A stretch of 64,000 nt of DNA from Nannocystales bacterium (GTDB lineage: Bacteria; Myxococcota_A; Polyangia; Nannocystales; Nannocystaceae). The stretch's first letter is position 1. Each line of letters begins with the position of its first letter. A program made the position numbers and the translations under genes. The stretch is from contig JBOEGF010000036.1 of assembly GCA_050633305.1 (NCBI GenBank), forward strand, positions 32,001-96,000. The letters run 5' to 3'. A model generated the notes under the pieces. The model saw only the letters and a list, made by a program, of their open reading frames with translations, had not been told where the DNA came from and did not search any database. Shown here in pieces: positions 1-64,000 of this stretch.

Positions 1-154
1 GAAGGACCCGAAGAAGGCGAGCAAGCTCCCCGGCGGGGCGGGCGGGACGTCTCGCGGGGGTGCATCGAAGCGGCCGCGCCTCCTGCCCAAGGGCGGTGGC
101 AAGACCGCGGGCAAGAAGAAAAAACGAAAAAAGAAGAAGGCCAAGAAGAAGTAG
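1..154 (+). CDS. 3' end of an unknown protein with a Lys-rich C-terminal tail (partial)
   Basis: Frame 2 reads KDPKKASKLPGG...GKKKKRKKKKAKKK to TAG at 152-154; the start lies outside the window. Confidence 0.6.
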   Translation, partial: KDPKKASKLPGGAGGTSRGGASKRPRLLPKGGGKTAGKKKKRKKKKAKKK

Positions 155-221
155 CCGCAGCGGGATCCGAGGAGACCGGGCTGAGTCTCGCGGATCGGGG
201 GGCGAACCAGCGGCGGACAGC

Positions 222-245
222 GAATGCGACAGGGGTGTCACATTT
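222..245. promoter_or_regulatory. Imperfect palindrome GAATGCGA-N8-TCACATTT, candidate transcription-factor site
   Basis: Lies ~75 bp upstream of the 319 CDS; a near-identical palindrome occurs at 22300-22327. Confidence 0.4.
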
Positions 246-318
246 GGCGCGTACGAAACATGCAGTCCGGCGGGTCTTCCCGATACGGCGCGGGCTCCCG
301 TGGTACCTCCTGTGACAG

Positions 319-2121
319 ATGGCATGGGTCCGAGTCCAGAGGTCTGCAGCGGGGGTCATGGGCGCGGTCTTGCTGGGGTGCGCTCCAGAGGCCGGGCTTT
401 CTTCGGTGGGAACGACGGGGGCGGCTTCGACGGGGGCGGATGCGTCGACGAGCACCGGGGAAGCAACGACGGGCACGGCGGGTGCAGACGGCTCGTCGTC
501 GTCCTCGAGCACAGGCGCCGCATCGCTGTGTGGTGATGGGGTGCTCGATGAGGGGGAGGCGTGCGACGACGGGTCCGCCAACGCGCAGAACGCCGCGTGC
601 CTGCTCGATTGCACCGTCGCATCGTGCGGCGATGGAAACGTGCAGGAGGGGGTTGAGGCTTGTGACGATGGAAACGACGACGACACCGACGCGTGCACCT
701 CGGTGTGCGAGGCCGCGGCGTGCGGCGATGGATCGGTGCAAGGCGATGAAGAGTGCGACGACGGGCGGGACAACGGCGACTCCCGAGCTTGCAAGTCGGA
801 CTGCACCGCCGCGGTGTGCGGCGACGGCCTCATCTTGGCGGGCGAAGAGCAGTGCGACGACGCCAACGACGACAACAACGATGGGTGCAGCGAGCTGTGT
901 CTGTTCACAGATTGTGGGGATGGGTTCTGGAACCCGGAGATCAACGAGGTCTGTGACGATGGTCCGGGCACGCCTGGCGACGTGTGCAACGACGACTGCC
1001 TCACATGGGGGCAGTGGACCGAGACCTTCAACGGGAGTGGAGACTCCAACGACCTGATCTATGGGGTGGCATTCGACAGCGCTGGCAACCCCGTGGTCGC
1101 AGGCGTGACGCTGCCCGACAACGGCAACGGTGACGACATCTGGGTCCGCAAGTACGACGCAACGGGGGCGGAGTCCTGGACGCGGACGTTTCATGGCGTG
1201 ACCTCAGACCTGGGTTATGGGGTCGCGGTCGCGCCGAACGACGACGTGTTCGTGGTTGGTTCGGTCTTCACGCTGACCGACAACCGGGATATCTGGGTGC
1301 GGCGATACGCGTCCGATGGCACGCCCGGCTTCACGCGGACGCACAACGGGTCCGACGACGAGGCGGACGAGGGCCGCGGAATTGCCATCGATGCGGCGGG
1401 CAACCTCGGCGTCGTCGGCTACGTCACCCAATCCTCGGACACGGAGATCTTCGTCCGCAAGTACACGCCCGGGGGCGCAACGTTGTGGACCGTGGTCGAG
1501 TCGGGTCCGGCGGGCGGGGACGATGAGGGCCACGGGGTCGCGTTCGATGCCGCGGGCAACTTGGTCGCGACCGGGTTCGTCTCGACCGGTGGGGGCGCGG
1601 AAGACATCTGGGTTGCCAAGTACAACGCGTCGGGGACGGAACTGTGGGCTCGGACGCATGCGGGCTCGGGCGGGACCAACGACGCTGGGGAAGGGGTCGC
1701 GTTCGATGGCGGTGGCAATGTCGTGGTCGCAGGCTTTGAGGCCGTGGCCGGGGAGAGCGACAACGCCTGGATTCGCAAGTACGACCCGGACGGCACCGAG
1801 CTGTGGACGCAGACCTTCAATGGCCCCAGTGGCGGCCGAGATCGTGCACAGGCTGTCACGGTCGCGGCCGCCGACGAAATCGTCGTCGCGGGGTCGACGT
1901 TCGAGGACTCCCAGTCCGACAACATCTGGCTCCGCCGTTACGACGCGGACGGCAACGAGGTCTACCCGTGGGCGACCGAGTACAACTCTCCGGGGTTCCT
2001 CTCCGATGTCGCGCACGGGGTGGCGGTGGACGGCGATGGCAACGTCGCCGTGGGTGGATTCGAGACCCGTTCCGAGAACGGTGAGGCCCGGAACACCTGG
2101 TTGCGGTACGTGCTCCCATGA
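319..2121 (+). CDS. Secreted/lipoprotein with myxobacterial Cys-rich (DUF4215-type) repeats and a C-terminal beta-propeller (SBBP-like repeats)
   Basis: Lipobox-like LLGC; S/T-rich linker; repeated CGDG...EECDDG units; repeated DIWVRKYD...W..T..G..D.G.GVA.D..GN blades. Confidence 0.85.
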   Translation: MAWVRVQRSAAGVMGAVLLGCAPEAGLSSVGTTGAASTGADASTSTGEATTGTAGADGSSSSSSTGAASLCGDGVLDEGEACDDGSANAQNAACLLDCTVASCGDGNVQEGVEACDDGNDDDTDACTSVCEAAACGDGSVQGDEECDDGRDNGDSRACKSDCTAAVCGDGLILAGEEQCDDANDDNNDGCSELCLFTDCGDGFWNPEINEVCDDGPGTPGDVCNDDCLTWGQWTETFNGSGDSNDLIYGVAFDSAGNPVVAGVTLPDNGNGDDIWVRKYDATGAESWTRTFHGVTSDLGYGVAVAPNDDVFVVGSVFTLTDNRDIWVRRYASDGTPGFTRTHNGSDDEADEGRGIAIDAAGNLGVVGYVTQSSDTEIFVRKYTPGGATLWTVVESGPAGGDDEGHGVAFDAAGNLVATGFVSTGGGAEDIWVAKYNASGTELWARTHAGSGGTNDAGEGVAFDGGGNVVVAGFEAVAGESDNAWIRKYDPDGTELWTQTFNGPSGGRDRAQAVTVAAADEIVVAGSTFEDSQSDNIWLRRYDADGNEVYPWATEYNSPGFLSDVAHGVAVDGDGNVAVGGFETRSENGEARNTWLRYVLP

Positions 2122-2139
2122 ACACGTCTCCGGTCCACC

Positions 2140-2673
2140 GTGGGGAGTGCCCCCGCGCTCCTGAGGAGTTCGTCGGTGGCGCGTCTTCCCCGTGAAGCAC
2201 TCTCCCGCAACGGTGGGTGGCTGGTTCTCGTGCCGCTTGGCATCAGCCTGGCTCTGTGGAGCGCGCTGCCGCCGGCCTACGCGCCCGAAAACTTCGGCGC
2301 GGGCATCCCCACCTGGTTGAGCTTGTCGGAGAACGTGTTTCGCGTACTGGTGTTCGCGACGCCAGGGGCGCTTCTCGTCGGGGCATCGAGTCGGGTGCAG
2401 CGCCTCGGCTGGGGGCTGTACTCGATCGGCCTGGCCCTGTACCTGGCCAGCTACGTTCTGCTGGCGATTTGGCCCGACGGGGCGTGGGCGGGCAGCGCCC
2501 TTGGGTTCACGGCGCCGGCGTGGACCCCGGCGCTGTGGCTCATCGGTGTCGCGTTGATCTGCCAGGACTCCTGGGTGAACGCACGGTGGATCTGGTGGCT
2601 GTACCTCGGTCCCGTCGCCGCGTTCCTTGGGCTGCATGTGGGCCACGCGGCGCTCGTGTGGTCGGGGCTCTAG
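2140..2673 (+). CDS. Hypothetical integral membrane protein
   Basis: About five hydrophobic, Trp-rich segments; start codon uncertain. Confidence 0.7.
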   Translation: MGSAPALLRSSSVARLPREALSRNGGWLVLVPLGISLALWSALPPAYAPENFGAGIPTWLSLSENVFRVLVFATPGALLVGASSRVQRLGWGLYSIGLALYLASYVLLAIWPDGAWAGSALGFTAPAWTPALWLIGVALICQDSWVNARWIWWLYLGPVAAFLGLHVGHAALVWSGL

Positions 2674-2726
2674 CAGACGCATGGGGTGCTCGCGGTCTGG
2701 GCGCAACTTCGGCACACTCGAAGTCG

Positions 2727-3371
2727 ATGACGTCGACACAGCCGCCGCTGGACCGCGATGCGCTCGCGGAGCTGACCGAGTCGACCCTCGGGCACTACGA
2801 GGATCGGGCCGATGCGTTCTGGGAAGGCACCCGGGACCATGACGTGAGCCAGAATCGCGACGCGCTGCTCAGACATTTGCGAACCGAGGGCCCCGCACGG
2901 ATTCTCGACTTCGGCTGCGGTCCCGGCCGCGACCTCATGGCGTTCGCAGCCGCGGGACACGATCCCGTCGGACTGGACGGCGCGGCGCGCTTCTGCGAGA
3001 TGGCTCGGCGCCACTCTGGCTGCGAGGTGCTGCACCAAGATTTCCTGCAGCTCTCGCTGCCGGACGGCGGGTTCGACGGGGTGTTCGCCAACGCGTCGCT
3101 GTTTCATGTGCCCGCGCAGGAGCTGCCCCGGGTCCTCTCACAGTTGTGGGCGACGCTGCGGCCCGACGGCGTGCTGTTCGCCTCCAACCCGCGTGGGGAC
3201 AACCGAGAGGGGTTCAATGGGGCTCGCTACGGCAGCTACCACGATCATTCGCGATGGCAGGACTTGGTGACAGCCTGCGGCTTTGTCGAACTCGAGCACT
3301 ACTTCCGCCCGCCGGGTCGTCCGCGTGCTGAGCAGCCGTGGCTCGCCACCGTGTACCGCAAGCCCTGCTAG
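2727..3371 (+). CDS. Class I SAM-dependent methyltransferase
   Basis: ILDFGCGPGRD motif I; FDGVFANASLFHVP motif; ATG at 2727. Confidence 0.9.
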   Translation: MTSTQPPLDRDALAELTESTLGHYEDRADAFWEGTRDHDVSQNRDALLRHLRTEGPARILDFGCGPGRDLMAFAAAGHDPVGLDGAARFCEMARRHSGCEVLHQDFLQLSLPDGGFDGVFANASLFHVPAQELPRVLSQLWATLRPDGVLFASNPRGDNREGFNGARYGSYHDHSRWQDLVTACGFVELEHYFRPPGRPRAEQPWLATVYRKPC

Positions 3372-4009
3372 GCCGGGGGCGGGAAGAAGACGGGCTCGTC
3401 GCCGGGCTGCCATGGAGGCGACTTGTGCATGCAGCGAGCGAACAGCGCAGAGGCGCACCATGCTTCCAGCCAGCGGCGGGTGCTGGGGAAGGGAGCCTGC
3501 TGCCACTGGGCCCTGTCGACACCCGCGAACTGTCGGACGAACGGGAAGAGGGCCGCGTCGACGAGGCGCGGGGCGTCGCCCATTAGGTACCTCGCGTGGG
3601 TCAGACGGGCTTCGAGCTTGGCAATGTACGCGGAGGCGCGGTCTCGCTCCTGGCGAGGGTCGATGGAGTCGTCCCGCGACGCGTACTTGTAGCGATCGAG
3701 GTGGTGTTTGAACGGGCCGTCGTTGTCTCGCAACAATACGCGCGTCTCGTCCGGCGGGCTGTCGTTCCACGAGTCGGGGTCGCGGCACGCCAGCGCCCAC
3801 TGCATGACGTCGATGCTCTCGTCGAGGACGCGGTCGGGCAGGACCAGGACCGGCACGGTTCCCTTGGGCGATGCCTCGAGCATGGCCGCAGGCTTGTCTC
3901 GCAGAAGGATCTCTCGGAGCTCGCAACGGACGTTGGCCACGGCGAGCGCCAAGCGGGCCCGCATCGCGTACGGGCACCGACGGAAGCTGTACAGAATCGG
4001 AGTCGTCAT
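3368..4009 (-). CDS. Glutathione S-transferase family protein
   Basis: LYSFRRCPYAMRAR, SPKGTVPVL and ESIDVMQWAL motifs of the GST N-domain. Confidence 0.92.
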   Translation of the reverse strand: MTTPILYSFRRCPYAMRARLALAVANVRCELREILLRDKPAAMLEASPKGTVPVLVLPDRVLDESIDVMQWALACRDPDSWNDSPPDETRVLLRDNDGPFKHHLDRYKYASRDDSIDPRQERDRASAYIAKLEARLTHARYLMGDAPRLVDAALFPFVRQFAGVDRAQWQQAPFPSTRRWLEAWCASALFARCMHKSPPWQPGDEPVFFPPPA

Positions 4010-4036
4010 GCTCGCGTGGGAACCCGCTGGGCGTGG

Positions 4037-4492
4037 TCACTCGGGAATGTGTGTGCCATCGGGGCTGAAGTTGACCTCGCGCAGCATCAAGACCTGGCTG
4101 TCGCGAAAGCGGCTGACCTTCACCCGCACACGCGGAGCGCTCGCGCCGTCGACCGGCTTGACGACGACTCGGTGGGACTGGGGCTGGCGGGGCGGGACAA
4201 AGCCTGACCATTGGGCGACCCCGTCGACCACGAACATCTCGTCGACCGCGACGTCCAGCGCGAGCTTGTCCATCTCCTCGGTCCCGACGGCCACGAGCCG
4301 GAAGCTCAGTTCGGATTCGTTGCCGGGTCGGTCGAGCAGCGTCATCTCGACGTTGACGGTTCCGCTCTCGTCCGACGCTGTCCCGCTGCCGAGGTCGAGT
4401 GGCGAGGTGGACGGCTTGTCGCACCCACTCGCCAGGGTGAGCACCGCAAGCGCCAGCGCGGCGAACCGGGGAATGCGATGGGGCAGCAGCAC
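4037..4492 (-). CDS. Hypothetical lipoprotein
   Basis: Signal peptide ending LASGC; GTG start inferred. Confidence 0.65.
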   Translation of the reverse strand: MLLPHRIPRFAALALAVLTLASGCDKPSTSPLDLGSGTASDESGTVNVEMTLLDRPGNESELSFRLVAVGTEEMDKLALDVAVDEMFVVDGVAQWSGFVPPRQPQSHRVVVKPVDGASAPRVRVKVSRFRDSQVLMLREVNFSPDGTHIPE

Positions 4493-4557
4493 GTCGGCGA
4501 GTCTACCGTTTGTCGGGGAGGTTGGCTCTGCCCTGCCGAGCCAGCCGCCGCGCGACG

Positions 4558-5079
4558 CTATGGACCCGGTGGCCCCGCACGGACCACGGTGTCGAAGTAC
4601 GGGTTGTCGTGACCGTTGATTCGCAAGACCGATCGCAGCGGCACGTGCGTCGCAGGCTGACCGAGGTATTCGACGTCGACCATTCCTCCGGGCAGCAGCG
4701 TTGTCCGTGCCGCGGGCCAAAGGCCGAAGGTGACGTGTTCCACGATGGCCCCCTGCCGACCCACAGTCCTCGCGAGAGGTCCGTACAGCCGGGTCGTTTT
4801 GCGCAGGTCCTCCGCCGCGAGAAGTCCTGCTCGGGTTCGGCGCGCATCCACGGCGAAGAGCCACAGGGGCGCGCCCAACAGCGTGACCACAAACAGGCCG
4901 AGCGCGGCCTTGCCCGGTTGCGAGAAGTCGGTGGGCGTGGAGAGCAGGAATGCGGCCGTGGCAAGGTGGGTTGCGATGGCCAGGGCGATGCTGCGACGGA
5001 CCGCGAGTCGTGTTCGCTCCGCCCGTGTTCGGATTCGCCGCAGGTCGTGGTCGCGCAGTGGCTGCTCGGTTTGCGGCAT
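4558..5079 (-). CDS. Hypothetical membrane protein (two TM helices)
   Basis: MPQTEQ... followed by two hydrophobic segments and a soluble C-terminal part. Confidence 0.6.
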   Translation of the reverse strand: MPQTEQPLRDHDLRRIRTRAERTRLAVRRSIALAIATHLATAAFLLSTPTDFSQPGKAALGLFVVTLLGAPLWLFAVDARRTRAGLLAAEDLRKTTRLYGPLARTVGRQGAIVEHVTFGLWPAARTTLLPGGMVDVEYLGQPATHVPLRSVLRINGHDNPYFDTVVRAGPPGP

Positions 5080-5175
5080 CGGCCCGCGGTTAGAATAGGC
5101 CGTCTTGGCCCTGCGGGGACACGCTCCGACGCGGACGGCCGCGACAGGGCGGGAGCGGTGCTTTAGTCTGGGTCT

Positions 5176-5697
5176 GTGACCGAGGAGAAGACCGCGAGTC
5201 CGAGGTTCCGCGTGGGACGACTCGACCATGTGCACATTCGTGTCCCTGACCGGGCCAAAGCGGCCGCGTGGTACGCCGAGCACCTCGGTTTCGAGCCCGT
5301 CGAACGCTTCGACTTCTGGGCCACTGGGTTCGAAGGGGGACCCCTGCAGATCACTGCGGATGGTGGCAAGACGATGCTTGCGCTGTTCGAGGCGTCGCAG
5401 CGGCACCCGATGATCAGCCAGGAGACGGGGGTCGCCTTCAGCGTCGACGCGGAGATGTTCATGGTGTTCACCCGCGCGCTGCCTGGGGGCATCCGCGGAG
5501 CGTCAGGCGAACCGCTGGCCCCCGATGAGGTCATCGACTTCGATCTTTGTTGGGCGTTCGACTTCGCCGACCCGTGGGGCAACCGCTATGAACTCAACTG
5601 CTACGACTACGACCGGATCGCGACCGAGTTGATCGCCGCGGACGGCATCAGCCCGGTCCGGTACTGGCCACGCGGGCTGTACGAAGCGCAGCGCTGA
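5176..5697 (+). CDS. VOC/glyoxalase family protein
   Basis: LDHVHIRVPD..KAAAWY...LGF and FADPWGNRYEL motifs. Confidence 0.88.
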   Translation: MTEEKTASPRFRVGRLDHVHIRVPDRAKAAAWYAEHLGFEPVERFDFWATGFEGGPLQITADGGKTMLALFEASQRHPMISQETGVAFSVDAEMFMVFTRALPGGIRGASGEPLAPDEVIDFDLCWAFDFADPWGNRYELNCYDYDRIATELIAADGISPVRYWPRGLYEAQR

Positions 5698-5718
5698 CTC
5701 GGCTGCTCTGTGGGGTCG

Positions 5719-6429
5719 CTACCGTGTGTGGGGGAGGCGGTCCTGTTGGAGTCTCCACATGATCTTGGCCATCCGTTTCGGCGGAGGGCCGTCGGTGATG
5801 ATCAGCAGGCCCATGCGGCGTCCATCCTTGCGCCGGACTTCACACTGCAACAGCAGTTCGAGCGAGCCCAAGGCGATACGCAACGAGAGGTGGGCGCCGA
5901 CGGAGACCCGTTGGGCACGCAAGGCGTCCAACTCGACGAGGATTCCCGTGAGGCTGATGTCGATGGGGACGACGTTTCCGCGGACGCCATCGCCCTGGAC
6001 GACCGCAGCGACGAGCGTGTCGGGTGGCACGGGAACCCGAACCGCAGAGCGTCGGGTCGCTGCGGTGAGTTGCTCGGGAAGCGCGAGGGTCGCGAGCGTC
6101 TCCCCTTCGGGTGTCTTGTCGACTCCGATGACTTCCGAGGCGAACCCCTTCGTTCCACCGCCTGAGGGAAACGTCACCGCCGCGCTGCTTCCAAGCAGCG
6201 TGCCATCGGGTGGGTTCGGGAGCTCGACGACCACGCCGTCGCTGGAGGCCGAACGAAAACGACCGGTACACGACAGGGACATGTGGGCTGCCATCAACGC
6301 GACGGGTGTCTTCGAGAGGCAGGCGACCTGCAGGACGGGTAACACCACGGACCGGAGGGCGTCGTCGGGCCCAGGGGTCGCGGCGGGGGAGGGGGCGTCC
6401 TTCTCGGGTGTGCCTTCTTCGGCGCTCAT
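5719..6429 (-). CDS. PilZ-domain (YcgR-like) c-di-GMP receptor
   Basis: RRSAVR (RxxxR) and DISLTG (DxSxxG) PilZ motifs after an N-terminal beta domain. Confidence 0.8.
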   Translation of the reverse strand: MSAEEGTPEKDAPSPAATPGPDDALRSVVLPVLQVACLSKTPVALMAAHMSLSCTGRFRSASSDGVVVELPNPPDGTLLGSSAAVTFPSGGGTKGFASEVIGVDKTPEGETLATLALPEQLTAATRRSAVRVPVPPDTLVAAVVQGDGVRGNVVPIDISLTGILVELDALRAQRVSVGAHLSLRIALGSLELLLQCEVRRKDGRRMGLLIITDGPPPKRMAKIMWRLQQDRLPHTR

Positions 6430-6604
6430 ACGCTTGGGTGCTCCAGCGTATCGCGAACGCGGGGGCCCTGCGTTGACGTTCTCTTTCCAACGTCCGGACC
6501 CGGAGCGGAACCGCACCATGCGGCCCAGATCTCGAGCGGGATGGGACCGGATGCAGCTCCTGCACAAAGCGCCCCATCTCCGGTCCATGTCGCTAAGGTC
6601 AGGC

Positions 6605-7237
6605 ATGGCTTCGCCCCTGCGATCCCCAACGGTTGTGTTGAGAACGCCCTTTCACCTTGCCGTGTCGCTCTTGGCGTGCGCATGCGCCACAGCCAAGCCC
6701 GCCGCGCCCCCTCGGCACGTCGCCCACGGTCACGCCATCGCCACGATCGAGCGGGACGAAGGGGAGCCGGAGATGATGCTCGAGCGCGTTGAGGACGAAG
6801 ACACACACTGGGTCGAGCTGCCGCACTTCGGCGAGTGCCCCTACGAGGACGGTGAGGTCCCGCCGTACACGCCCGTCGACGACTCGGACATCCCCAGTCT
6901 GGATGCCAAACGCACCCGCCTGACCAACATGGACGCTGGAGAGGCCACCATCCACAACGAGGCGCTGCTCCAGCATCTCGATCGCGCCACCGCGGAGGTG
7001 CTGGCATGTGTGAGCGTGTCCGCGTGTTACGACGACCGGGCGCTGGAGCCGGGCTCGATCGAGCTGAGCTTCGAGGTGGCACCGGATGGTCAGGTGCGGG
7101 GCGTGAATGTCGAGCCCACCGCTGGGTTGGATCACACGGGGATCCGTCCTTGCGCGCGTCGAGCGATCTGGGACACGACGTTCCCGGCGTTCGACGGCGC
7201 GGACATGGTGGTCAGCTACAGCCTCGATATCGACTGA
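6605..7237 (+). CDS. Lipoprotein with AgmX/PglI (TonB-C-like) C-terminal domain
   Basis: LLACAC lipobox; C-terminal GSIELSFEVAPDGQV...C.......FPAF.G.DMVVSY. Confidence 0.7.
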   Translation: MASPLRSPTVVLRTPFHLAVSLLACACATAKPAAPPRHVAHGHAIATIERDEGEPEMMLERVEDEDTHWVELPHFGECPYEDGEVPPYTPVDDSDIPSLDAKRTRLTNMDAGEATIHNEALLQHLDRATAEVLACVSVSACYDDRALEPGSIELSFEVAPDGQVRGVNVEPTAGLDHTGIRPCARRAIWDTTFPAFDGADMVVSYSLDID

Positions 7238-7362
7238 GGACCTCCAAAGCGCTGTTCTTGGGGGTCCTCGGCCCCTTGGCGCTCGCCCTTGGCCAATCGT
7301 CTCTCGTCGACGACACTGTCGGCGCGTCCAGGGTCCAGGCGACCCAGAGCGCCCAAGAAGTC

Positions 7363-9123
7363 ATGCAGCACTACACCGCGCCCATCGACGACATGATGTT
7401 TCAGCTCGCCGCCTTCGGTTACGAAGCCGTGGCGAAACTCGACCGGTTCGAGGCTTTCGATTTCGAGACCGCTCGGATGTTCCTCGAGCAGACAGGCACG
7501 CTCGCCTCAGAGATTCTGCTTCCCTCGAACCGAACCGGGGACACAGAAGGGACCAAATGGGATCCCAAGACCGGGGCGGTGACGATCGCGAGCGGATACG
7601 AAGCGGGACACCAGGCCCTGGCCGAGAACGGCTTCTACGGCCTGACCGCGGACGTCGAGCATGGTGGCGGTGGCGCACCGATCTCGTTGGGGACGCTGGC
7701 CAAGGAGATGCTGATGTCGGGGAACAAGTCCCTGTCGATGTGCCCGGGCCTGACCAACGGTCTCATCGAGGCGCTCGAGGCGTTCGGCTCGGACGAGCAA
7801 AAAGAGATGTATCTCCCCAAGCTCGCCGCGGGCGAGTGGACCGGGACGATGTGTCTGACCGAGGCGCACAGCGGGACGGACCTCGGTCTGTTGGGCACCA
7901 AGGCCGAAGCGTTCGAGGATCACTTCAAGCTGTCCGGGTCGAAGATCTGGATCACCTGGGGCGAGCACGAGCTCTCCGAGAACATCATCCACCTGGTGCT
8001 CGCCCGTCTGCCCGGCGCCCCTGCGGGCATCAAGGGCATCAGCACCTTCATCGTGCCGAAGTTCCTGGCCGACGGGAGTCGCAACGGCATCTCGTGCGCC
8101 GGTCTCGAGCACAAGATGGGCATCCACGGCTCCCCTACCTGCGTCATGGCGCTGGAGGAGGCCGAGGGCTGGTTGGTCGGTGAGCCCCACAAGGGCATGC
8201 GCACGATGTTCATCATGATGAACGCCGCTCGCCTCTTCACCGGGGTCGAGGGCATCTCGCTGGGCGAGATCGCGTACCAAGCCGCACTCGACTTCGCCAA
8301 GGAGCGCCGTCAGAGCCGTGCCATGGCGATGGGCAAGCGCGAGGCGGGTCAGGCCGCCGACACCATCCTCGTGCACCCTGACGTGCGCCGGATGCTGCTG
8401 GACGTCAAGTCCACCACCGAGGCCCTGCGAGGCCTGTCGGTGTTCATCTCCGCCAACATCGACATCTCCACCGACCACCCCGACGAAGCCACCCGTCAAG
8501 AGTCGGACGACCTGGTCGCGCTCATGATTCCGATCATGAAGGCGTACGGCACCGAGCGCGGCTTCAAGAACGTGTCCGACTGCATGCAGGTGTGTGGCGG
8601 CATGGGCTACACGGTCGACGGCGAGATCGAGCAGTACCTCCGAGACCTTCGCATCGCGATGATCTACGAGGGCACCAACCACATCCAAGCGCTGGACTTG
8701 GTTGGGCGCAAACTCGGCCTGAGCAATGGCCGGCTGTACCAGGTGTTTGGCAAGCGGGTCCGCGCGGCCATCGACACCGCCAAGGCCAACGAGGCCACCG
8801 CGCCCTTCGCGACCAAGCTCGGGGAGACGCTGTCGGCCCTGGATGCGGCCACGATGGCACTGGGCAAGCGGGCCTCTGACGACCCGGAGGTCATGGGGGC
8901 GTCGGCCTCGACCTACCTCAGCGCATTTGGCCTGGTGGTCTGCGGGTTCTCGCTGCTCACGCAGGCCAACCACGCCGTGACCGCAAAGACCGACAACCAG
9001 CGGTCCAAGCTCGGGGTCACGCGTCACTTCTTCGACCGGGTACTCCCCGAGATCGAGGGACACTTCGCACTGCTGGGTGCGAACCACGAGTCGATCACCC
9101 AGTTCGACGACGCGGATTTCTAG
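7363..9123 (+). CDS. Acyl-CoA dehydrogenase (long, FadE5/DmdC-like)
   Basis: GTMCLTEAHSGTDLG, GSKIWIT, LEHKMGIHGSPTC, IYEGTNHIQALDL motifs. Confidence 0.95.
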   Translation: MQHYTAPIDDMMFQLAAFGYEAVAKLDRFEAFDFETARMFLEQTGTLASEILLPSNRTGDTEGTKWDPKTGAVTIASGYEAGHQALAENGFYGLTADVEHGGGGAPISLGTLAKEMLMSGNKSLSMCPGLTNGLIEALEAFGSDEQKEMYLPKLAAGEWTGTMCLTEAHSGTDLGLLGTKAEAFEDHFKLSGSKIWITWGEHELSENIIHLVLARLPGAPAGIKGISTFIVPKFLADGSRNGISCAGLEHKMGIHGSPTCVMALEEAEGWLVGEPHKGMRTMFIMMNAARLFTGVEGISLGEIAYQAALDFAKERRQSRAMAMGKREAGQAADTILVHPDVRRMLLDVKSTTEALRGLSVFISANIDISTDHPDEATRQESDDLVALMIPIMKAYGTERGFKNVSDCMQVCGGMGYTVDGEIEQYLRDLRIAMIYEGTNHIQALDLVGRKLGLSNGRLYQVFGKRVRAAIDTAKANEATAPFATKLGETLSALDAATMALGKRASDDPEVMGASASTYLSAFGLVVCGFSLLTQANHAVTAKTDNQRSKLGVTRHFFDRVLPEIEGHFALLGANHESITQFDDADF

Positions 9124-9188
9124 AACGCCGCTGAGGCCAGGCTCCCTCTGTCACCGATCGACGAGGGGGCCAGGCCGACGACGAGCTG

Positions 9189-10076
9189 CTAAAAGAACTC
9201 GTCGCGTCGGGCTTGGAGTTCGCGAGCTTTCTGTTGCTCCACCCGGTTCTCGGCGGCGATTCTTGGAATCGCATCTGCATCGGCTTTGAGAACCTCGTCG
9301 AGCAGTCGGTCAAACGTCGCTTCGTCCTGGGTCTTCACCGCGAGCTCGGCTGCCCACAGGACTCTCGTGGAAAGGACATCAGGCGAGATCTCGAGCGCCG
9401 CCTCGAAATGCTCGCGCGATTTGTCGAGGTCGCCCCCGGCAATCGCGGGCGCGACTGCGTAGAACACTCCGAAGTAGGTGTGCGGTGCGCCTCCCAGGAA
9501 TGTGGGGTCGAGCGTCAGGACTCGCTCCATCGTGACCTTGATGTTGTCTTTGTGCCGCAGCATCACCGCGAACCCCTGCTTCTTGGCCCACTTCCCCAGT
9601 GCGGTCGCGTACCAGAACATCGCGGGGACGCCCTGTTCCCCGACTTGCGCGACCGCATCGGGGTACTTCGCGTCCGCTGCCATTGCCGCCGCGAACTCTG
9701 GCGATGACGCCACCATGGCTTGCTCGCCCCAGTGCAGCCCAGCTTCGAGGGCGTCGAGGTATGCGTCCTCGTCGTGGCGAAGGTACCCGTCGGCGAGGAA
9801 GTAGTACGCGTGGGTCAGCTTCACCAGCACCTCGGCATGGCTGGGTTCGGTCGCGACCACACCCTCCCAATGGGCGATGGCCTCCCGGACGTTCTGGGGG
9901 TCGGTTCGTTCTGCCCAACGCGCATCGCCAAGCGCCACCGGATCCACCGGGTTGGCTTCGGGCTCGGCGGGCTGCGTGACCGGCTCGGGCGGGGACTCGA
10001 TACGCCATTCCGGCTGACGACCCGCACATGCGACGAGGGCAAGGCTCAAGACGAGGAGGGGGAAGGCGCGTGTCAT
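9189..10076 (-). CDS. TRAP transporter TatT-family TPR lipoprotein
   Basis: LVAC lipobox; LDPTFLGGAPH...PAIAGGDLDKSREHFEAALEI...ENRVEQQKA signature. Confidence 0.8.
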   Translation of the reverse strand: MTRAFPLLVLSLALVACAGRQPEWRIESPPEPVTQPAEPEANPVDPVALGDARWAERTDPQNVREAIAHWEGVVATEPSHAEVLVKLTHAYYFLADGYLRHDEDAYLDALEAGLHWGEQAMVASSPEFAAAMAADAKYPDAVAQVGEQGVPAMFWYATALGKWAKKQGFAVMLRHKDNIKVTMERVLTLDPTFLGGAPHTYFGVFYAVAPAIAGGDLDKSREHFEAALEISPDVLSTRVLWAAELAVKTQDEATFDRLLDEVLKADADAIPRIAAENRVEQQKARELQARRDEFF

Positions 10077-10139
10077 CGAAACTCCTGACTCGATGCTATC
10101 GGTTGCGTGCGTCCTGCGCGGGTCTAAACTGGGAGAGCC

Positions 10140-10430
10140 ATGCGACCGTTTCGGATCTCGCTCGGAGCCGCCGTTGGCCTCGTGCTCGCGCTCCTTGCGA
10201 CCGGGTGCGGTGCGCAAGACTGCGGGTGCGGTGCGAGCCCCGACGACGCGTTCGCCGAACATGACTTGTCGTACCCCGGCGAGCACGACCTTACCAACGA
10301 GTGCGCCTGCCGATGCGCGGACGGTCCCGTGCAGCCAATCCCCCTGGATGACGAAGGGGGCTGTGAGTACGCGGGCGCCGAGTGTATCGATGACGAGGGG
10401 TACCCCGCCGAACTCGTGTGCTCGGGCTAG
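10140..10430 (+). CDS. Small Cys-rich lipoprotein
   Basis: LATGC lipobox; nine Cys in 96 aa. Confidence 0.65.
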   Translation: MRPFRISLGAAVGLVLALLATGCGAQDCGCGASPDDAFAEHDLSYPGEHDLTNECACRCADGPVQPIPLDDEGGCEYAGAECIDDEGYPAELVCSG

Positions 10431-10513
10431 GGGCCGCCCGCGCTGGTACCGGGTTCCCTCGGTCGCATCTCGGGCGCGTAGGAGCGCGCCCAGGGGTGAG
10501 GTAGCCTTTCGGG

Positions 10514-11311
10514 ATGAGCGACGAGCCGCCGATGGATCTCGATGTGGCGGCCTGCTTGGCGGATGCGTACGGCGTGAAGCCGCCCCGTGTTCTTGTCGAC
10601 CTCGCCCAGACCGCGTTCGTTCACGCGACCCGGGAGGGCTTTGTCAACGACACCGACTACCTGTCGTACGGTGGCCTTGGGTTCGACCTCGCTGGCTTCG
10701 CACAGCGTCCCGTTTGGCCGGATTGCGAGCCGCATAGCTACCCATGTACGCCGCCCGAGTTGTTCGTCTTCGGCTCGCCTGGGGTCGATGGCATTCACTA
10801 CGGCTTCCTCGTCTACGCCGCCGAGTTGCAACCGTATCCGTTCGCCGCGCTCAACCCGATGAGCACCCGGAGTGGGGTCCGAGCATTGGGGGCAACGGAC
10901 GATGAGAGGGGGGCGTTGCTGGGCCCGGGTCGGTCCGGAGCGGCCGTGTTCGATCCCGCTTGGCCTGCGGTCGAGCCCGTCGTCCCCGAGGGGTGGCGGT
11001 ACGTGACGACGAGCGATGGTGTCGGGGTCTTGGCGCCGAAGGAGGCGTTTGGTGACCGACCCATGGTGGATGTTGGATACTACGCAGCTCTTGCCCCGGT
11101 GGAGCGCGCAGCGACCCGCGCACTCATGCAAGGCCACCCGGCAACGAGCCTGAGGGTGCTCCGGGAGTTCTTCGCGAACAACCATCAGGGGGATGCGGTC
11201 TCAGCCCGGGCGGTGCTGCGTCTCATGGCCCAGGCCTACCGCGCACTCGATCGCCCACTGCTCGCCGACGTGGCGCTTGGGCATGCACAGCGGCATTGGC
11301 CAAAAGGGTGA
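10514..11311 (+). CDS. Hypothetical protein
   Basis: 265-aa ORF with GC-typical codons; TPPELFVFGSPGVDGIHYGF segment. Confidence 0.65.
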   Translation: MSDEPPMDLDVAACLADAYGVKPPRVLVDLAQTAFVHATREGFVNDTDYLSYGGLGFDLAGFAQRPVWPDCEPHSYPCTPPELFVFGSPGVDGIHYGFLVYAAELQPYPFAALNPMSTRSGVRALGATDDERGALLGPGRSGAAVFDPAWPAVEPVVPEGWRYVTTSDGVGVLAPKEAFGDRPMVDVGYYAALAPVERAATRALMQGHPATSLRVLREFFANNHQGDAVSARAVLRLMAQAYRALDRPLLADVALGHAQRHWPKG

Positions 11312-11326
11312 GAGCCTCACATCGCC

Positions 11327-11902
11327 TCACCAAAACAGGCTCAGCACGAGGGAGCTCGCCATGCCGTACATCGCGAGAAGGCCCAGCGTCATGAACAGCC
11401 CGCGCGTGCCATCGTGGCCTCGTAGATAGCTATACGTGTAGCCCAATCGAGCGACGGCAAAACCGATGATCCAAGCTTGGGCTGCTGCGGGCGTTGGCGA
11501 GGCGAGCGAGAAGACGACCGCCAGCAACCCGAAGTGGACCGTGTTCTCCGTGGTGTTGCGGTGTGCGTTGTGGTGCCGCTCGAGTTCTCGGACGCCTTCC
11601 CGCGGAGCATCGTCGGGGCTCGTGCCGGCCTCGGCCCACTCCTCCGGGGTCGCGTGCATCTTGAATCGCCCCCGCGTCAGTTCGGTCGCCGTCATCAGCC
11701 ACGTGTGGTTGAGTGCAAGCAGACCGGCTGCGATAGCGAGCGCGCGCATCGCCTCGACGGAGGGCAACCCGACCACGTTGGGCTTCACACCAAACGCAAA
11801 GACGTTCAACGCCACGCTGACGAGGAGCACGACGACGGGATAGAGGGTCACGATCGTCACGGCGCGACGTCGGCGTTTCGTTTCGTCGATGCTGGACTTC
11901 AT
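11327..11902 (-). CDS. MAPEG family membrane protein
   Basis: HNAHRNTTEN and ARLGYT motifs with TM helices. Confidence 0.85.
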   Translation of the reverse strand: MKSSIDETKRRRRAVTIVTLYPVVVLLVSVALNVFAFGVKPNVVGLPSVEAMRALAIAAGLLALNHTWLMTATELTRGRFKMHATPEEWAEAGTSPDDAPREGVRELERHHNAHRNTTENTVHFGLLAVVFSLASPTPAAAQAWIIGFAVARLGYTYSYLRGHDGTRGLFMTLGLLAMYGMASSLVLSLFW

Positions 11903-12040
11903 GCTCTGGAATCGCCCCTCCGGTCGCACGGGCGACCCTCAGAGCCTCCCCTCAAGCTAGGCCATCGCGGCCCGCGGCGCGCGGAGCGAATCTGGACCGC
12001 AGGGGTGCAAATTTGATCCTCAGGAGTGAAGGCCGGTTGC

Positions 12041-12649
12041 TCAGCGCGAAGGGGCCACCATGGGGCTCAATGCGACCCGGGCCTGCTGCCGAACACTCTC
12101 GGGGTCGAGGCCGAGCCCCATCTGCACGAGTACCGCGGCGAGCTGGGTATCGACACATCGCGCCGCAAGCTCCGCTGAGTGTTCGGGGTTGGCCTCGCCA
12201 CGCTCGAGGCCACTGCGATACCAGCGCGCGAACGCGTCGAGTTGCTCCTGCTCGAGCTGACGAACCCTGTCCGCCGCCAGGGGCCCAAGCTTCGAGCGGT
12301 CGATTCTCATTCGCGTGAACAGACAACCGGATGGCGTTCCTCGGTCCGACGTCAATGCCACGATCGCTCCGTCGAGCGTCGCCGCAAAAGGTCGTTCGAC
12401 GAACAGCGCCTGGAGCATCGGGACGACCACGACTTCACGGTAGGCATCGAGGGCGGCGGCTTGAAGACCGTCCTCGCCCCCAAACTCGCGGTACAGGGCG
12501 GGCTTGGAGATCCCCGCGAGACGGCACATCTCGTTGAGCGAGACCGAGGACAAGCCCCGCCGCCAGTACTGGTCCATCGCGACCTCGACGGCGGCGCCCC
12601 GGTTGACGGAGCGCGGCCGCCCTCGCGCTCGCTTTTCACCAGTCGCCAT
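12041..12649 (-). CDS. TetR/AcrR family transcriptional regulator
   Basis: RGRPR...GLSSVSLNEMCRLAGISKPALYREFGGEDGL HTH. Confidence 0.92.
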   Translation of the reverse strand: MATGEKRARGRPRSVNRGAAVEVAMDQYWRRGLSSVSLNEMCRLAGISKPALYREFGGEDGLQAAALDAYREVVVVPMLQALFVERPFAATLDGAIVALTSDRGTPSGCLFTRMRIDRSKLGPLAADRVRQLEQEQLDAFARWYRSGLERGEANPEHSAELAARCVDTQLAAVLVQMGLGLDPESVRQQARVALSPMVAPSR

Positions 12650-12651
12650 GT

Positions 12652-12730
12652 TTTCGTACCTTACGGTACGAAAGACCTTGACACCATCCACTGCGTGCAT
12701 CAAATGTTTTGGTACCGCTCGGTACGAAAA
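12652..12730. promoter_or_regulatory. Two TetR-type operators (GTACC-N4-GGTAC core) flanking a TTGACA -35 element
   Basis: TTTCGTACCTTACGGTACGAAA at 12652-12673 and TTTTGGTACCGCTCGGTACGAAAA at 12707-12730 between divergent genes; TTGACA at 12678-12683. Confidence 0.75.
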
Positions 12731-12750
12731 TCCGTGCGCAGGAGAACGAG

Positions 12751-13455
12751 ATGCTCGCAGGTCACTTCACGACAGCCATTCTGGCCCGACAGAGGGTCCC
12801 CTCAGGCCATATCGGGTTCTACCTGGTCGCCTCTCAGCTGCCGGATCTCCTGTGGCTGGCCTTCCACTACTTGGGACTCGAGCCGACGGCCCCCGACAAC
12901 TTCATGGTGATGACCCTCCAGACCCTGGATGCCAACATGACGTACAGCCACGACCTGCTCCCGCTGCCGGTCTGGGCGCTTGTGACGTTGCTGGCGGGTC
13001 GGGGCCTCTTTGGCTCGTGGAAGCCGGGCCAGGCCGGCGCCGTGTTGGTGGTGGTGCACGGCCTGGTCGACTTTCTCGGGGGGTTCGACCACCACGTATT
13101 CGGGCCGGACACACCGTCCGTGGCGACCGCTCTGTATGGAACTGCGCCGTACCTCGCGATCACGCTCGAGCTCGTCTTCGTCGTCGCCACCATGGCTTGG
13201 GTTGTGCGCACGGACGCGGCCAACGGGGTCCGTCGGGGTCGTCGGACCTGGGGCATGCGAGTTGCCGTGTTCGGAGGCGGTCTCGCGTTCATGTACTTGA
13301 CGGCGACCCAGTCTGTCGCGGAGCTGTGGGGCGTGGATCCGAACCCGAACCTGTCGGGCACCGCGATGCCGACGCTGATCGGCACCTATTGGGGGCTCCT
13401 CCTCGCGCTGTGGTGGGGCGAGAGCCAAGACGGCACTCAGAGCTCGACCCTGTGA
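12751..13455 (+). CDS. Membrane protein, metal-dependent hydrolase-like (YdjM-like)
   Basis: AGHF, SQLPD, YSHDL, VHGLVD motifs; SD GGAG upstream. Confidence 0.7.
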   Translation: MLAGHFTTAILARQRVPSGHIGFYLVASQLPDLLWLAFHYLGLEPTAPDNFMVMTLQTLDANMTYSHDLLPLPVWALVTLLAGRGLFGSWKPGQAGAVLVVVHGLVDFLGGFDHHVFGPDTPSVATALYGTAPYLAITLELVFVVATMAWVVRTDAANGVRRGRRTWGMRVAVFGGGLAFMYLTATQSVAELWGVDPNPNLSGTAMPTLIGTYWGLLLALWWGESQDGTQSSTL

Positions 13456-13464
13456 CGACTCCCG

Positions 13465-14058
13465 TCACACTCCGCGAAGCTGCTTGCACCAGAGCAACTG
13501 CACCTCGTCCGGCAGTTCCGGGTAGGCACCGTGGTTTGCCGCCCTGAGCACGCTTCCCATGCGTTCGTAAAATCGACACGCGGGAACGTTGTTGTTCTGC
13601 GTCTCGACCTCGAGCTGGCGGAACCCCTTCATCGCTGCCCATCTCTCTGCGGCCCTGAACAGGGCGGAGCCCACACCCTGATGGCGAGCGTTGTCCGATA
13701 CTCGCAGGTCCCAGAGGAGGGCGACGTCGTCCCGCCCCTCGGCCAGGTCCAGGCTGCCTGTGGGATCGACGGCGACGGCCGCCCCGCCGACTCGGTTGCC
13801 ACCGATGGTCGCACCGAACAAGCCCCACGCCGACAGGTCGAAGCGCTCGGGCCAGCGAATCGGCCCACCGTCGAGAATGTCGTAGTCCTTTCGATACGAG
13901 GATGCCAGGCGACGGGCGGGCTCGATGAGCCTCGGTGTTCCGTTGGCTCCGCGACCCATGTCGAATACCTCATGGACCTCGAATGCGATCGAGACCTCTG
14001 CGTATTGTTCGAGCATTCCGCGGGGCTCACTCGTCACCTCGATGGGGCCTGCGGGCAT
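13465..14058 (-). CDS. GNAT family N-acetyltransferase (streptothricin acetyltransferase-like)
   Basis: WDLRV....RHQGVGSALF and VETQNNNVPACRFY motifs. Confidence 0.88.
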   Translation of the reverse strand: MPAGPIEVTSEPRGMLEQYAEVSIAFEVHEVFDMGRGANGTPRLIEPARRLASSYRKDYDILDGGPIRWPERFDLSAWGLFGATIGGNRVGGAAVAVDPTGSLDLAEGRDDVALLWDLRVSDNARHQGVGSALFRAAERWAAMKGFRQLEVETQNNNVPACRFYERMGSVLRAANHGAYPELPDEVQLLWCKQLRGV

Positions 14059-14278
14059 TTCGAGAGTATAGATTGAGCACGCAAAGCGAGGCGGGGGATG
14101 ACGTGCAAGAGCACATGGCCGCTGAAGTGGTTGTTGCCCCGCCCAAGGGGTCGATGTGCTCGAACGGCCATCCATGTGGGACATCGAACACCCGCAACCC
14201 GTATCGGACGGGGTCTCGACCCCGGCGGATCGAGAAAAAGTGGACCGGCCACATGGCCGCTTTACGATAGGTTATGCC

Positions 14279-15310
14279 GTGCTCGTCGTACTCGCGCTCA
14301 CGATGCAAGTCGCGACTGGGCCCGTCCCGGCTCGGGGGGTCGCCGACCAACAGGCCGAGGAAACGCGTGTCGTGGTCGTTCGCAGTCAGGCCGATCTCGG
14401 CGTGCCGGAGGCTGGCGTCCGGCGTGCCCTCGAAGGACATGTTTCCGACATGGGCTACGAAGTCCGCGTGGACTTCTCTGCGGGCGACCAGCCCTGGCCA
14501 CCGTCCACCACGCAGGTTGAGCTCATCCCCGACGGGGAAGGGGGGCTGAGGGTTGCGATGCGGCGTGAGATGGACCCCCAGCCGTGGACGCGGACCCTCC
14601 CCGAACAAGGGGACACCGATCTCCTCCTCGAGTCTTTGGGTGTGCTGATGAGAAGCATGCTGGGTGCGCCGGAACCGGAACCGGAACCGGAACCGGAACC
14701 GGAACCGGAACCCGTGCCCGAACCCGATCCGGGACCGGAGTCGACCCGCGAGCCCGAACCCGAACCCCCGCCCGAGTCAACGTCAGTCCCCGGTGCGCTC
14801 GACGTTGCGGTTGGGTATCGAGGGGACACGGTCGCGGCCGGGCATCGCTGGCACTCGGGTGTGGGGCTGGACCTCGCGGGGCGCCTACCCATCGGGCTTG
14901 GGTTGGGCGGCGGTCTCGCGTTCACCCCTCAGCACGCAGGCGCCGGGCTGTCCGTCCGTCGCCTCGGTGGCCATGTGCGGGTTGGAGGATCGTTCCGTCC
15001 ACAAGCCCGGTTGCAGCCCGCGGTGTTCGCTGTGCTGTCCGCGGAGGGCCTGGGTTGGTCCGATGCGCCGACACGGTCGCAACCGCAGCCGGGCTGGGCC
15101 GTGCGGGTTGGAGCGGGGCTAGGCGCCGAAGTCCGGGCCTTTGTGACCGGGCGATGGTTCGTCGTGGTCCGCGGGTCCGCGCTGGGATGGGTCCGTGGCG
15201 TACAACTCGACCAAGAACAAGGCGAGGCGCGCGATGTCCTCATCCGCACAGATCCCGTGGCCTTTGAGGGGTGGGTCGGTTTGGGACGCCGCTGGACGCT
15301 TGCGCGCTAG
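14279..15310 (+). CDS. Hypothetical exported protein with Pro/Glu linker and C-terminal beta-barrel-like domain
   Basis: EP repeat linker; alternating amphipathic strands ending near a C-terminal Trp; start uncertain. Confidence 0.7.
14669..14710 (+). repeat. (CCGGAA)x7 in-frame microsatellite encoding PE repeats
   Basis: Directly visible. Confidence 0.95.
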
Positions 15311-15661
15311 ATTTTGTCATCCATTTGCCATGCGCGGTCACCACAGACAGATGAGCGTGACTCGGACTCGCACAACACCCGGAAAGGGGGAGGATTTCGC
15401 CCTCTGCCAGCATCGCACCCGCGGCGACCGAAGCACGGCTCGGTTTCGTGCGTGCTCGATGATGCCTGGCGCGGGCGATGCCGCACGTGGACCAGCACCC
15501 CGTCCGTTGCGGGACAGCGCCGCGCAGACCGCCGTTCGCGCGGTGGTACGATGGCAAGCCCGCTACGGAAGCCCCCTACGGCGGGCGGTTTTGGTGTTTC
15601 ACCACAGCCTCCGCACCGCGGTTCCGCGAGACATCCAGGTCGATGCCCTAGGAGCGATCGC

Positions 15662-16828
15662 ATGACACTACACCTTGACGATGCGCGCTGGCGCGCCGCG
15701 GTGGACGCGGAACACAGGGGGGAGGCGAGCCCCACGCAGCGGAAACTCCTGGAGCAGTACAAGCCTCGCGGCGCGGAGTACCGAGCCGAGCAAGCCTTCC
15801 TCGAAGCCTTGAGCGCACCTCCAGCCTACGAGGACACTCGCCCCGAGTGGCTCGACGAGGTGCTCGACTCCATGGCGACAGAGGTGGAGGACCGGTCTCC
15901 GCCACGCACTCGTTGGCTGCCTTGGGTGAGCGTCGCCGCTGCGGTCCTTCTCACGACGGTCGCGGCAGTCGTGGGCATGCGCTGGGTCGGCGAGGAGCCG
16001 AGCCGCGCGGAGCCGATCGCATTCAGTGTTCCCTCGCTTCCCGACGCGTCGGCGCTCGAGTCACCCCCCGGTGGCTCACCGCAGGTCGACCCCACGTCGG
16101 CGGGGACGCAACCCGGGGCGAGCATCGCTCCGTCCTCACTCTGTGCGAGCGGACCACAGCACTCGATCTGCGCAAAGCCGGATGCGCGCGTCACAGCGGT
16201 CGACTCTGGCGCGGTCGCACTCCACCAAGGCGTCGTCACGATCCGAAGCCAAGACACCGAAGAGGCGCACGTACAACTCGACGACGTGACCGTTCGCGCT
16301 GGCCGTCATAGCGTCGTCGTTGTCGAGCGCACCACAGCAGGGTGGTCGGTCAGCATCGAGTCGGGGACGGCAACCGTGGTCGAAATTGGATCGGCGCGTC
16401 GCCTCGACCGAGGAGAGAGCTTGGAGCGTGGCCGCGGTAAGGCCCCGGCCGCGGCGCCGAAGCCCGGGCCTCGTCCGGTCAAGGCGAGCACGTTGCTGGC
16501 CCGCGCCCGGGCGCAACGCCGAGACGGGAACACGGCCAGCGCGATGAAGACCTACGCCGACCTGATCCGGCAGCATCCCCGGTCCCCGGCTGCCCAAACG
16601 GCTCGGATGAGCCTGGCGCAACTCCATCTCGACCGCGGCAAGACCAAGGATGCGCTGCGACTGTTCCGGGCGTATGAGAAGCGTGGCGGGCCGCTGGCTG
16701 AGGAAGCGGCGTACGGGGAGTTCCGCGCCTTGAAGAAGCTCGGTCGAGGCGCCGAGGCCCAGCGTGTCGCCGAAGCGTTCGCGCGGCGTTTTCCCGACAG
16801 CCACTACAGTGCGAAGCTCGACCGATGA
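15662..16828 (+). CDS. FecR-like anti-sigma factor with C-terminal TPR
   Basis: N-terminal helical domain, single TM, FecR-like beta region (VSIESGTATV), TPR ending FPDSHYSAKL; SD AGGAG. Confidence 0.78.
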   Translation: MTLHLDDARWRAAVDAEHRGEASPTQRKLLEQYKPRGAEYRAEQAFLEALSAPPAYEDTRPEWLDEVLDSMATEVEDRSPPRTRWLPWVSVAAAVLLTTVAAVVGMRWVGEEPSRAEPIAFSVPSLPDASALESPPGGSPQVDPTSAGTQPGASIAPSSLCASGPQHSICAKPDARVTAVDSGAVALHQGVVTIRSQDTEEAHVQLDDVTVRAGRHSVVVVERTTAGWSVSIESGTATVVEIGSARRLDRGESLERGRGKAPAAAPKPGPRPVKASTLLARARAQRRDGNTASAMKTYADLIRQHPRSPAAQTARMSLAQLHLDRGKTKDALRLFRAYEKRGGPLAEEAAYGEFRALKKLGRGAEAQRVAEAFARRFPDSHYSAKLDR

Positions 16829-18021
16829 TGCGGGCCTCCCTGGTGATGTCCGTCGCGCTCACCCTTGGGTGCAGCCCCAGCCACATCGCGGCCGTGGCTC
16901 CGGCCACCGACGGAGCGTCCGGGTCGGACGCAGACTCCGCGCCCGTGGGCTCGTCGAGCTCGGGCGAAACGAGCACGACCGGGGGGACCGCTGCAGAGGC
17001 AGAGGCAGAGGCAGAGGCAGAGGCAGAGGCAGAGGCAGAGGCGACGAGTGGCGGGGCTCCCTCCTCGGACGAAGGGTCTTCGTCCGAGACGACGGAGGGC
17101 TCGGAGACCACCGACGCGGCGTTGTGCCCTCCGCAGCCAACTCCAGGCTGCGATGAGACGGGCGACCCTCTCGACGCGGCCGAAGTGACTTGTTTTGACG
17201 GTATCTCGGCGCAGTTCGAGAGCAGCGACTCCATGGCGTGGCGAAGCGCTCATGAGTTCGGAAACTCGCAGTGGGTGTCGACCGAGTCGGAAGCCGTCCT
17301 CGTCCTCACCACTGGGGTTCTTCCCGAACCGGGTCTCGTGGGCGAAGTCAACGTCACGCCAGGGGCGGCCGAGAACTCTCCCACCAACAACGGCAACCCA
17401 GACGGCGTCGCGCTTCCGTCGGGGATCAACCCCCTCTTTGGCAGCACATCGGCGACGCCCTTCGCCGACTGCAACGGCATCGCCGACTGCTCGGGGACTC
17501 TCGCGATTGCGTTTGATGGCAGCGCCGACGACCTGGTCTGGTTCTCATTCGACGCGACCGTACCGGCCGATGTGTATGGTTACAGCATCCAGGTCGGCTT
17601 TCTCAGCGCCGCGTATCCCGAGGACCTCTTGGAGTTCAGCAGCGACCTCTTCGTGTGGTGGCACGAGAGCGAGGACTACGTGGGCAACCTGGCGACGCTC
17701 GATGGCTACCCCGCCAATGTTCTGGGTCTCGCCCCGCGCCTGCACGAGCACTCGACGGACCATCCGGCACTGCAACGGACCGGGATGGAGGGCACGACCG
17801 GGGAGACCTGCGAGGTGCAAGGCGCGAGTGTGGACTGCCCAATCGGCGCCTCCACGGGATGGATGGAGCTGCGGGGTCCGGCCCAGCCGGGCGAGGATAT
17901 CCATGTGGTCGTCGCGCTCCTCGACCAAGGAGCGCTCGACCGGGACACCACCGTGGTGCTGGACGGGTTCAGCTGGGTTTGCGAGCCATGTACCCCCGGC
18001 GGGTCTTGCGGCTTGCAGTAG
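16825..18021 (+). CDS. Lipoprotein with choice-of-anchor L-like domain
   Basis: TLGC lipobox; LVLTTG, GFLSAAYPE, GASTGWM, DTTVVLDGFSW motifs. Confidence 0.7.
   Translation: MMRASLVMSVALTLGCSPSHIAAVAPATDGASGSDADSAPVGSSSSGETSTTGGTAAEAEAEAEAEAEAEAEATSGGAPSSDEGSSSETTEGSETTDAALCPPQPTPGCDETGDPLDAAEVTCFDGISAQFESSDSMAWRSAHEFGNSQWVSTESEAVLVLTTGVLPEPGLVGEVNVTPGAAENSPTNNGNPDGVALPSGINPLFGSTSATPFADCNGIADCSGTLAIAFDGSADDLVWFSFDATVPADVYGYSIQVGFLSAAYPEDLLEFSSDLFVWWHESEDYVGNLATLDGYPANVLGLAPRLHEHSTDHPALQRTGMEGTTGETCEVQGASVDCPIGASTGWMELRGPAQPGEDIHVVVALLDQGALDRDTTVVLDGFSWVCEPCTPGGSCGLQ
16993..17040 (+). repeat. (GCAGAG)x8 in-frame microsatellite encoding AE repeats
   Basis: Directly visible. Confidence 0.95.
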
Positions 18022-18409
18022 GGGCCGACGTCTCGACGCCGATGCCGTTTCTCGAAGACGCGGCGCTCGAAGTCCTGCGCAAGACTGCATGAACTGACCC
18101 GAGCCGGGACGGTGAACGCAGCCGGCTGGACTCCGCCGAGGCGATGCGCCGTGCGTGACTGGGCGGTCTTCCTCTGCTTGTCGTCTGAGGCCTTGGCGCG
18201 TCGGCTCTGGTCGCTGCGGCAGCCCGCTGCTTCGCGCGGCGCGGCCGCAGACTCGCCGATCATTTCTTCATCCAAAGGCACGGTGAGACAGACACATTCG
18301 GTCATCAGGCCATAGAGCCGGAATGTCCCCAGAAGCCACATCCTGTCCAATGTACAGACCTACTCTCACGCAGCCCTCTGAGCATCCCACACGGAACGGA
18401 ACGACCGCG

Positions 18410-19510
18410 ATGCGGCTTTGCCCGGCTGTGAAGGTGCGTCCTCGGACCCCGGAGCCCTTCGGCCGCACGCCGATTGAGGAAGCCCTGCTTCAACTCTCCG
18501 AACTCGAGTTTCGCATCACACATTGGGATACGGCCGCAGCGGAAGACTCGGCTTCGAAGGAGGCGTTGGTCCGCCTCGTCTCCACCGGGGAGGCGATCGC
18601 CGAGGAGTCGGTCTACATCCTCCAAGGGCTGTCCGACGGGTCTCCCGCGGACGCTTCCACGCGGACGCCGGGCGCTGTCCCACAGACGGTCGCTGACGTG
18701 GCGTTCGTCGCTGCCATGGAGACGAACACGCTACGGGCACGACTCTCGGGGCTCGAGGGGCTACAGGAGAAGTGGCGCGTGCTCGAGACGTGTCAACGGA
18801 CCAAACGACACGTGCTGCGCGCGGTCACCTCGGTCGCGCAGGAACTCCTCGGCCACACCGACGCAGGGGACCGAACGCCGCGGTTCCACAAGGCCCTGCT
18901 CGGCTCGCTTCGTTGCCGCCGTGCTCTCTCGAAGTTCTGGCACCAAGTCGAGACGAACAAGGGGCGCTCCACTGCCGAGCGGTTACAGACTGCCTACGAC
19001 GCGATTGCGGTGCTTCGCAGGGATGAATACTACCGGGAGCTTCGTATCAATGACCGACGCGTCCTGCACGAACTCCGAACACGTCTACTCGCCCGACTGC
19101 GGGAGGACGATGGACCCAACCTGCACACCGATCAACTCCTGCAAGACGTCGATGGGTTCGTGGTCTTGAGCCGACGGATCAACAGCCGGATGGAGCTGGT
19201 CGACCACGACCGGGCAATCCTCCGGGAACTCGAGCGAAGCCTGCCTCCACAAGACGAAGACCCTCTGCCTTTGCCGATACCGCTCGTGCTCCGACTGCAC
19301 CAGCTCCAGGGCCTCGCGCCCGTGCTCGACAGCGCACTGTTCGGTCGGCACACCATCTCCACCGCCGACCTCCGTCGAATCCTGTGGTCACTGGAACGGT
19401 GGCCACAACAGGAGTTCGACGGCCACGGGAGTGGAGCGTGGGGCCGCGCTATCCCGGCCGCGGCGCGAATGCCTACGACCGAACGGTCGGAGATGCCGCG
19501 GGGCGTATGA
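18410..19510 (+). CDS. Hypothetical helical protein
   Basis: Long ORF with protein-like composition; start uncertain (18323-18410). Confidence 0.65.
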   Translation: MRLCPAVKVRPRTPEPFGRTPIEEALLQLSELEFRITHWDTAAAEDSASKEALVRLVSTGEAIAEESVYILQGLSDGSPADASTRTPGAVPQTVADVAFVAAMETNTLRARLSGLEGLQEKWRVLETCQRTKRHVLRAVTSVAQELLGHTDAGDRTPRFHKALLGSLRCRRALSKFWHQVETNKGRSTAERLQTAYDAIAVLRRDEYYRELRINDRRVLHELRTRLLARLREDDGPNLHTDQLLQDVDGFVVLSRRINSRMELVDHDRAILRELERSLPPQDEDPLPLPIPLVLRLHQLQGLAPVLDSALFGRHTISTADLRRILWSLERWPQQEFDGHGSGAWGRAIPAAARMPTTERSEMPRGV

Positions 19511-19617
19511 CCCGTCTCGGCGACGCGCCACCGGCCCTCTGCGGAACGACGCGTCACCCTCTTCGCCTATCGAACAACCACGAACACCGCTCATCGCCGC
19601 AAGAAGGAACACCCGCC

Positions 19618-20286
19618 ATGTCATCGACGTCCACCGCTCTCCCCTCTTCCCTTCAGACACGCGTCTCGCGGCCGGCTCCGAAGTGTTCGACACCGGCCCC
19701 ACCGCCGCCGGTGCATGTCCTGGACAAGGAGGCGGTCGACGATTTGCTGAGACGTGCACGAGCCCTCGCGGGCCGGGGCCGAGATCCCGCGGCCGCCCAT
19801 GCCATGTTCACGACCGTTCTCAGGCTCGACCCGGTCCGACTCGAGGCCCACATCGACCTCGTTCAACTCGAGGTCCAAGCCGGAAACCTCGAGCGCGCCC
19901 GCAAGCGGATGGAGCGACTCTCCGAGGAGTACTCCTGCCGATCACGTCAGAGCAACGCGACACGGCTCTTCAAGGGCTCCGACGGCTGGGAGGAGGAGTT
20001 CTCGGCAAGCTGGGACGACCACCTTCGACCAGACGCTGCGCGGTCGGGTCCTCGAAGGGGTGCGAGCATCGGACACTCGAACTCGAAGCTTCCGCCTCCT
20101 CCGACGAAGGGCTCGGCCGAGTCCGTGCTGTCTGTCGAGCGACGCGAGGAGTTGCTCTCGCGATACTCGGTCCGCACGCTCCGCGCACGCGCCATGGTGC
20201 GGCGTGACCCCTCCGTCACGCGTCGCGAATCGGGCACCAGCCTGGCGCATTCGCTGCGCAAGCTCGCTCGGGGCGCTTCCAAGTAG
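19618..20286 (+). CDS. Hypothetical protein with a TPR-like repeat
   Basis: AHAMFTTVLRLDPVRLEAHIDLVQLEVQAGNLERAR; SD AAGGA. Confidence 0.55.
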   Translation: MSSTSTALPSSLQTRVSRPAPKCSTPAPPPPVHVLDKEAVDDLLRRARALAGRGRDPAAAHAMFTTVLRLDPVRLEAHIDLVQLEVQAGNLERARKRMERLSEEYSCRSRQSNATRLFKGSDGWEEEFSASWDDHLRPDAARSGPRRGASIGHSNSKLPPPPTKGSAESVLSVERREELLSRYSVRTLRARAMVRRDPSVTRRESGTSLAHSLRKLARGASK

Positions 20287-20610
20287 ACGACGGGCAACCG
20301 CTCGAGCGGTCCGAGCGTGGTCCGGTGTTCTCCGCCGTAGAGGCTCAGCCGTTCGGGGCGTCACGGCTTTGCGAGACCGTGGACCGTGGACGAGTGACCC
20401 AAACACCGCGAGGTCCGGCGCGCCCGAGGTCTGAGTATCGGTCTCGGCCAGGTGCTCTGTTGACGTCGCCTCGAGTGCACGCGGCATACCAACGTCGAAA
20501 TGACTACCGTCGGGGGGTTGAGACGAACCTGGGGGGACCTCGGAAGAGGCGCTTCATGCGACAGCCGAGGTCTCGTGGAATCGGCGCCGCGGGTGCTCTA
20601 CAGTCCCCGC

Positions 20611-22248
20611 ATGTGGACCCCACGCGCGGGCTTCATCCCGTTGTTCTTCCTGATCGCGTGCGGAGGGTCGTCTGGCTCTGGCGACGACGTCGGGACCGAG
20701 GCGAGCACCGCCAACGCTGACAGCTCGAGCACCGCGGACGCCACCACGGCAATGGGGGAGGGGACTTCGACGACGACCACCACCGGTGGTCCCGTCGAGC
20801 CACCCGAGGGGACCGCACTCGTCACGCTCGACCTCGAAGCGGTGGTGGCCGAGGTCTCCCCGCGCTACCTCTCGGTCGCCGTGGACAGCTCCCAGGTCCT
20901 GGGCGGTAGCTTTTGGGGCGAGGGCGGCGCGAGCGGAGGCCTCGGCCAGAAGGAGGTCGACCCCTACGACTTCGAGCGCCCCAGACTCCGCGCGCTCGCG
21001 GCCGAGCTGGCACCGGCGTACCTCCGCATCGGCGGCTCCGAAGCCGACGTCGTCTACTACGACCTCTCCGAGACGCCAGTCGACGAAGCGCCCGGACCGT
21101 ACGCGCTGTTGCTGACCGCGCAGCGCTGGGCCGAGCTCGTCGAGTTTTCTGCGTCGATGGGCTTCGAGCTGTTCTTCACGCTCAACGCGGGACCGGGGCC
21201 ACGCGACGAGAACAACGCTTGGCAACCCGACAACGCCCGGACCCTGTTGCAACACGCGGCCGACCGCGGTGACCCCGTCGGCGTTTGGGAGCTTGGCAAC
21301 GAGATCAACGGCTACCCGCTGTTCCACGCGCTCCTGCTCACCGGTGAGGACTACGCCGAGGACGTGCGGGCCGCTCGGACATTGGTCGACGCGGTGGATC
21401 CCGACGCGCTTCTGGCCGGGCCGTCCAGCGCCTATTGGCCTGTACGCGGCGAGCAGAACCCGATCATGCCCGACTTCATCGCGGCGGGCGGCGACGCGCT
21501 CGATGTGGTCACGTGGCACTACTACCCGACCCAGTCCGAACGCTGCCCGCTTCCCAGCCGAAGCTCCGAGCTCACCACCCTGCTCGAAGCGGCCAACTTG
21601 GACGAGGTCGAGAAGTGGGCGGAGGACGTCGAGACGCTGGTCTCCGACCATGCTCCTGAGGCGGAGCTGTGGATGGGCGAGTCGGGCAATGCCCAATGCG
21701 GTGGTCAACCCGGCGTCTCCGATCGCTTCGTCGGGAGTCTGTGGTGGGTGGACCAACTGGGCCTGCTCGCCCGCCGGGGACACCGCGTCACGGTGAGACA
21801 GACGTTGTCGGGATCCGACTATGGCCTCATCGATGACGCGACACTCGATCCCCGTCCCGACTACTGGGCATCGGTGTTGTGGAAGCGCCTGATGGGTGCA
21901 CGCGTGCTCGCGACATCCCACGAGGGACCCACCTCCTTGCGAAGCTACGCGCATTGCGGTGAGCGTGGCGGAGTGACGGTGGTACTCATCAACCTCGACC
22001 AATCCGAAACGCTGGATGTCAGCCTTCGCGCCGACGCGGCCGACGTCTATCTCGTTCATGCCGAGACGCTCGACGCCACCGAGATCCGGCTCAATGGAAG
22101 CGCTCTCCCCGACGACGACGTCGAAGCGCTCGCGGCACTCACCCCCGCCGACGCTGAGCTCGTGCAGGGGCACGCGGTTGTCGCCCTCCCTCCGACGTCG
22201 TTTGCGTTCGTACACCTTCCTGGGCTCAGCTCGGCTGCGTGCGGCTGA
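20611..22248 (+). CDS. Glycoside hydrolase family 79 (heparanase/beta-glucuronidase-like) lipoprotein
   Basis: YLRIGGSEAD, WELGNE (acid/base), WMGESG (nucleophile), RQTLSGSDYGLI, PDYWASVLWKRLMG. Confidence 0.9.
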   Translation: MWTPRAGFIPLFFLIACGGSSGSGDDVGTEASTANADSSSTADATTAMGEGTSTTTTTGGPVEPPEGTALVTLDLEAVVAEVSPRYLSVAVDSSQVLGGSFWGEGGASGGLGQKEVDPYDFERPRLRALAAELAPAYLRIGGSEADVVYYDLSETPVDEAPGPYALLLTAQRWAELVEFSASMGFELFFTLNAGPGPRDENNAWQPDNARTLLQHAADRGDPVGVWELGNEINGYPLFHALLLTGEDYAEDVRAARTLVDAVDPDALLAGPSSAYWPVRGEQNPIMPDFIAAGGDALDVVTWHYYPTQSERCPLPSRSSELTTLLEAANLDEVEKWAEDVETLVSDHAPEAELWMGESGNAQCGGQPGVSDRFVGSLWWVDQLGLLARRGHRVTVRQTLSGSDYGLIDDATLDPRPDYWASVLWKRLMGARVLATSHEGPTSLRSYAHCGERGGVTVVLINLDQSETLDVSLRADAADVYLVHAETLDATEIRLNGSALPDDDVEALAALTPADAELVQGHAVVALPPTSFAFVHLPGLSSAACG

Positions 22249-22299
22249 CCCCGAGTCTCCTGCGGCTCTTGCACTGTTTGCACGGTGCGTGAAGCCGCT

Positions 22300-22327
22300 C
22301 CAAATGCGACAGCGCTGTCGTATTTGG
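22300..22327. promoter_or_regulatory. 28-bp near-perfect palindrome CCAAATGCGACAGCGCTGTCGTATTTGG
   Basis: One mismatched pair; same motif family as 222-245. Confidence 0.45.
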
Positions 22328-22924
22328 GGACGCCCTGGCGACTCGAAACGTCTGAGCTTGCTCCGCAAGAGGCTCCGCCCTTCGGTATGGACGACTCCTG
22401 CCGGAGTGCGGTCGCGACCACGAGGCGAGGGCGACCGCTCGGGCCCGCTGACGGTCACGCCGCGGGTCCGGACCGTTCGAGGTCGCGACCCAAGGTCGCC
22501 AGGCCCGATTCGACGCCGGTTCGAGGTCTTGGGTTCGGCAGCACGTCTCGAATCCCGGACAGGATCGGCGTCCCGTTGCGGGCTGCGGAGCACGGAACGT
22601 GGACTCGTGAGACCCGTATCGGCGTGAACGGCCACATCGTCGGGCCGCCGACCGCACAGGGAGCATCCGTATAGGGCTCGACGGAACCAAGCCGGCGCGA
22701 CCGGAGCCCTTGAATCTGTGCGGGTCGCAACGATGAATCTTGGAGAGCCCTCGGCTCCAACAGGTCGCATGCACCCCGCAGCCATTTCCTCCGTCCTGGT
22801 GCTTGTGTCGCTCCGCCGGACGGACAGGCCCGCCGTTGGTGCAGAGCGTCAACTCGCAGGCGCGGAGATTGGCGCCATCTGCCGCTTCTGAACGACGACG
22901 TCGTGCTCGGAAGGACCCCCGACA

Positions 22925-23176
22925 ATGACACCACTGAAAAAGATTCTCGGAACCCCACTGATCCACGCGGTGCTTGGGTTCATGTTCTTGGCCGCGTTCT
23001 CGTGGCCGATCTTCTCGTTCGAGGAGCCGATCAACACCTGGAAGTTCATGTATGGCGCCTGGGCGGTTGGCATCGGACTCCTGTTCCTCACCACGACGTT
23101 CGGAAGTGCGCCGGAGGCAGACGAGATGGACGACGATGAAGACGTGGATGTGGAAGGCGTAGGCCAGAATGTTTAG
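22925..23176 (+). CDS. Small two-TM membrane protein with acidic tail, overlapping the downstream sensor gene
   Basis: Two hydrophobic helices; 8-bp overlap with the ATG at 23169. Confidence 0.75.
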   Translation: MTPLKKILGTPLIHAVLGFMFLAAFSWPIFSFEEPINTWKFMYGAWAVGIGLLFLTTTFGSAPEADEMDDDEDVDVEGVGQNV

Positions 23177-26100
23177 TCCATGGACAATTATTGGCGTGAT
23201 CGTCGCCTATGTCGCGGTGCTGTTCGTCATCGCGCAATGGGCCGAACGATCCAAGGCCGGCAAATACGTCTCAAAGTACTCCGGCGTCTACGCCCTCGGA
23301 CTGGCTGTCTACTGCACGACCTGGACGTACTACGGTTCGGTTGGCAAGGCCTCGACGGGCGGGATGGGCTTCCTTCCCGTGTACTTGGGTCCCACGTTGG
23401 GGCTGCTGCTGGGGTGGACGATCTTCAGGCGGATCGTTCGTCTCAAGCACGCTCACCGTATTACGAGTATCGCCGACTTTATCTCCAGCCGGTACGGGAA
23501 GTCGCAGGCGGTCGCCGCCATGGTCACCGTCATCATGATGGTGGGAATTATTCCGTATGTTGGCCTGCAGCTGAAGGCCGTGACGGGGACCTTCGTGCAG
23601 ATCACCGCGGGGTCGACCGATGGCGCGGGGATGGCGGGTTGGTTCAGCCCGATCATCGCGACTTTGATGACGATCTTCACGATCGCTTTCGGTATTCGGC
23701 ATATTGACCCCACCGAGCGTCACCCCGGGATGGTGGTGTCGCTGGCCATCGAGTCCACGTTCAAACTCGTCGCTTTCTTGGTCGCGGGCTTCTTCATCGT
23801 GAAGTCGGCGTTCGGCGGTCTCGGTGGCTTCGTCGAGTCCTTCACAGCCAATCCGCCCGATCTCCCGATGCTCAAGGCCGGGGACTCCAAGCAGATCATG
23901 GTGTGGATCACCGTGACGCTGTTGTCGATGTCGGCGTTCTCCTTCCTGCCTCGGCAGTTCCACGTCGGCGTGGTCGAGAACGGTGACCCCGAGCAAGTCA
24001 AGAAGGCTGCGTGGCTCACCCCGCTGTACCTCATCGCCATCAACCTTCTGGTGGTGCCCATTGCGATGGGCGGGTCGTTGCTGGCCGAGGCTGGTACGAC
24101 CGGAGACCAGTTCGTGTTGGCCATTCCCGTGCAATCGGGCCAGGCTGCGCTGTCGTTGGGGGTGTTCATCGGCGGCTTCTCGGCTGCAATCGGCATGATC
24201 ATGATCTCCAGCATGACGATGGCGACCATGATCTCGAACCACCTGGTCATGCCTCTCATCTCAGCCGTGCCCGCGCTGTCGTTCCTGCGACGCCGTATGC
24301 TCTACGTGCGGTGGGTGGCTGCCGCTGGGTTCATCTTCGCCGGCTATGGCTTTGAGGTTGGGGTCGGCGACTCGTACATGTTGGTGGCCATTGGCCTGAT
24401 CTCCTTCGCGGCTGCGTTCATCGTGGCACCGGTTGTGCTCATCGGCCTGTTTTGGCGCAACGCCAGCCGTGGCGGCGCGTTGTTGGGCCTGGGATCCGGC
24501 TTCGTGTTCTGGGCGTACACCCTGTTCATGCCCAGTCTGATCAAGAGTGGCTGGCTCCCCGAGAGCATCCTCGAACACGGCGCGTTCGGGCTGAGCGCCC
24601 TGCGACCCGAAGCTCTGTTCGGCCTCGCTGGTCTTCCCTCGCTGACCCACGGTGTGTTGTTCAGCGGCGTTGCCACCATCACGGGCCTGCTTGCGGGCAG
24701 TGTGCTCTTCCCGTCCAAGGGCGAAGAGCGGGCACTGACCGACGAGTTTCTCGACGAGGGCGAAGGGGGCTTCTCCCACCTCGATGACAAGAATCGCACC
24801 ATCGATGTGGGAGAGAAGCGTGAGGCGACGCTGCGCGTTCTGGGGAAGTACTTCGACCACGCAGAGGCGGGCGAGATGTGCCAGACCTGTTTCCAAGAGG
24901 CGGGAGTGCAAGAGCAGGAGAAGCTCACGGTGGTCGAGATGGCCGAGCTTCACTCGACGATCGAGAAGCACCTCGCCGGTGCGGTGGGTGCAGCATCGGC
25001 GCACGGTGCGATGAAGGACTGGGGAACGATCGATCGTCAGGACTCCAAGTCGCTCGCTCGCTCGTACGGCAAGATGCTGGCCAAGCTCAAGCTCTCGCCG
25101 AAGGAACTCAAGGAGCGCATCGACTTCCAGCAGGAGCGGGAATCCTTGCTCTCCGAGCAGTTCCGCGAGCTTCAGAAGAAGATCGACGAACGCGATGCAG
25201 AGATCGTCGAGCGACAGAAGGCCGAGGTCGCGCTTCAAGCCGCGCACGACGAGCTGGAAGACCGGGTCGAGCTACGCACGGCAGAGCTCAACAAGCGCAA
25301 CAAAGAGATGCGCCTGGTGTTCGACACCGTGAACCAGGGCTTCATCACCATTGACCTCGAGGGTTCCATCGGAGCCGAGCGGTCGCGAGTCGTCTCCGAG
25401 TGGTTCGGCGTTCAAGATGGGCCCGTGCAGAGCAAGCTGCACGAGGTCCTGGCCGGGCTCGATGAGCGGACTGGGACGGCGCTGGAGATGGGCCTGGAGC
25501 AGGTCAAGATGGGCATCTTGCCGCTGGACGTCTCGCTGGATCAGTTGCCGACGGCTTTCGAGGCAGACGGCCGATACTACGAGGCGGACTACCACCCGAC
25601 AGGAGAGATCGACGAGTCGAGTGATGAGTCGCCCGACAACCTCCTGGTCGTCGTTTCCGACGCCACCGCTCGGGTCCAGCAGGAGCGCTCCGAAGAGCGT
25701 CAGAAGGAAGTGGTCGGCTTGTTCGAACGCTTCATGAACGACCGCAACTCGGTTCTCTCCTTCCTCGGAGATGGTGACTCGCTGATCGAGCAGATCACCG
25801 CGTGGAGGGAGGGGGACGAGGACGTCCTCATTCGCCGCAACCTGCACACGCTCAAGGGCAACGCCGGCATCATGGCGGTGGGTAGCATCGCGCGGCTGTG
25901 CCACGCACTCGAGGAGCAGTTCGAGAATGGTGCGCTGTCCCCGGAGGACTCGGAGCGCTTGGCAAACGAATGGAAGAATCTCCGTGGTCGTATCGACGAC
26001 ATCGTCGACACCGAGACCGACACCATCGAGCTGGAACCGCGCGACTACGACGCGATTCTCAAGGCGCTCAACACTGGACGCCCCGCGAAGGACATCGAGG

Positions 26101-26684
26101 CGCTCGTGCTCGGCTGGAAGCTCGAGCCCACGCGCAAGACCCTGAGTCGTCTCGGTGAGCAGGTCTCTCGTCTTGCCGAAGAACTCGGCAAGGGGGAGGT
26201 CGACGTTGTCGTCGAAGACAACGACGTACGCCTGGATGCGGAGGAGTGGGGCGACTTCTGGTCCAATCTCGTGCACGTTGTACGAAACGCGGTCGACCAT
26301 GGCCTGGAGGAGCCTTCCGAACGCGAGAGCGCCGGGAAGAACCCCAATGGCAAGGTCACGCTTCGAACCGAGGACACGGTACAGGCTCTCACGGTGGTCA
26401 TCGAAGACGATGGTCGCGGCATCAACTGGGATGCGCTGCGCAAGAAATGCAAGACGCATGGCCTTCCGTACGAGACGCAGAGCGACCTCGTCGAGGCGCT
26501 GTTCGCCGATGGTGTCTCCACCCGGGACGAGGTCTCGACAACCTCGGGACGCGGCGTCGGCATGGCGGCTGTCCGGGGCGATACCGAAGCCCGTGGTGGC
26601 TCGGTCAAGGTCGACAGCCGGCCCGGCAAGGGCACACGCTGGACGTTCCGCTTCCCCAAGGCGGCGCCTGCGAAGGTCGCGTAG
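23169..26684 (+). CDS. Sodium:solute symporter (SLC5)-STAC fused to Hpt and CheA-type histidine kinase ATPase domains
   Basis: YCTTWTYYGSVG, SIADFISSRYGKS, LPRQFHV (CbrA-type SLC5); HLAGAVGAASA (STAC); LHTLKGNA (Hpt); HVVRNAVDHG, DDGRGI, SGRGVGM (CheA HATPase). Confidence 0.9.
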   Translation: MFSPWTIIGVIVAYVAVLFVIAQWAERSKAGKYVSKYSGVYALGLAVYCTTWTYYGSVGKASTGGMGFLPVYLGPTLGLLLGWTIFRRIVRLKHAHRITSIADFISSRYGKSQAVAAMVTVIMMVGIIPYVGLQLKAVTGTFVQITAGSTDGAGMAGWFSPIIATLMTIFTIAFGIRHIDPTERHPGMVVSLAIESTFKLVAFLVAGFFIVKSAFGGLGGFVESFTANPPDLPMLKAGDSKQIMVWITVTLLSMSAFSFLPRQFHVGVVENGDPEQVKKAAWLTPLYLIAINLLVVPIAMGGSLLAEAGTTGDQFVLAIPVQSGQAALSLGVFIGGFSAAIGMIMISSMTMATMISNHLVMPLISAVPALSFLRRRMLYVRWVAAAGFIFAGYGFEVGVGDSYMLVAIGLISFAAAFIVAPVVLIGLFWRNASRGGALLGLGSGFVFWAYTLFMPSLIKSGWLPESILEHGAFGLSALRPEALFGLAGLPSLTHGVLFSGVATITGLLAGSVLFPSKGEERALTDEFLDEGEGGFSHLDDKNRTIDVGEKREATLRVLGKYFDHAEAGEMCQTCFQEAGVQEQEKLTVVEMAELHSTIEKHLAGAVGAASAHGAMKDWGTIDRQDSKSLARSYGKMLAKLKLSPKELKERIDFQQERESLLSEQFRELQKKIDERDAEIVERQKAEVALQAAHDELEDRVELRTAELNKRNKEMRLVFDTVNQGFITIDLEGSIGAERSRVVSEWFGVQDGPVQSKLHEVLAGLDERTGTALEMGLEQVKMGILPLDVSLDQLPTAFEADGRYYEADYHPTGEIDESSDESPDNLLVVVSDATARVQQERSEERQKEVVGLFERFMNDRNSVLSFLGDGDSLIEQITAWREGDEDVLIRRNLHTLKGNAGIMAVGSIARLCHALEEQFENGALSPEDSERLANEWKNLRGRIDDIVDTETDTIELEPRDYDAILKALNTGRPAKDIEALVLGWKLEPTRKTLSRLGEQVSRLAEELGKGEVDVVVEDNDVRLDAEEWGDFWSNLVHVVRNAVDHGLEEPSERESAGKNPNGKVTLRTEDTVQALTVVIEDDGRGINWDALRKKCKTHGLPYETQSDLVEALFADGVSTRDEVSTTSGRGVGMAAVRGDTEARGGSVKVDSRPGKGTRWTFRFPKAAPAKVA

Positions 26685-26824
26685 CGACCTGCGAGGAGTC
26701 CTGCGAAGGGCGGCGAGCTTTGGGCTCGTCGCCCTTGGTCGTTGATGGATCCGGATTGGATCTTGCGGTCGAGGAGCGTTTGCGCCCTTGCAGAGCCAGT
26801 AGGGTGCTCGAGCCGCGTTTGCGC

Positions 26825-27742
26825 TCACGGACTGTTTCCCCAGTCGAGCAGGTCGGTTGTCGAGGGCGTCGCAAGAACCTCGCACAACCGGGAGCGTCGC
26901 CACTGCAGGCGAGCGCGCCCGCGTTGCACGGCATCATGAACGGTCCGTACCACCTCCGCATGCTGGTGATCAGCGAGTTGGCTTGCAGCGCGTTCCGTCC
27001 GGTCGATGACGGCACCGGGTTCGAGAAACTCGCGTAACCTCCCAAGGTTGGCAACATCCCACCGCTCTTCGAACCCCGTGCTTGCGTACTCCCACAGTGC
27101 AGGCGGGCCGCCTCCGGCATCGGGTGTCCATGGATCGAACACGGGGTTGTCGTCGCCATCGAACGCCAACACCGACGCGTATTGGATCCACGCGACGGCA
27201 TGGCCAACGCACCCGATCCGGTTCCACATCCCCAGAACTTCGCCGACGTTGGGTCCGAGAGTTCCGTACGACGCGAGACAGGAAAACCAACGGTGGGGTG
27301 GGGCGTCCATCCCGTTGTGCCGCAGGCTCGTTTCCTCCTCCATGCGTGCGAGCAACGACTGCCGAATGAACGTGTAGAAAACGTCGCTGATGTCTGGCCC
27401 AAGCGTGTCTGTGATGACGGTCCGGCGCTTGGCGAGGCTCGCGTGAAGTTGCTCGATGACCCCGCCGAGCGCACCACTGCGCAACCCGTGTTGCCATGTC
27501 TCGAGGCACAGGGGCAAGACATGAGCCATCAGATCGGGTTGCAACGGTTGGGCGTGCATGAGGTCCAGCGCGTACTCGTTGATCTCCCGGCCGCACGGAC
27601 CTACACCGACCACGCGCGCGGCCAGGGCTTCGAGCGGGGCCTGCTCGTAGTCGAACGCCTTTTGGGTCACCTTCGTCGGCGGCTCGGGAGACCCTATGTC
27701 TCGGTGAAAGTCCGTTGGGCAGGGGTAGTGATGACGTGACAT
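26825..27742 (-). CDS. Hypothetical protein
   Basis: 305-aa ORF from ATG 27742 with globular composition. Confidence 0.65.
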   Translation of the reverse strand: MSRHHYPCPTDFHRDIGSPEPPTKVTQKAFDYEQAPLEALAARVVGVGPCGREINEYALDLMHAQPLQPDLMAHVLPLCLETWQHGLRSGALGGVIEQLHASLAKRRTVITDTLGPDISDVFYTFIRQSLLARMEEETSLRHNGMDAPPHRWFSCLASYGTLGPNVGEVLGMWNRIGCVGHAVAWIQYASVLAFDGDDNPVFDPWTPDAGGGPPALWEYASTGFEERWDVANLGRLREFLEPGAVIDRTERAASQLADHQHAEVVRTVHDAVQRGRARLQWRRSRLCEVLATPSTTDLLDWGNSP

Positions 27743-28004
27743 GCCGATTCCTTCGTGTTGTGAGCGTCGCCCCTCGGTGTCTGCGGGAATGCTAGGCCGA
27801 CGCACGTCGTGACGAGGGGCCTGCCGGTGCGACCCCCTTCGTCGGTGGGGGCGCCGGATGCCGAAGAGTACGTGCTCGTGCCGCCGCGCAGACAGGAGAG
27901 ACTCCACCGTTCGCTACCGAAGCGAGCAGCTCGCGGCGATCTGACGCGAAGACGGGGCCCGAGGCGGAAGTCCGCAGGAACCCGACAGTTCGGTGAAAGG
28001 CGTT

Positions 28005-28121
28005 CCTGAGTTCCACGACTTCGGCCTTGTACGCGTCGGAGAACCTCCGCCGCTTCCTCCTGGACACTTGGTTCCCGATTCTCTCTTCGGTCGGGGGTGT
28101 CCACCAAACCGGGGAAGTTCA
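28005..28121 (-). mobile_element. IS3-family remnant: left inverted repeat plus the first ~20 codons of orfA
   Basis: TGAACTTCCCCGGTTTGGTGGACACC end (TG-initiated) followed by MSRRKRRRFSDAYKAEVVEL, the usual IS3 OrfA start; the rest is missing. Confidence 0.75.
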
Positions 28122-28179
28122 TGATTGTCACCGCGATTCAGCCTGCTCGCCGCCGTCCGCATCCGGACCAGAGGCGCGG

Positions 28180-28920
28180 TCAGCCGCCGTCGGGGAAGTC
28201 GAAGGCGAGGTCGTCGAAGCCGAGGCCGTAGGAGTCGTCGACATCGACGACCTCGAGCCGGGTGATGTCCGAGGCGTCCGCGAACGTGAGAACCACCGGC
28301 TCGTATGGGTCGCCCAGGCCCATGGCCGCCTCCTCGACCACCACCGACCCATCTTCGGCGAGCAGCCGGACGGTCCCGACGACCCCGGAGTTGTTGACCC
28401 CCGCCAGCGTGATTGATGGCGCACGTACGGGCGCAGCGAAGTCGATGTAGAATGGGGCGTTCGGAGCCGTGTCGCACGAGTAGTACGCGAACACGTAGTA
28501 GGGCTCGGAGCTCGCGGTACCCGCTGCGCTGGTCACCTCGAACGAACAACCCGGAGACGAGGATATGACCCCGTACTCGGCATATTGGTCGGTCACGACC
28601 TCCCCGTCGGCCAGCTCGTCGAAGTCTAGCTCGATCCGCGTGTAGGTCGGCCGCTCGGCGCCGCTCGAGCTCGAGCCGTCCGTCTCCGGGTCTCCCGACG
28701 TCGAGCTCGCGTCACTGCTGGTCGCGGTGGACCCGTCGTTGGGGCTGTCGTTGTCCTCGGGCGGGTCGTCGTCGTCGGGGGTACCGCTCTCGTCGCCGCC
28801 AGCCGTGCCGTCGTCCTCGGTCCCCCCTTCGGTCGGCATATCGTCCACGGGGTCGTCCTCGCCGGACGAGCCACAACCGAGGAGGAGGAGCAGAAGGGGC
28901 CAGGGACGGGAAACAATCAC
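28180..28920 (-). CDS. Hypothetical lipoprotein with acidic linker and beta-sandwich domain
   Basis: LLLLLGC lipobox; LDFDE...DQY...GV and GLGFDDLAF motifs. Confidence 0.75.
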   Translation of the reverse strand: MIVSRPWPLLLLLLGCGSSGEDDPVDDMPTEGGTEDDGTAGGDESGTPDDDDPPEDNDSPNDGSTATSSDASSTSGDPETDGSSSSGAERPTYTRIELDFDELADGEVVTDQYAEYGVISSSPGCSFEVTSAAGTASSEPYYVFAYYSCDTAPNAPFYIDFAAPVRAPSITLAGVNNSGVVGTVRLLAEDGSVVVEEAAMGLGDPYEPVVLTFADASDITRLEVVDVDDSYGLGFDDLAFDFPDGG

Positions 28921-29159
28921 GAGCCGAGCGCTGTGCAACACGTGTGCCCAGCAAAACCCGACGGTTACACGACCCGCCCTCCCGGATCGGGAAGCTCGGG
29001 ACCCGGCGACCCTCCCGGATCGACTCCATCTGCCGGCATGTGCTCTCCGCGCAGGCGTCGGCGAGCCCGCGGCGGTTGGGAGCGAACACGTGCTCCCCAA
29101 GTCCGAGCACCCAGAACCGCCGGAACGGTCTCCGCCGACGCGCTGAGACGCCTTGGGCG

Positions 29160-29720
29160 TCAGTCCTCCCAGTGGAAGAGCGCGTCGAACTCTCGGTACG
29201 GGCCATTGGAGAGGAGCGTCGGAACGGCGACCCCTCGGGTGAGCAGGCCGGCCAGATCGGATGTGCGGAGCCTGTTGTACCCCCAGCGCTCGAGCCTCAG
29301 CTCGACCTGGTGCGAGAGGTTCGCGACGGCGTCGGTCTCAAGAACGTCTACGCTCTCGAAGGTCGGAAGGTAGGACGCCGCGCCGGTGGGGGCCCAGGAC
29401 TTCTCGCCTTCGAGGAAGCAGTACACAGGAGCCAGTCGGCTCAGGAGGACGGCGAGTCCCGTGAAGTGAGCGGCGTGGGGTTTCCGCTGAAAGGACGATT
29501 CGCGGCGGTAGAACCACGCGTCGATGAACGATGCGTAGCCCGACCCGTAGTGGTCGAACTCGGCCCGCAACTCGGCGCGCAGGTCCGCGGCAAGCGAGCG
29601 AACGACGCTGCGCAGCTCGGCCTCCACGGCAACCTCGTCGCGTGGTGACCATGGCGGCCTCAGCGGCGGTTGATGGGTCGCGAGCAGCCTGGCGACGATG
29701 TCTTCGAGTTCTTCGTTCAT
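29160..29720 (-). CDS. Hypothetical protein
   Basis: 186-aa ORF with HYGSGYASF and FDALFHWED motifs. Confidence 0.7.
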   Translation of the reverse strand: MNEELEDIVARLLATHQPPLRPPWSPRDEVAVEAELRSVVRSLAADLRAELRAEFDHYGSGYASFIDAWFYRRESSFQRKPHAAHFTGLAVLLSRLAPVYCFLEGEKSWAPTGAASYLPTFESVDVLETDAVANLSHQVELRLERWGYNRLRTSDLAGLLTRGVAVPTLLSNGPYREFDALFHWED

Positions 29721-29974
29721 GAGCTGCGTTCCTGAATCAGGACGACTACCCTTCTTCTTCGCTGCCGTCCGCCAATCAGCCCCACCCGCGTGAGCGGGAT
29801 TCACACTGCGGCACACGTTCGCCTCGCACCCGACGATGCGCGATGCGCCGCGTGCCGCTCAAGGCGGTGCAGGAGCTTCTCGGTCACGCAACAATCGAGA
29901 TGACGATGCGATACGCGCATCTGTCCCCGACTGTGGCCCGAGACGCGGTGCGTCTCCTCGACCGCGATCACCGC

Positions 29975-29996
29975 GGTGTGACCACAGGTGTGACCA
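29975..29996. repeat. GGTGTGACCA x2 (12-bp period), possible integrase arm-type sites
   Basis: Direct repeats next to the tmRNA-like fragment. Confidence 0.55.
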
Positions 29997-30012
29997 AAAC
30001 CGCCGCCATGTA

Positions 30013-30050
30013 GAAAACGGCCCCTAGCGTGGTGCTAGAGGCCGTTTTTC
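30013..30050 (-). terminator. Hairpin directly downstream of the tmRNA-like 3' end
   Basis: GAAAACGGCCCCTAGC-GTGGT-GCTAGAGGCCGTTTTTC inverted repeat with A/T tails. Confidence 0.65.
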
Positions 30051-30051
30051 A

Positions 30052-30077
30052 GTGGAGGCGCCGGGAGTCGAACCCGG
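30052..30077 (-). mobile_element. att site: displaced 3' fragment (T-arm and acceptor strand) of tmRNA (ssrA) or of a tRNA
   Basis: Minus strand CCGGGTTCGACTCCCGGCGCCTCCAC forms a T-stem/loop plus CTCCA end; no 5' half is adjacent. Confidence 0.75.
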
Positions 30078-30888
30078 TAGGGACAACAGCCGATCGTGAC
30101 CGATCGTTAACCATCGTTGCCCCTGAAACCGCCGAGGGAGATGGGTCGAGCCCAAATCGTGTCGACGGCGTCGCCGATGTTGGCCGATCGTCGCCCCTCG
30201 ACTGTCGTGAAACCACGACAGAGATCGACGCGGCAATATCCGAGCTGGAGCGGGGGAGGGTGGACCTGGCGCTGGACCGGCTGAGAGCGTTAGCTCTTAC
30301 CGTCCGCCACGACCGATAGCCGGCCCGCGTCGCAATCGAGCGGCGCCAACCCGCTCACACCGCTGATGTGCCGCCGCCTGATATGGGAAGCGTCGCCCGC
30401 GCTGGGTACCCGATCTCCGAGGTGACGGCGCCCTGTTTCCCATATCCCCATATCCCCCTAATACTTGCGGAACAACCGGCCGGCGGACGCGTCTAGTTCG
30501 TCAAACAGGTCTCGGCTCATTTGGGCAAAGTTCTGGACGACCATACGAGCGTCCTCGATATCCACGTAGCACTCGGCGAGTTCGCCCATCGCGCGAACGA
30601 CATCATTTGAGTGAAACCCAACGTCCAGATTACGGCGATGCTGATTGAGTGCGAGTCAACGCCGGCGCTCTCTTTCAATCTTGGAGACTTGAGGAGTCCC
30701 AAGAGCCCGAGTCAGATTGGCGCGGTGCCCGTTGGAATGACGCGAGCCCCAGCCGAGGGCAGCTGGAGCCGATCCACTACCGCCATGCTATCGATCGAAG
30801 GCGGGGTCGATTTCTCCGATAGACCGGCGGAGGTTGGTCGGACCAGCCAGATCGATGTTCCCGCACCGACGCGCGGCAGCATCCCGCG

Positions 30889-32028
30889 CTACTTACACGT
30901 GCAGACCTGCACGCCGCGTGCGAGCTGCCATCCACCGGGACCGTCGACCAGATGGACGGGCTGCTTCGGTCGCGAAGCTGCTCGGCAAAGCGTGCAAACC
31001 CTGTTCGCACCTGAGAGATAGGTCGCGCCTGGCCGCTTCCGGTAGTTGCCATCGCTGCGGACCCATTGTGGATCGAGGCCCGAAGGAAGACTGGCCGCGA
31101 TCACGCCGTAGGCCGCCGCGTTTGTCTCTGCGCCGTGGTGAGGTGCTGTCACCAGGGGCGTACGTGTGGCCGGCACGGAGCGCAACGAGGCCAGGTCGGA
31201 GTCCGCGCTGAAGATGACGGCTGAGTTGTTTGGGTCCTCGGGGGCCACGAAGACCAGGGACTCCCGGTTCGCGACGCTCAGCCGAAGGAATCGCAGCGCA
31301 CTGACCTTGCGGCGAAGCATGTGCGCTGTCAGCTCGACGGAGTTGATCGGGTGAAGGAATGCCTCGCCGCCCGCGGGCGTTCCGCGCCGTCGCGCTTCCT
31401 CGAAGTCGAACCACCTAATTCTCGCGCCATGGTGATGAGCGGCTCTCGCGACCTTGCGGATCCGTGCGGCCGCCTGCACCGCCTCAATCCACAGGGCCCC
31501 TCGTGCGCTCCCAACGAGATCGGTCGACGGAAGCCAGACGCCGTCTGCAAGCCCGTCTAGGATGTCCGGTGCCAGGGGATCCTCCAAACCGAGCGCCGCT
31601 TCAACCCCATCGAGGTCAACGTCTACGTCCTCCCCGCGTTCCGACCCCTCGCGGGCGTCGGGCGACTCCAGGGAGCCCGCCTCCTGCTCGGCGCGCACGT
31701 CCGTGAGCAGTTCGTCGAGGAAGTCTGCCGGCCGGACGATGAGATCTACAAGGCGCTCTGTCCACCGCCCGGGGAGCCACACGTCGCGGACCACTGCAAG
31801 GGAGGCCTCTAGCAGCCCGACAAGACCCTCGGCGTGATCGGCATCGGCATGCGTGCACACGGCCACGTCGATCGCGGGCGTGGGCCGCACCAACATCAGT
31901 TGGGCCGCGAACACCGTGCGCGCGCGACCGCCATCCACGAGTATCGTCTTGCCGTCCGCGCGTTCGAGCAGGAACGCATCCCCTTGGCCCACTGGGACTG
32001 CCGTGAACGTGGCGACCACGTGCGGCAT
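30889..32028 (-). CDS. MBL-fold metallo-hydrolase (ComEC/Rec2-like)
   Basis: VGQGDAFLL, LVDGG, THADADH, FSADS, APHHG motifs; C-terminal CxxC...CxC. Confidence 0.85.
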   Translation of the reverse strand: MPHVVATFTAVPVGQGDAFLLERADGKTILVDGGRARTVFAAQLMLVRPTPAIDVAVCTHADADHAEGLVGLLEASLAVVRDVWLPGRWTERLVDLIVRPADFLDELLTDVRAEQEAGSLESPDAREGSERGEDVDVDLDGVEAALGLEDPLAPDILDGLADGVWLPSTDLVGSARGALWIEAVQAAARIRKVARAAHHHGARIRWFDFEEARRRGTPAGGEAFLHPINSVELTAHMLRRKVSALRFLRLSVANRESLVFVAPEDPNNSAVIFSADSDLASLRSVPATRTPLVTAPHHGAETNAAAYGVIAASLPSGLDPQWVRSDGNYRKRPGATYLSGANRVCTLCRAASRPKQPVHLVDGPGGWQLARGVQVCTCK

Positions 32029-32107
32029 CGTACAGATTGACGGATGCCAATTGGAGTCGGGCTTGGTATCGGCTGCCGTGAGGGTGTTCGTCCAGTATCC
32101 TGGGAGG

Positions 32108-32794
32108 GTGACGCTTCCGCCCAAATTCTTGGAGGCCGACTTCGACCTACTCGGATCCCTGCTGGAGTTCGACGTCGAGCGGAGGTTCGGACGTAAGGTT
32201 CAGGTCCTGCATGCCTTCCTGAACAACGACTCGGTCGTTCGCACGGCCCACCAGCAGCGCCGCGAATGGAAGTCGCGGGCGAAGCCGGACCGGGCCTTCG
32301 AGAACCTCGGCTCGGAAGCTCGCCACTGGTACACATTCAACGCGGGTGGTCGGACCGAGGCACAGCTCAACGTCGGGATGTTCGGCGGCAGGGATGGGCA
32401 CCTCCGAATCGGGCTTGGCTTCGAGATGACCGAAAGAAAGGGCGGGCGGCCCGCGGCCGTCCAGTTCATCTTTGCGGCCTTCGTCAAGCTGCTGAAGGAG
32501 CGGACCGAGCTCGTGCACAACGTCTCGCACTTCGTGGAGGAGATGGGCCTCGAGGTCGAGTTCTGGGGACCATCGTCAACCGAACTCGAGATCGTCGGGA
32601 CGTCCGACGCGCTTCGGTTTATCACCAGCCTGACCAGGACGGCGCACTGGGTCTTCTTGGGCAAGCTCCTGCGCCTCGACACCGATGCGGCGGTTCTTGC
32701 AGAGCCGGCCGACCTGGCCTCGGCGATCGACGACGTGTTCCGGGGCATCCTGCCGATCTGGCGGGAAGCCAACGTTGTGGGCTCGTTGGGGTAG
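32108..32794 (+). CDS. Hypothetical protein
   Basis: GTG start with SD GGAGG; 228 aa; NAGGRTEAQLNVG...LRIGLGFE. Confidence 0.7.
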   Translation: MTLPPKFLEADFDLLGSLLEFDVERRFGRKVQVLHAFLNNDSVVRTAHQQRREWKSRAKPDRAFENLGSEARHWYTFNAGGRTEAQLNVGMFGGRDGHLRIGLGFEMTERKGGRPAAVQFIFAAFVKLLKERTELVHNVSHFVEEMGLEVEFWGPSSTELEIVGTSDALRFITSLTRTAHWVFLGKLLRLDTDAAVLAEPADLASAIDDVFRGILPIWREANVVGSLG

Positions 32795-33562
32795 TCGAGC
32801 AGCATCTATCCGGTAGCACGCATGTCGGGGATGACGGTCCGAGGCGTGTGCATGAACTTTCCTGTTGAGGTAGAGCCCGTATCGTTCGACTCCATTTCGG
32901 CGTCGGGCCGCGAGATCGATTCGCGGTATCTGGTGCCGCTCCGCCTGATGCGGGACGACGTGCTCCTCGTTGACACCATGCAGGTAGTTCCTCGCGAACG
33001 CACGGAAGAGCGGCGGGCGGACGATGTGGGCCAACATACGAGAGTCGGCGCGACCAACAGACGATGAACTATCCAGCCGCGGCCGGCTCCGGCATCGCTC
33101 GTCGAGCAGGCCGACCGATTCCCGGGAACGTGGAGTGGCCCCGGCGCTACCTCCTCGCGGCCGAGCGCTGGCTCGTGCTCACACTCGGGGTCGAGGCCGC
33201 CGCGTTCGCGCGCTGCGAGTCATTCTCCATTCTCCGAGACCCATCGGAAGAAACACGCGACGTTCTACGCCGACCCCGTTCCCGGCTTCCGTGATCTCGA
33301 CCTCGAAATAGTTGGTCGGTGATCGGGGGCAGCCTCTGGGAGCGGTTCCCGGACGACCGGGAAGAGTCGCCGTCGCCTTTGGTCGTTTCGTCAGTGCTAT
33401 CCCAGGGCTGGCGGGAGGTACGAACTCGAGAACCCTGACGAGGTGCTTGGGGTTGTTGGTCGGTCGGTCTCGCTAGCCTGCCGCGCGCGCACGCCGGCGA
33501 CCACCGAGTGGGTTCGAGCCAGCTAGAAACGTCCGGCGGAACTCGAGCCAGCCGCGTTCCAG

Positions 33563-34870
33563 CTAGTCAGTCGGCGCTGGCTGGAGTGTCCTGCCATCAA
33601 GATCCAGGTACAGCTGCGCCGCGTCGTAGGGGCAACGTCGGGTGCCTCGGATCGTCCAAGGTTCGCGCATGCAGGTCTCGGCTCGTTGAGGCGCATCGCA
33701 GCAGGAGTACAGCGGGCACATCCAGCGAGCGGCTTCCTCCGATCGAAGCGACTGAACCAGGTGCGCCATCGAGCGAATGAGAAAAACCGCCTGCTCGCCC
33801 GGGGTCTCACGCCCTCCGGCAAAGACCTGCCCCTGGGCGTCCTCCATCGACGGCAAGGGAACCTCCTCGAAGAGCGGCCTGACGTCCAAGGATTGCTCCG
33901 GCGATTCGGGATCTGGCAACCGGTCCAGCGGGAACCGGCGCTCGCCGTTTCGGTTGCGCGCCAGGCTCAGGAGGGCGATCTCCTGGTACCATCTTAGGGC
34001 GACCAGGAGTGGGTCCTCGTCGCCTGCAGCGGCGTGGTGCTCGACGAACTCTTTCAGTGTCGCAGTGATCTGCGCCACCGTCCGATCGTAGGTCGCTGCT
34101 AGCGTGTGTCTCCGGCACCAGTCATAGACCTCCTCTCCCGACGGGTCTGTGCTGTTTTGGCCCATGTCGGAGAAACCATCCAGCAAGTTGAAGAGGTGCG
34201 GCCCTGGGGTCGGGTGTTGGAGGGCCCAATGGCACATTGCGATACGTTGCCGTGGGGTGTGGAGCCCGACCGTCGCCAAGATCCGATCAATCGCGACGTA
34301 CTCGAACGACGTCGATTCCAGGACGGGCTCGTCGTCGGCGAACAGCACCTGCAGCGCAACGGAGTACGCCTCCTTGATCTCCCAGGGGCCTACGCTGTGA
34401 TGCATGATCTCGCCAGAGATATTGTCGACGAACTTTGCCTTGGCCACCATCACTGGCTGCGACTCGGCGTCGATCGTCGCAGCTTCAAGGCAGTAGCCCT
34501 CGTAGGCCCACGGCGTCCCACTGCCCCAGGTCTCCCGGGGTTCCACCGCACGCCGAAGTCGAGGCTGAGCGAAGTACCATGGGTCATCTATGGCGGATGG
34601 ATCGTCTGTCAGTGGGAGCGTCACCGCCTCCCCCATGTGCCGAACTGCGCGCTTCGTCGCGTGGACCGAGTCGAGGAAATGAATGAAGTCGATCGCCCCG
34701 TACACCGAGCACAAGTCCTGCAAGAGGTGACCGTACTCGTGCATGAACGTCCACAGACCGTGGGGAAGAGGCTGTCCCGTATCTGGGTCCAGCACATCCT
34801 CGCGAAACCATATGTAGAACGCGCTCGGCCGGTAGTAGGAGCGCCCTGAGCTATCGTGGCGGATTGGCAT
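33563..34870 (-). CDS. Hypothetical protein with HEXXH zinc-metallopeptidase motif and C-terminal Cys cluster
   Basis: TFMHEYGHLLQD; later EIKEAYS (possible third ligand); CPLYSCC...C...CPY. Confidence 0.75.
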   Translation of the reverse strand: MPIRHDSSGRSYYRPSAFYIWFREDVLDPDTGQPLPHGLWTFMHEYGHLLQDLCSVYGAIDFIHFLDSVHATKRAVRHMGEAVTLPLTDDPSAIDDPWYFAQPRLRRAVEPRETWGSGTPWAYEGYCLEAATIDAESQPVMVAKAKFVDNISGEIMHHSVGPWEIKEAYSVALQVLFADDEPVLESTSFEYVAIDRILATVGLHTPRQRIAMCHWALQHPTPGPHLFNLLDGFSDMGQNSTDPSGEEVYDWCRRHTLAATYDRTVAQITATLKEFVEHHAAAGDEDPLLVALRWYQEIALLSLARNRNGERRFPLDRLPDPESPEQSLDVRPLFEEVPLPSMEDAQGQVFAGGRETPGEQAVFLIRSMAHLVQSLRSEEAARWMCPLYSCCDAPQRAETCMREPWTIRGTRRCPYDAAQLYLDLDGRTLQPAPTD

Positions 34871-35111
34871 CGTTCGACCTGTGACTGTGTTCGCGCACCC
34901 GCTGCACGCGGCGCGAGTCTCCAAGATACGCGAGGCGGGCCCCTTCATTCGCTATGTGGACCAGAATGGGCCGTTGGCCTGATATTGATCGGTCAGGCCC
35001 GCTCTCCAGCACATGGCGGCCTTCAGCAGCGTCAGCCTGGTTTGTTGGCAATGAGCGACGTTGGAGGCGCTCTGGCCCGGTTCAGCGTATCCTTCGCTCC
35101 TGCACTCGCTG

Positions 35112-35936
35112 ATGGACACGACAAATCTCCATTCCGAGCTCGAAGTGGTTCTTCGCGCTGGCACCCACCAGCTCGTCTTCATTGACGACGGTGGAGCCGG
35201 GCACCACACTATGGACCCCGATATCCTTGTTCAGGACCATCTTAGTTTCACCGCGGTCATTGTCCCAGCGTGCTCCTTTATCCCGTTGAACGACGCCTTC
35301 GTTTCGTGGCTGTCCGAGGTGCAGAAGGACGCCCCGTCCGTCACCGAGCTTCATGCCACAGCACTCATCAACCCGAAGCGCGGCCAGCCTTGGCGGGACG
35401 TCAAGGATGTGGACGTGCGAGCCGGGCATCTCCGGCGCGCCGCCGACGTTTTCCTCCCCCATGTGGAGACCGTCATTCACGCCCACATCGGCAAGGAGCA
35501 GTACGAATCTCTCCTTGCCTCGCATGCCGAGCAGGTGGATGGCCTCTACGACCATGTCAAGAAGGACCTCACGAAACACAAACATGGCCTCGAACTCGTG
35601 ACGCTGCAGGCGGTCGCAAAGCACGTGCAGAAGCGCGGGGTTCCTTCCGTAGTATTCGAGGATGAGGGGCGCTACAGGGTGAAGAACAAGGACGAATGCA
35701 CGGTGAAGTTCATGTTCGATCCCGTCGTTCCGATGTGGAGAGGTGCTGTTGTCTACCAGCCTTCGCACGCGTGGCCAGGGCTGCAGGTCGCAGACATGCT
35801 GGCAGTTGCATTCGCGCGCGAGTACGTCACCGCTCAACGGGTGCGGATTGGCAAGCACCCTCTCCCTTTCGATCGTGTTTGCAAGCGAATCCGCGAGCAG
35901 GTCGCCGAGAAGAAAGTCTTCGCCTTCGACGCCTGA
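35112..35936 (+). CDS. DUF3800 family protein (RNase H-like acidic motifs)
   Basis: VFIDDGG, ELHAT, FEDEG and GLQVADMLA motifs. Confidence 0.78.
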   Translation: MDTTNLHSELEVVLRAGTHQLVFIDDGGAGHHTMDPDILVQDHLSFTAVIVPACSFIPLNDAFVSWLSEVQKDAPSVTELHATALINPKRGQPWRDVKDVDVRAGHLRRAADVFLPHVETVIHAHIGKEQYESLLASHAEQVDGLYDHVKKDLTKHKHGLELVTLQAVAKHVQKRGVPSVVFEDEGRYRVKNKDECTVKFMFDPVVPMWRGAVVYQPSHAWPGLQVADMLAVAFAREYVTAQRVRIGKHPLPFDRVCKRIREQVAEKKVFAFDA

Positions 35937-36090
35937 TGTGTGGACACGCGGCCTGCCACTTTCCGTTCTGGGCGCAGAGCGCCCGGATGCCGGTCCGAGA
36001 TTGGGGCGGTCGCGGAGAAGGCCCGGGCGGTGCGAGCGCGTGCCCGTGTTGCCGGCCGAGTTCGTCTTGGCAATCTGCGGCTTGTCGATC

Positions 36091-36120
36091 TTGACGGTCC
36101 TGCGTGGGGATGGATATCTT
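36091..36120 (+). promoter_or_regulatory. Putative sigma70 promoter for the 36208-39068 operon
   Basis: TTGACG-N18-TATCTT, ~90 bp upstream of the ATG at 36208. Confidence 0.45.
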
Positions 36121-36207
36121 GGCACCGTAACGCCCGTTGTACGTTTGCCTTGGCGGCATGTGCTCTTAGGCGGCCGCTCCATGAGCATCGGGAGTTTGTG
36201 AGGGCAG

Positions 36208-36975
36208 ATGGGCCACATCCGGCTTGGGAAACTTCCACGCACGAGACGCTGGGCAGAGGTCGTCGACCTCTTGGGCCTCGGTGCGGGCTCCGCTGCGGTC
36301 GCCGCCGCCACCCTCGACGCGGCCGAAGCGGACCTACGCGGCGCCCCTGAAGACCCCGCTGTCCTTCACGCTTTCTGGCTGCTGACGCAGCTCCCTGACG
36401 CGGCGCGTAGCAGCGACTTTGCCGGCGCACTTCGTGACATCGGGGTCCAGGTCGAGAGCGCGCCCACGGTCGCCGAGCTCGGCGCCGCGCTTACCCGGGC
36501 CATCGACCGGCACGCGCTCCAACAGCGCAACATGTCCGACCTCGGCGAGATGGCACAGCTTGCTGTCGTCCAGAGCCTGACGGGTCTGCTGCAAGCCCGC
36601 GTGCCGACGCTCTTCGGGACTACGCCCGACGACGTGCGCTCGGAGGTCGCCAAGCTCGCGACCGGAAAACAGTTTGGGATGCTCGCCAAGGAGTTCTTCG
36701 CCGGCTTCTCGCAGCGGTTCCTCACCTACTACACCAGCCGCGAGCTGCCCTCCCACGTCGGACGGGGCCGAGCGTTCCCGGAGCTGACGGACCACGAAGC
36801 GTTCAACCAGGCGCTCGACATCCATTGTCAGCAGGCGTCGCGGATCGTCGAGACCTTCGCGGGCACCTGGTACTCGAAGAGCCGATACGAGAAGACGCTA
36901 ACTCCCGAGCGCATGGCGGGGTTTGTCGGGTACGCGCTGGGCAAGATGCGGCGCGAGCTGAGGCGGGGGGGCTGA
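36208..36975 (+). CDS. Conserved-looking helical protein (MGHIRLG...), QatB-like partner of the downstream QueC-like enzyme
   Basis: N-terminal Met-Gly; TGATG stop/start overlap with the QueC-like gene. Confidence 0.75.
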   Translation: MGHIRLGKLPRTRRWAEVVDLLGLGAGSAAVAAATLDAAEADLRGAPEDPAVLHAFWLLTQLPDAARSSDFAGALRDIGVQVESAPTVAELGAALTRAIDRHALQQRNMSDLGEMAQLAVVQSLTGLLQARVPTLFGTTPDDVRSEVAKLATGKQFGMLAKEFFAGFSQRFLTYYTSRELPSHVGRGRAFPELTDHEAFNQALDIHCQQASRIVETFAGTWYSKSRYEKTLTPERMAGFVGYALGKMRRELRRGG

Positions 36976-39068
36976 TGTCGTCGTCCCTGCCTCGGAGTGT
37001 GCGTCACGTCGCCTGTGGGAGCGCCGCTCGCAGCGCCCCCGAGGATGCGCTGCGCCTGAAGCTCCACGGGACGTCGCCGAGCTTCAGCGTCGACGTCGCG
37101 GGCCTCGACCAACAGCTGACGACTCGTGTCGCCCCGCGCTTCAGGGATCTCATCCGCCTCGCGTCCTACGTCCTCGTCGCAGACCAGGCGGTCACCCGTG
37201 GGGAAGAGGACTCCCTCGACCTGGGGAAGCGCTGGCGCCGCGAGTTCAAGTTCGTCGTCGGCGTCGAGGACCTCAACGTTTGGGACTGCGACGAGATGCG
37301 CGACGTTCTCGAGTCGACGCTGCATACCCTCACCGACGACTTCTACACGTTCGAGTTCGTGCCGCAGCTCGACTCCGAGCCTGAGCAGCTCAACTTCGGC
37401 GCCGTGGGCGACGACCCCTTCCTCCCCCTCGAAGGCTTCGCGTCGGTGCAGCTGTTCTCCGGTGGGATGGACTCGTTCACGGGGGCGGCCGAGGAGATCC
37501 TGGGCAGCGATCGAGACGTCATCCTCGTGAGTCACCGGTCGGCGACCAAGACTTGGAAGCTTCAGCGGGACCTGATCGACGACCTCCGCCAGCGAGCTCC
37601 GTCGCGCCGCATCCTCCACGTCGCTGTGAGCATGGTGAAGCATGCGAAGGAGCTTCGCCGCGAGCGAACCCAGCGGTCGAGGTCGTTCCTGTACGCCGCC
37701 CTGGCGGGGACGGTGGCCAACCTGGTGGGCCTCGACTTCATCCGATTCTACGAGAACGGGATCGTCGGCATGAACCTCCCTGTGCTACCGCAAGTCATCG
37801 GCACGCGGGCGACGAGGACAACCCATCCGGAGGTGCTGCGGGGCTTCTCAAAGATCCTCTCGCTCCTTGGCTCCCAGAGTATGCGGGTCGAGAACCCGTT
37901 CGAGTTCTTGAGCCGCGCCGAGGTGGCCGGGCGGTTGAACGGCGCCGGTGCCATCGACGTGCTGAGCAAGACCGTCAGCTGCGCGCACGTGCACAAGAGC
38001 AGCAAGATGCATCCGCACTGCGGCGTCTGCTCCCAGTGCGTGGACCGGCGCATCTCAATGCTGGCGGCCGGATTCGCCGAGCATGACCCTGCCGAAGGCT
38101 ACGCTGTGGACATCCTCCGCGGTCAGCATCCCACGGGCGAGGGCGACGTCCTGACCGAGCGCGACCGCACGATGATTGTCGGATACGTCCACGCCGCTGA
38201 CCGCTTCCGAGACCTCGCTTCGCCACTCGAGCTTCAGCACCGGTATCCCGAGGTCACCCGAGCGCTACTCGGCCTGACCGAGCGCTATGTCATCGACGCC
38301 GATGAGGCGCTCCGGCGTGTCTACGAGGTGCACAAGCGCCACGGTGATGGCGTCGGTAGGGCCGTCGAAACGCTCTTCGACTCGGACACGGTCAGGGCGC
38401 TGCGGAAGCCGAACGGCATCCCTGCTGACAGCCTCCCCGCGCTCTTGGGTGCGCGCGGCCTTGGCATGTCCGGATCCCATCAGCAGAAAGAGGAGGTGGC
38501 TCTAGAGATCGTGCCGGCAGATGCCGAGCATGTCTTCCGCCGGCAGGGGCAGAACTGGACGCTCAAGTACCGGGGCGGCAAGCCGCTGATCATGAAGCAC
38601 ACGAAGGGGCTGAACTACATCAGCTTCCTGTTCCGGCACCCGAGTGAGGAGCTGACTGCGTTCGCGCTGATCGACCTAGACGAGGGGCGTGAGGTCGGCC
38701 GGCACTCGCTGTCTACGTCGTTCTCGATCGACGCGAAGACGCTCAGCTCGGTGAAAGGCAAGATGCGGGAGCTCAAGTCCGCCCTCGCCGACGCGATCGA
38801 GTACTGCGACGACGCCGGAGCCGCTCGCATCCGGGCTGAGATCGAGACGCTTGAGGACTACGTGAGTCGGGAGACCGGGCTCGGGGGAAAGGTCCGGCGG
38901 GAGTCGCCGGACCGGAAGAGGGCGAGATCGTCGGTGTCCAATGCCATTACGCGCGCTATCGGCACGGTGCGCAAAGAGCACCCAGCCTTCGCCGACTACC
39001 TAAAGCGGCAGATCCAGACCGGGTTCTTTCTCCAGTATCGCGACGTCAGCACCCACTGGCTGTTGTAA
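36975..39068 (+). CDS. QueC/QatC-like PP-loop enzyme (7-cyano-7-deazaguanine synthase family) with an extra C-terminal putative DNA-binding domain
   Basis: LFSGGMDS, QRSRSFLY, YENG, TRTTHP, NPF, SC...HCGVCSQCVDRR; C-terminal FRRQGQNWT...KGLNYI...GLGGKVR...RARSSV...TG. Confidence 0.85.
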   Translation: MSSSLPRSVRHVACGSAARSAPEDALRLKLHGTSPSFSVDVAGLDQQLTTRVAPRFRDLIRLASYVLVADQAVTRGEEDSLDLGKRWRREFKFVVGVEDLNVWDCDEMRDVLESTLHTLTDDFYTFEFVPQLDSEPEQLNFGAVGDDPFLPLEGFASVQLFSGGMDSFTGAAEEILGSDRDVILVSHRSATKTWKLQRDLIDDLRQRAPSRRILHVAVSMVKHAKELRRERTQRSRSFLYAALAGTVANLVGLDFIRFYENGIVGMNLPVLPQVIGTRATRTTHPEVLRGFSKILSLLGSQSMRVENPFEFLSRAEVAGRLNGAGAIDVLSKTVSCAHVHKSSKMHPHCGVCSQCVDRRISMLAAGFAEHDPAEGYAVDILRGQHPTGEGDVLTERDRTMIVGYVHAADRFRDLASPLELQHRYPEVTRALLGLTERYVIDADEALRRVYEVHKRHGDGVGRAVETLFDSDTVRALRKPNGIPADSLPALLGARGLGMSGSHQQKEEVALEIVPADAEHVFRRQGQNWTLKYRGGKPLIMKHTKGLNYISFLFRHPSEELTAFALIDLDEGREVGRHSLSTSFSIDAKTLSSVKGKMRELKSALADAIEYCDDAGAARIRAEIETLEDYVSRETGLGGKVRRESPDRKRARSSVSNAITRAIGTVRKEHPAFADYLKRQIQTGFFLQYRDVSTHWLL

Positions 39069-39180
39069 GAGCTGGCTCTCGACGACGGCCGGCAGAGCGA
39101 GGTGAATTCCGAGCGCTGTTTTTCGCACTCGGAGGGATCCGTTTGCATGCAGGCTGTGTACGGGCCGAAAAAACTATGCC

Positions 39181-39221
39181 GCTACGCCTGACGTAGCGCC
39201 TGCAACGCGGCCCGTAGCGCC
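39181..39221. repeat. Two tandem 21-bp units, each a GC(T/A)ACG-N5-CGTAGC palindrome
   Basis: GCTACGCCTGACGTAGCGCCT followed by GCAACGCGGCCCGTAGCGCC. Confidence 0.7.
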
Positions 39222-39269
39222 TCCGGGTTGAGCCATGTCGGCTCGCAAATACCTGACCCGGAGGTTCAC

Positions 39270-39773
39270 ATGAAGCCCCAAGAAAAAACTGAGCGGAGCT
39301 GCCGAAGGTGTGGCGGACTCGTCGGCACCCGATGCGCTGTCCACGCCCACGATAAGCACACGCGCGCCAAATCCGTGGCCCGCGATCGCGTGATGACCGT
39401 CTGCCCGTGCCGCGCCGAACTCGATCAGAAGACGAGTGGGGAGCGGGGCCTGGAGCTGTGCGCGGCCACGACGGTCAGCGACGCTCGGAGTGCAGCTCAT
39501 AGGCCTCGGGTCCAGCGGCCGCCATCGCAACGGCTTGCGCACGCCGTCCGTCTTGTTCTGGGCCGTCGCACCTTTGACCGTGTCCTCGGCCCCACGATGG
39601 CGGATGTGTATCTTGAGTGGGTCGAGGCCCATTCTTCCGGAGATCTGGTCGAAGCGAAGCGCGTGAGAATTCGGTCGGCTTTCTGCTTGTCTTGGGCCGC
39701 GGTGGCGTATCTGTTGGGACGCGTCGCGGTGGTCATGGACGACTTTCGGAAGAACTTCGGTCCGAAGCGTTGA
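39270..39773 (+). CDS. Hypothetical protein; C-terminal half resembles a permease-prefix-type domain
   Basis: SD GGAGG; RPP..RL...RRTFDRVLGPTMADVYLEW. Confidence 0.5.
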   Translation: MKPQEKTERSCRRCGGLVGTRCAVHAHDKHTRAKSVARDRVMTVCPCRAELDQKTSGERGLELCAATTVSDARSAAHRPRVQRPPSQRLAHAVRLVLGRRTFDRVLGPTMADVYLEWVEAHSSGDLVEAKRVRIRSAFCLSWAAVAYLLGRVAVVMDDFRKNFGPKR

Positions 39774-39873
39774 GGTCGATTGAACGGGGAAGCCGCTCTC
39801 GCTGGAGCTCTGCTTCGTACTGTTTTGGGGACAGCGACGATGGTTCCTCGGTCCCCCGCGTCCGCGTCCGCGT

Positions 39874-40128
39874 TCAGATTTTTTTGCGATATTCGTTTGC
39901 CACGACCTCAACAATCATCCCGCCGGGCGCATCCACTCCGATTGAGAGAAGAAGGGTCGTCAGGAGGCCGTCAACCCTTCTTTGAGCATCGTTCGAAAGC
40001 GACGCATACTTCGCGAAATCCCCTCCGGGGATCAGCTCCTCGATGTCAGTCGCGAGAGCCCCTTTCCTCAGCTGTTCAGGCTCCGAAAGGCTGCGATATG
40101 CGTCAGCGATCTTCTTGCGGCGTCCCAT
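39874..40128 (-). CDS. Small hypothetical protein
   Basis: MGRRKKIADAY... 84 aa; no recognisable motif. Confidence 0.4.
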   Translation of the reverse strand: MGRRKKIADAYRSLSEPEQLRKGALATDIEELIPGGDFAKYASLSNDAQRRVDGLLTTLLLSIGVDAPGGMIVEVVANEYRKKI

Positions 40129-40302
40129 ACCCGATCTAAACACACTGTTTCACCTCTTCCAACGGCAGGCCATGGCTCATGGCCAAGGGGCTGGCTGGAC
40201 GGGGGTGGACGGAGGTTGGGGTCCTCGGCTTTTTGGGTTTGGGGACCTGGCGCTTTGGTGCTCAGGTGTTCGGCCGGTGCTATGGTTCCGACGCTCGTGT
40301 CA

Positions 40303-40560
40303 ATGGCACCACACGGCGCGCACTTCAGGAGCGTGTTTGAGCAGCCCGAGTGTGCCACGGTAGAGCTGCGGCCCGCGCCCTCGACCGAGCACTTCTCCGG
40401 AAGCGACTCGTCAACGCGGAAGGCTGAGCCCGGGAGCCTCGGCCGCCCCGAGGCCTGCACCAACGACCTGTTCAAGGAGAAGTGCGACGCTGCGTGCGAG
40501 CACGTGTTCGAGAGCTACTGCGGCGACGGCCCAACCAAGTGCGGAGCGGCATCAGCGTGA
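40303..40560 (+). pseudogene. Chimeric remnant: Rpn/YhgA-like transposase N-terminus joined to the extreme C-terminus of a type I restriction subunit (HsdR)
   Basis: MAPHGAHFRSVFEQPE...EPGSL resembles PHDALFKxVFxxPE...EPGSF; PEACTNDLFKEKCDAACEHVFESY resembles the HsdR C-terminal P..YT.ELF..KC..V..HV.ESY. Confidence 0.55.
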
Positions 40561-41603
40561 CGGACGAGTACAAGCGCGAGCTACACATCCCCCTGCCACA
40601 AACCGACACTGGGAAGGTGCAGATGGTCTGCCCGCGCGGCGACTGCGAGCCAGGTCGGTTCTTCCTCGGCGACGCTCCTAGCGAACGACCCGAAGCCGGC
40701 AACAGCACTCCGACACGCCGCGAACCAGGGACCGACGGCGTGACTTGCCCGTATTGCGGCAAGGACGATTCTGATGATGCGTTTCGCCACCCGGACGACG
40801 CTGCGTATCTCGAGAAGGCCATCGATCACGGTGTTGAAGAGGTTGCGCACGAGATGATTGGGGAACTGCTCGACAACCACTTCACCCAGCCTTTCAAGCG
40901 AATGGGACGGGCGTCTAGGCGCAGCGGGTTCAGTGTGACCGTGGAGTCCCGACCGTATCGTCAGCAGCCGAAGTCCCCACCCCGGCCGCCGGCTCGGGCG
41001 GACCTACCGCGCAACGTGACCTGTACCGCATGCGCGCGCGCGTACGGAGTCTTCGCTATCGCCCTCTTCTGTCCCGACTGCGGCTCTTCGAACGTCCTGG
41101 TCCACTTCGCCCGCGAGCGCCGGCTATGCGAGGATGAACTTGCCAGCGCTCGCGAGACGTCCGATCGTGAAAGAGCTCTGCGAAAGCTGGGTAACGCCCA
41201 CGAAGACGCTGTTTCAGCCACCGAGGCGTATCTCAAGTCTATCTATGCCCTCGTCATCGGCGTTCGAAGACCTGCCGATGGGGAGAAGAAGCTAACCAAG
41301 GTCGGGAACGCCTTCCAGAGCATCGAAAGAGGCAAGAAGCTCTTTGCGCCGCTTGGGGTCGATCTCTACGGGATGCTCATGGAGGGGGAACTCAAGTTTC
41401 TGGACGCTTCGATGGCGAAGAGGCACGTGGTCACGCACAACCTCGGAGTCGTCGACAAGAAGCACGTAGAACGAACCGGCCAGGGGAAGGCCGGGGAGCT
41501 GATCAGCCTCACAGAACGGGACGTTCGGCGTCACCTCGAACTGGTCGAGCGGGTCATCTCCGACCTTGAGCGGAGTGTTCCGGAGTTGCAGCCGTCGCCC
41601 TAA
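40557..41603 (+). CDS. Zn-ribbon protein with C-terminal HEPN-like RNase motif
   Basis: CPRGDC, CPYC, CTAC, CPDC pairs; FQS...KRHVVTHNLGVVD (R-x4-H). Confidence 0.72.
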   Translation: MTDEYKRELHIPLPQTDTGKVQMVCPRGDCEPGRFFLGDAPSERPEAGNSTPTRREPGTDGVTCPYCGKDDSDDAFRHPDDAAYLEKAIDHGVEEVAHEMIGELLDNHFTQPFKRMGRASRRSGFSVTVESRPYRQQPKSPPRPPARADLPRNVTCTACARAYGVFAIALFCPDCGSSNVLVHFARERRLCEDELASARETSDRERALRKLGNAHEDAVSATEAYLKSIYALVIGVRRPADGEKKLTKVGNAFQSIERGKKLFAPLGVDLYGMLMEGELKFLDASMAKRHVVTHNLGVVDKKHVERTGQGKAGELISLTERDVRRHLELVERVISDLERSVPELQPSP

Positions 41604-42054
41604 TCACCATGTGCCGAAGTCCCCGAGCCGAACTGTGCCACGACTGGTGTCTGGGCGAGTCATCTTCGCGCGGTCGAGCCGCCTTCCGAGGTTTGCAGGA
41701 GTGGTTGGTTCTGGCGGCGACGGTTCAGCCGGTGGACGAAGTCTTCGAGCGCGTACGCCACGCAGAGTAGGTGGATGGCTTACGAGGCTATGGCCTCCAA
41801 CGGTGGCTGATCTTGCAGGAAGCCATCCGCGAATCCATGCCGAACGGGCCCCTCGGGGCTGATGAGGTGATAGTAGACCCGGTTGCGGAACGACTGACCG
41901 GAGCTTTTTCGGCTCACATGAGGCTATCGTACGTGAGGTCCCTGGTGCCAGTGCCACACCCTTGAGGCCACGAAGCGTCTTCTGCTGGGCCTCGGCTTCC
42001 GCGCTTCTCGAGACCAGTGCATACTTCGAGGAGCGGACCCGCTGAAAACCATCC

Positions 42055-45000
42055 ATGGAGATCCCTGACATCGATTTCACGCGAATAAGGTCACTCGGCC
42101 CCGGCGGGCAGCGCGATGGGTACGAGCAGTTTATCTGCGAACAGGTCGCTCAAGAGCAGCCCGCGCCGGACGCCAAGTTTGTGTCTCTCCACGGAGCGGG
42201 CGGTGACGGCGGGGTCGAGTGTTACTGGACTCTCGCGGACGGCACCGAGTACGGCTGGCAGGCCAAGTATTGGACGGACCACAGCGCCGTCGACAAAGGG
42301 CAGCTCGATAAGTCCGTCAAGGCTGCTCTCGAGCAGCACCCGAAGCTGGCGCAGTACACGATCTCCATCCCCGCCGACCCGACTGGTCGCACCGGGCGGA
42401 AGGCCAAGTCTCTCCTCGCGAAGATCCAGGATCCGAAGGGATGGCTCGACGGCTGGAAGGCCATGGCTGCGCTACGCGGTATGTCTGTCGTTTTCGAGGT
42501 CGAATGGAGAACGAACATCGTCACGCGGCTGACCCGTCTCGACGTCTCCGGAACCCAGCGGCGCTACTGGTTCGACGTCGATGTGCTCGCCGAGCGGTGG
42601 TGGGACGACCGGAAGCAAGACGCGGTCTCAGCCGCTAGGCCCCGGTACATGCCGGAGCTCAATATCGAGGTGCCCGCCGCACGGGCCATAGCCGCGCTCT
42701 GCTCGGACGACGAGTGGTGGATGGTCGTTCTCAGTCAGATTGAGACGGTCAAAGAGGCCGCCAGTTCGCTCCGCTACGCCGATGAGACGGTGCTGGCCGC
42801 GGATCTGGCCGCAGCGGGTGACGCAGTTGCAAGAGTTGTGGACGCACTTTCCGCGTGGCACGCATCCCGCGGCACGACAGCGATTGACGATCTCGCCCAA
42901 GTGCTCGAAGAGTCCTTAAACAGCGTCAGCGACCAGGAGGCCCTCGAGGTTGCGGCGATGGACGCGAAGTACGCCGACGCTACCTGGGATACTCCTGGCT
43001 GGCGGCAGTTTCAGGCCGAGTACATGGTCTGTTTTCCGGCGGCAGCCGTCGATGGGTTACGGGAACTCGGTAAGAAACTCACGGAGACCTCCGAGGTTCT
43101 ACTGAGCCCGACTGGAAGGCTCGCAGGAGCCCAGGTCGCACTCATCACCGGTCCGGCCGGAATCGGCAAGACGTACCTCGCCCTGGACTCAGTCGTCCGC
43201 CGACTAGGCCAGGGGCGCCCAAGCGTCATGATGCACGGTCGATGGTTCAGCGACCACGAGCCGCTAGCCCATCTCCGCGGTGTACTCAGCATGCCGCCGG
43301 ACCTGAGCAGCGAAGATGCGATCGCGCTCCTGGATCAGCATGCCCGTGTTGTGGGCGCCACAACCCTCTTGGTCGTCGACGCGCTCAACGACACCCGCCC
43401 ACGGTCGCTCTGGCGGGACAACCTCGAACGGATCATCGCCACGATCGGCAGGTATCCGCACGTCCGGCTTCTGCTGACGGCGCGCACCCACTATCTCGCC
43501 CACGTTCTCCCGCCCGGATTGACGGTCGCGCAGTTTGAACACACCGGCTTTGAAGGAGTCGAGTTCGAAGCTGTTAGCGAGTACGCCGCTTTTTACGGCC
43601 TCGAGCCCCCGACGTCCCCGCCGATTCACGGCGAGTTTAACAACCCGCTGTATCTGCGTCTTGTATGCGAGGCTCTTCAGGCTACCGGCCGCTCGTCTCT
43701 TGAGCAGGCCAATATGGGCCTCGACGAGCTGACGAAGATGGTCCTCGACGACGCCAACGCTCGTATCAGCGACCGTATCGATGCGTCCCCGTCGGACCGG
43801 GTCGTTCAGCGTTCCATGCATGCCCTGGCCACCGCGCTTGCGGACGGCGGAGGCGGTCCGCTCAATCGAGCAGATGCACAGTTCGTGCTCACCCCGATCT
43901 GGTCGGATCGGAGCGCGGAAAAGTCGCTGCTCGACGCGCTCATCGCCCAGGGCCTCGTCGAGGAAGACGTCATTTCGGACGGTAGCACCTACGGCGCCGA
44001 CGTTGTCGCCATTACCTTCGAGCGCATTGGACACCACCTCATCGTGTCCGATGCCCTCTCCGGTGTAACCGATGCGGACGGCGTCCGTGCGGAACTCGGC
44101 TCACGCCTTGGGCGGCTCATCGGTCTCGGTGGGATAGTCGATATCGGCGTCCTCGAGGCGACCTCCGTCGTCGTCGCCGAACGCCTCGGACTTGAGCTAA
44201 CCGAGTTCGGGGCTGAAATCGGGGACGATGACGCTCTTGCCACGGCAGTCATCGCAGGCATTGGATGGCGTACGGCGGACTCCATCAGCGACGAGACCCG
44301 TCTCATCGTGACGAACGCGCTGCGACGCGAAACCACCCGCAAGGGCGCGCTCACGATGCTGTTTCGGCTCGCCTCACGAGCTGGGCATGGTCTGAACGGC
44401 GAGTTCCTCCACGGGCTCCTCGGCCGAATGAGTCTGGGTGAGCGTGACGAGTTTCTTCCCGCTTGGCTCCACAGGACCCACGGCACTAGCGGAGGGGTCG
44501 ATCGGCTCATCCGCTGGGCGCGGGAGAAACCATTGGATCTGGTCGGTGCGGACACAACTCGGCTGTGGGTGACCGCGCTGCTATGGATGGCCGGGGCCAG
44601 CGACCGACGCGTCCGCGAGCCCGCGACCATCGCCGCCGCCCGCCTCCTCGCTCGTCACCCGGACCAGGCGGCAGGGCTGTTGGAGCGGTTCACCGTGGTG
44701 AACGACGAGTGGGTCGTTGAACGCTCCCTTGAGGTGGCCTACTCGGCGCTCTTGAGGAGCGGCAGCACCAACGACTGGGCAGCCGCCGCAGGCGTGGTCT
44801 GGAACCGCATCTTTTCCGTGCCCATGGACGTGACTCCGAATGCTGCGGTTCGTGACGCCGCCCGCAGCATCCTCGAAGCAGCGAATGAACGTGGGGCGCT
44901 CCCCGCTACCGTGACCGTTGCGCAGTTTCGGCCGCCGTACACCAGCGACTGGCCTCCTACTTGGCCCACTGAAGCCGACATTGGGAGCTATGACAACGTC

Positions 45001-46224
45001 GGCTACCCGAAGCTTGTGTACTCGACCACCAGCGATGACTTCTTCACCTACAAGGTTAGTTCCGAACTCAAGGACCGTCCCGGTATCGACGTGGACGCAG
45101 CAGCCAGATGGGTCGTGCAGGAAGTCATCCGCCTTGGGTACCGGAGTGACAGGCATGCCGAGTTCGACGGCTATGTGATGAGGACCTACGGCGGCGGCCG
45201 TTCCAAGCCTGCTTGGGTTGAACGGATCGGCAAGAAATACCAGTGGATTGCGCTCAACCGGCTCATCGGCATGGTCTCCGACCACGTACCGAAGACCCCT
45301 AGTTCGTGGGACCCCCCGGCCCCGCCTGTCCCCGGCCCTGTCTCCGGCAGGTGCCGGCAGGTCGACCCGACAGTCCTCGAGTTCCCGCCTACTGACGCCG
45401 CGGAAAGGTCGTGGGTGCCTGGCTACGATTGGGCACCCGCAAGCGGCAATACCGACGCCGAATGGATCGTTGACGACACTGACCTGCCCACCATCGCCGT
45501 AACCGACGCCGTCTTCGACGGCCGTCAGTTCGTCGTCCTTTCCGGCACCTACGACTGGACCAATGTCACCGACACGGGCAAGCCCGCCCGCCGCATATGG
45601 ATCCATCTCGTTCCCCACCTCGTCGCTACCCCGGATCTACCCGCCGCTCTTGGCGAGGTCGAGGGTCGCGACCTCCTCGGCCACGAGCTGTCCCGTTGCC
45701 CCCTGATGCCCGACGGGTACGTCGGCGAGTATCCGTACGGCCATCACCATGGTGAGAGCATTCACGTAAAGCAACACGAGTGGCGAGAACCGCTTGGGGT
45801 CCCGACGAGCCCGGCTGCGTGGGACATCCTCGGCGAATACGAGTATGCCCCCGGCAATCAGCACAGAATTTCCCTCGATGCTCCCGCCCCTGAGTTCTTC
45901 GGTCCGGTACCCGGCGACCTCCGCTGGAACGGGCGCAATGGCTGGAGCGACAAGAACGACCAGATCATCGCCGTTGTTCGCCACACGAACAACACGGGCC
46001 AGAACGAGCTCCTCATCGACGCCATCTGGCTCGAGCAGTGGCTTGTTGGCGAAAAGAAGTCCCTCATCTGGGTGGAGAGCACGGCCAAGGAAGCCTTCCG
46101 GGGGCTCGGTGGTAAGACCCACCCCGGACGCCTCACTCGCTCCCAAGTGCACTCGTGGGCACCCGGCAGGGACGCACAGACCTCAGCACCATTCTGGGAT
46201 CGTCTTCCAGCACGCGGAGAGTAG
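42055..46224 (+). CDS. AVAST type 2 (Avs2)-like STAND NTPase with N-terminal PD-(D/E)XK nuclease effector
   Basis: GDGGVEC...GWQAKY nuclease motif; GPAGIGKT Walker A; LLVVDALND Walker B; NPLYLRL; ERIGKKYQWIA sensor motif typical of Avs2. Confidence 0.85.
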   Translation: MEIPDIDFTRIRSLGPGGQRDGYEQFICEQVAQEQPAPDAKFVSLHGAGGDGGVECYWTLADGTEYGWQAKYWTDHSAVDKGQLDKSVKAALEQHPKLAQYTISIPADPTGRTGRKAKSLLAKIQDPKGWLDGWKAMAALRGMSVVFEVEWRTNIVTRLTRLDVSGTQRRYWFDVDVLAERWWDDRKQDAVSAARPRYMPELNIEVPAARAIAALCSDDEWWMVVLSQIETVKEAASSLRYADETVLAADLAAAGDAVARVVDALSAWHASRGTTAIDDLAQVLEESLNSVSDQEALEVAAMDAKYADATWDTPGWRQFQAEYMVCFPAAAVDGLRELGKKLTETSEVLLSPTGRLAGAQVALITGPAGIGKTYLALDSVVRRLGQGRPSVMMHGRWFSDHEPLAHLRGVLSMPPDLSSEDAIALLDQHARVVGATTLLVVDALNDTRPRSLWRDNLERIIATIGRYPHVRLLLTARTHYLAHVLPPGLTVAQFEHTGFEGVEFEAVSEYAAFYGLEPPTSPPIHGEFNNPLYLRLVCEALQATGRSSLEQANMGLDELTKMVLDDANARISDRIDASPSDRVVQRSMHALATALADGGGGPLNRADAQFVLTPIWSDRSAEKSLLDALIAQGLVEEDVISDGSTYGADVVAITFERIGHHLIVSDALSGVTDADGVRAELGSRLGRLIGLGGIVDIGVLEATSVVVAERLGLELTEFGAEIGDDDALATAVIAGIGWRTADSISDETRLIVTNALRRETTRKGALTMLFRLASRAGHGLNGEFLHGLLGRMSLGERDEFLPAWLHRTHGTSGGVDRLIRWAREKPLDLVGADTTRLWVTALLWMAGASDRRVREPATIAAARLLARHPDQAAGLLERFTVVNDEWVVERSLEVAYSALLRSGSTNDWAAAAGVVWNRIFSVPMDVTPNAAVRDAARSILEAANERGALPATVTVAQFRPPYTSDWPPTWPTEADIGSYDNVGYPKLVYSTTSDDFFTYKVSSELKDRPGIDVDAAARWVVQEVIRLGYRSDRHAEFDGYVMRTYGGGRSKPAWVERIGKKYQWIALNRLIGMVSDHVPKTPSSWDPPAPPVPGPVSGRCRQVDPTVLEFPPTDAAERSWVPGYDWAPASGNTDAEWIVDDTDLPTIAVTDAVFDGRQFVVLSGTYDWTNVTDTGKPARRIWIHLVPHLVATPDLPAALGEVEGRDLLGHELSRCPLMPDGYVGEYPYGHHHGESIHVKQHEWREPLGVPTSPAAWDILGEYEYAPGNQHRISLDAPAPEFFGPVPGDLRWNGRNGWSDKNDQIIAVVRHTNNTGQNELLIDAIWLEQWLVGEKKSLIWVESTAKEAFRGLGGKTHPGRLTRSQVHSWAPGRDAQTSAPFWDRLPARGE

Positions 46225-46409
46225 TCCGGCCGTGAACACGGCGGTGTTCGGCACCCTGAGCAGGGTGCAACCGTCCCGCGCGACCGTCTACCGAGCACCG
46301 TGGCTGTCAACGCCATGCCGAAGGCCGAGACGAGCTTCGGCGCGAGATTGCCAACGGGTTGGAGCGCGTCCTGCGGTTGCGAAGGGCAGGGCAGCAGAGC
46401 CGGCGGTCC

Positions 46410-49400
46410 TCAAACCTCCGCGGCGCCGGAGGCCACGCGCTCGATCACGTGATCGAGGTTTATCGCCCGCACAGAGCCTCCGGCAAAGTCCGCGGGCGCC
46501 TTTCCTTGTGGCAACTCGTCGAGGTCGAGATAGTCCTCCGGACGTGCGGTGAGGACGACGATCTGGATCTTGTCCGCGGACCTGCGCAGCATCTTGTGGA
46601 ACCACGCCGCGCGGCTGCGGTGGGTTTGGGCCAAGTGGTCGTCGAGGATGAGCATGGAGCCCAGTTGCTCGGCGATACACAGCCGGAGGATGGTGGCGAG
46701 TTGATCCTGGGTCCCGGCGGAGAGGTCGCCAAAAGAACGGGCGACGCCGGCAACCTGCACCGCGTCGGTCGCCAAATGGGCGTTGAGGCGGATTGAGTCG
46801 TATCGGTCCTGGGTCAGGCTCTTGAAGCGCTCGCCGACTTGGCTGCCCAGGGCCTGTCCGATATGGGCGCCATCCTCGTTTTCCACATCGCGCAGGGTCT
46901 TGGCCAGCAAGCGATAGGCTTCGTAGTCCAACTCGATCTCGTGTTCTCGGATCCGCGCCTGGTCTCGAGCCTCTCGGTGGGAGGTGAGCGTGTCCCGCGT
47001 AACTTCGCCGCCCACTTGCTCGAACGCGCCCTCTGCGGTGCGCACGTCGCCGCGGAGTCGGTCGGCCAGTCCATCAGCCTCGACGTGGCTGGCGGTGGTG
47101 GCTTCGAGCTCGGCATCGGTGGCCGGGCTCTCGGGGCGTGGGAGTTTGGCGAGGGCTTCGGCCAGCTCGCAGGCGGCGTGTCTGGCGGCATCGAGCCCCA
47201 TCGCCTCGACGTGCCCGGTTTCCACGTCGAGGCGCGACCGCGCAGCCACGAGGGCTTCGCCAGCGTTCTTTGTGAGGGTCGCAGCGAGGATGCCTGCGTC
47301 GCGTTCCTGCGCCAGCGCGGTCGTGGCCTGCTCGACGGCCTTGTGCGCAGCGGCGACTTCCGCGAGGCCGGCTTCGGCCAGGGAATCGCGTTCTTGGCGG
47401 GCTTCGGCTCGGTCCGTGTTGGCGTGCTGGAGTTGAGCCTCGATCCGAGAAGCGGCCTCGCGGGGCTCGGCGTCGAGACCCTCGGTGCTAGCTTGTAGGG
47501 CGGTCGCGGCGGCAGCCTCAGTTCGTTCGGCGGCCTCCAGGCTGGCAGCCAGTTGGGCTTCCTTCTCTCGGCTGGACGCCAACGCCTTCTGGGCTTGCCG
47601 CAGTGTGGTGTCGGCCGCTGCGGTGTCTGCCTCGATAGTATCCTCCCAGCCGCCCGGTTTCGAAGCGGCTTCCAGTTCGAGTTTGGGGAGCGTCTCGCCC
47701 CCCATGCTGGCTTCCCGCTCGGCGACCTTGGCTGACAGCCGCTCCACCGCGCTGGCTGTTTCGGCGTGAGCGGCAGCGTCGTTGAGGGAGCTCGCGGCCT
47801 CTGCTTCGTGTTGTCGCAGCTGTTGTGCCCGGGCTTGGGACTGGCGCACCACCTCGCCGAGGGCGACGAGATCGGGAGCGCCGGTGCTCGTTAGAGTGGG
47901 GACTCCCTCGTGCTCCCAGCGGGTTTGTAGGGCGGCGGCGAGTTTGTGGTCGTCAGGGCTTCCGGCGCTCACCGTCAACTCGGCGACGTTCTCGAGGATC
48001 AGGGCGATGGTGCGGGACGCGTCGATGGGGGCGCTTGCGTCGGCTACCGCTTGCTGAGGGCCCCCGTCGATCGCGACGTGCAGCGTCAAGTCGGTCATTG
48101 GCCTGACTGCGACAGTGAGGCCCACGCCGACCTTGGCCAGAGCCACGTCTAGTTCATTTCGGAGAGCCGTGAGCGCCTGGACCTCGTCGGCAGTCGGGCA
48201 GGCAGTGGCCTTGATCTGGTCTCGAAGGTTCTTGGCTTCGGCCTGAGATTGCCTAGCCCTGACGAGGAGGGCGGCACGCTTCTCTGCCGCGGAGCGCGCG
48301 TCCCCAAGGGATTTGTGTGCCTCTCTTAGCCGGGCCAGCTGGCAGAGCCCTCGGTGGGTCTCCAGATTCTCGTTGGCCTCTCGCTCCCGGGCTACCAGGG
48401 CATGCCGTTCGGCTTGAGCGGTGGCGACTGAGTCGTGGAGCACTGAGGTGCGCTCACGGGCTTTACTCAGTTCCGTTTCGCACACTCGGGCAGCCTGCGC
48501 CGACTTGAGGGCGCTGTTGAGCTTCTCGATCCGGTGCTCGCACTGGGCGAGCTTGCTCTCGACTTTAGCCTTGTTGAGTGCGTGCTGCTGGTGCGAGCTC
48601 TGGCTCTTGGCGCGCTGTAGGGCGCTCGTGGCTTCTTGCAAGGTGGTCTCGGCCGCGGATATCGAAGCTGCGCAAGCCTGGTCGTTGGCCTGGGCGGCCT
48701 GTGAGGCGCGGTCGAGTTCGGCGATCGCCGCGGCGTCGGTTGCCAGTCCCGCCACGGCCTGCTCAATCTCCGAGACCTTAGCTGCTGCGACGGCCAGCCT
48801 GTCCTCGGCGTCCAGCATGGCCTTGGTCTGATCAAGGCGCGCCCGAACGACGGTGACCAGAGCTGCGGCTTCTTTGCTGGTGGCGCGGGCGAGCGTGAGC
48901 TCTGACGTGAGCGCCTCCAAACGCTCACGGGCGCGTTCGGTCTCTTCCTCCTGAAGTTCGAGAATCGCGATCTGGTGCGCCAGCCCGTTGATCTTCTCTG
49001 TGATCTGCACAAACGGGGAGTTTTTGCCCTTCTTCTTACTTCCCCCGGGCGTGTAGGCTTCGTTCACCCTCCCCTGCGCTTCAGTAAGCACCTGCTTGAA
49101 CAGAGGGTCTTGCGCAAGCGCCTCAAGTGCCAGTCCCAGCTGCGCTCGAGCGGTGTCGTCCGCGTCCTTCAACAGGCTCAGACCGAGCAGTTGGGCAGCG
49201 CCTACCTGCTCGCCGAGCAGGGCATGACTCAAGAAACTCTCGGGCAAACCGCGAGCACCACCCTTGCCCCCGGGAGGCTTGATCCCCCAGCGAAGCAGGG
49301 TCCGAAGTTGACCATCGACCTTGCGAGCGGTGGCCTCCGACGAGTAGGCGGTGTCATCCTTCGAAAAGCGAAGCTCGGACGCGCCGGGATCCCCGTAGTT

Positions 49401-49655
49401 GCGAGTGACTCGCCAGAACTTGTTGGTGTCTGTGGCGAAGGTGAGCTTGACGGTAGGCTCGCCACCGGCCCACGAGCGAAGCGACGACCGGGCCGAAGAG
49501 CTGTGAGGGAGTAGTAGTCCGGCCCGGACCGCATGGGCCAGCGTGGACTTTCCGATATCGTTCTCGCCAAAGAGAATATTCAGCCCCGGACAGAACTCCA
49601 GCTCCGCGTGCTGCACACACTTGAAGTCGTCGACTGTCAGCCGTAGGAGTCTCAT
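46410..49655 (-). CDS. Rad50/SbcC (YhaN)-like SMC-type ATPase
   Basis: GENDIGKST Walker A; long coiled coils; LSAGTQDQ signature; LILDD Walker B. Confidence 0.9.
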   Translation of the reverse strand: MRLLRLTVDDFKCVQHAELEFCPGLNILFGENDIGKSTLAHAVRAGLLLPHSSSARSSLRSWAGGEPTVKLTFATDTNKFWRVTRNYGDPGASELRFSKDDTAYSSEATARKVDGQLRTLLRWGIKPPGGKGGARGLPESFLSHALLGEQVGAAQLLGLSLLKDADDTARAQLGLALEALAQDPLFKQVLTEAQGRVNEAYTPGGSKKKGKNSPFVQITEKINGLAHQIAILELQEEETERARERLEALTSELTLARATSKEAAALVTVVRARLDQTKAMLDAEDRLAVAAAKVSEIEQAVAGLATDAAAIAELDRASQAAQANDQACAASISAAETTLQEATSALQRAKSQSSHQQHALNKAKVESKLAQCEHRIEKLNSALKSAQAARVCETELSKARERTSVLHDSVATAQAERHALVAREREANENLETHRGLCQLARLREAHKSLGDARSAAEKRAALLVRARQSQAEAKNLRDQIKATACPTADEVQALTALRNELDVALAKVGVGLTVAVRPMTDLTLHVAIDGGPQQAVADASAPIDASRTIALILENVAELTVSAGSPDDHKLAAALQTRWEHEGVPTLTSTGAPDLVALGEVVRQSQARAQQLRQHEAEAASSLNDAAAHAETASAVERLSAKVAEREASMGGETLPKLELEAASKPGGWEDTIEADTAAADTTLRQAQKALASSREKEAQLAASLEAAERTEAAAATALQASTEGLDAEPREAASRIEAQLQHANTDRAEARQERDSLAEAGLAEVAAAHKAVEQATTALAQERDAGILAATLTKNAGEALVAARSRLDVETGHVEAMGLDAARHAACELAEALAKLPRPESPATDAELEATTASHVEADGLADRLRGDVRTAEGAFEQVGGEVTRDTLTSHREARDQARIREHEIELDYEAYRLLAKTLRDVENEDGAHIGQALGSQVGERFKSLTQDRYDSIRLNAHLATDAVQVAGVARSFGDLSAGTQDQLATILRLCIAEQLGSMLILDDHLAQTHRSRAAWFHKMLRRSADKIQIVVLTARPEDYLDLDELPQGKAPADFAGGSVRAINLDHVIERVASGAAEV

Positions 49656-50782
49656 CGAGCACCGTCCCGACTAAGGCGATACAGGTGGTACAGGGCGCGT
49701 CTCGCCGCTGGTGCTGCCTCGCCGGTCGTATTGCGCAGGCGCTCCGCGGCCCGCCGCAGCACGTCCGGTGCATTCTCGAATGCGGTCTCCACATTTGTGA
49801 TGTCGAGGTCCAGGCTGCTTCGGTCGAGCTGCAGGATCCCGACCTTGCCGTGTTTGGCGTTCGTTCCCTGGAGGTCGCTGAGGATCTCCTCAGCACGGCC
49901 GTACTCATCGGTCGGCAAGCTCATCTCGACGCTCAGGCGCACCACATGGTCGGTGAGATCCTCAAGCCGGAGTTGCTCCAATTCGGGCAGAGATCTGCAG
50001 GTCCGGTCCTGCCAGGTCCATCGGGCCACCCGCTCCTTGTGGACCCTCGGCTTACGGCCCAGCCGTTTTACGAACACGACCGCCGCATAGCCTGCCTCGG
50101 TTTCCCCAAAGCTGGTGGGCTCCGGCGCACTCGGGTAGATGGTGGGCACGCTTGCGTCGGGGGGGACGTGGCGGAAGGCGTGGGTATCACCAATGGCCAG
50201 ATAGTCCAGCCCCCGGTCCGCGGCCGCCGTCCGCGAAATGGGGAAGTTCATCTGGTACCCCGGCATGTCAAACGTGGAGCCGTGCACCAACCCGATGCGG
50301 ATGCGGGTGTCGCCGCTCTGGCGCTGGGGCAGGCCCATGGCCAGATCGCTCTGGCCGGACTGGCTGCGACAAGGGGAGGCGTACAGCACGGCCTCCTCTG
50401 AGAGTTCGACCTCCTGGTTGTCGTCCTCAATGACGTGCACCCACGGAGGCAGGGCCTTCCGAAAACCATGCTCCTGGCTGTACACGGAGGTGGCTGTGAG
50501 TGGGTCGTGGTTGCCCGGCAGCAGAAACACGGGCCGGTCCGTCCAGGCGAGCCGGTTGAACTTGTCAGCCAGTGCTTGCCACCAGTTCTTGGAGGGGTTG
50601 GGCGAGTCGAACAGGTCGCCGGCACACAGCACGGCGTGCACACGATTGCGCTCGGCCAGCCCGAACACGCGGTCAAGCACGTCCAGTCGCGCGCGGGTGA
50701 GTTGGTCCCGGTCGGCTTGTTCAAAGGCCGGGAAGTCCTTGCCGAGGTGCCAGTCGGCTGTGTGTACGAACTTCAGTGCCAC
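49652..50782 (-). CDS. Mre11/SbcD (YhaO)-like metallophosphoesterase nuclease
   Basis: HTADWHLG, AGDLFD, PGNHD, VHGS, LAIGDTH motifs; ATGA overlap with the ATPase gene. Confidence 0.92.
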   Translation of the reverse strand: MALKFVHTADWHLGKDFPAFEQADRDQLTRARLDVLDRVFGLAERNRVHAVLCAGDLFDSPNPSKNWWQALADKFNRLAWTDRPVFLLPGNHDPLTATSVYSQEHGFRKALPPWVHVIEDDNQEVELSEEAVLYASPCRSQSGQSDLAMGLPQRQSGDTRIRIGLVHGSTFDMPGYQMNFPISRTAAADRGLDYLAIGDTHAFRHVPPDASVPTIYPSAPEPTSFGETEAGYAAVVFVKRLGRKPRVHKERVARWTWQDRTCRSLPELEQLRLEDLTDHVVRLSVEMSLPTDEYGRAEEILSDLQGTNAKHGKVGILQLDRSSLDLDITNVETAFENAPDVLRRAAERLRNTTGEAAPAARRALYHLYRLSRDGAR

Positions 50783-50786
50783 GTCT

Positions 50787-53763
50787 TCATCCACCTCGGG
50801 CATCAATGACGAACTCCACGTCTAGAAGGGTTTCACTACTCGGGGGCTCATAGCGCCGGGTCTGTGCTGAGGTTTGCCACCGCTCGTAGGCGTCGTCGTC
50901 TCTCGCCCGCAGTTTGGCGATCTTCGCCTCCACGTCCTCGGCAGCCGCGCCGTGACGGGCGACCGCCTCCTCGGCCTTGGTGCGCTGCGCTGCGCCGACC
51001 GCCGCGTCGAGCACTGCCTGCGCGTTGCGCAGTCGCTTGCTGGCATCCGTTCGCTGCCGCTCCAGCACCATGATCCGGTCCTCCACAAACCGCTCCAGTT
51101 GCTGCATTGCGCGGGTGTACTGGGCCTCCTCCTCGATGCTCACCTGCGCGTCGTCCGCGAACAGAGCCTCCTCAATGGGGTCGCCGATCTCATCGTCAGA
51201 GATTGGCGCCGTGGGCTCCGGCCCCTCGGCGAATGTGGACGCTGCAAGCAGCCTCGCGGCGTCCTGCGGCTCAAGGGCGCCCGCGTCCGGCAGCACAAAC
51301 AGCGGTAAGACCTGCTCGGCGGGTTCGAAGCCGTGGTAGTGCACCCTCACCACTACAAGTCGACCGCGGCGTCCGACGTGGAGGCGGAGAGCGTCGTTAT
51401 CGGCCAGATCCAGCACCAGGCGAATAGTGTTGAGCTGTGCGGCCCGGGCTCGCGCATCGGCCACCGCGGCCAGGACCAACGGGTGCTTGAGGTGCACAGG
51501 TTCCGCCCCCTTTCGGCCGACAGGGTTTCCGAGCACGACAGTTAACCCCTGCTGCAGCTGGTCGGGGAGGGCACCGGAAGGTTCTACGACCAGCTGGGAA
51601 CCCCCATCGAAAGCGTCGAGTCGGTACGTCACACCGAGCACATCCAGGTAGTCGCGGAGGACTTGCTCCACGGCCTCGTCGAACTCGGCCAGATCTGCAG
51701 GCAGGGACTCCTGGATGCCCCGAAACACGCGTCGCACGCTGTCGTCGAACTTCGACTCGATGAGCCCCGCGGTGCGGGCGTGCAGCGCCTCAAAATCGGA
51801 GCGCCGCGAGTCCATGGTCTTCCTCAGCTCTCGGAGCTCGGCCGCGATCTCGTCCACGGTGCGGGCGCGTTCGTAGATTCGTCGCAGCGTCGACTCGAAG
51901 TCAGCCGACAAGGCGCCCGCGAGGTTCTCAGTGGAAGTGTCTGCGGGGGTGTGCAGGACGGTGTCCGAGGCGTCGAGCACGGTTCCGAACAGCTCAAGCT
52001 TCTTGCTCAAAATCTCGAACGTCAGGCGCTGGGCCTCGTTGTCCCGAGCGAGGAAGTTGATAACGGTCACGTCACGCTCCTGGCCGTAGCGATGGCACCG
52101 GCCGATGCGCTGCTCGATGCGCTGGGGATTCCACGGCAGGTCGTAGTTGATGAGCGTGTCGCAGAACTGCAGGTTCAGCCCCTTGGCGCCGGCTTCGGTT
52201 GAAACGAACACCCGCGATCGAGTGCGGAACTCGTGCACGAGCGCCAGTCGCACGGCAATGTCGCGGCTGGGACGGCCCTGTCGCTTGCTGCCGATCTCTG
52301 CAATCCACCGGTCGAGGGCCTGCTGGGCCCGGGGCGTGTCGTTGGTTCCCCGAAACAGGGTGACCTCGTCATTTGCCACGACCTTGGACTCCAGGAGGAG
52401 GTCCCGAATGTAGTCCTGGGTCGCAAGTGACTCCGTAAAGATGACAAGCTTCCCGGTGCTCTCGCCTTCCTCCTCTCGCTCCATAGCCAGGCGAATGGCG
52501 TGGACGAGCGCGCGGGCCTTGCCGTCGAGTTTGAGCGCGCTGGCGCGCTTAGAGGAACCCCTGCACCAGCTGCAGCTCGGCCTCGATGGCGTCGCCGGCT
52601 GGCGGCCCAGACTCGTCGATGTCGTCCTCGGAAGAGTAGTCGGATTCTTCCAGGTCTTCGTTGAACGCGGTCAGGGTCTCGTCGTCGTCGCCCGAGGGGA
52701 TGTCGCCGCCGGCCAGCATCTTGCGCAGACGCTCGGCCACGCGGTCCAGGCTGGCGGCGAGGGCCCGGTGCGACGAAGCCATGCGGCGGTGAAAACCGAT
52801 CAGTAGAAGGCGTCGTTGGCTCCCGCGGAAGGCGGCCAGATTCGGGCGCAGGAGATAGTCTGTGACGTCCTCGTACAGCTGTTTCTCCTCGGGACTCATG
52901 TCGTACTCGAACAGCCTCGTGCGGCGGCCCACGAACGGGCGAGTCATGAACTCCTGGGCCTGCCGGCGCAGCGTTCGCTTGACCACCGCACTCATGCGGC
53001 GTTTCAGCTCATCCTCCTGCCCCTTGACCAGTTGCCGGTCGTCACCGTCACAGAACACCTGCCGGAAGGTTCGCAAGTCGCCCAGTAGCGTGCCGCCGCG
53101 ATCTACGTACTGCACCAGGCCCCACAGCTCGGTCAGGGAGTTCTGGATCGGCGTGGCCGTAAGCAGCAAGACCGGGGTCTGCGTCCTCTGCAGGAGCTCG
53201 CGTAGGCTTCCCGCGGTCTTGGCGTGTTCGGACGCGGAGTCGTAGTTCCCGTACTTGTCGTACCGGCGGTAGATCCCAGCGAACACCTCGTGGGCCTCGT
53301 CAACGACGCACAGGTCAAAGGGCGCGGTCTGGTTCAGGGCACCGGACCCCGCCGCCGTCCCCACGAACTCCCGGCCAACGAGGAATACGCCGTCCCCGTC
53401 GAGGGCCTTGGGGTTGGCGCTACCCTCGGTGGTCTCAATAGCGAAGAGATCGAACAACTCGTTGCGCCACTGCCCAAGCAGGGGCTTGGGAGCGATGAGC
53501 AAGATCCGCCGGGCTCCCTCGGCCAAGAGCTGCGCCATGACCACGCCGGCCTCGATGGTTTTGCCCAGGCCAACCTCGTCGGCGAGGATGCAGCCCCCCT
53601 CGCGGACTCGACCCAAGGCAAACATGACAGCGTCGATCTGATGCGGGTTGGGATCGATGCGCCCGCAGCGTTGGGATGCTACGTAGCGCCGTCGCTCTCC
53701 GGAGCGCCGCTGGCGGACGAGGTCCTCTGCCTGCAGCAGGCGGCGTAGGGGGTGAGCGGACAT
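50787..53763 (-). pseudogene. SNF2/RapA-like helicase (~991 aa) split by a single-base frameshift at ~52551
   Basis: 5' part: PHQIDA, DEVGLGKT, DEAH, LTATP; 3' part: VIFTES, STEAGAKGLNLQ, YDLPWNPQRIEQRIGR; removing one base gives ...GFL-KRASALKLDGKARAL... Confidence 0.88.
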
Positions 53764-54434
53764 GGTCGGGCGGGGATGCTAGCAGCTGATCAAGTTCTGC
53801 TCGGCACGCATCGGAGGCGATGGGGAGCAGCCTCCCCGCAAGGGCGAGAGCGAGGTGGGCGAGGGGACGCGGTCGTGGGGAAAGCCGGTCGGCCTCGTTG
53901 ACCGGCTGGTGGCCAAAGCTCGGAAACGAGGGCGACATTACAGGTCGAACTCGACGACTTCTCTGATGTGTGCGTCGCGAGGCTGGGCTGCCAGGGCGAG
54001 GTGTTGAAACGTCGGCATGCCGGCGCCATTGCATGGGTTGATGCGCTTCGCTCCGAGGTCTCGTTTCCTTGGGTCGCGGGGGATGTCGAGGCTGACATGG
54101 GGGCTGAGCAGGACGAAGGTGACGGACAGACGCAGATTCGGATATTCGGGCCCAGGCTGGGTAAATCCCGGTCGCCGGAGCTTCACCGTCTGGCCTGCCG
54201 CGAGGTAGCCTCCGAGCGCCGGCGTTCCGAAAGCCGAGCGCCCGGCGACGCTCGTGTCTACGCAGGGCACGGCGAGCGTATGTGGACAGTTGAGTAGCAG
54301 ACTACTTGCCGGTGAAGACGGAGCGCGACGGTATGACGCTCGGGGACTTTCAACAGAGGCTGCCGGGACGCGGACGGTAGACTGCTCCCTGTGCTCACCC
54401 AGATGTGCTCGAGGCGGCCAGCCTGTGTTGCCCT

Positions 54435-55148
54435 TCAGCCGGCATTCTCGTCCCGCAGGTGGCCCTCGATGTTGTCAACCGCGGCCCGCACCTGAGCGGC
54501 ACTCTCCTTTCCAACGACCTCGATTCGCACGAGGATGCCGGTGCCGCGGGGCTCCACGCTTGCCTCGACGCCAGTGGGAACCAGCGGGCAGGATTCCATA
54601 CCTGCGGGCTCCTGTCCCACGACGGCGTTTCTCGCGATGTGGCAGTCGAGGAGTCTCTGCATCGCCTGGGCGTCCAGGCCTGGGACTCTGGAAAACTCAA
54701 CTTCGTAGGTGCCCGAAGCTCTTTCTTCCGAGACGCGTTCGACCCGGGAGATGTCGCCGACATGCAGAAACGGGCTGACATCGCGGTCTCGTTGGGGGAT
54801 GCCGACGCAACTGCGCTCCTCCGCTTTCCGCAGAGCTTCAGAGGCTTTCCGGTGCTGCTCTGCAATGACCCGGTGCTTTTTCGCCTCCTTGGCGTGCTCG
54901 CTGCTTGGGTTGGACCACGTGTCGAAACAGTAAGTGGAACACCCTCCTGACCCGGTGGACCAGCCTTCCTCTCGGAACTGTTTCTGGTGCGCTTCGGCTT
55001 CGCGGTCTTCCCCTTGTGCGGCTTGTTCATGGGCTGCTGCACTCATCTCGTTCGGATGTGTGCCCGTCGCGGCGCACCCCGCGAGGAGGGCCGCTGTGGC
55101 GACCGTGACCCGGAAGCCTATGCGCTTGGTTCGTGATTCCCTCTGCAT
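54435..55148 (-). CDS. His/Cys-containing lipoprotein (paralog of 56911-57594), likely metal-related
   Basis: LLAGC lipobox; EH...H...H helix; DRDVSPFLH; CHIARNA; CPL. Confidence 0.75.
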   Translation of the reverse strand: MQRESRTKRIGFRVTVATAALLAGCAATGTHPNEMSAAAHEQAAQGEDREAEAHQKQFREEGWSTGSGGCSTYCFDTWSNPSSEHAKEAKKHRVIAEQHRKASEALRKAEERSCVGIPQRDRDVSPFLHVGDISRVERVSEERASGTYEVEFSRVPGLDAQAMQRLLDCHIARNAVVGQEPAGMESCPLVPTGVEASVEPRGTGILVRIEVVGKESAAQVRAAVDNIEGHLRDENAG

Positions 55149-55269
55149 TTTTTCGTCCTCAGTGTTCATCAATGGCCACCTGTGGATTCTCGATCGGGGT
55201 TTCGGCAGGTGCTCTCCGGCCTCAGGTTCCTCTTGGTCTCCAGGATTTCCTCGAGACAGTCGGCTTCGG

Positions 55270-55737
55270 TCATGGGCTTTCCCCGGTCGGCGGTCGGCAC
55301 CCACGAGTTCCAGAGAATACTCCGTCTTCGCTTGCTGCGAACCCGACCGTCCTGCTGCCGCCGTCCCCTTGGTCGTGGACCCTGGCCCCGCCAGTTTTTT
55401 CATGGCTACGCACATCGCAGCTGAGCGCGCTCTGTCCGCCGGAGAAGGTCATCGTCATCGTCATCGTCGGCCTTTCGGTCATCGAGACGTTGACCTCGGC
55501 GAAGCTGCCGGGCTCGACGTCCAAGAAGCGAGACGATGGCACGGTGGCGGAAGCGGGGGCCGCCGAGCCACACGCGCCTTCGGCGTGACTTCCACACGCG
55601 TGCTCCCCTGCGACCGCTGAGGCTGGGATTGAGCCTGCGGGGGGAACTTCGGTCGCCGAATCCGCCTCCGGGCAGCCCGTCGCGAGACTGCCCGCGGTGA
55701 GCGTCGCGAAGGCACGGGTGAGCTTCGATGTCTTCAT
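55270..55737 (-). CDS. Lipoprotein with HACGSHAEGACG motif; C-terminus possibly degenerate
   Basis: LATGC lipobox; His/Cys cluster; cupredoxin-like FAEVN...DVRSH segment. Confidence 0.55.
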   Translation of the reverse strand: MKTSKLTRAFATLTAGSLATGCPEADSATEVPPAGSIPASAVAGEHACGSHAEGACGSAAPASATVPSSRFLDVEPGSFAEVNVSMTERPTMTMTMTFSGGQSALSCDVRSHEKTGGARVHDQGDGGSRTVGFAASEDGVFSGTRGCRPPTGESP

Positions 55738-55831
55738 GGGGGTCTTCGGCTGGAGCGGAAAGCGGCGGAGTGTGAAGGTCTCCTGGTTCGCGCTGCGCAC
55801 TGGTTCTGGGCACGCTCGTGTCTGACCGGCA

Positions 55832-56674
55832 TCACGGAAGCGACTGTGCGAAGGCGCCGAGGGCACCAATGTCCTCGTGCGACGCTCCTCCTTTTTGGAA
55901 GCCGTGCATCGGGGACCCTGGGTGGCCGAATCGTGCCTTGTGGTGGAACTCCCAGGGATTCTCGCGCGCGACAGATCCTATTGTTTCGAGGTGCTCGGGT
56001 TCGAGCTCTTCTTCGGGCTCTTCGCTCTCCTCGGCATCGTCCTCGTGCCCGTCGTCAACGTGAGGCATTGTCTGTCCGCTGCCACCGTGGCAGCTGGCGC
56101 ACGACGGTTCAGAACCGATTCCGTCGGCGAAGAGCGCCTCGCCTGGTGGCGGAGCGGGCACGAAGCTGCCCGAGTCGTCGATGATATCGCTGGTCGACAC
56201 CGCGCCTTCGAGGCAGAACCTCACCAAGTCCCAGAGCTCGCGGTCGCTCAGGAAACGTCCGTACGCGTGGCCCGCCGGATTCTCACCAGGCTCCTCACTC
56301 AACAAGTCGAACAGCCCAAGGGGGGAGAGTTGCGTTCGAAGAATTCCCGGAAATCCAGTTCGGTGGTTCCCCGTCCCGTACTGACCATCGACGCCAAGGT
56401 AGTCCCAACCGTGGCACTCCTTGCAGCGCCAGGTCTCGGTTCCACCGACCCCGCTACTGGAAGTGTCTGGCCGCGCCGCCCATAAGGGATGATCCCCAGT
56501 GAAGTCCTCGGAGGGAGTCTCGGCCCAGATGCGATCGTACAGCCGGCCCCCCTCGTGAAGGTCCGCGGAGTCGTAGGCATCGACAGGATCCTCGGTTTCT
56601 GCACACCCCGACGAACACGCGAGGGGAAGCAAGAGACAGAACACGGCGATGTTGTTGGAGCTGGACAGTCGCAT
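55832..56674 (-). CDS. Di-heme c-type cytochrome lipoprotein
   Basis: CKECH and CASCH heme motifs; GGRLYD..W; HPGSPM distal Met. Confidence 0.85.
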   Translation of the reverse strand: MRLSSSNNIAVFCLLLPLACSSGCAETEDPVDAYDSADLHEGGRLYDRIWAETPSEDFTGDHPLWAARPDTSSSGVGGTETWRCKECHGWDYLGVDGQYGTGNHRTGFPGILRTQLSPLGLFDLLSEEPGENPAGHAYGRFLSDRELWDLVRFCLEGAVSTSDIIDDSGSFVPAPPPGEALFADGIGSEPSCASCHGGSGQTMPHVDDGHEDDAEESEEPEEELEPEHLETIGSVARENPWEFHHKARFGHPGSPMHGFQKGGASHEDIGALGAFAQSLP

Positions 56675-56910
56675 CGAACCACCACTGTTTCGGTAGCACC
56701 GGGGCCGAACGTACGGAGCGAAACTACTGCTGTCGGTCGAGGAAAGCGTGTGGCCGGCCGGGATACGGACCGGCGGTGCTGGTCTCGCGACGTCGCTGTC
56801 GATGCTGTTGTCGGCCGCGAACGAGCGGTAACCGCCTGAGTCACAGAAGCCGACGGAGTCCCGCAACACCTGCCGCGCTCAGGTCGGCTTCGCTGGGCAC
56901 TGTGTAGGTC

Positions 56911-57594
56911 ATGCGACGCGTGCGAGTGCTGCTCTGTGGTGCCCTGGTGATGACTACGGCGTGCGCTGGAGGCATGCCTGCGTCGCAAAAGAGCGTTCCT
57001 GAACACGAGGCCGCAGCCAAGGCCAACGCGGAAATTGCGGTTGCCCATGACCGGGCCGAACAAGAGGCGCCGCCTTGCGCGGACATGAACGACATCTACG
57101 AGATCTGTTGGACTCGGTCGGACACGGCCCAGGAACACCGTTTTCAGGCCCAGCAGCACCGCCGTCGTGCTGCGGAGCATAGAGCTGCGTCCGAGGCGCT
57201 CCGGACAGCGGAGTCCGAGGCCTGCGCCGGAGTCAGTGCGGTCGATCGAGACATCAGCCCGTTCCTTCATTCGGGGGACATCGTGGGCGCCGAATTGCTC
57301 GACCCAGCAGACACCGAGAGCCGGGAGACCACCCCCGTCGTTCGCGTCACCTTTCGGCCGGTCCCCGGTCTCGATGAGGGGACGCTGAAACGTCTCATCG
57401 GGTGCCACCTCGCCCGGAACGCCTCGCTTGGTCACGAAGTTCCGGAGATGGAATTTTGCCCTCTGGTCCCTCCCGGAGTGGAAGCGAGCGTCGGCAAGGC
57501 CGATGACAATTTGTTCGTGATCATCGCCGCCCACGAATCCACGTTCGATGAGGTCCGGCGTCGCGCTCTGACCCTGGTGGAGCGAGCTCAGTGA
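56911..57594 (+). CDS. His/Cys-containing lipoprotein (paralog of 54435-55148)
   Basis: TTAC lipobox; EH...QHRRRAAEH; DRDISPFLH; CHLARNA; CPLVP. Confidence 0.78.
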   Translation: MRRVRVLLCGALVMTTACAGGMPASQKSVPEHEAAAKANAEIAVAHDRAEQEAPPCADMNDIYEICWTRSDTAQEHRFQAQQHRRRAAEHRAASEALRTAESEACAGVSAVDRDISPFLHSGDIVGAELLDPADTESRETTPVVRVTFRPVPGLDEGTLKRLIGCHLARNASLGHEVPEMEFCPLVPPGVEASVGKADDNLFVIIAAHESTFDEVRRRALTLVERAQ

Positions 57595-57708
57595 CGCAGT
57601 GCGCGGGGTCTGCCCCCGGTTCGGTCTGGGACGAGCTGGGGCTCGGGAGACAGGTGTTGGGTTTTGGGTGATTCTTCTGTTGTGGAGCTTGCGACGAAGA
57701 GGCGACCT

Positions 57709-59181
57709 GTGGAGCGGCCATCACGACTTATTGGACGTCAGCTCGTTCTTGGGTTTGGTCTGATCGCCGTGATCGCTGCAGCCATGTGCGTGATGCTGCT
57801 GGGCACGATTCGGCAGGTTGGCGACGTGGTGGCGCAGATGCGGCGGGACGAAGCCGCCATTCGAGGGGGGCTCCGGCTCTCTACGGGTGCGCGGGAGCAG
57901 TACATCCACATTGCCCACTCTCTGATCGAAGGCGACGGGAGCCACCTGGAGCACTATGAGGGCGGGCGGCTACAAGTGGTGGCGGATGCGCGAGCACAGT
58001 CGGAGGGAGCTCCCGAACAGCTGCAGCGACGACTTCAGTCGGTCATCGACCTCGGTTCGGAGATGGACAGAATTTTTAGGGACGTTCTGCTTCCCGCCGC
58101 CGAAGAGGGGCGCCTCGACGAGGTCCAAGGAGAGCACCGCAGAGTCGAGGAGATCTCGCGCGACGCCGCAACACAGGCCGACGCAGTGGCGCTCGCAGCG
58201 GAGCGACGGATGGCCGACGCCCACGACGAAGCCAGACTCGCAGGCCAGCGAGGTATGGCGATGGGAGGGGCATGTATCGCCGCGGTGCTCCTCGTCGCGG
58301 CCGCGTCCACCATTCGGCTACGTGCCGCTGTGCTGCAGCCTCTTGCCGCGCTTTCCCGTGCCGCAAGCCTCTTCGGCCGAGGGGATTTCAAGCACCGCGT
58401 TGGAGACGTCGGAACCGGGGAACTCGCGGAGCTTGCCCGTGCCTTCGACACCATGGCGGAGGAACTCGCGGCGCGCGAGCAGAAGCTACTCTCCAAGGAG
58501 AGGATGGCGGCGATCGGCCAGCTGGCGGCCGGTGTCGCTCACGAGATCAACAACCCGATCGGGATCATCCGTGGCTACATCAAGACGATGCTTCCCGAGA
58601 CGAATGATCCGCAACTTCGAGAAGAGTTGGAGGTTCTCGACGAAGAAGCTGCGGCGTGTCAGAGGCTGACCGGAGACCTTCTGGCCTCCGCGGAACGGCC
58701 CCGCCTCGAGCTCCGACTCTTCGAGATGCGGGAGTTCCTCGAGGATGCCTCGGTTCGCGTGGCCGAGGGCATGCCGTCGGGGGAGCACTCGGTGATTGTT
58801 CAAGCGAAGAGGGGGGAACTCATGGCCGACCCCTCGCGTTTGCGGCAGGTTCTTGCAAACCTTGTGGTGAACGCGGCACAGGCCTCGCCCGCGGGCGCGT
58901 CGATTCACGTGTCCGGAGGGCCTACGGATGCAGGCGGATACGAGTTTTCGGTGATCGACTCGGGCCCGGGCGTCGCCGCTGACGACCGCAAACAGATCTT
59001 CGAGCCGTTCGTCTCGAAGCGCCGAGGCGGTTCGGGGCTGGGACTGGCTGTCAGTCGAAGCATCGTCCTGGCCCACGGAGGATCGATCGAGGTCGAGCCC
59101 GCTGCGGAAGGCGGCGCGTGCTTTCGCGTCGTCCTCCCTGCCCATCGGACCCGCTCCAACCAAGAGGAAGACCGAGCATGA
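57709..59181 (+). CDS. Membrane-bound HAMP sensor histidine kinase
   Basis: Two TM; His-rich periplasmic domain; HAMP; AHEINNP H-box; NLVVNA, DSGPG, GSGLGL. Confidence 0.93.
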   Translation: MERPSRLIGRQLVLGFGLIAVIAAAMCVMLLGTIRQVGDVVAQMRRDEAAIRGGLRLSTGAREQYIHIAHSLIEGDGSHLEHYEGGRLQVVADARAQSEGAPEQLQRRLQSVIDLGSEMDRIFRDVLLPAAEEGRLDEVQGEHRRVEEISRDAATQADAVALAAERRMADAHDEARLAGQRGMAMGGACIAAVLLVAAASTIRLRAAVLQPLAALSRAASLFGRGDFKHRVGDVGTGELAELARAFDTMAEELAAREQKLLSKERMAAIGQLAAGVAHEINNPIGIIRGYIKTMLPETNDPQLREELEVLDEEAAACQRLTGDLLASAERPRLELRLFEMREFLEDASVRVAEGMPSGEHSVIVQAKRGELMADPSRLRQVLANLVVNAAQASPAGASIHVSGGPTDAGGYEFSVIDSGPGVAADDRKQIFEPFVSKRRGGSGLGLAVSRSIVLAHGGSIEVEPAAEGGACFRVVLPAHRTRSNQEEDRA

Positions 59182-60530
59182 GCGAACAAAGACACTCCGT
59201 CCTCGTCGTCGACGACAAGCCGAACATGCTGCGACTGATGACCAAGGTCCTTGGTGGTGTCGCGCAAGTCCACACGGCGGACAATGGGAATGATGCGATG
59301 GCGCTCCTCGACCGCGAAGTGGTCGATGTCGTCCTGTGCGACCTCAGGATGCCCGACCTCACGGGACTCGAAATGCTGCGGTTTTGCAAAGCGCGGCAGC
59401 CCCGTGCGCGGTTCATTTTGATGACCGCCTACGCAAGCGTGGAGACGGCAGTCACGGCGCTCAAGGATGGCGCATACGACTACTTGACGAAGCCCTTCGA
59501 CCCTGACGAAGCGAAGACTACGGTGCTGCGAGCACTGCACAGCGTCCGGCCAAGGCCTGCTGTCGCGGAGGGCGACGAGGTGCTCCCTGGGGTCCATGCG
59601 CGCTCCTACGTGATGAGAGAACTCGCCGCGGTGGTTCAGCAGATCGGACCGACGAGCCTCAGTATCCTCATCGGCGGAGAGTCAGGCGCGGGCAAGAGGC
59701 GGCTCGCCCACGCAGTCCATCGCCTCTCTGCGTTTCGCGACCACTCCTTCCACCGCTTGGATTGCGCCTCGCTTCCGCCTGGAGGAGTGCAAGAGGCGCT
59801 CGCGCGGCTCGGCCGCTCGGGACCCGAGTCTCCGTCCGTCTCGTTCGTGTCCGGGACTCTCCTCGTCGACGAAGTGGATGCGCTGGGAGCTGCCGACCAA
59901 GCGGCCTTGGAGCATGCGCTCGAGCGCATGCGCGGGACCTCGCTGCCTGTGAGTCCCGGTGTTCGACTGGTCACCACGACGCGGCGCAACCTGGATGCGA
60001 TGGTGGCTGACGGGGCCTTTCGGCGCGACTTGTTCCTCCAAATCCGGGTTGCGTCGCTCGCGGTCCCTCCTTTGAGGAAGCGATCCGAGGACATTCCGGT
60101 TCTCGCCGCGAGCCTGTTGCGCGCAGCGGAGTCCGAGACAGCCGGCCTGCGCGGGTTCACGGCCGGCGCCATGGAGCGCCTCTGCGCGGCGGCCTGGCCT
60201 GGCAACGTTCGCGAGCTTCGGTCGGTGATCGAGCATGCGGTGGCCCACGCAGGCCCCGACAGCATCGGACTGGAGGCACTCCCAGAGTGGATCCAAGGCG
60301 AGGCCGCGTTCGAAACGCCGTGGGAAACGCTGACCTGGTCAGACGCCCTGGCGCGCGGACGCGCGGACGTGGCGCGCCGGTATCTCATCGCCCTGCTCGA
60401 GCGTTTCGGGGGCGACGTCGTGGCCGCCGCTGCGCAAGCTTCGGTGGAGAGGGAGAGCTTTTATCGCCTCTTGCGCCGACATGGCATCCAGCCCGAGGGC
60501 TTCCGGAGCGCGGACCAGGACGAGGAGTAA
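59178..60530 (+). CDS. NtrC-family response regulator (REC-AAA+-HTH) lacking the GAFTGA loop
   Basis: VVDD/DLRMP receiver; GESGAGK; VDEV; FRRDLF; WPGNVREL; no ESELFGH..GAFTGA. Confidence 0.9.
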   Translation: MSEQRHSVLVVDDKPNMLRLMTKVLGGVAQVHTADNGNDAMALLDREVVDVVLCDLRMPDLTGLEMLRFCKARQPRARFILMTAYASVETAVTALKDGAYDYLTKPFDPDEAKTTVLRALHSVRPRPAVAEGDEVLPGVHARSYVMRELAAVVQQIGPTSLSILIGGESGAGKRRLAHAVHRLSAFRDHSFHRLDCASLPPGGVQEALARLGRSGPESPSVSFVSGTLLVDEVDALGAADQAALEHALERMRGTSLPVSPGVRLVTTTRRNLDAMVADGAFRRDLFLQIRVASLAVPPLRKRSEDIPVLAASLLRAAESETAGLRGFTAGAMERLCAAAWPGNVRELRSVIEHAVAHAGPDSIGLEALPEWIQGEAAFETPWETLTWSDALARGRADVARRYLIALLERFGGDVVAAAAQASVERESFYRLLRRHGIQPEGFRSADQDEE

Positions 60531-60608
60531 CCTCCCCGGTCTCACTGTCTTGGGAGGGCCCGCAGATGTTTCAGCCCGCGGATCGGGTGTCGCTGGCATG
60601 CATGTCTC

Positions 60609-61184
60609 GTGGCGAGTCTTCCCACGGTGTTGCGCCGACCGCTCGTGGTCGTTCTAGCCACCTCTGGAGTCCCGTACGTCGGACTTGTGGGCTTCTTGCT
60701 CTTCGAGCACTGGACCGTCGAGGCCATCACCCGTCCCGAGGGGGGGTTCTTTTCCATCCTGGCGGTCGTCGGAGGTCTCGTTCCTCTAACGGCGCTGGTG
60801 ATCGTGTTTCTCCGACTGGTGCGCGACACCTCCCGCTTCAGAGTCAGCGTCCTTCTCGAGTTGTATGCAGGGATGCTCGTGGTGTTCGCGAGCTTGGACT
60901 CACTCCTTCAATGTGCCGCCACCAAAGCCGCGTTCGCAGGCGCACCCATGCTCTGGGACGGGACGGCGCACTCACTCGCCGACCATATCGAACGGACCCA
61001 TGCCGTGTTCGGCACCATGCTCTACTTCAGCGTCGTCACCATGACGACGTTGGGGTTTGGCGACATCACGCCGGTCTCGGCTTCCGCCCGCGTTCTGACC
61101 GCTGCACAAGCCCTCTGCGGGGTGTCGTTCGTGAGCGTTTCGGTGGGTTACTACTTCGCGGTCTGCTCCTCCCGCCGATGCTGA
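60609..61184 (+). CDS. Potassium/ion channel family protein
   Basis: LYFSVVTMTTLGFGDITP pore motif flanked by TM helices. Confidence 0.82.
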   Translation: MASLPTVLRRPLVVVLATSGVPYVGLVGFLLFEHWTVEAITRPEGGFFSILAVVGGLVPLTALVIVFLRLVRDTSRFRVSVLLELYAGMLVVFASLDSLLQCAATKAAFAGAPMLWDGTAHSLADHIERTHAVFGTMLYFSVVTMTTLGFGDITPVSASARVLTAAQALCGVSFVSVSVGYYFAVCSSRRC

Positions 61185-61345
61185 AGGCTCGCAACACGAG
61201 CTGCGGTAACTCGCGGGACGAGGCCGAAACTGAGCCAGTGGTCGACTGGGTCACCCTGCGCGCGGACGTAGCCGCAGGTTCTGCGCGCAGGCCGAAAGAC
61301 GTTCTCGGACGAACCGTTCGCCGCTTCACATCGTATCGTTCGCGT

Positions 61346-62431
61346 ATGGCTCGCCCCTGCCTGATCTTCCTCGCTCTGGCCATCGGTTGTTCGGCGGAGG
61401 TCGAGTTGCGGGTGTTCGGTGAGGCGTATGCCGAGCAGGGCATCGAACCGGACGAGGTTGTCGGCGGATGGGCCCTCGAGTTTTCTGAACTCGTCGTCTC
61501 GCTCGACGACGTGCGATTGTCCCCGCAGGGGGAGGTTGGCGATGGAGGCTATGTCTTCGATCTGGCAGCCGATTCATCACGTCGCGGGCACTTGCTTGCC
61601 ACAACGGACGCGGGGCTCGGATCGGTGAACATGGCCCATTTCAGAGTGGCGATGCCCACACAGGTCGTGGGCGGCAATGCGACTGCACAGCAGATTGAGC
61701 GGATGCGCTTAGAGAAACTCGCGTTTTGGGTCAGCGGCAGGGCGTCTCGTATGGGCGAGGACGTCTTGTTTGCATGGGGGATCCCGGCCGATATTTCCTA
61801 CGACTGCCCCCTGAGCACCGACGTCGCAGCGGGTGATGTGGCGAGGGTCGAGCTCACGATGCACGCTGACCACCTCTTCGTTGATGATCTCGAAGTGGGC
61901 GCTGAAGTGGCGTTCGATGCGATCGCAGGTGCAGACTCGAACAGTGACGGCTCGGTCTCGGCTGCCGAACTCGGGCAGGTGTCGCTGGCCGGGCTCGCTC
62001 GTTATCAAACCGGAGGACGCCGCGACATCGACACCCTGTGGAAGTTCATCGGGGCCGCTTCGCTGACGATGGCGCATGTGGACGGCGAGGGGACCTGCAC
62101 GCCGAGGCTCGTCCCGGACGCGTTTGCGGATCCCACGCCTGCGCCAACCGACCCGCCTCGGGCGATGGCGCTGTACGCCGAGCACTGTGCGTCATGCCAC
62201 GGCGACGAAGGCCGCGGCGATGGTCCCGGCGCCGCCGGGGTCCTGCCGGCAGCGACGGACCTCACCGCGCTCCGGGGCGAAGCGTCGACGCTGCCCTACA
62301 TTGCGTTCCGGATTGCGGTCGGTGGCGCGATGTTCCCGTACGCGTCGAGCATGCCGGGGTACGCCGATTCGCTCGACGCGACGGACCGAGGGTTGCTCGC
62401 GGACTACGTCGCGGGGCTAAGCGGTCCTTGA
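61346..62431 (+). CDS. Lipoprotein with C-terminal cytochrome c domain
   Basis: AIGC lipobox; HADHLF; EF-hand-like DSNSDGSVSAAEL; CASCHG...GRGDGP...MP. Confidence 0.82.
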   Translation: MARPCLIFLALAIGCSAEVELRVFGEAYAEQGIEPDEVVGGWALEFSELVVSLDDVRLSPQGEVGDGGYVFDLAADSSRRGHLLATTDAGLGSVNMAHFRVAMPTQVVGGNATAQQIERMRLEKLAFWVSGRASRMGEDVLFAWGIPADISYDCPLSTDVAAGDVARVELTMHADHLFVDDLEVGAEVAFDAIAGADSNSDGSVSAAELGQVSLAGLARYQTGGRRDIDTLWKFIGAASLTMAHVDGEGTCTPRLVPDAFADPTPAPTDPPRAMALYAEHCASCHGDEGRGDGPGAAGVLPAATDLTALRGEASTLPYIAFRIAVGGAMFPYASSMPGYADSLDATDRGLLADYVAGLSGP

Positions 62432-62461
62432 CAAGGCATCCGGGGTGCGACAAGTTGTCGC

Positions 62462-62863
62462 ATGATGGATGCGGCACCCCTACGACTCCAGCGCTGGCCA
62501 ATGTTGGTCGCCGCGCTGATGGCCGTGGTGCTGCTCCTGAGCGCGGGTTGGGCAGGGTCGTGGGCCTGTGAGATGGGCGGCTCGAGCGGGTGTGCGTGTC
62601 CGTGCGGGAGCGAGGCGCCCGAGGCGATGCCTCGAGACGCCGCCCAGCGCCCGCGCTGTTGCGCATCCGAGGACTCCACAGACGTGGTGGTCGCCGGGGT
62701 GGTTGGCGAATCGTTTGAGCCGTGGGTGCCGGATGCACGCGTCTCCCCAACACCGCGGAGGTTTGTTTCGGTGCTGCGCTCCGGTTTGCCGAGGCCGGGG
62801 GCGAGCCGAGCTCCGCCGCGGAAGACGTCGGTGTTCCTGAGTCATCAGGCGCTGCTGCTCTGA
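62462..62863 (+). CDS. Cys-rich exported protein of the type that precedes metal-efflux operons
   Basis: Signal peptide; CEM, CACPC, CC; C-terminal RAPP...LL. Confidence 0.7.
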   Translation: MMDAAPLRLQRWPMLVAALMAVVLLLSAGWAGSWACEMGGSSGCACPCGSEAPEAMPRDAAQRPRCCASEDSTDVVVAGVVGESFEPWVPDARVSPTPRRFVSVLRSGLPRPGASRAPPRKTSVFLSHQALLL

Positions 62864-62947
62864 GGGACGTCGTCGCCGAATGTCGCGACCGCGGTGACCT
62901 CTGGTCGTCCGCGCCTTCACGTTTTCTCGTGTCTCCAAGGACTCTCC

Positions 62948-64000
62948 ATGACCTTCTTTGGCCGCTGCCGTGGCCTATACATTCTCGGATCGCTCTCCGC
63001 GGCTCTGCCCGGGTGCGGGTCCACATCGCCGCAACTCGCTCGAGAGCTTCACGCCGTCGAAACGACGCTCGCCGAGCCCGTGTCCCAAGAGGACACTAAG
63101 GCTGCCTCCGGGGAATTCGACGGCACCCTCGGCGGGTACTTGGCGTACGCCTATGCCCACAGCCCTGCGCTGCGGGCGAGCTTTGAGACCTGGCGCGCGG
63201 CGACGTTCCGCCCCGATCAAGAGCGCCGCCTGCCCGAGCCCACGATCTCCTATGCGGTCTTTTTGCGGAGCGTGGAGACGCGGGTCGGTCCGCAGCGACA
63301 TCGATTCGGAGCCTCGCAGTGGTTCCCGTGGCCCACCAAGCTGCGGGCCGGGAGCGACGCCGCGGAACTCGAAGCCCAGGCCGCCCAGCGCAGGTTCGAG
63401 GGCCATGCTCTGTACATCGCCGCCGACGTTTCGGCAGCGTACTGGACCCTGTGGCGCCTGCATCGGCAGGCCGAGGTGCTGCGCGATGAGATCGACGTGT
63501 TGCAGAGCCTGTCCGAGCAGGTTCGAGGCCGCCTTTCTGTCGGTGCGGCCGAGCTTTCGGACCTCGCGCAGATCGACCTGATGGGCTCCCAGGCTCGGGA
63601 CCGGCACGCAAGCGTGCTCGAGCGTCAGCGGGTCGCGAGCATTCAGCTCGTGCGCGTGCTGGGCGCGCCGGACGACACTCCGACGCCGGTCAGTCGGCGG
63701 GAGCCCGAGGTCGCGGGGTTGGCTGAAACGCCCCAGGAACTTCGTGCGGCGGCGGCCGAGCATCCCGATGTGCAAACCCTGGCCACGCTCTCCGACGCTG
63801 CGGGGCAGCGCGAGCGTCAGGCTCGAGCCGAGCGGGCGCCGAGCTTCGGGGTGGGGGTGGATTGGATTCTCACAGGGGAGGCCCCGGCCAACCCAGGCCC
63901 TGCGGACAGCGGAAAGGACGCCGTCGCGCTTACCTTCTCGATGAAGGTACCGCTGTGGTCCCGGGCTTACAAAGCCGGCGAGGCGGAGGCTCGTGCCCGA
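62948..64000 (+). CDS. TolC/CusC-family outer-membrane efflux protein (partial, runs off the window)
   Basis: LPGC lipobox; AHSPALRA...LPEP...VETRVGPQ...SQWFPWPTKL. Confidence 0.88.
   Translation, partial: MTFFGRCRGLYILGSLSAALPGCGSTSPQLARELHAVETTLAEPVSQEDTKAASGEFDGTLGGYLAYAYAHSPALRASFETWRAATFRPDQERRLPEPTISYAVFLRSVETRVGPQRHRFGASQWFPWPTKLRAGSDAAELEAQAAQRRFEGHALYIAADVSAAYWTLWRLHRQAEVLRDEIDVLQSLSEQVRGRLSVGAAELSDLAQIDLMGSQARDRHASVLERQRVASIQLVRVLGAPDDTPTPVSRREPEVAGLAETPQELRAAAAEHPDVQTLATLSDAAGQRERQARAERAPSFGVGVDWILTGEAPANPGPADSGKDAVALTFSMKVPLWSRAYKAGEAEARAR

Follow-up and report, generated by a model that had tools for sequence, protein, structure and literature searches.

The window, the whole stretch of 64,000 nucleotides that was analysed, holds a two-gene module in which a QatC-type PP-loop enzyme with a predicted DNA-binding tail is coupled to a partner protein that starts Met-Gly. 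Given that, across related loci, the type of tail tracks the repeats lying before early genes, a protein modification of the immunity type likely works here as a gene switch, and the best, if still tentative, reading of the module is a conjugation-controlled transcription switch of a prophage-like element. The QatC-like enzyme would likely join a metabolite to the N-terminal glycine of the partner, this modification would likely switch the fused winged-helix domain, and that domain would bind tandem palindromes ahead of the early genes of the element. The features concerned are:

36208 to 36975, plus strand: partner protein of 255 aa with an MGHIRLG start, predicted all-helical, likely the Gly2 acceptor once Met is removed.
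36975 to 38414, plus strand: core of the QatC-clade PP-loop enzyme, spanning roughly residues 1-480, which carries the PP-loop, a Thr280-x-Thr282 site and four Zn cysteines.
38517 to 39068, plus strand: fused C-terminal domain (residues 515-697), predicted to adopt an OmpR/PhoB-like winged-helix fold in which a two-helix hairpin precedes the recognition helix as an insert.
39181 to 39197 and 39202 to 39218, unstranded: two 17-bp imperfect palindromes of the GCTAC-N7-GTAGC type, period 21, likely the tail binding site.
39270 to 39422, plus strand: degenerate beginning of the first gene downstream in the element, a small Cys-rich ORF; similarity to the related element stops at 39422.
30051 to 30077, minus strand: 27-bp sequence that exactly repeats the 3' end of the tmRNA, identical to G000:C7:7662-7688.

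Both open reading frames, their coupling and every motif named in the original prediction were recovered. The partner ATG is the earliest start codon past an in-frame stop, with GAGG 6 bases 5' of it, and the partner TGA (36973-36975) overlaps the enzyme ATG as TGATG; the full enzyme ORF (36975-39068, plus strand) encodes 697 aa with SGGMDS at 162-167, QRSRS at 233-237, ENG at 260-262, TRTTHP at 280-285 and CGVCSQC at 349-355. All QatC signature motifs (SGGxDS, D-x4-R...WxR, RxR, ExG, HP, the Cys4 zinc site and Thr-x-Thr) are kept, and D70, R75, R89, S162, G163, G164, D166, R234, R236, E260, G262, H284, P285, C336, C349, C352, C355 and Y376 are invariant in 75 homologues; T280 is kept in 57/75, with S in 17, and T282 in 69/75. 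The core matches PADLOC QatC (E 5e-51) and the PDB QatC entries 9zee (E 2e-27) and 9vlk (E 6e-26), the enzyme scores 191 bits against the NCBIfam QatC equivalog NF041925, below the cut-off of 280, and in a quick tree of cores it groups apart from the three canonical QatC included. A weak Pfam QueC match (E 1e-5), and homologues labelled 7-cyano-7-deazaguanine synthase in databases, might point to a housekeeping QueC for queuosine synthesis. The probability of this is negligible for three reasons: first, the canonical queC of the host lies on another contig (E 1e-68); second, the YxQxHxxE, VPxRN and YPDC motifs (PMC13329287) are absent from the 697-aa enzyme, the canonical size being about 220 aa; and third, the TIGR00364 score is 17 bits against a cut-off of 150.

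The chemistry first put forward, attachment of 7-deazaguanine to the partner Gly2 as by Cap9 in type IV CBASS, is not supported and is now considered very unlikely. It would accord with the QueC-family fold, with a glycine acceptor at the partner N-terminus and with the presence in the host of QueC and, on other contigs, two QueD-family genes. Against this, N-terminal 7-deazaguanine attachment has been shown for Cap9 only, and the enzyme Thr280 and Thr282 align with Thr278 and Thr280 of QatC, where they take the place of the base-reading Tyr/Asp pair (PMC13279940); QatC itself is reported to show no activity with CDG (PMC13279940, PMC13376578, PMC13639016) or with other deazaguanines (PMC13376578, PMC13639016). 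Neither the window ORFs that were scanned nor the neighbour families that recur included a TGT-like gene. The claim that CD-NTase, TGT, QueD, QueE and FolE are missing from the window agrees with the scan of 70 window ORFs, a subset, against Pfam, in which none of them was found.

The partner has no family in the four libraries searched (Pfam, NCBIfam, PADLOC and PHROG), and its profile matches 1732 clusters at 50% identity, a large family that spans many phyla, with one match in plasmids and none in annotated phages. Gly2, whose invariance was to be checked, is near-invariant, being present in 111 of the 112 readable starts of related loci; the only Gly2-to-Asp partner (L113, a single case) also belongs to the only locus with an enzyme gene cut after its first codons. 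Met removal and ATP-dependent amide formation on Gly2 are both presumed. A QatB homologue was tried as a candidate for the partner and is not backed by sequence profiles: no QatB match was obtained in NCBIfam or PADLOC, and two profile-profile comparisons with QatB were not significant (probability about 1%, E 0.04), the start being MGH and not MGTS. Fold searches with the partner model gave no Foldseek match, a best Z of 5.5 and no QatB among those listed, which does not speak against QatB, possibly absent from the libraries; in the ESM Atlas, the best family match (score 0.88) is to a cluster of which 15% of the members are QatB, and serves only as a lead.

Partner and enzyme are predicted to form a 1:1 complex. 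The modelled pair scored 0.94 and the best control 0.00 (the mark for this score is attained by 116/157 solved pairs and 2/215 mismatched pairs), runs share at least 94% of contacts, and the partner pLDDT is at least 90. The predicted interface involves partner residues 2-11 and, on the enzyme, Arg75, the 264-282 loop and residues 352-354, and the partner N-terminus is placed at the active site. The predicted complex resembles solved QatBC (PDB 9zee, 9zef, 9vlk and 9vll; PMC13279940, PMC13376578, PMC13639016) and the high score may reflect this likeness alone, which counts against the switch reading. The enzyme gene lies downstream of the partner gene in 112/113 related loci, and tblastn gave no match to qatA (KAP NTPase) or qatD (TatD nuclease) in the window or in 114 module loci, many of them short-flanked, with 6/6 canonical qat loci matched as a control. 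A two-gene system lacking QatA and QatD, as proposed, is thus supported; its description as minimal is less new than it seemed, given that some phages are already blocked by QatB and QatC with no further component (PMC13279940).

The suggestion of a fusion to a DNA-binding domain gained support from modelling (pLDDT 85.8), in which the tail takes a predicted OmpR-like winged-helix fold with full-span matches to CssR, BaeR, GlnR, ToxR, CadC and ArlR (Z 7.2-7.7, rmsd 2.9-3.5, 83-95 aligned). With Z under 8 the fold match is middling, which counts against the switch reading. Many OmpR-family chains were listed by Foldseek, none at E 0.001 or better, Pfam gave no match for the window-type tail, and comparing the tail profile by sequence with solved structures yielded helical-hairpin noise only. 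Most complete enzymes of the family end in an HTH-like tail, of several unrelated types, several family tails match Trans_reg_C or HTH_17 in Pfam, and the quick core tree indicates that tails were swapped repeatedly across the family.

The two palindromes, noted earlier as operator-like repeats and upheld here, are on sequence grounds likely the binding site of the fused tail. They outscore 30/30 shuffles of the 200 bases after the stop, and the tandem pattern has a single match in the 11-Mb genome. A tandem palindrome scoring at least 19 follows the stop in 28/36 loci with the window-type tail, in 0/29 with the second type and in 0/22 others, and GTCAC repeats occur in 20/29 loci with the second tail type and 0/58 others; some of these loci are near-copies of one another, and they also supplied the neighbourhood profiles. 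When the palindrome was sought in DNA alone, 12 of the 14 viral matches had a window-type tail fused to an enzyme within 6 kb. Half-site changes keep both arms complementary, and altered half-sites go with Lys or Arg at residue 656 of the predicted recognition helix (6/7 vs 1/23, at a position chosen after viewing and with about three lineages behind the counts). This co-variation of tail and repeats suggests that the tail may bind the DNA and control transcription. One subfamily has the site some 4 kb away from the module and still ahead of the HTH/replication operon, which indicates that the site follows the promoter and not the gene.

It is possible, and judged improbable, that the repeats act as iterons of a replication origin, as an RNA hairpin or terminator, or as a small mobile palindrome and not as a promoter operator, and that the tail binds them for a different purpose or does not bind them. 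Iterons occur inside replication genes, and L272 has four palindrome copies inside a DnaD-like replication gene. Copies of the same palindromes also lie in frame within unrelated Mu-like phage genes (portal, repressor and transposase), in variable linkers where relatives of these genes hold other palindromes, an arrangement for which no description was found in the literature; furthermore, the first window palindrome has a terminator-like score on the minus strand and at the inner position of the arms G-T pairs are the most frequent (66/98 units). These points are opposed by a fixed 6-5-6 geometry with a period of 20-22 bp, by frequent non-wobble mismatches (G-A in 11/98 units), and by the co-variation with both tail type and helix residue. 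A dispersed REP-like host repeat was rejected, the tandem being present in 1/401 Pseudomonadota genomes, itself one with no enzyme-alignment match. Counting against the switch reading, the palindrome site also follows non-enzymatic window-type-tail proteins (L167, L170, L176 and L190/L232; such tails in viral contigs were found via the DNA motif and close relatives), which shows that the site can do without the enzyme. A further point against that reading is that 65/110 motif loci carry the site with no tail in view; the window-type tail was absent from 34 whole virus records of this kind, in a search that detected its controls.

Location in a defence island, as originally claimed, is true of the window copy, which adjoins Avs2 and other defence-type genes; across the family, the module occupies the regulatory slot of prophage-like integrative elements, with the recombinase on one side and the early operon on the other. 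Of 66 loci of at least 13 kb, 63 carry an integrase/DUF2924 or early phage-type family, and the Pfam families around module loci include resolvase, sigma70_r2, HTH_17, primase, methylase and terminase. Directly upstream of the module in L010, the closest of the intact relatives, lie a LexA-like gene and another protein that has the window-type tail and no enzyme, so the regulator slot may already be filled, which counts against the switch reading. The window copy is an intact 3.2-kb remnant that has kept both ORFs and the palindrome site and lost the target operon, which again counts against that reading. The tmRNA duplicate is likely an attachment-site scar at the left of the island; family representatives used as queries found no integrase on contig C36 or in the first 12 kb of C7, and the window has no tRNA. 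Public-run contigs span 30051-42500 with 2 differences; they probably come from the source sample and so are not independent.

The main rival, which is less probable though a serious possibility and can hold together with the switch reading, is that the module is minimal QatBC-type anti-phage cargo of prophage-like elements, with a tail taken from a neighbouring regulator for autoregulation or tethering and not for signal output. It is consistent with the retained QatC signature, with the intact window copy beside defence-type genes and away from any target operon, with dN/dS against L010 of 0.11 for the partner, 0.14 for the core and 0.20 for the tail, with helicase- or methylase-type neighbours in 22/66 long loci, and with a patchy distribution (5/300 genomes of the class). 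Two further points favour it and count against the switch reading: the effector-type tails of two members, a DpnII/MboI-like nuclease (L084) and a metallophosphoesterase (P0236), and the protection that QatBC alone gives in the absence of any DNA-binding domain (PMC13279940). However, HTH-like tails of several unrelated types exceed chance fusion, and the repeats lie downstream, ahead of the early operon and not at the module 5' end, remaining there even when the module is 4 kb away.

Under the switch reading, the analogy to OmpR/PhoB-type domains makes activation somewhat likelier than repression, and a phage- or stress-linked molecule is the likely trigger, given that QatBC acts during infection. 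A bolder version, considered unlikely, is that prophage-like elements made Qat conjugation into a one-component sensor-regulator, in which a phage-linked metabolite would be ligated to Gly2 and the fused winged helix would then fire the early operon, Mu-like phages of the same hosts having repeatedly taken operator copies into genes of their own as decoys or to tap the switch. No description of this family was found in the literature, and the neighbourhood tables of PMC13329287 may include these proteins in the QatC cluster. Three 2026 papers address the QatC reaction and its trigger, and activity could not be reconstituted in vitro; if the family couples QatC chemistry to a DNA-binding output, a promoter reporter would be a direct readout of substrate and trigger. 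If true, it would make for a novel type of prophage switch, one thrown by covalent modification of an N-terminus and not by repressor cleavage or phosphorylation.

Among known systems, SetCD, AcaCD and FseA are master activators of integrative elements that bind before the excisionase or early operon, and the module is like them, by description, in that an element-encoded regulator would bind ahead of the early operon; none of them is known to be controlled by a fused conjugating enzyme. OmpR/PhoB regulators share with the tail a predicted succession of three strands and two helices followed by the recognition helix and the wing, and other family members have Pfam Trans_reg_C tails, whereas the module has a PP-loop enzyme and not a receiver domain as input, a helical hairpin insert of about 60 residues in the window-type tail, and inverted repeats as the sites of that tail. 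Cap9-CdnD of type IV CBASS (10.1101/2025.04.06.647259; PMC13279940) likewise combines a QueC-family PP-loop enzyme with a partner N-terminal glycine; unlike it, the module has no CD-NTase or TGT-like Cap10 (70 window ORFs; recurring neighbour families by inspection), Thr-x-Thr at the site aligned with the Tyr-x-Asp base-binding pair, and an enzyme core of about 480 aa against about 185 aa in Cap9. With QatBC the module shares a catalytic core of the QatC type that includes every cluster-2 motif as well as the Thr-x-Thr site, an all-helical Gly2 partner (helicity here predicted) encoded directly upstream, and predicted contacts through a long loop and C-terminal helices that bring the partner N-terminus to the active site. 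It differs from QatB in a partner with an MGH start, a short tail and no significant QatB profile match, where QatB has MGTS and a long tail; from QatC in an enzyme that falls below the QatC cut-off, stands apart from the three canonical QatC tested and bears a swappable DNA-binding-type tail with matching repeats; and from QatABCD in doing without QatA or QatD and in lying at the switch region of prophage-like elements.

The two open reading frames of the original prediction, their TGATG overlap, the enzyme motifs and the repeats are all present in the window as described, and the module lies among the following features.

Features of the window around the module
30051-30077: exact 27-bp copy of the 3' end of the tmRNA, the tmRNA itself being on contig C7
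30889-35936: upstream of the module, metallo-beta-lactamase-fold gene, two no-family genes (313 and 461 aa) and DUF3800
36208-36975, plus strand: 255-aa partner protein
36975-39068, plus strand: 697-aa QatC-like enzyme, with a fused C-terminal domain (the tail, residues 515-697)
39181-39197 and 39202-39218: two 17-bp palindromes
42055-46224: Avs2-type STAND ATPase (PADLOC E 2e-259)
46410-53763, minus strand: SMC-like ATPase, metallophosphoesterase and DrmD-like SNF2 helicase (split, two ORFs)

Residues 1-480 of the enzyme match PADLOC QatC (E 5e-51) and the solved QatC chains 9zee (E 2e-27) and 9vlk (E 6e-26), and the enzyme scores 191 bits on the NCBIfam QatC model, below the cut-off of 280. 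The QatC signature residues, as itemised in PMC13329287, are invariant or nearly so across 75 homologues. Thr280 and Thr282 of the enzyme align with Thr278 and Thr280 of QatC, which, according to PMC13279940, stand where QueC and Cap9 have the deazaguanine-binding Tyr/Asp; the same paper describes in vitro rebuilding of QatC activity as unsuccessful. The 7-deazaguanine chemistry first proposed for the module had been taken from Cap9, the deazaguanylating QueC homologue of type IV CBASS, and does not fit the enzyme site because Thr/Thr replaces Tyr/Asp and QatC is reported as inactive with the deazaguanine CDG (PMC13376578, PMC13639016). Canonical queC is encoded separately in the host genome, on a contig other than that of the module, as are two QueD-family genes. 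In a rapid maximum-likelihood tree built from 80 cores, which has long branches and a small outgroup, a branch with SH-aLRT 96 separates the 76 enzymes with an MGH partner from three canonical QatC and a further QatC-like protein.

One search gave 540 relatives of the partner, of which the best 120 were listed, and a second matched 1732 clusters (50% identity). The partner had been proposed as the substrate through its N-terminal Gly, and Gly2 is near-invariant: it is found in 117 of 121 aligned partners and in 126 of a diverse set of 130 representatives (245-275 aa), in which the other four look like miscalled starts, and partner starts read from the DNA at 113 loci give Gly at once in 109 and on inspection in two more. 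The remaining two are a start lost at a contig end and an Asp at L113 (10001-10850), where the enzyme gene downstream of the partner is reduced to its first codons; this is the sole locus of the 113 without an enzyme. The partner model is all-helical (pLDDT 90.5). Profile comparisons with QatB gave about 1%, leaving homology unsupported; a language-model search linking the two is a weak lead (0.88). When the proposed pairing was modelled, enzyme 1-500 with partner 2-255 reached a complex score of 0.94 (median of three runs, at least 94% of contacts shared, partner pLDDT at least 90) against 0.00 for the best of three controls, a mark that 116 of 157 solved pairs and 2 of 215 mismatched ones also attained. 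The predicted interface comprises partner residues 2-11 and enzyme Arg75, 264-282, 337, 352-354 and 395-446, regions that bind QatB in QatBC crystal structures, and the high score may be owed to likeness to QatBC.

The tail is predicted to be of DNA-binding type, as had been suggested. The tail model has three strands, two helices, an inserted helical hairpin, a long helix and a wing; six OmpR/PhoB-family DNA-binding domains make up the chains spanning it with low rmsd (Z 7.2-7.7), and Foldseek listed many entries of that family, none significant. The domain is also found at the C-terminus of STAND ATPases, TPR proteins and hydrolases. Within the enzyme family the tail is of window type, a second OmpR-like type, Trans_reg_C, HTH_17 or others, and five tail labels require 12 changes on the core tree. 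Effector-type tails occur in a member at L084:7001-9645, with a DpnII/MboI-like nuclease, and in P0236, a partner-enzyme-metallophosphoesterase fusion without Gly2.

The repeats were scored over the 200 bases downstream of each stop codon, with tail labels taken from BLAST, HMM and pattern matches; loci were excluded where an ORF was cut or fewer than 120 downstream bases were available, and near-copies were kept. A tandem-palindrome score of at least 19 is reached in 28 of 36 loci carrying the window-type tail and 0 of 51 others, and GTCAC is present in 20 of 29 loci with the second-type tail and 0 of 58 others. The eight window-type misses comprise four degenerate sites (by eye), three from one subfamily whose site lies about 4 kb from the module, and one with none. 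Half-sites vary (GCTAC, GGGAC, GGAAC, GCGAC, GCCAC), both arms changing together, and in a post hoc comparison covering about three lineages tail residue 656 is Lys/Arg in 6 of 7 non-GCTAC loci versus 1 of 23 GCTAC loci. The site sits ahead of the first gene of an early operon. A strict DNA-only scan of viral sequence found the fused tail within 6 kb of 12 of 14 hits; looser scans gave 110 loci, some from the same record, with the fused enzyme adjacent in 13 and nearby in 24, another or cut tail protein adjacent in eight, and no tail in view in 65 (25 sharing the promoter-like context, 14 embedded in frame within an ORF, 26 other).

Some Mu-like phage genes (portal, repressor, transposase and one unknown gene) also carry near-identical palindromes, placed in frame within variable linkers.

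In-frame tandem palindromes in Mu-like phage genes, no tail protein
L266:2706-2743 (genome G608)
L268:10430-10467 (genome G627)
L095, L153, L196, L255, L273, L274: further examples

Among 80 portal relatives only 5 hold them, and among 80 relatives of the unknown gene only 4; other relatives have different short palindromes or repeats in the same linkers. The tail is encoded in 0 of 34 tail-less virus records searched whole (five more than 90% complete; two positive controls detected). These copies fit decoys or cross-regulation, and fit a small mobile palindrome also. At L272:8105-8188, four copies within a DnaD-like phage replication gene resemble origin iterons.

The window copy resembles close relatives (85-86% DNA) only across 36185-39422, similarity stopping inside the first small downstream gene. 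The closest intact relative, L010, runs on into replication genes. Directly upstream of its module, L010:4628-7765 holds a LexA-like gene, an unknown 396-aa gene and a protein that has the same tail but no enzyme part, the last also present in L004 and L005. Between the window module and L010, dN/dS is 0.11-0.20, a value not specific to time since decay. The 3.2-kb window piece lies to the right of the tmRNA duplicate, which is likely an integration scar. The start of a short ORF (27792-28067), without a match in a Pfam scan, resembles a transposase N-terminus. About 180 bases at 40258-40438 recur on several other contigs of the genome and in genomes of the same genus.

The family is unevenly distributed, being present in 5 of 300 genomes from the class to which the host belongs. 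By neighbourhood profiles built from the same loci that were counted, 66 loci of at least 13 kb hold an integrase or DUF2924-operon gene in 46, an early phage-type gene in 54, one or the other in 63, and a helicase- or methylase-type gene in 22. Pfam scanning of 105 of 188 selected ORFs from viral loci found resolvase, sigma70_r2, HTH_17, primase, methylase and terminase genes. On an Agrobacterium plasmid (L087:3435-8327), a further QatC-like enzyme is accompanied by a different 192-aa partner, whose annotated start lacks Gly2, and by an XRE regulator and DUF3800. A Bradyrhizobium plasmid (L088:3818-5947) encodes a QatC-QatD fusion protein.

Given the conserved catalytic core, the obligatory Gly2 partner, the repeatedly swapped DNA-binding-type tail and the matching repeats ahead of the early operon, the simplest account, tentatively preferred, is that the module is a switch, which N-terminal conjugation on the partner would set. 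The main rival, a QatBC-like defence role, is a less probable but serious candidate, and both may hold. QatA and QatD, whose absence from the window had been noted at the outset, were found by search neither in the window nor in 114 module loci (controls 6/6 positive). Compared with QatABCD, the module stands outside the system because two defining features were tested and neither was found, yet it is predicted to work like QatBC.
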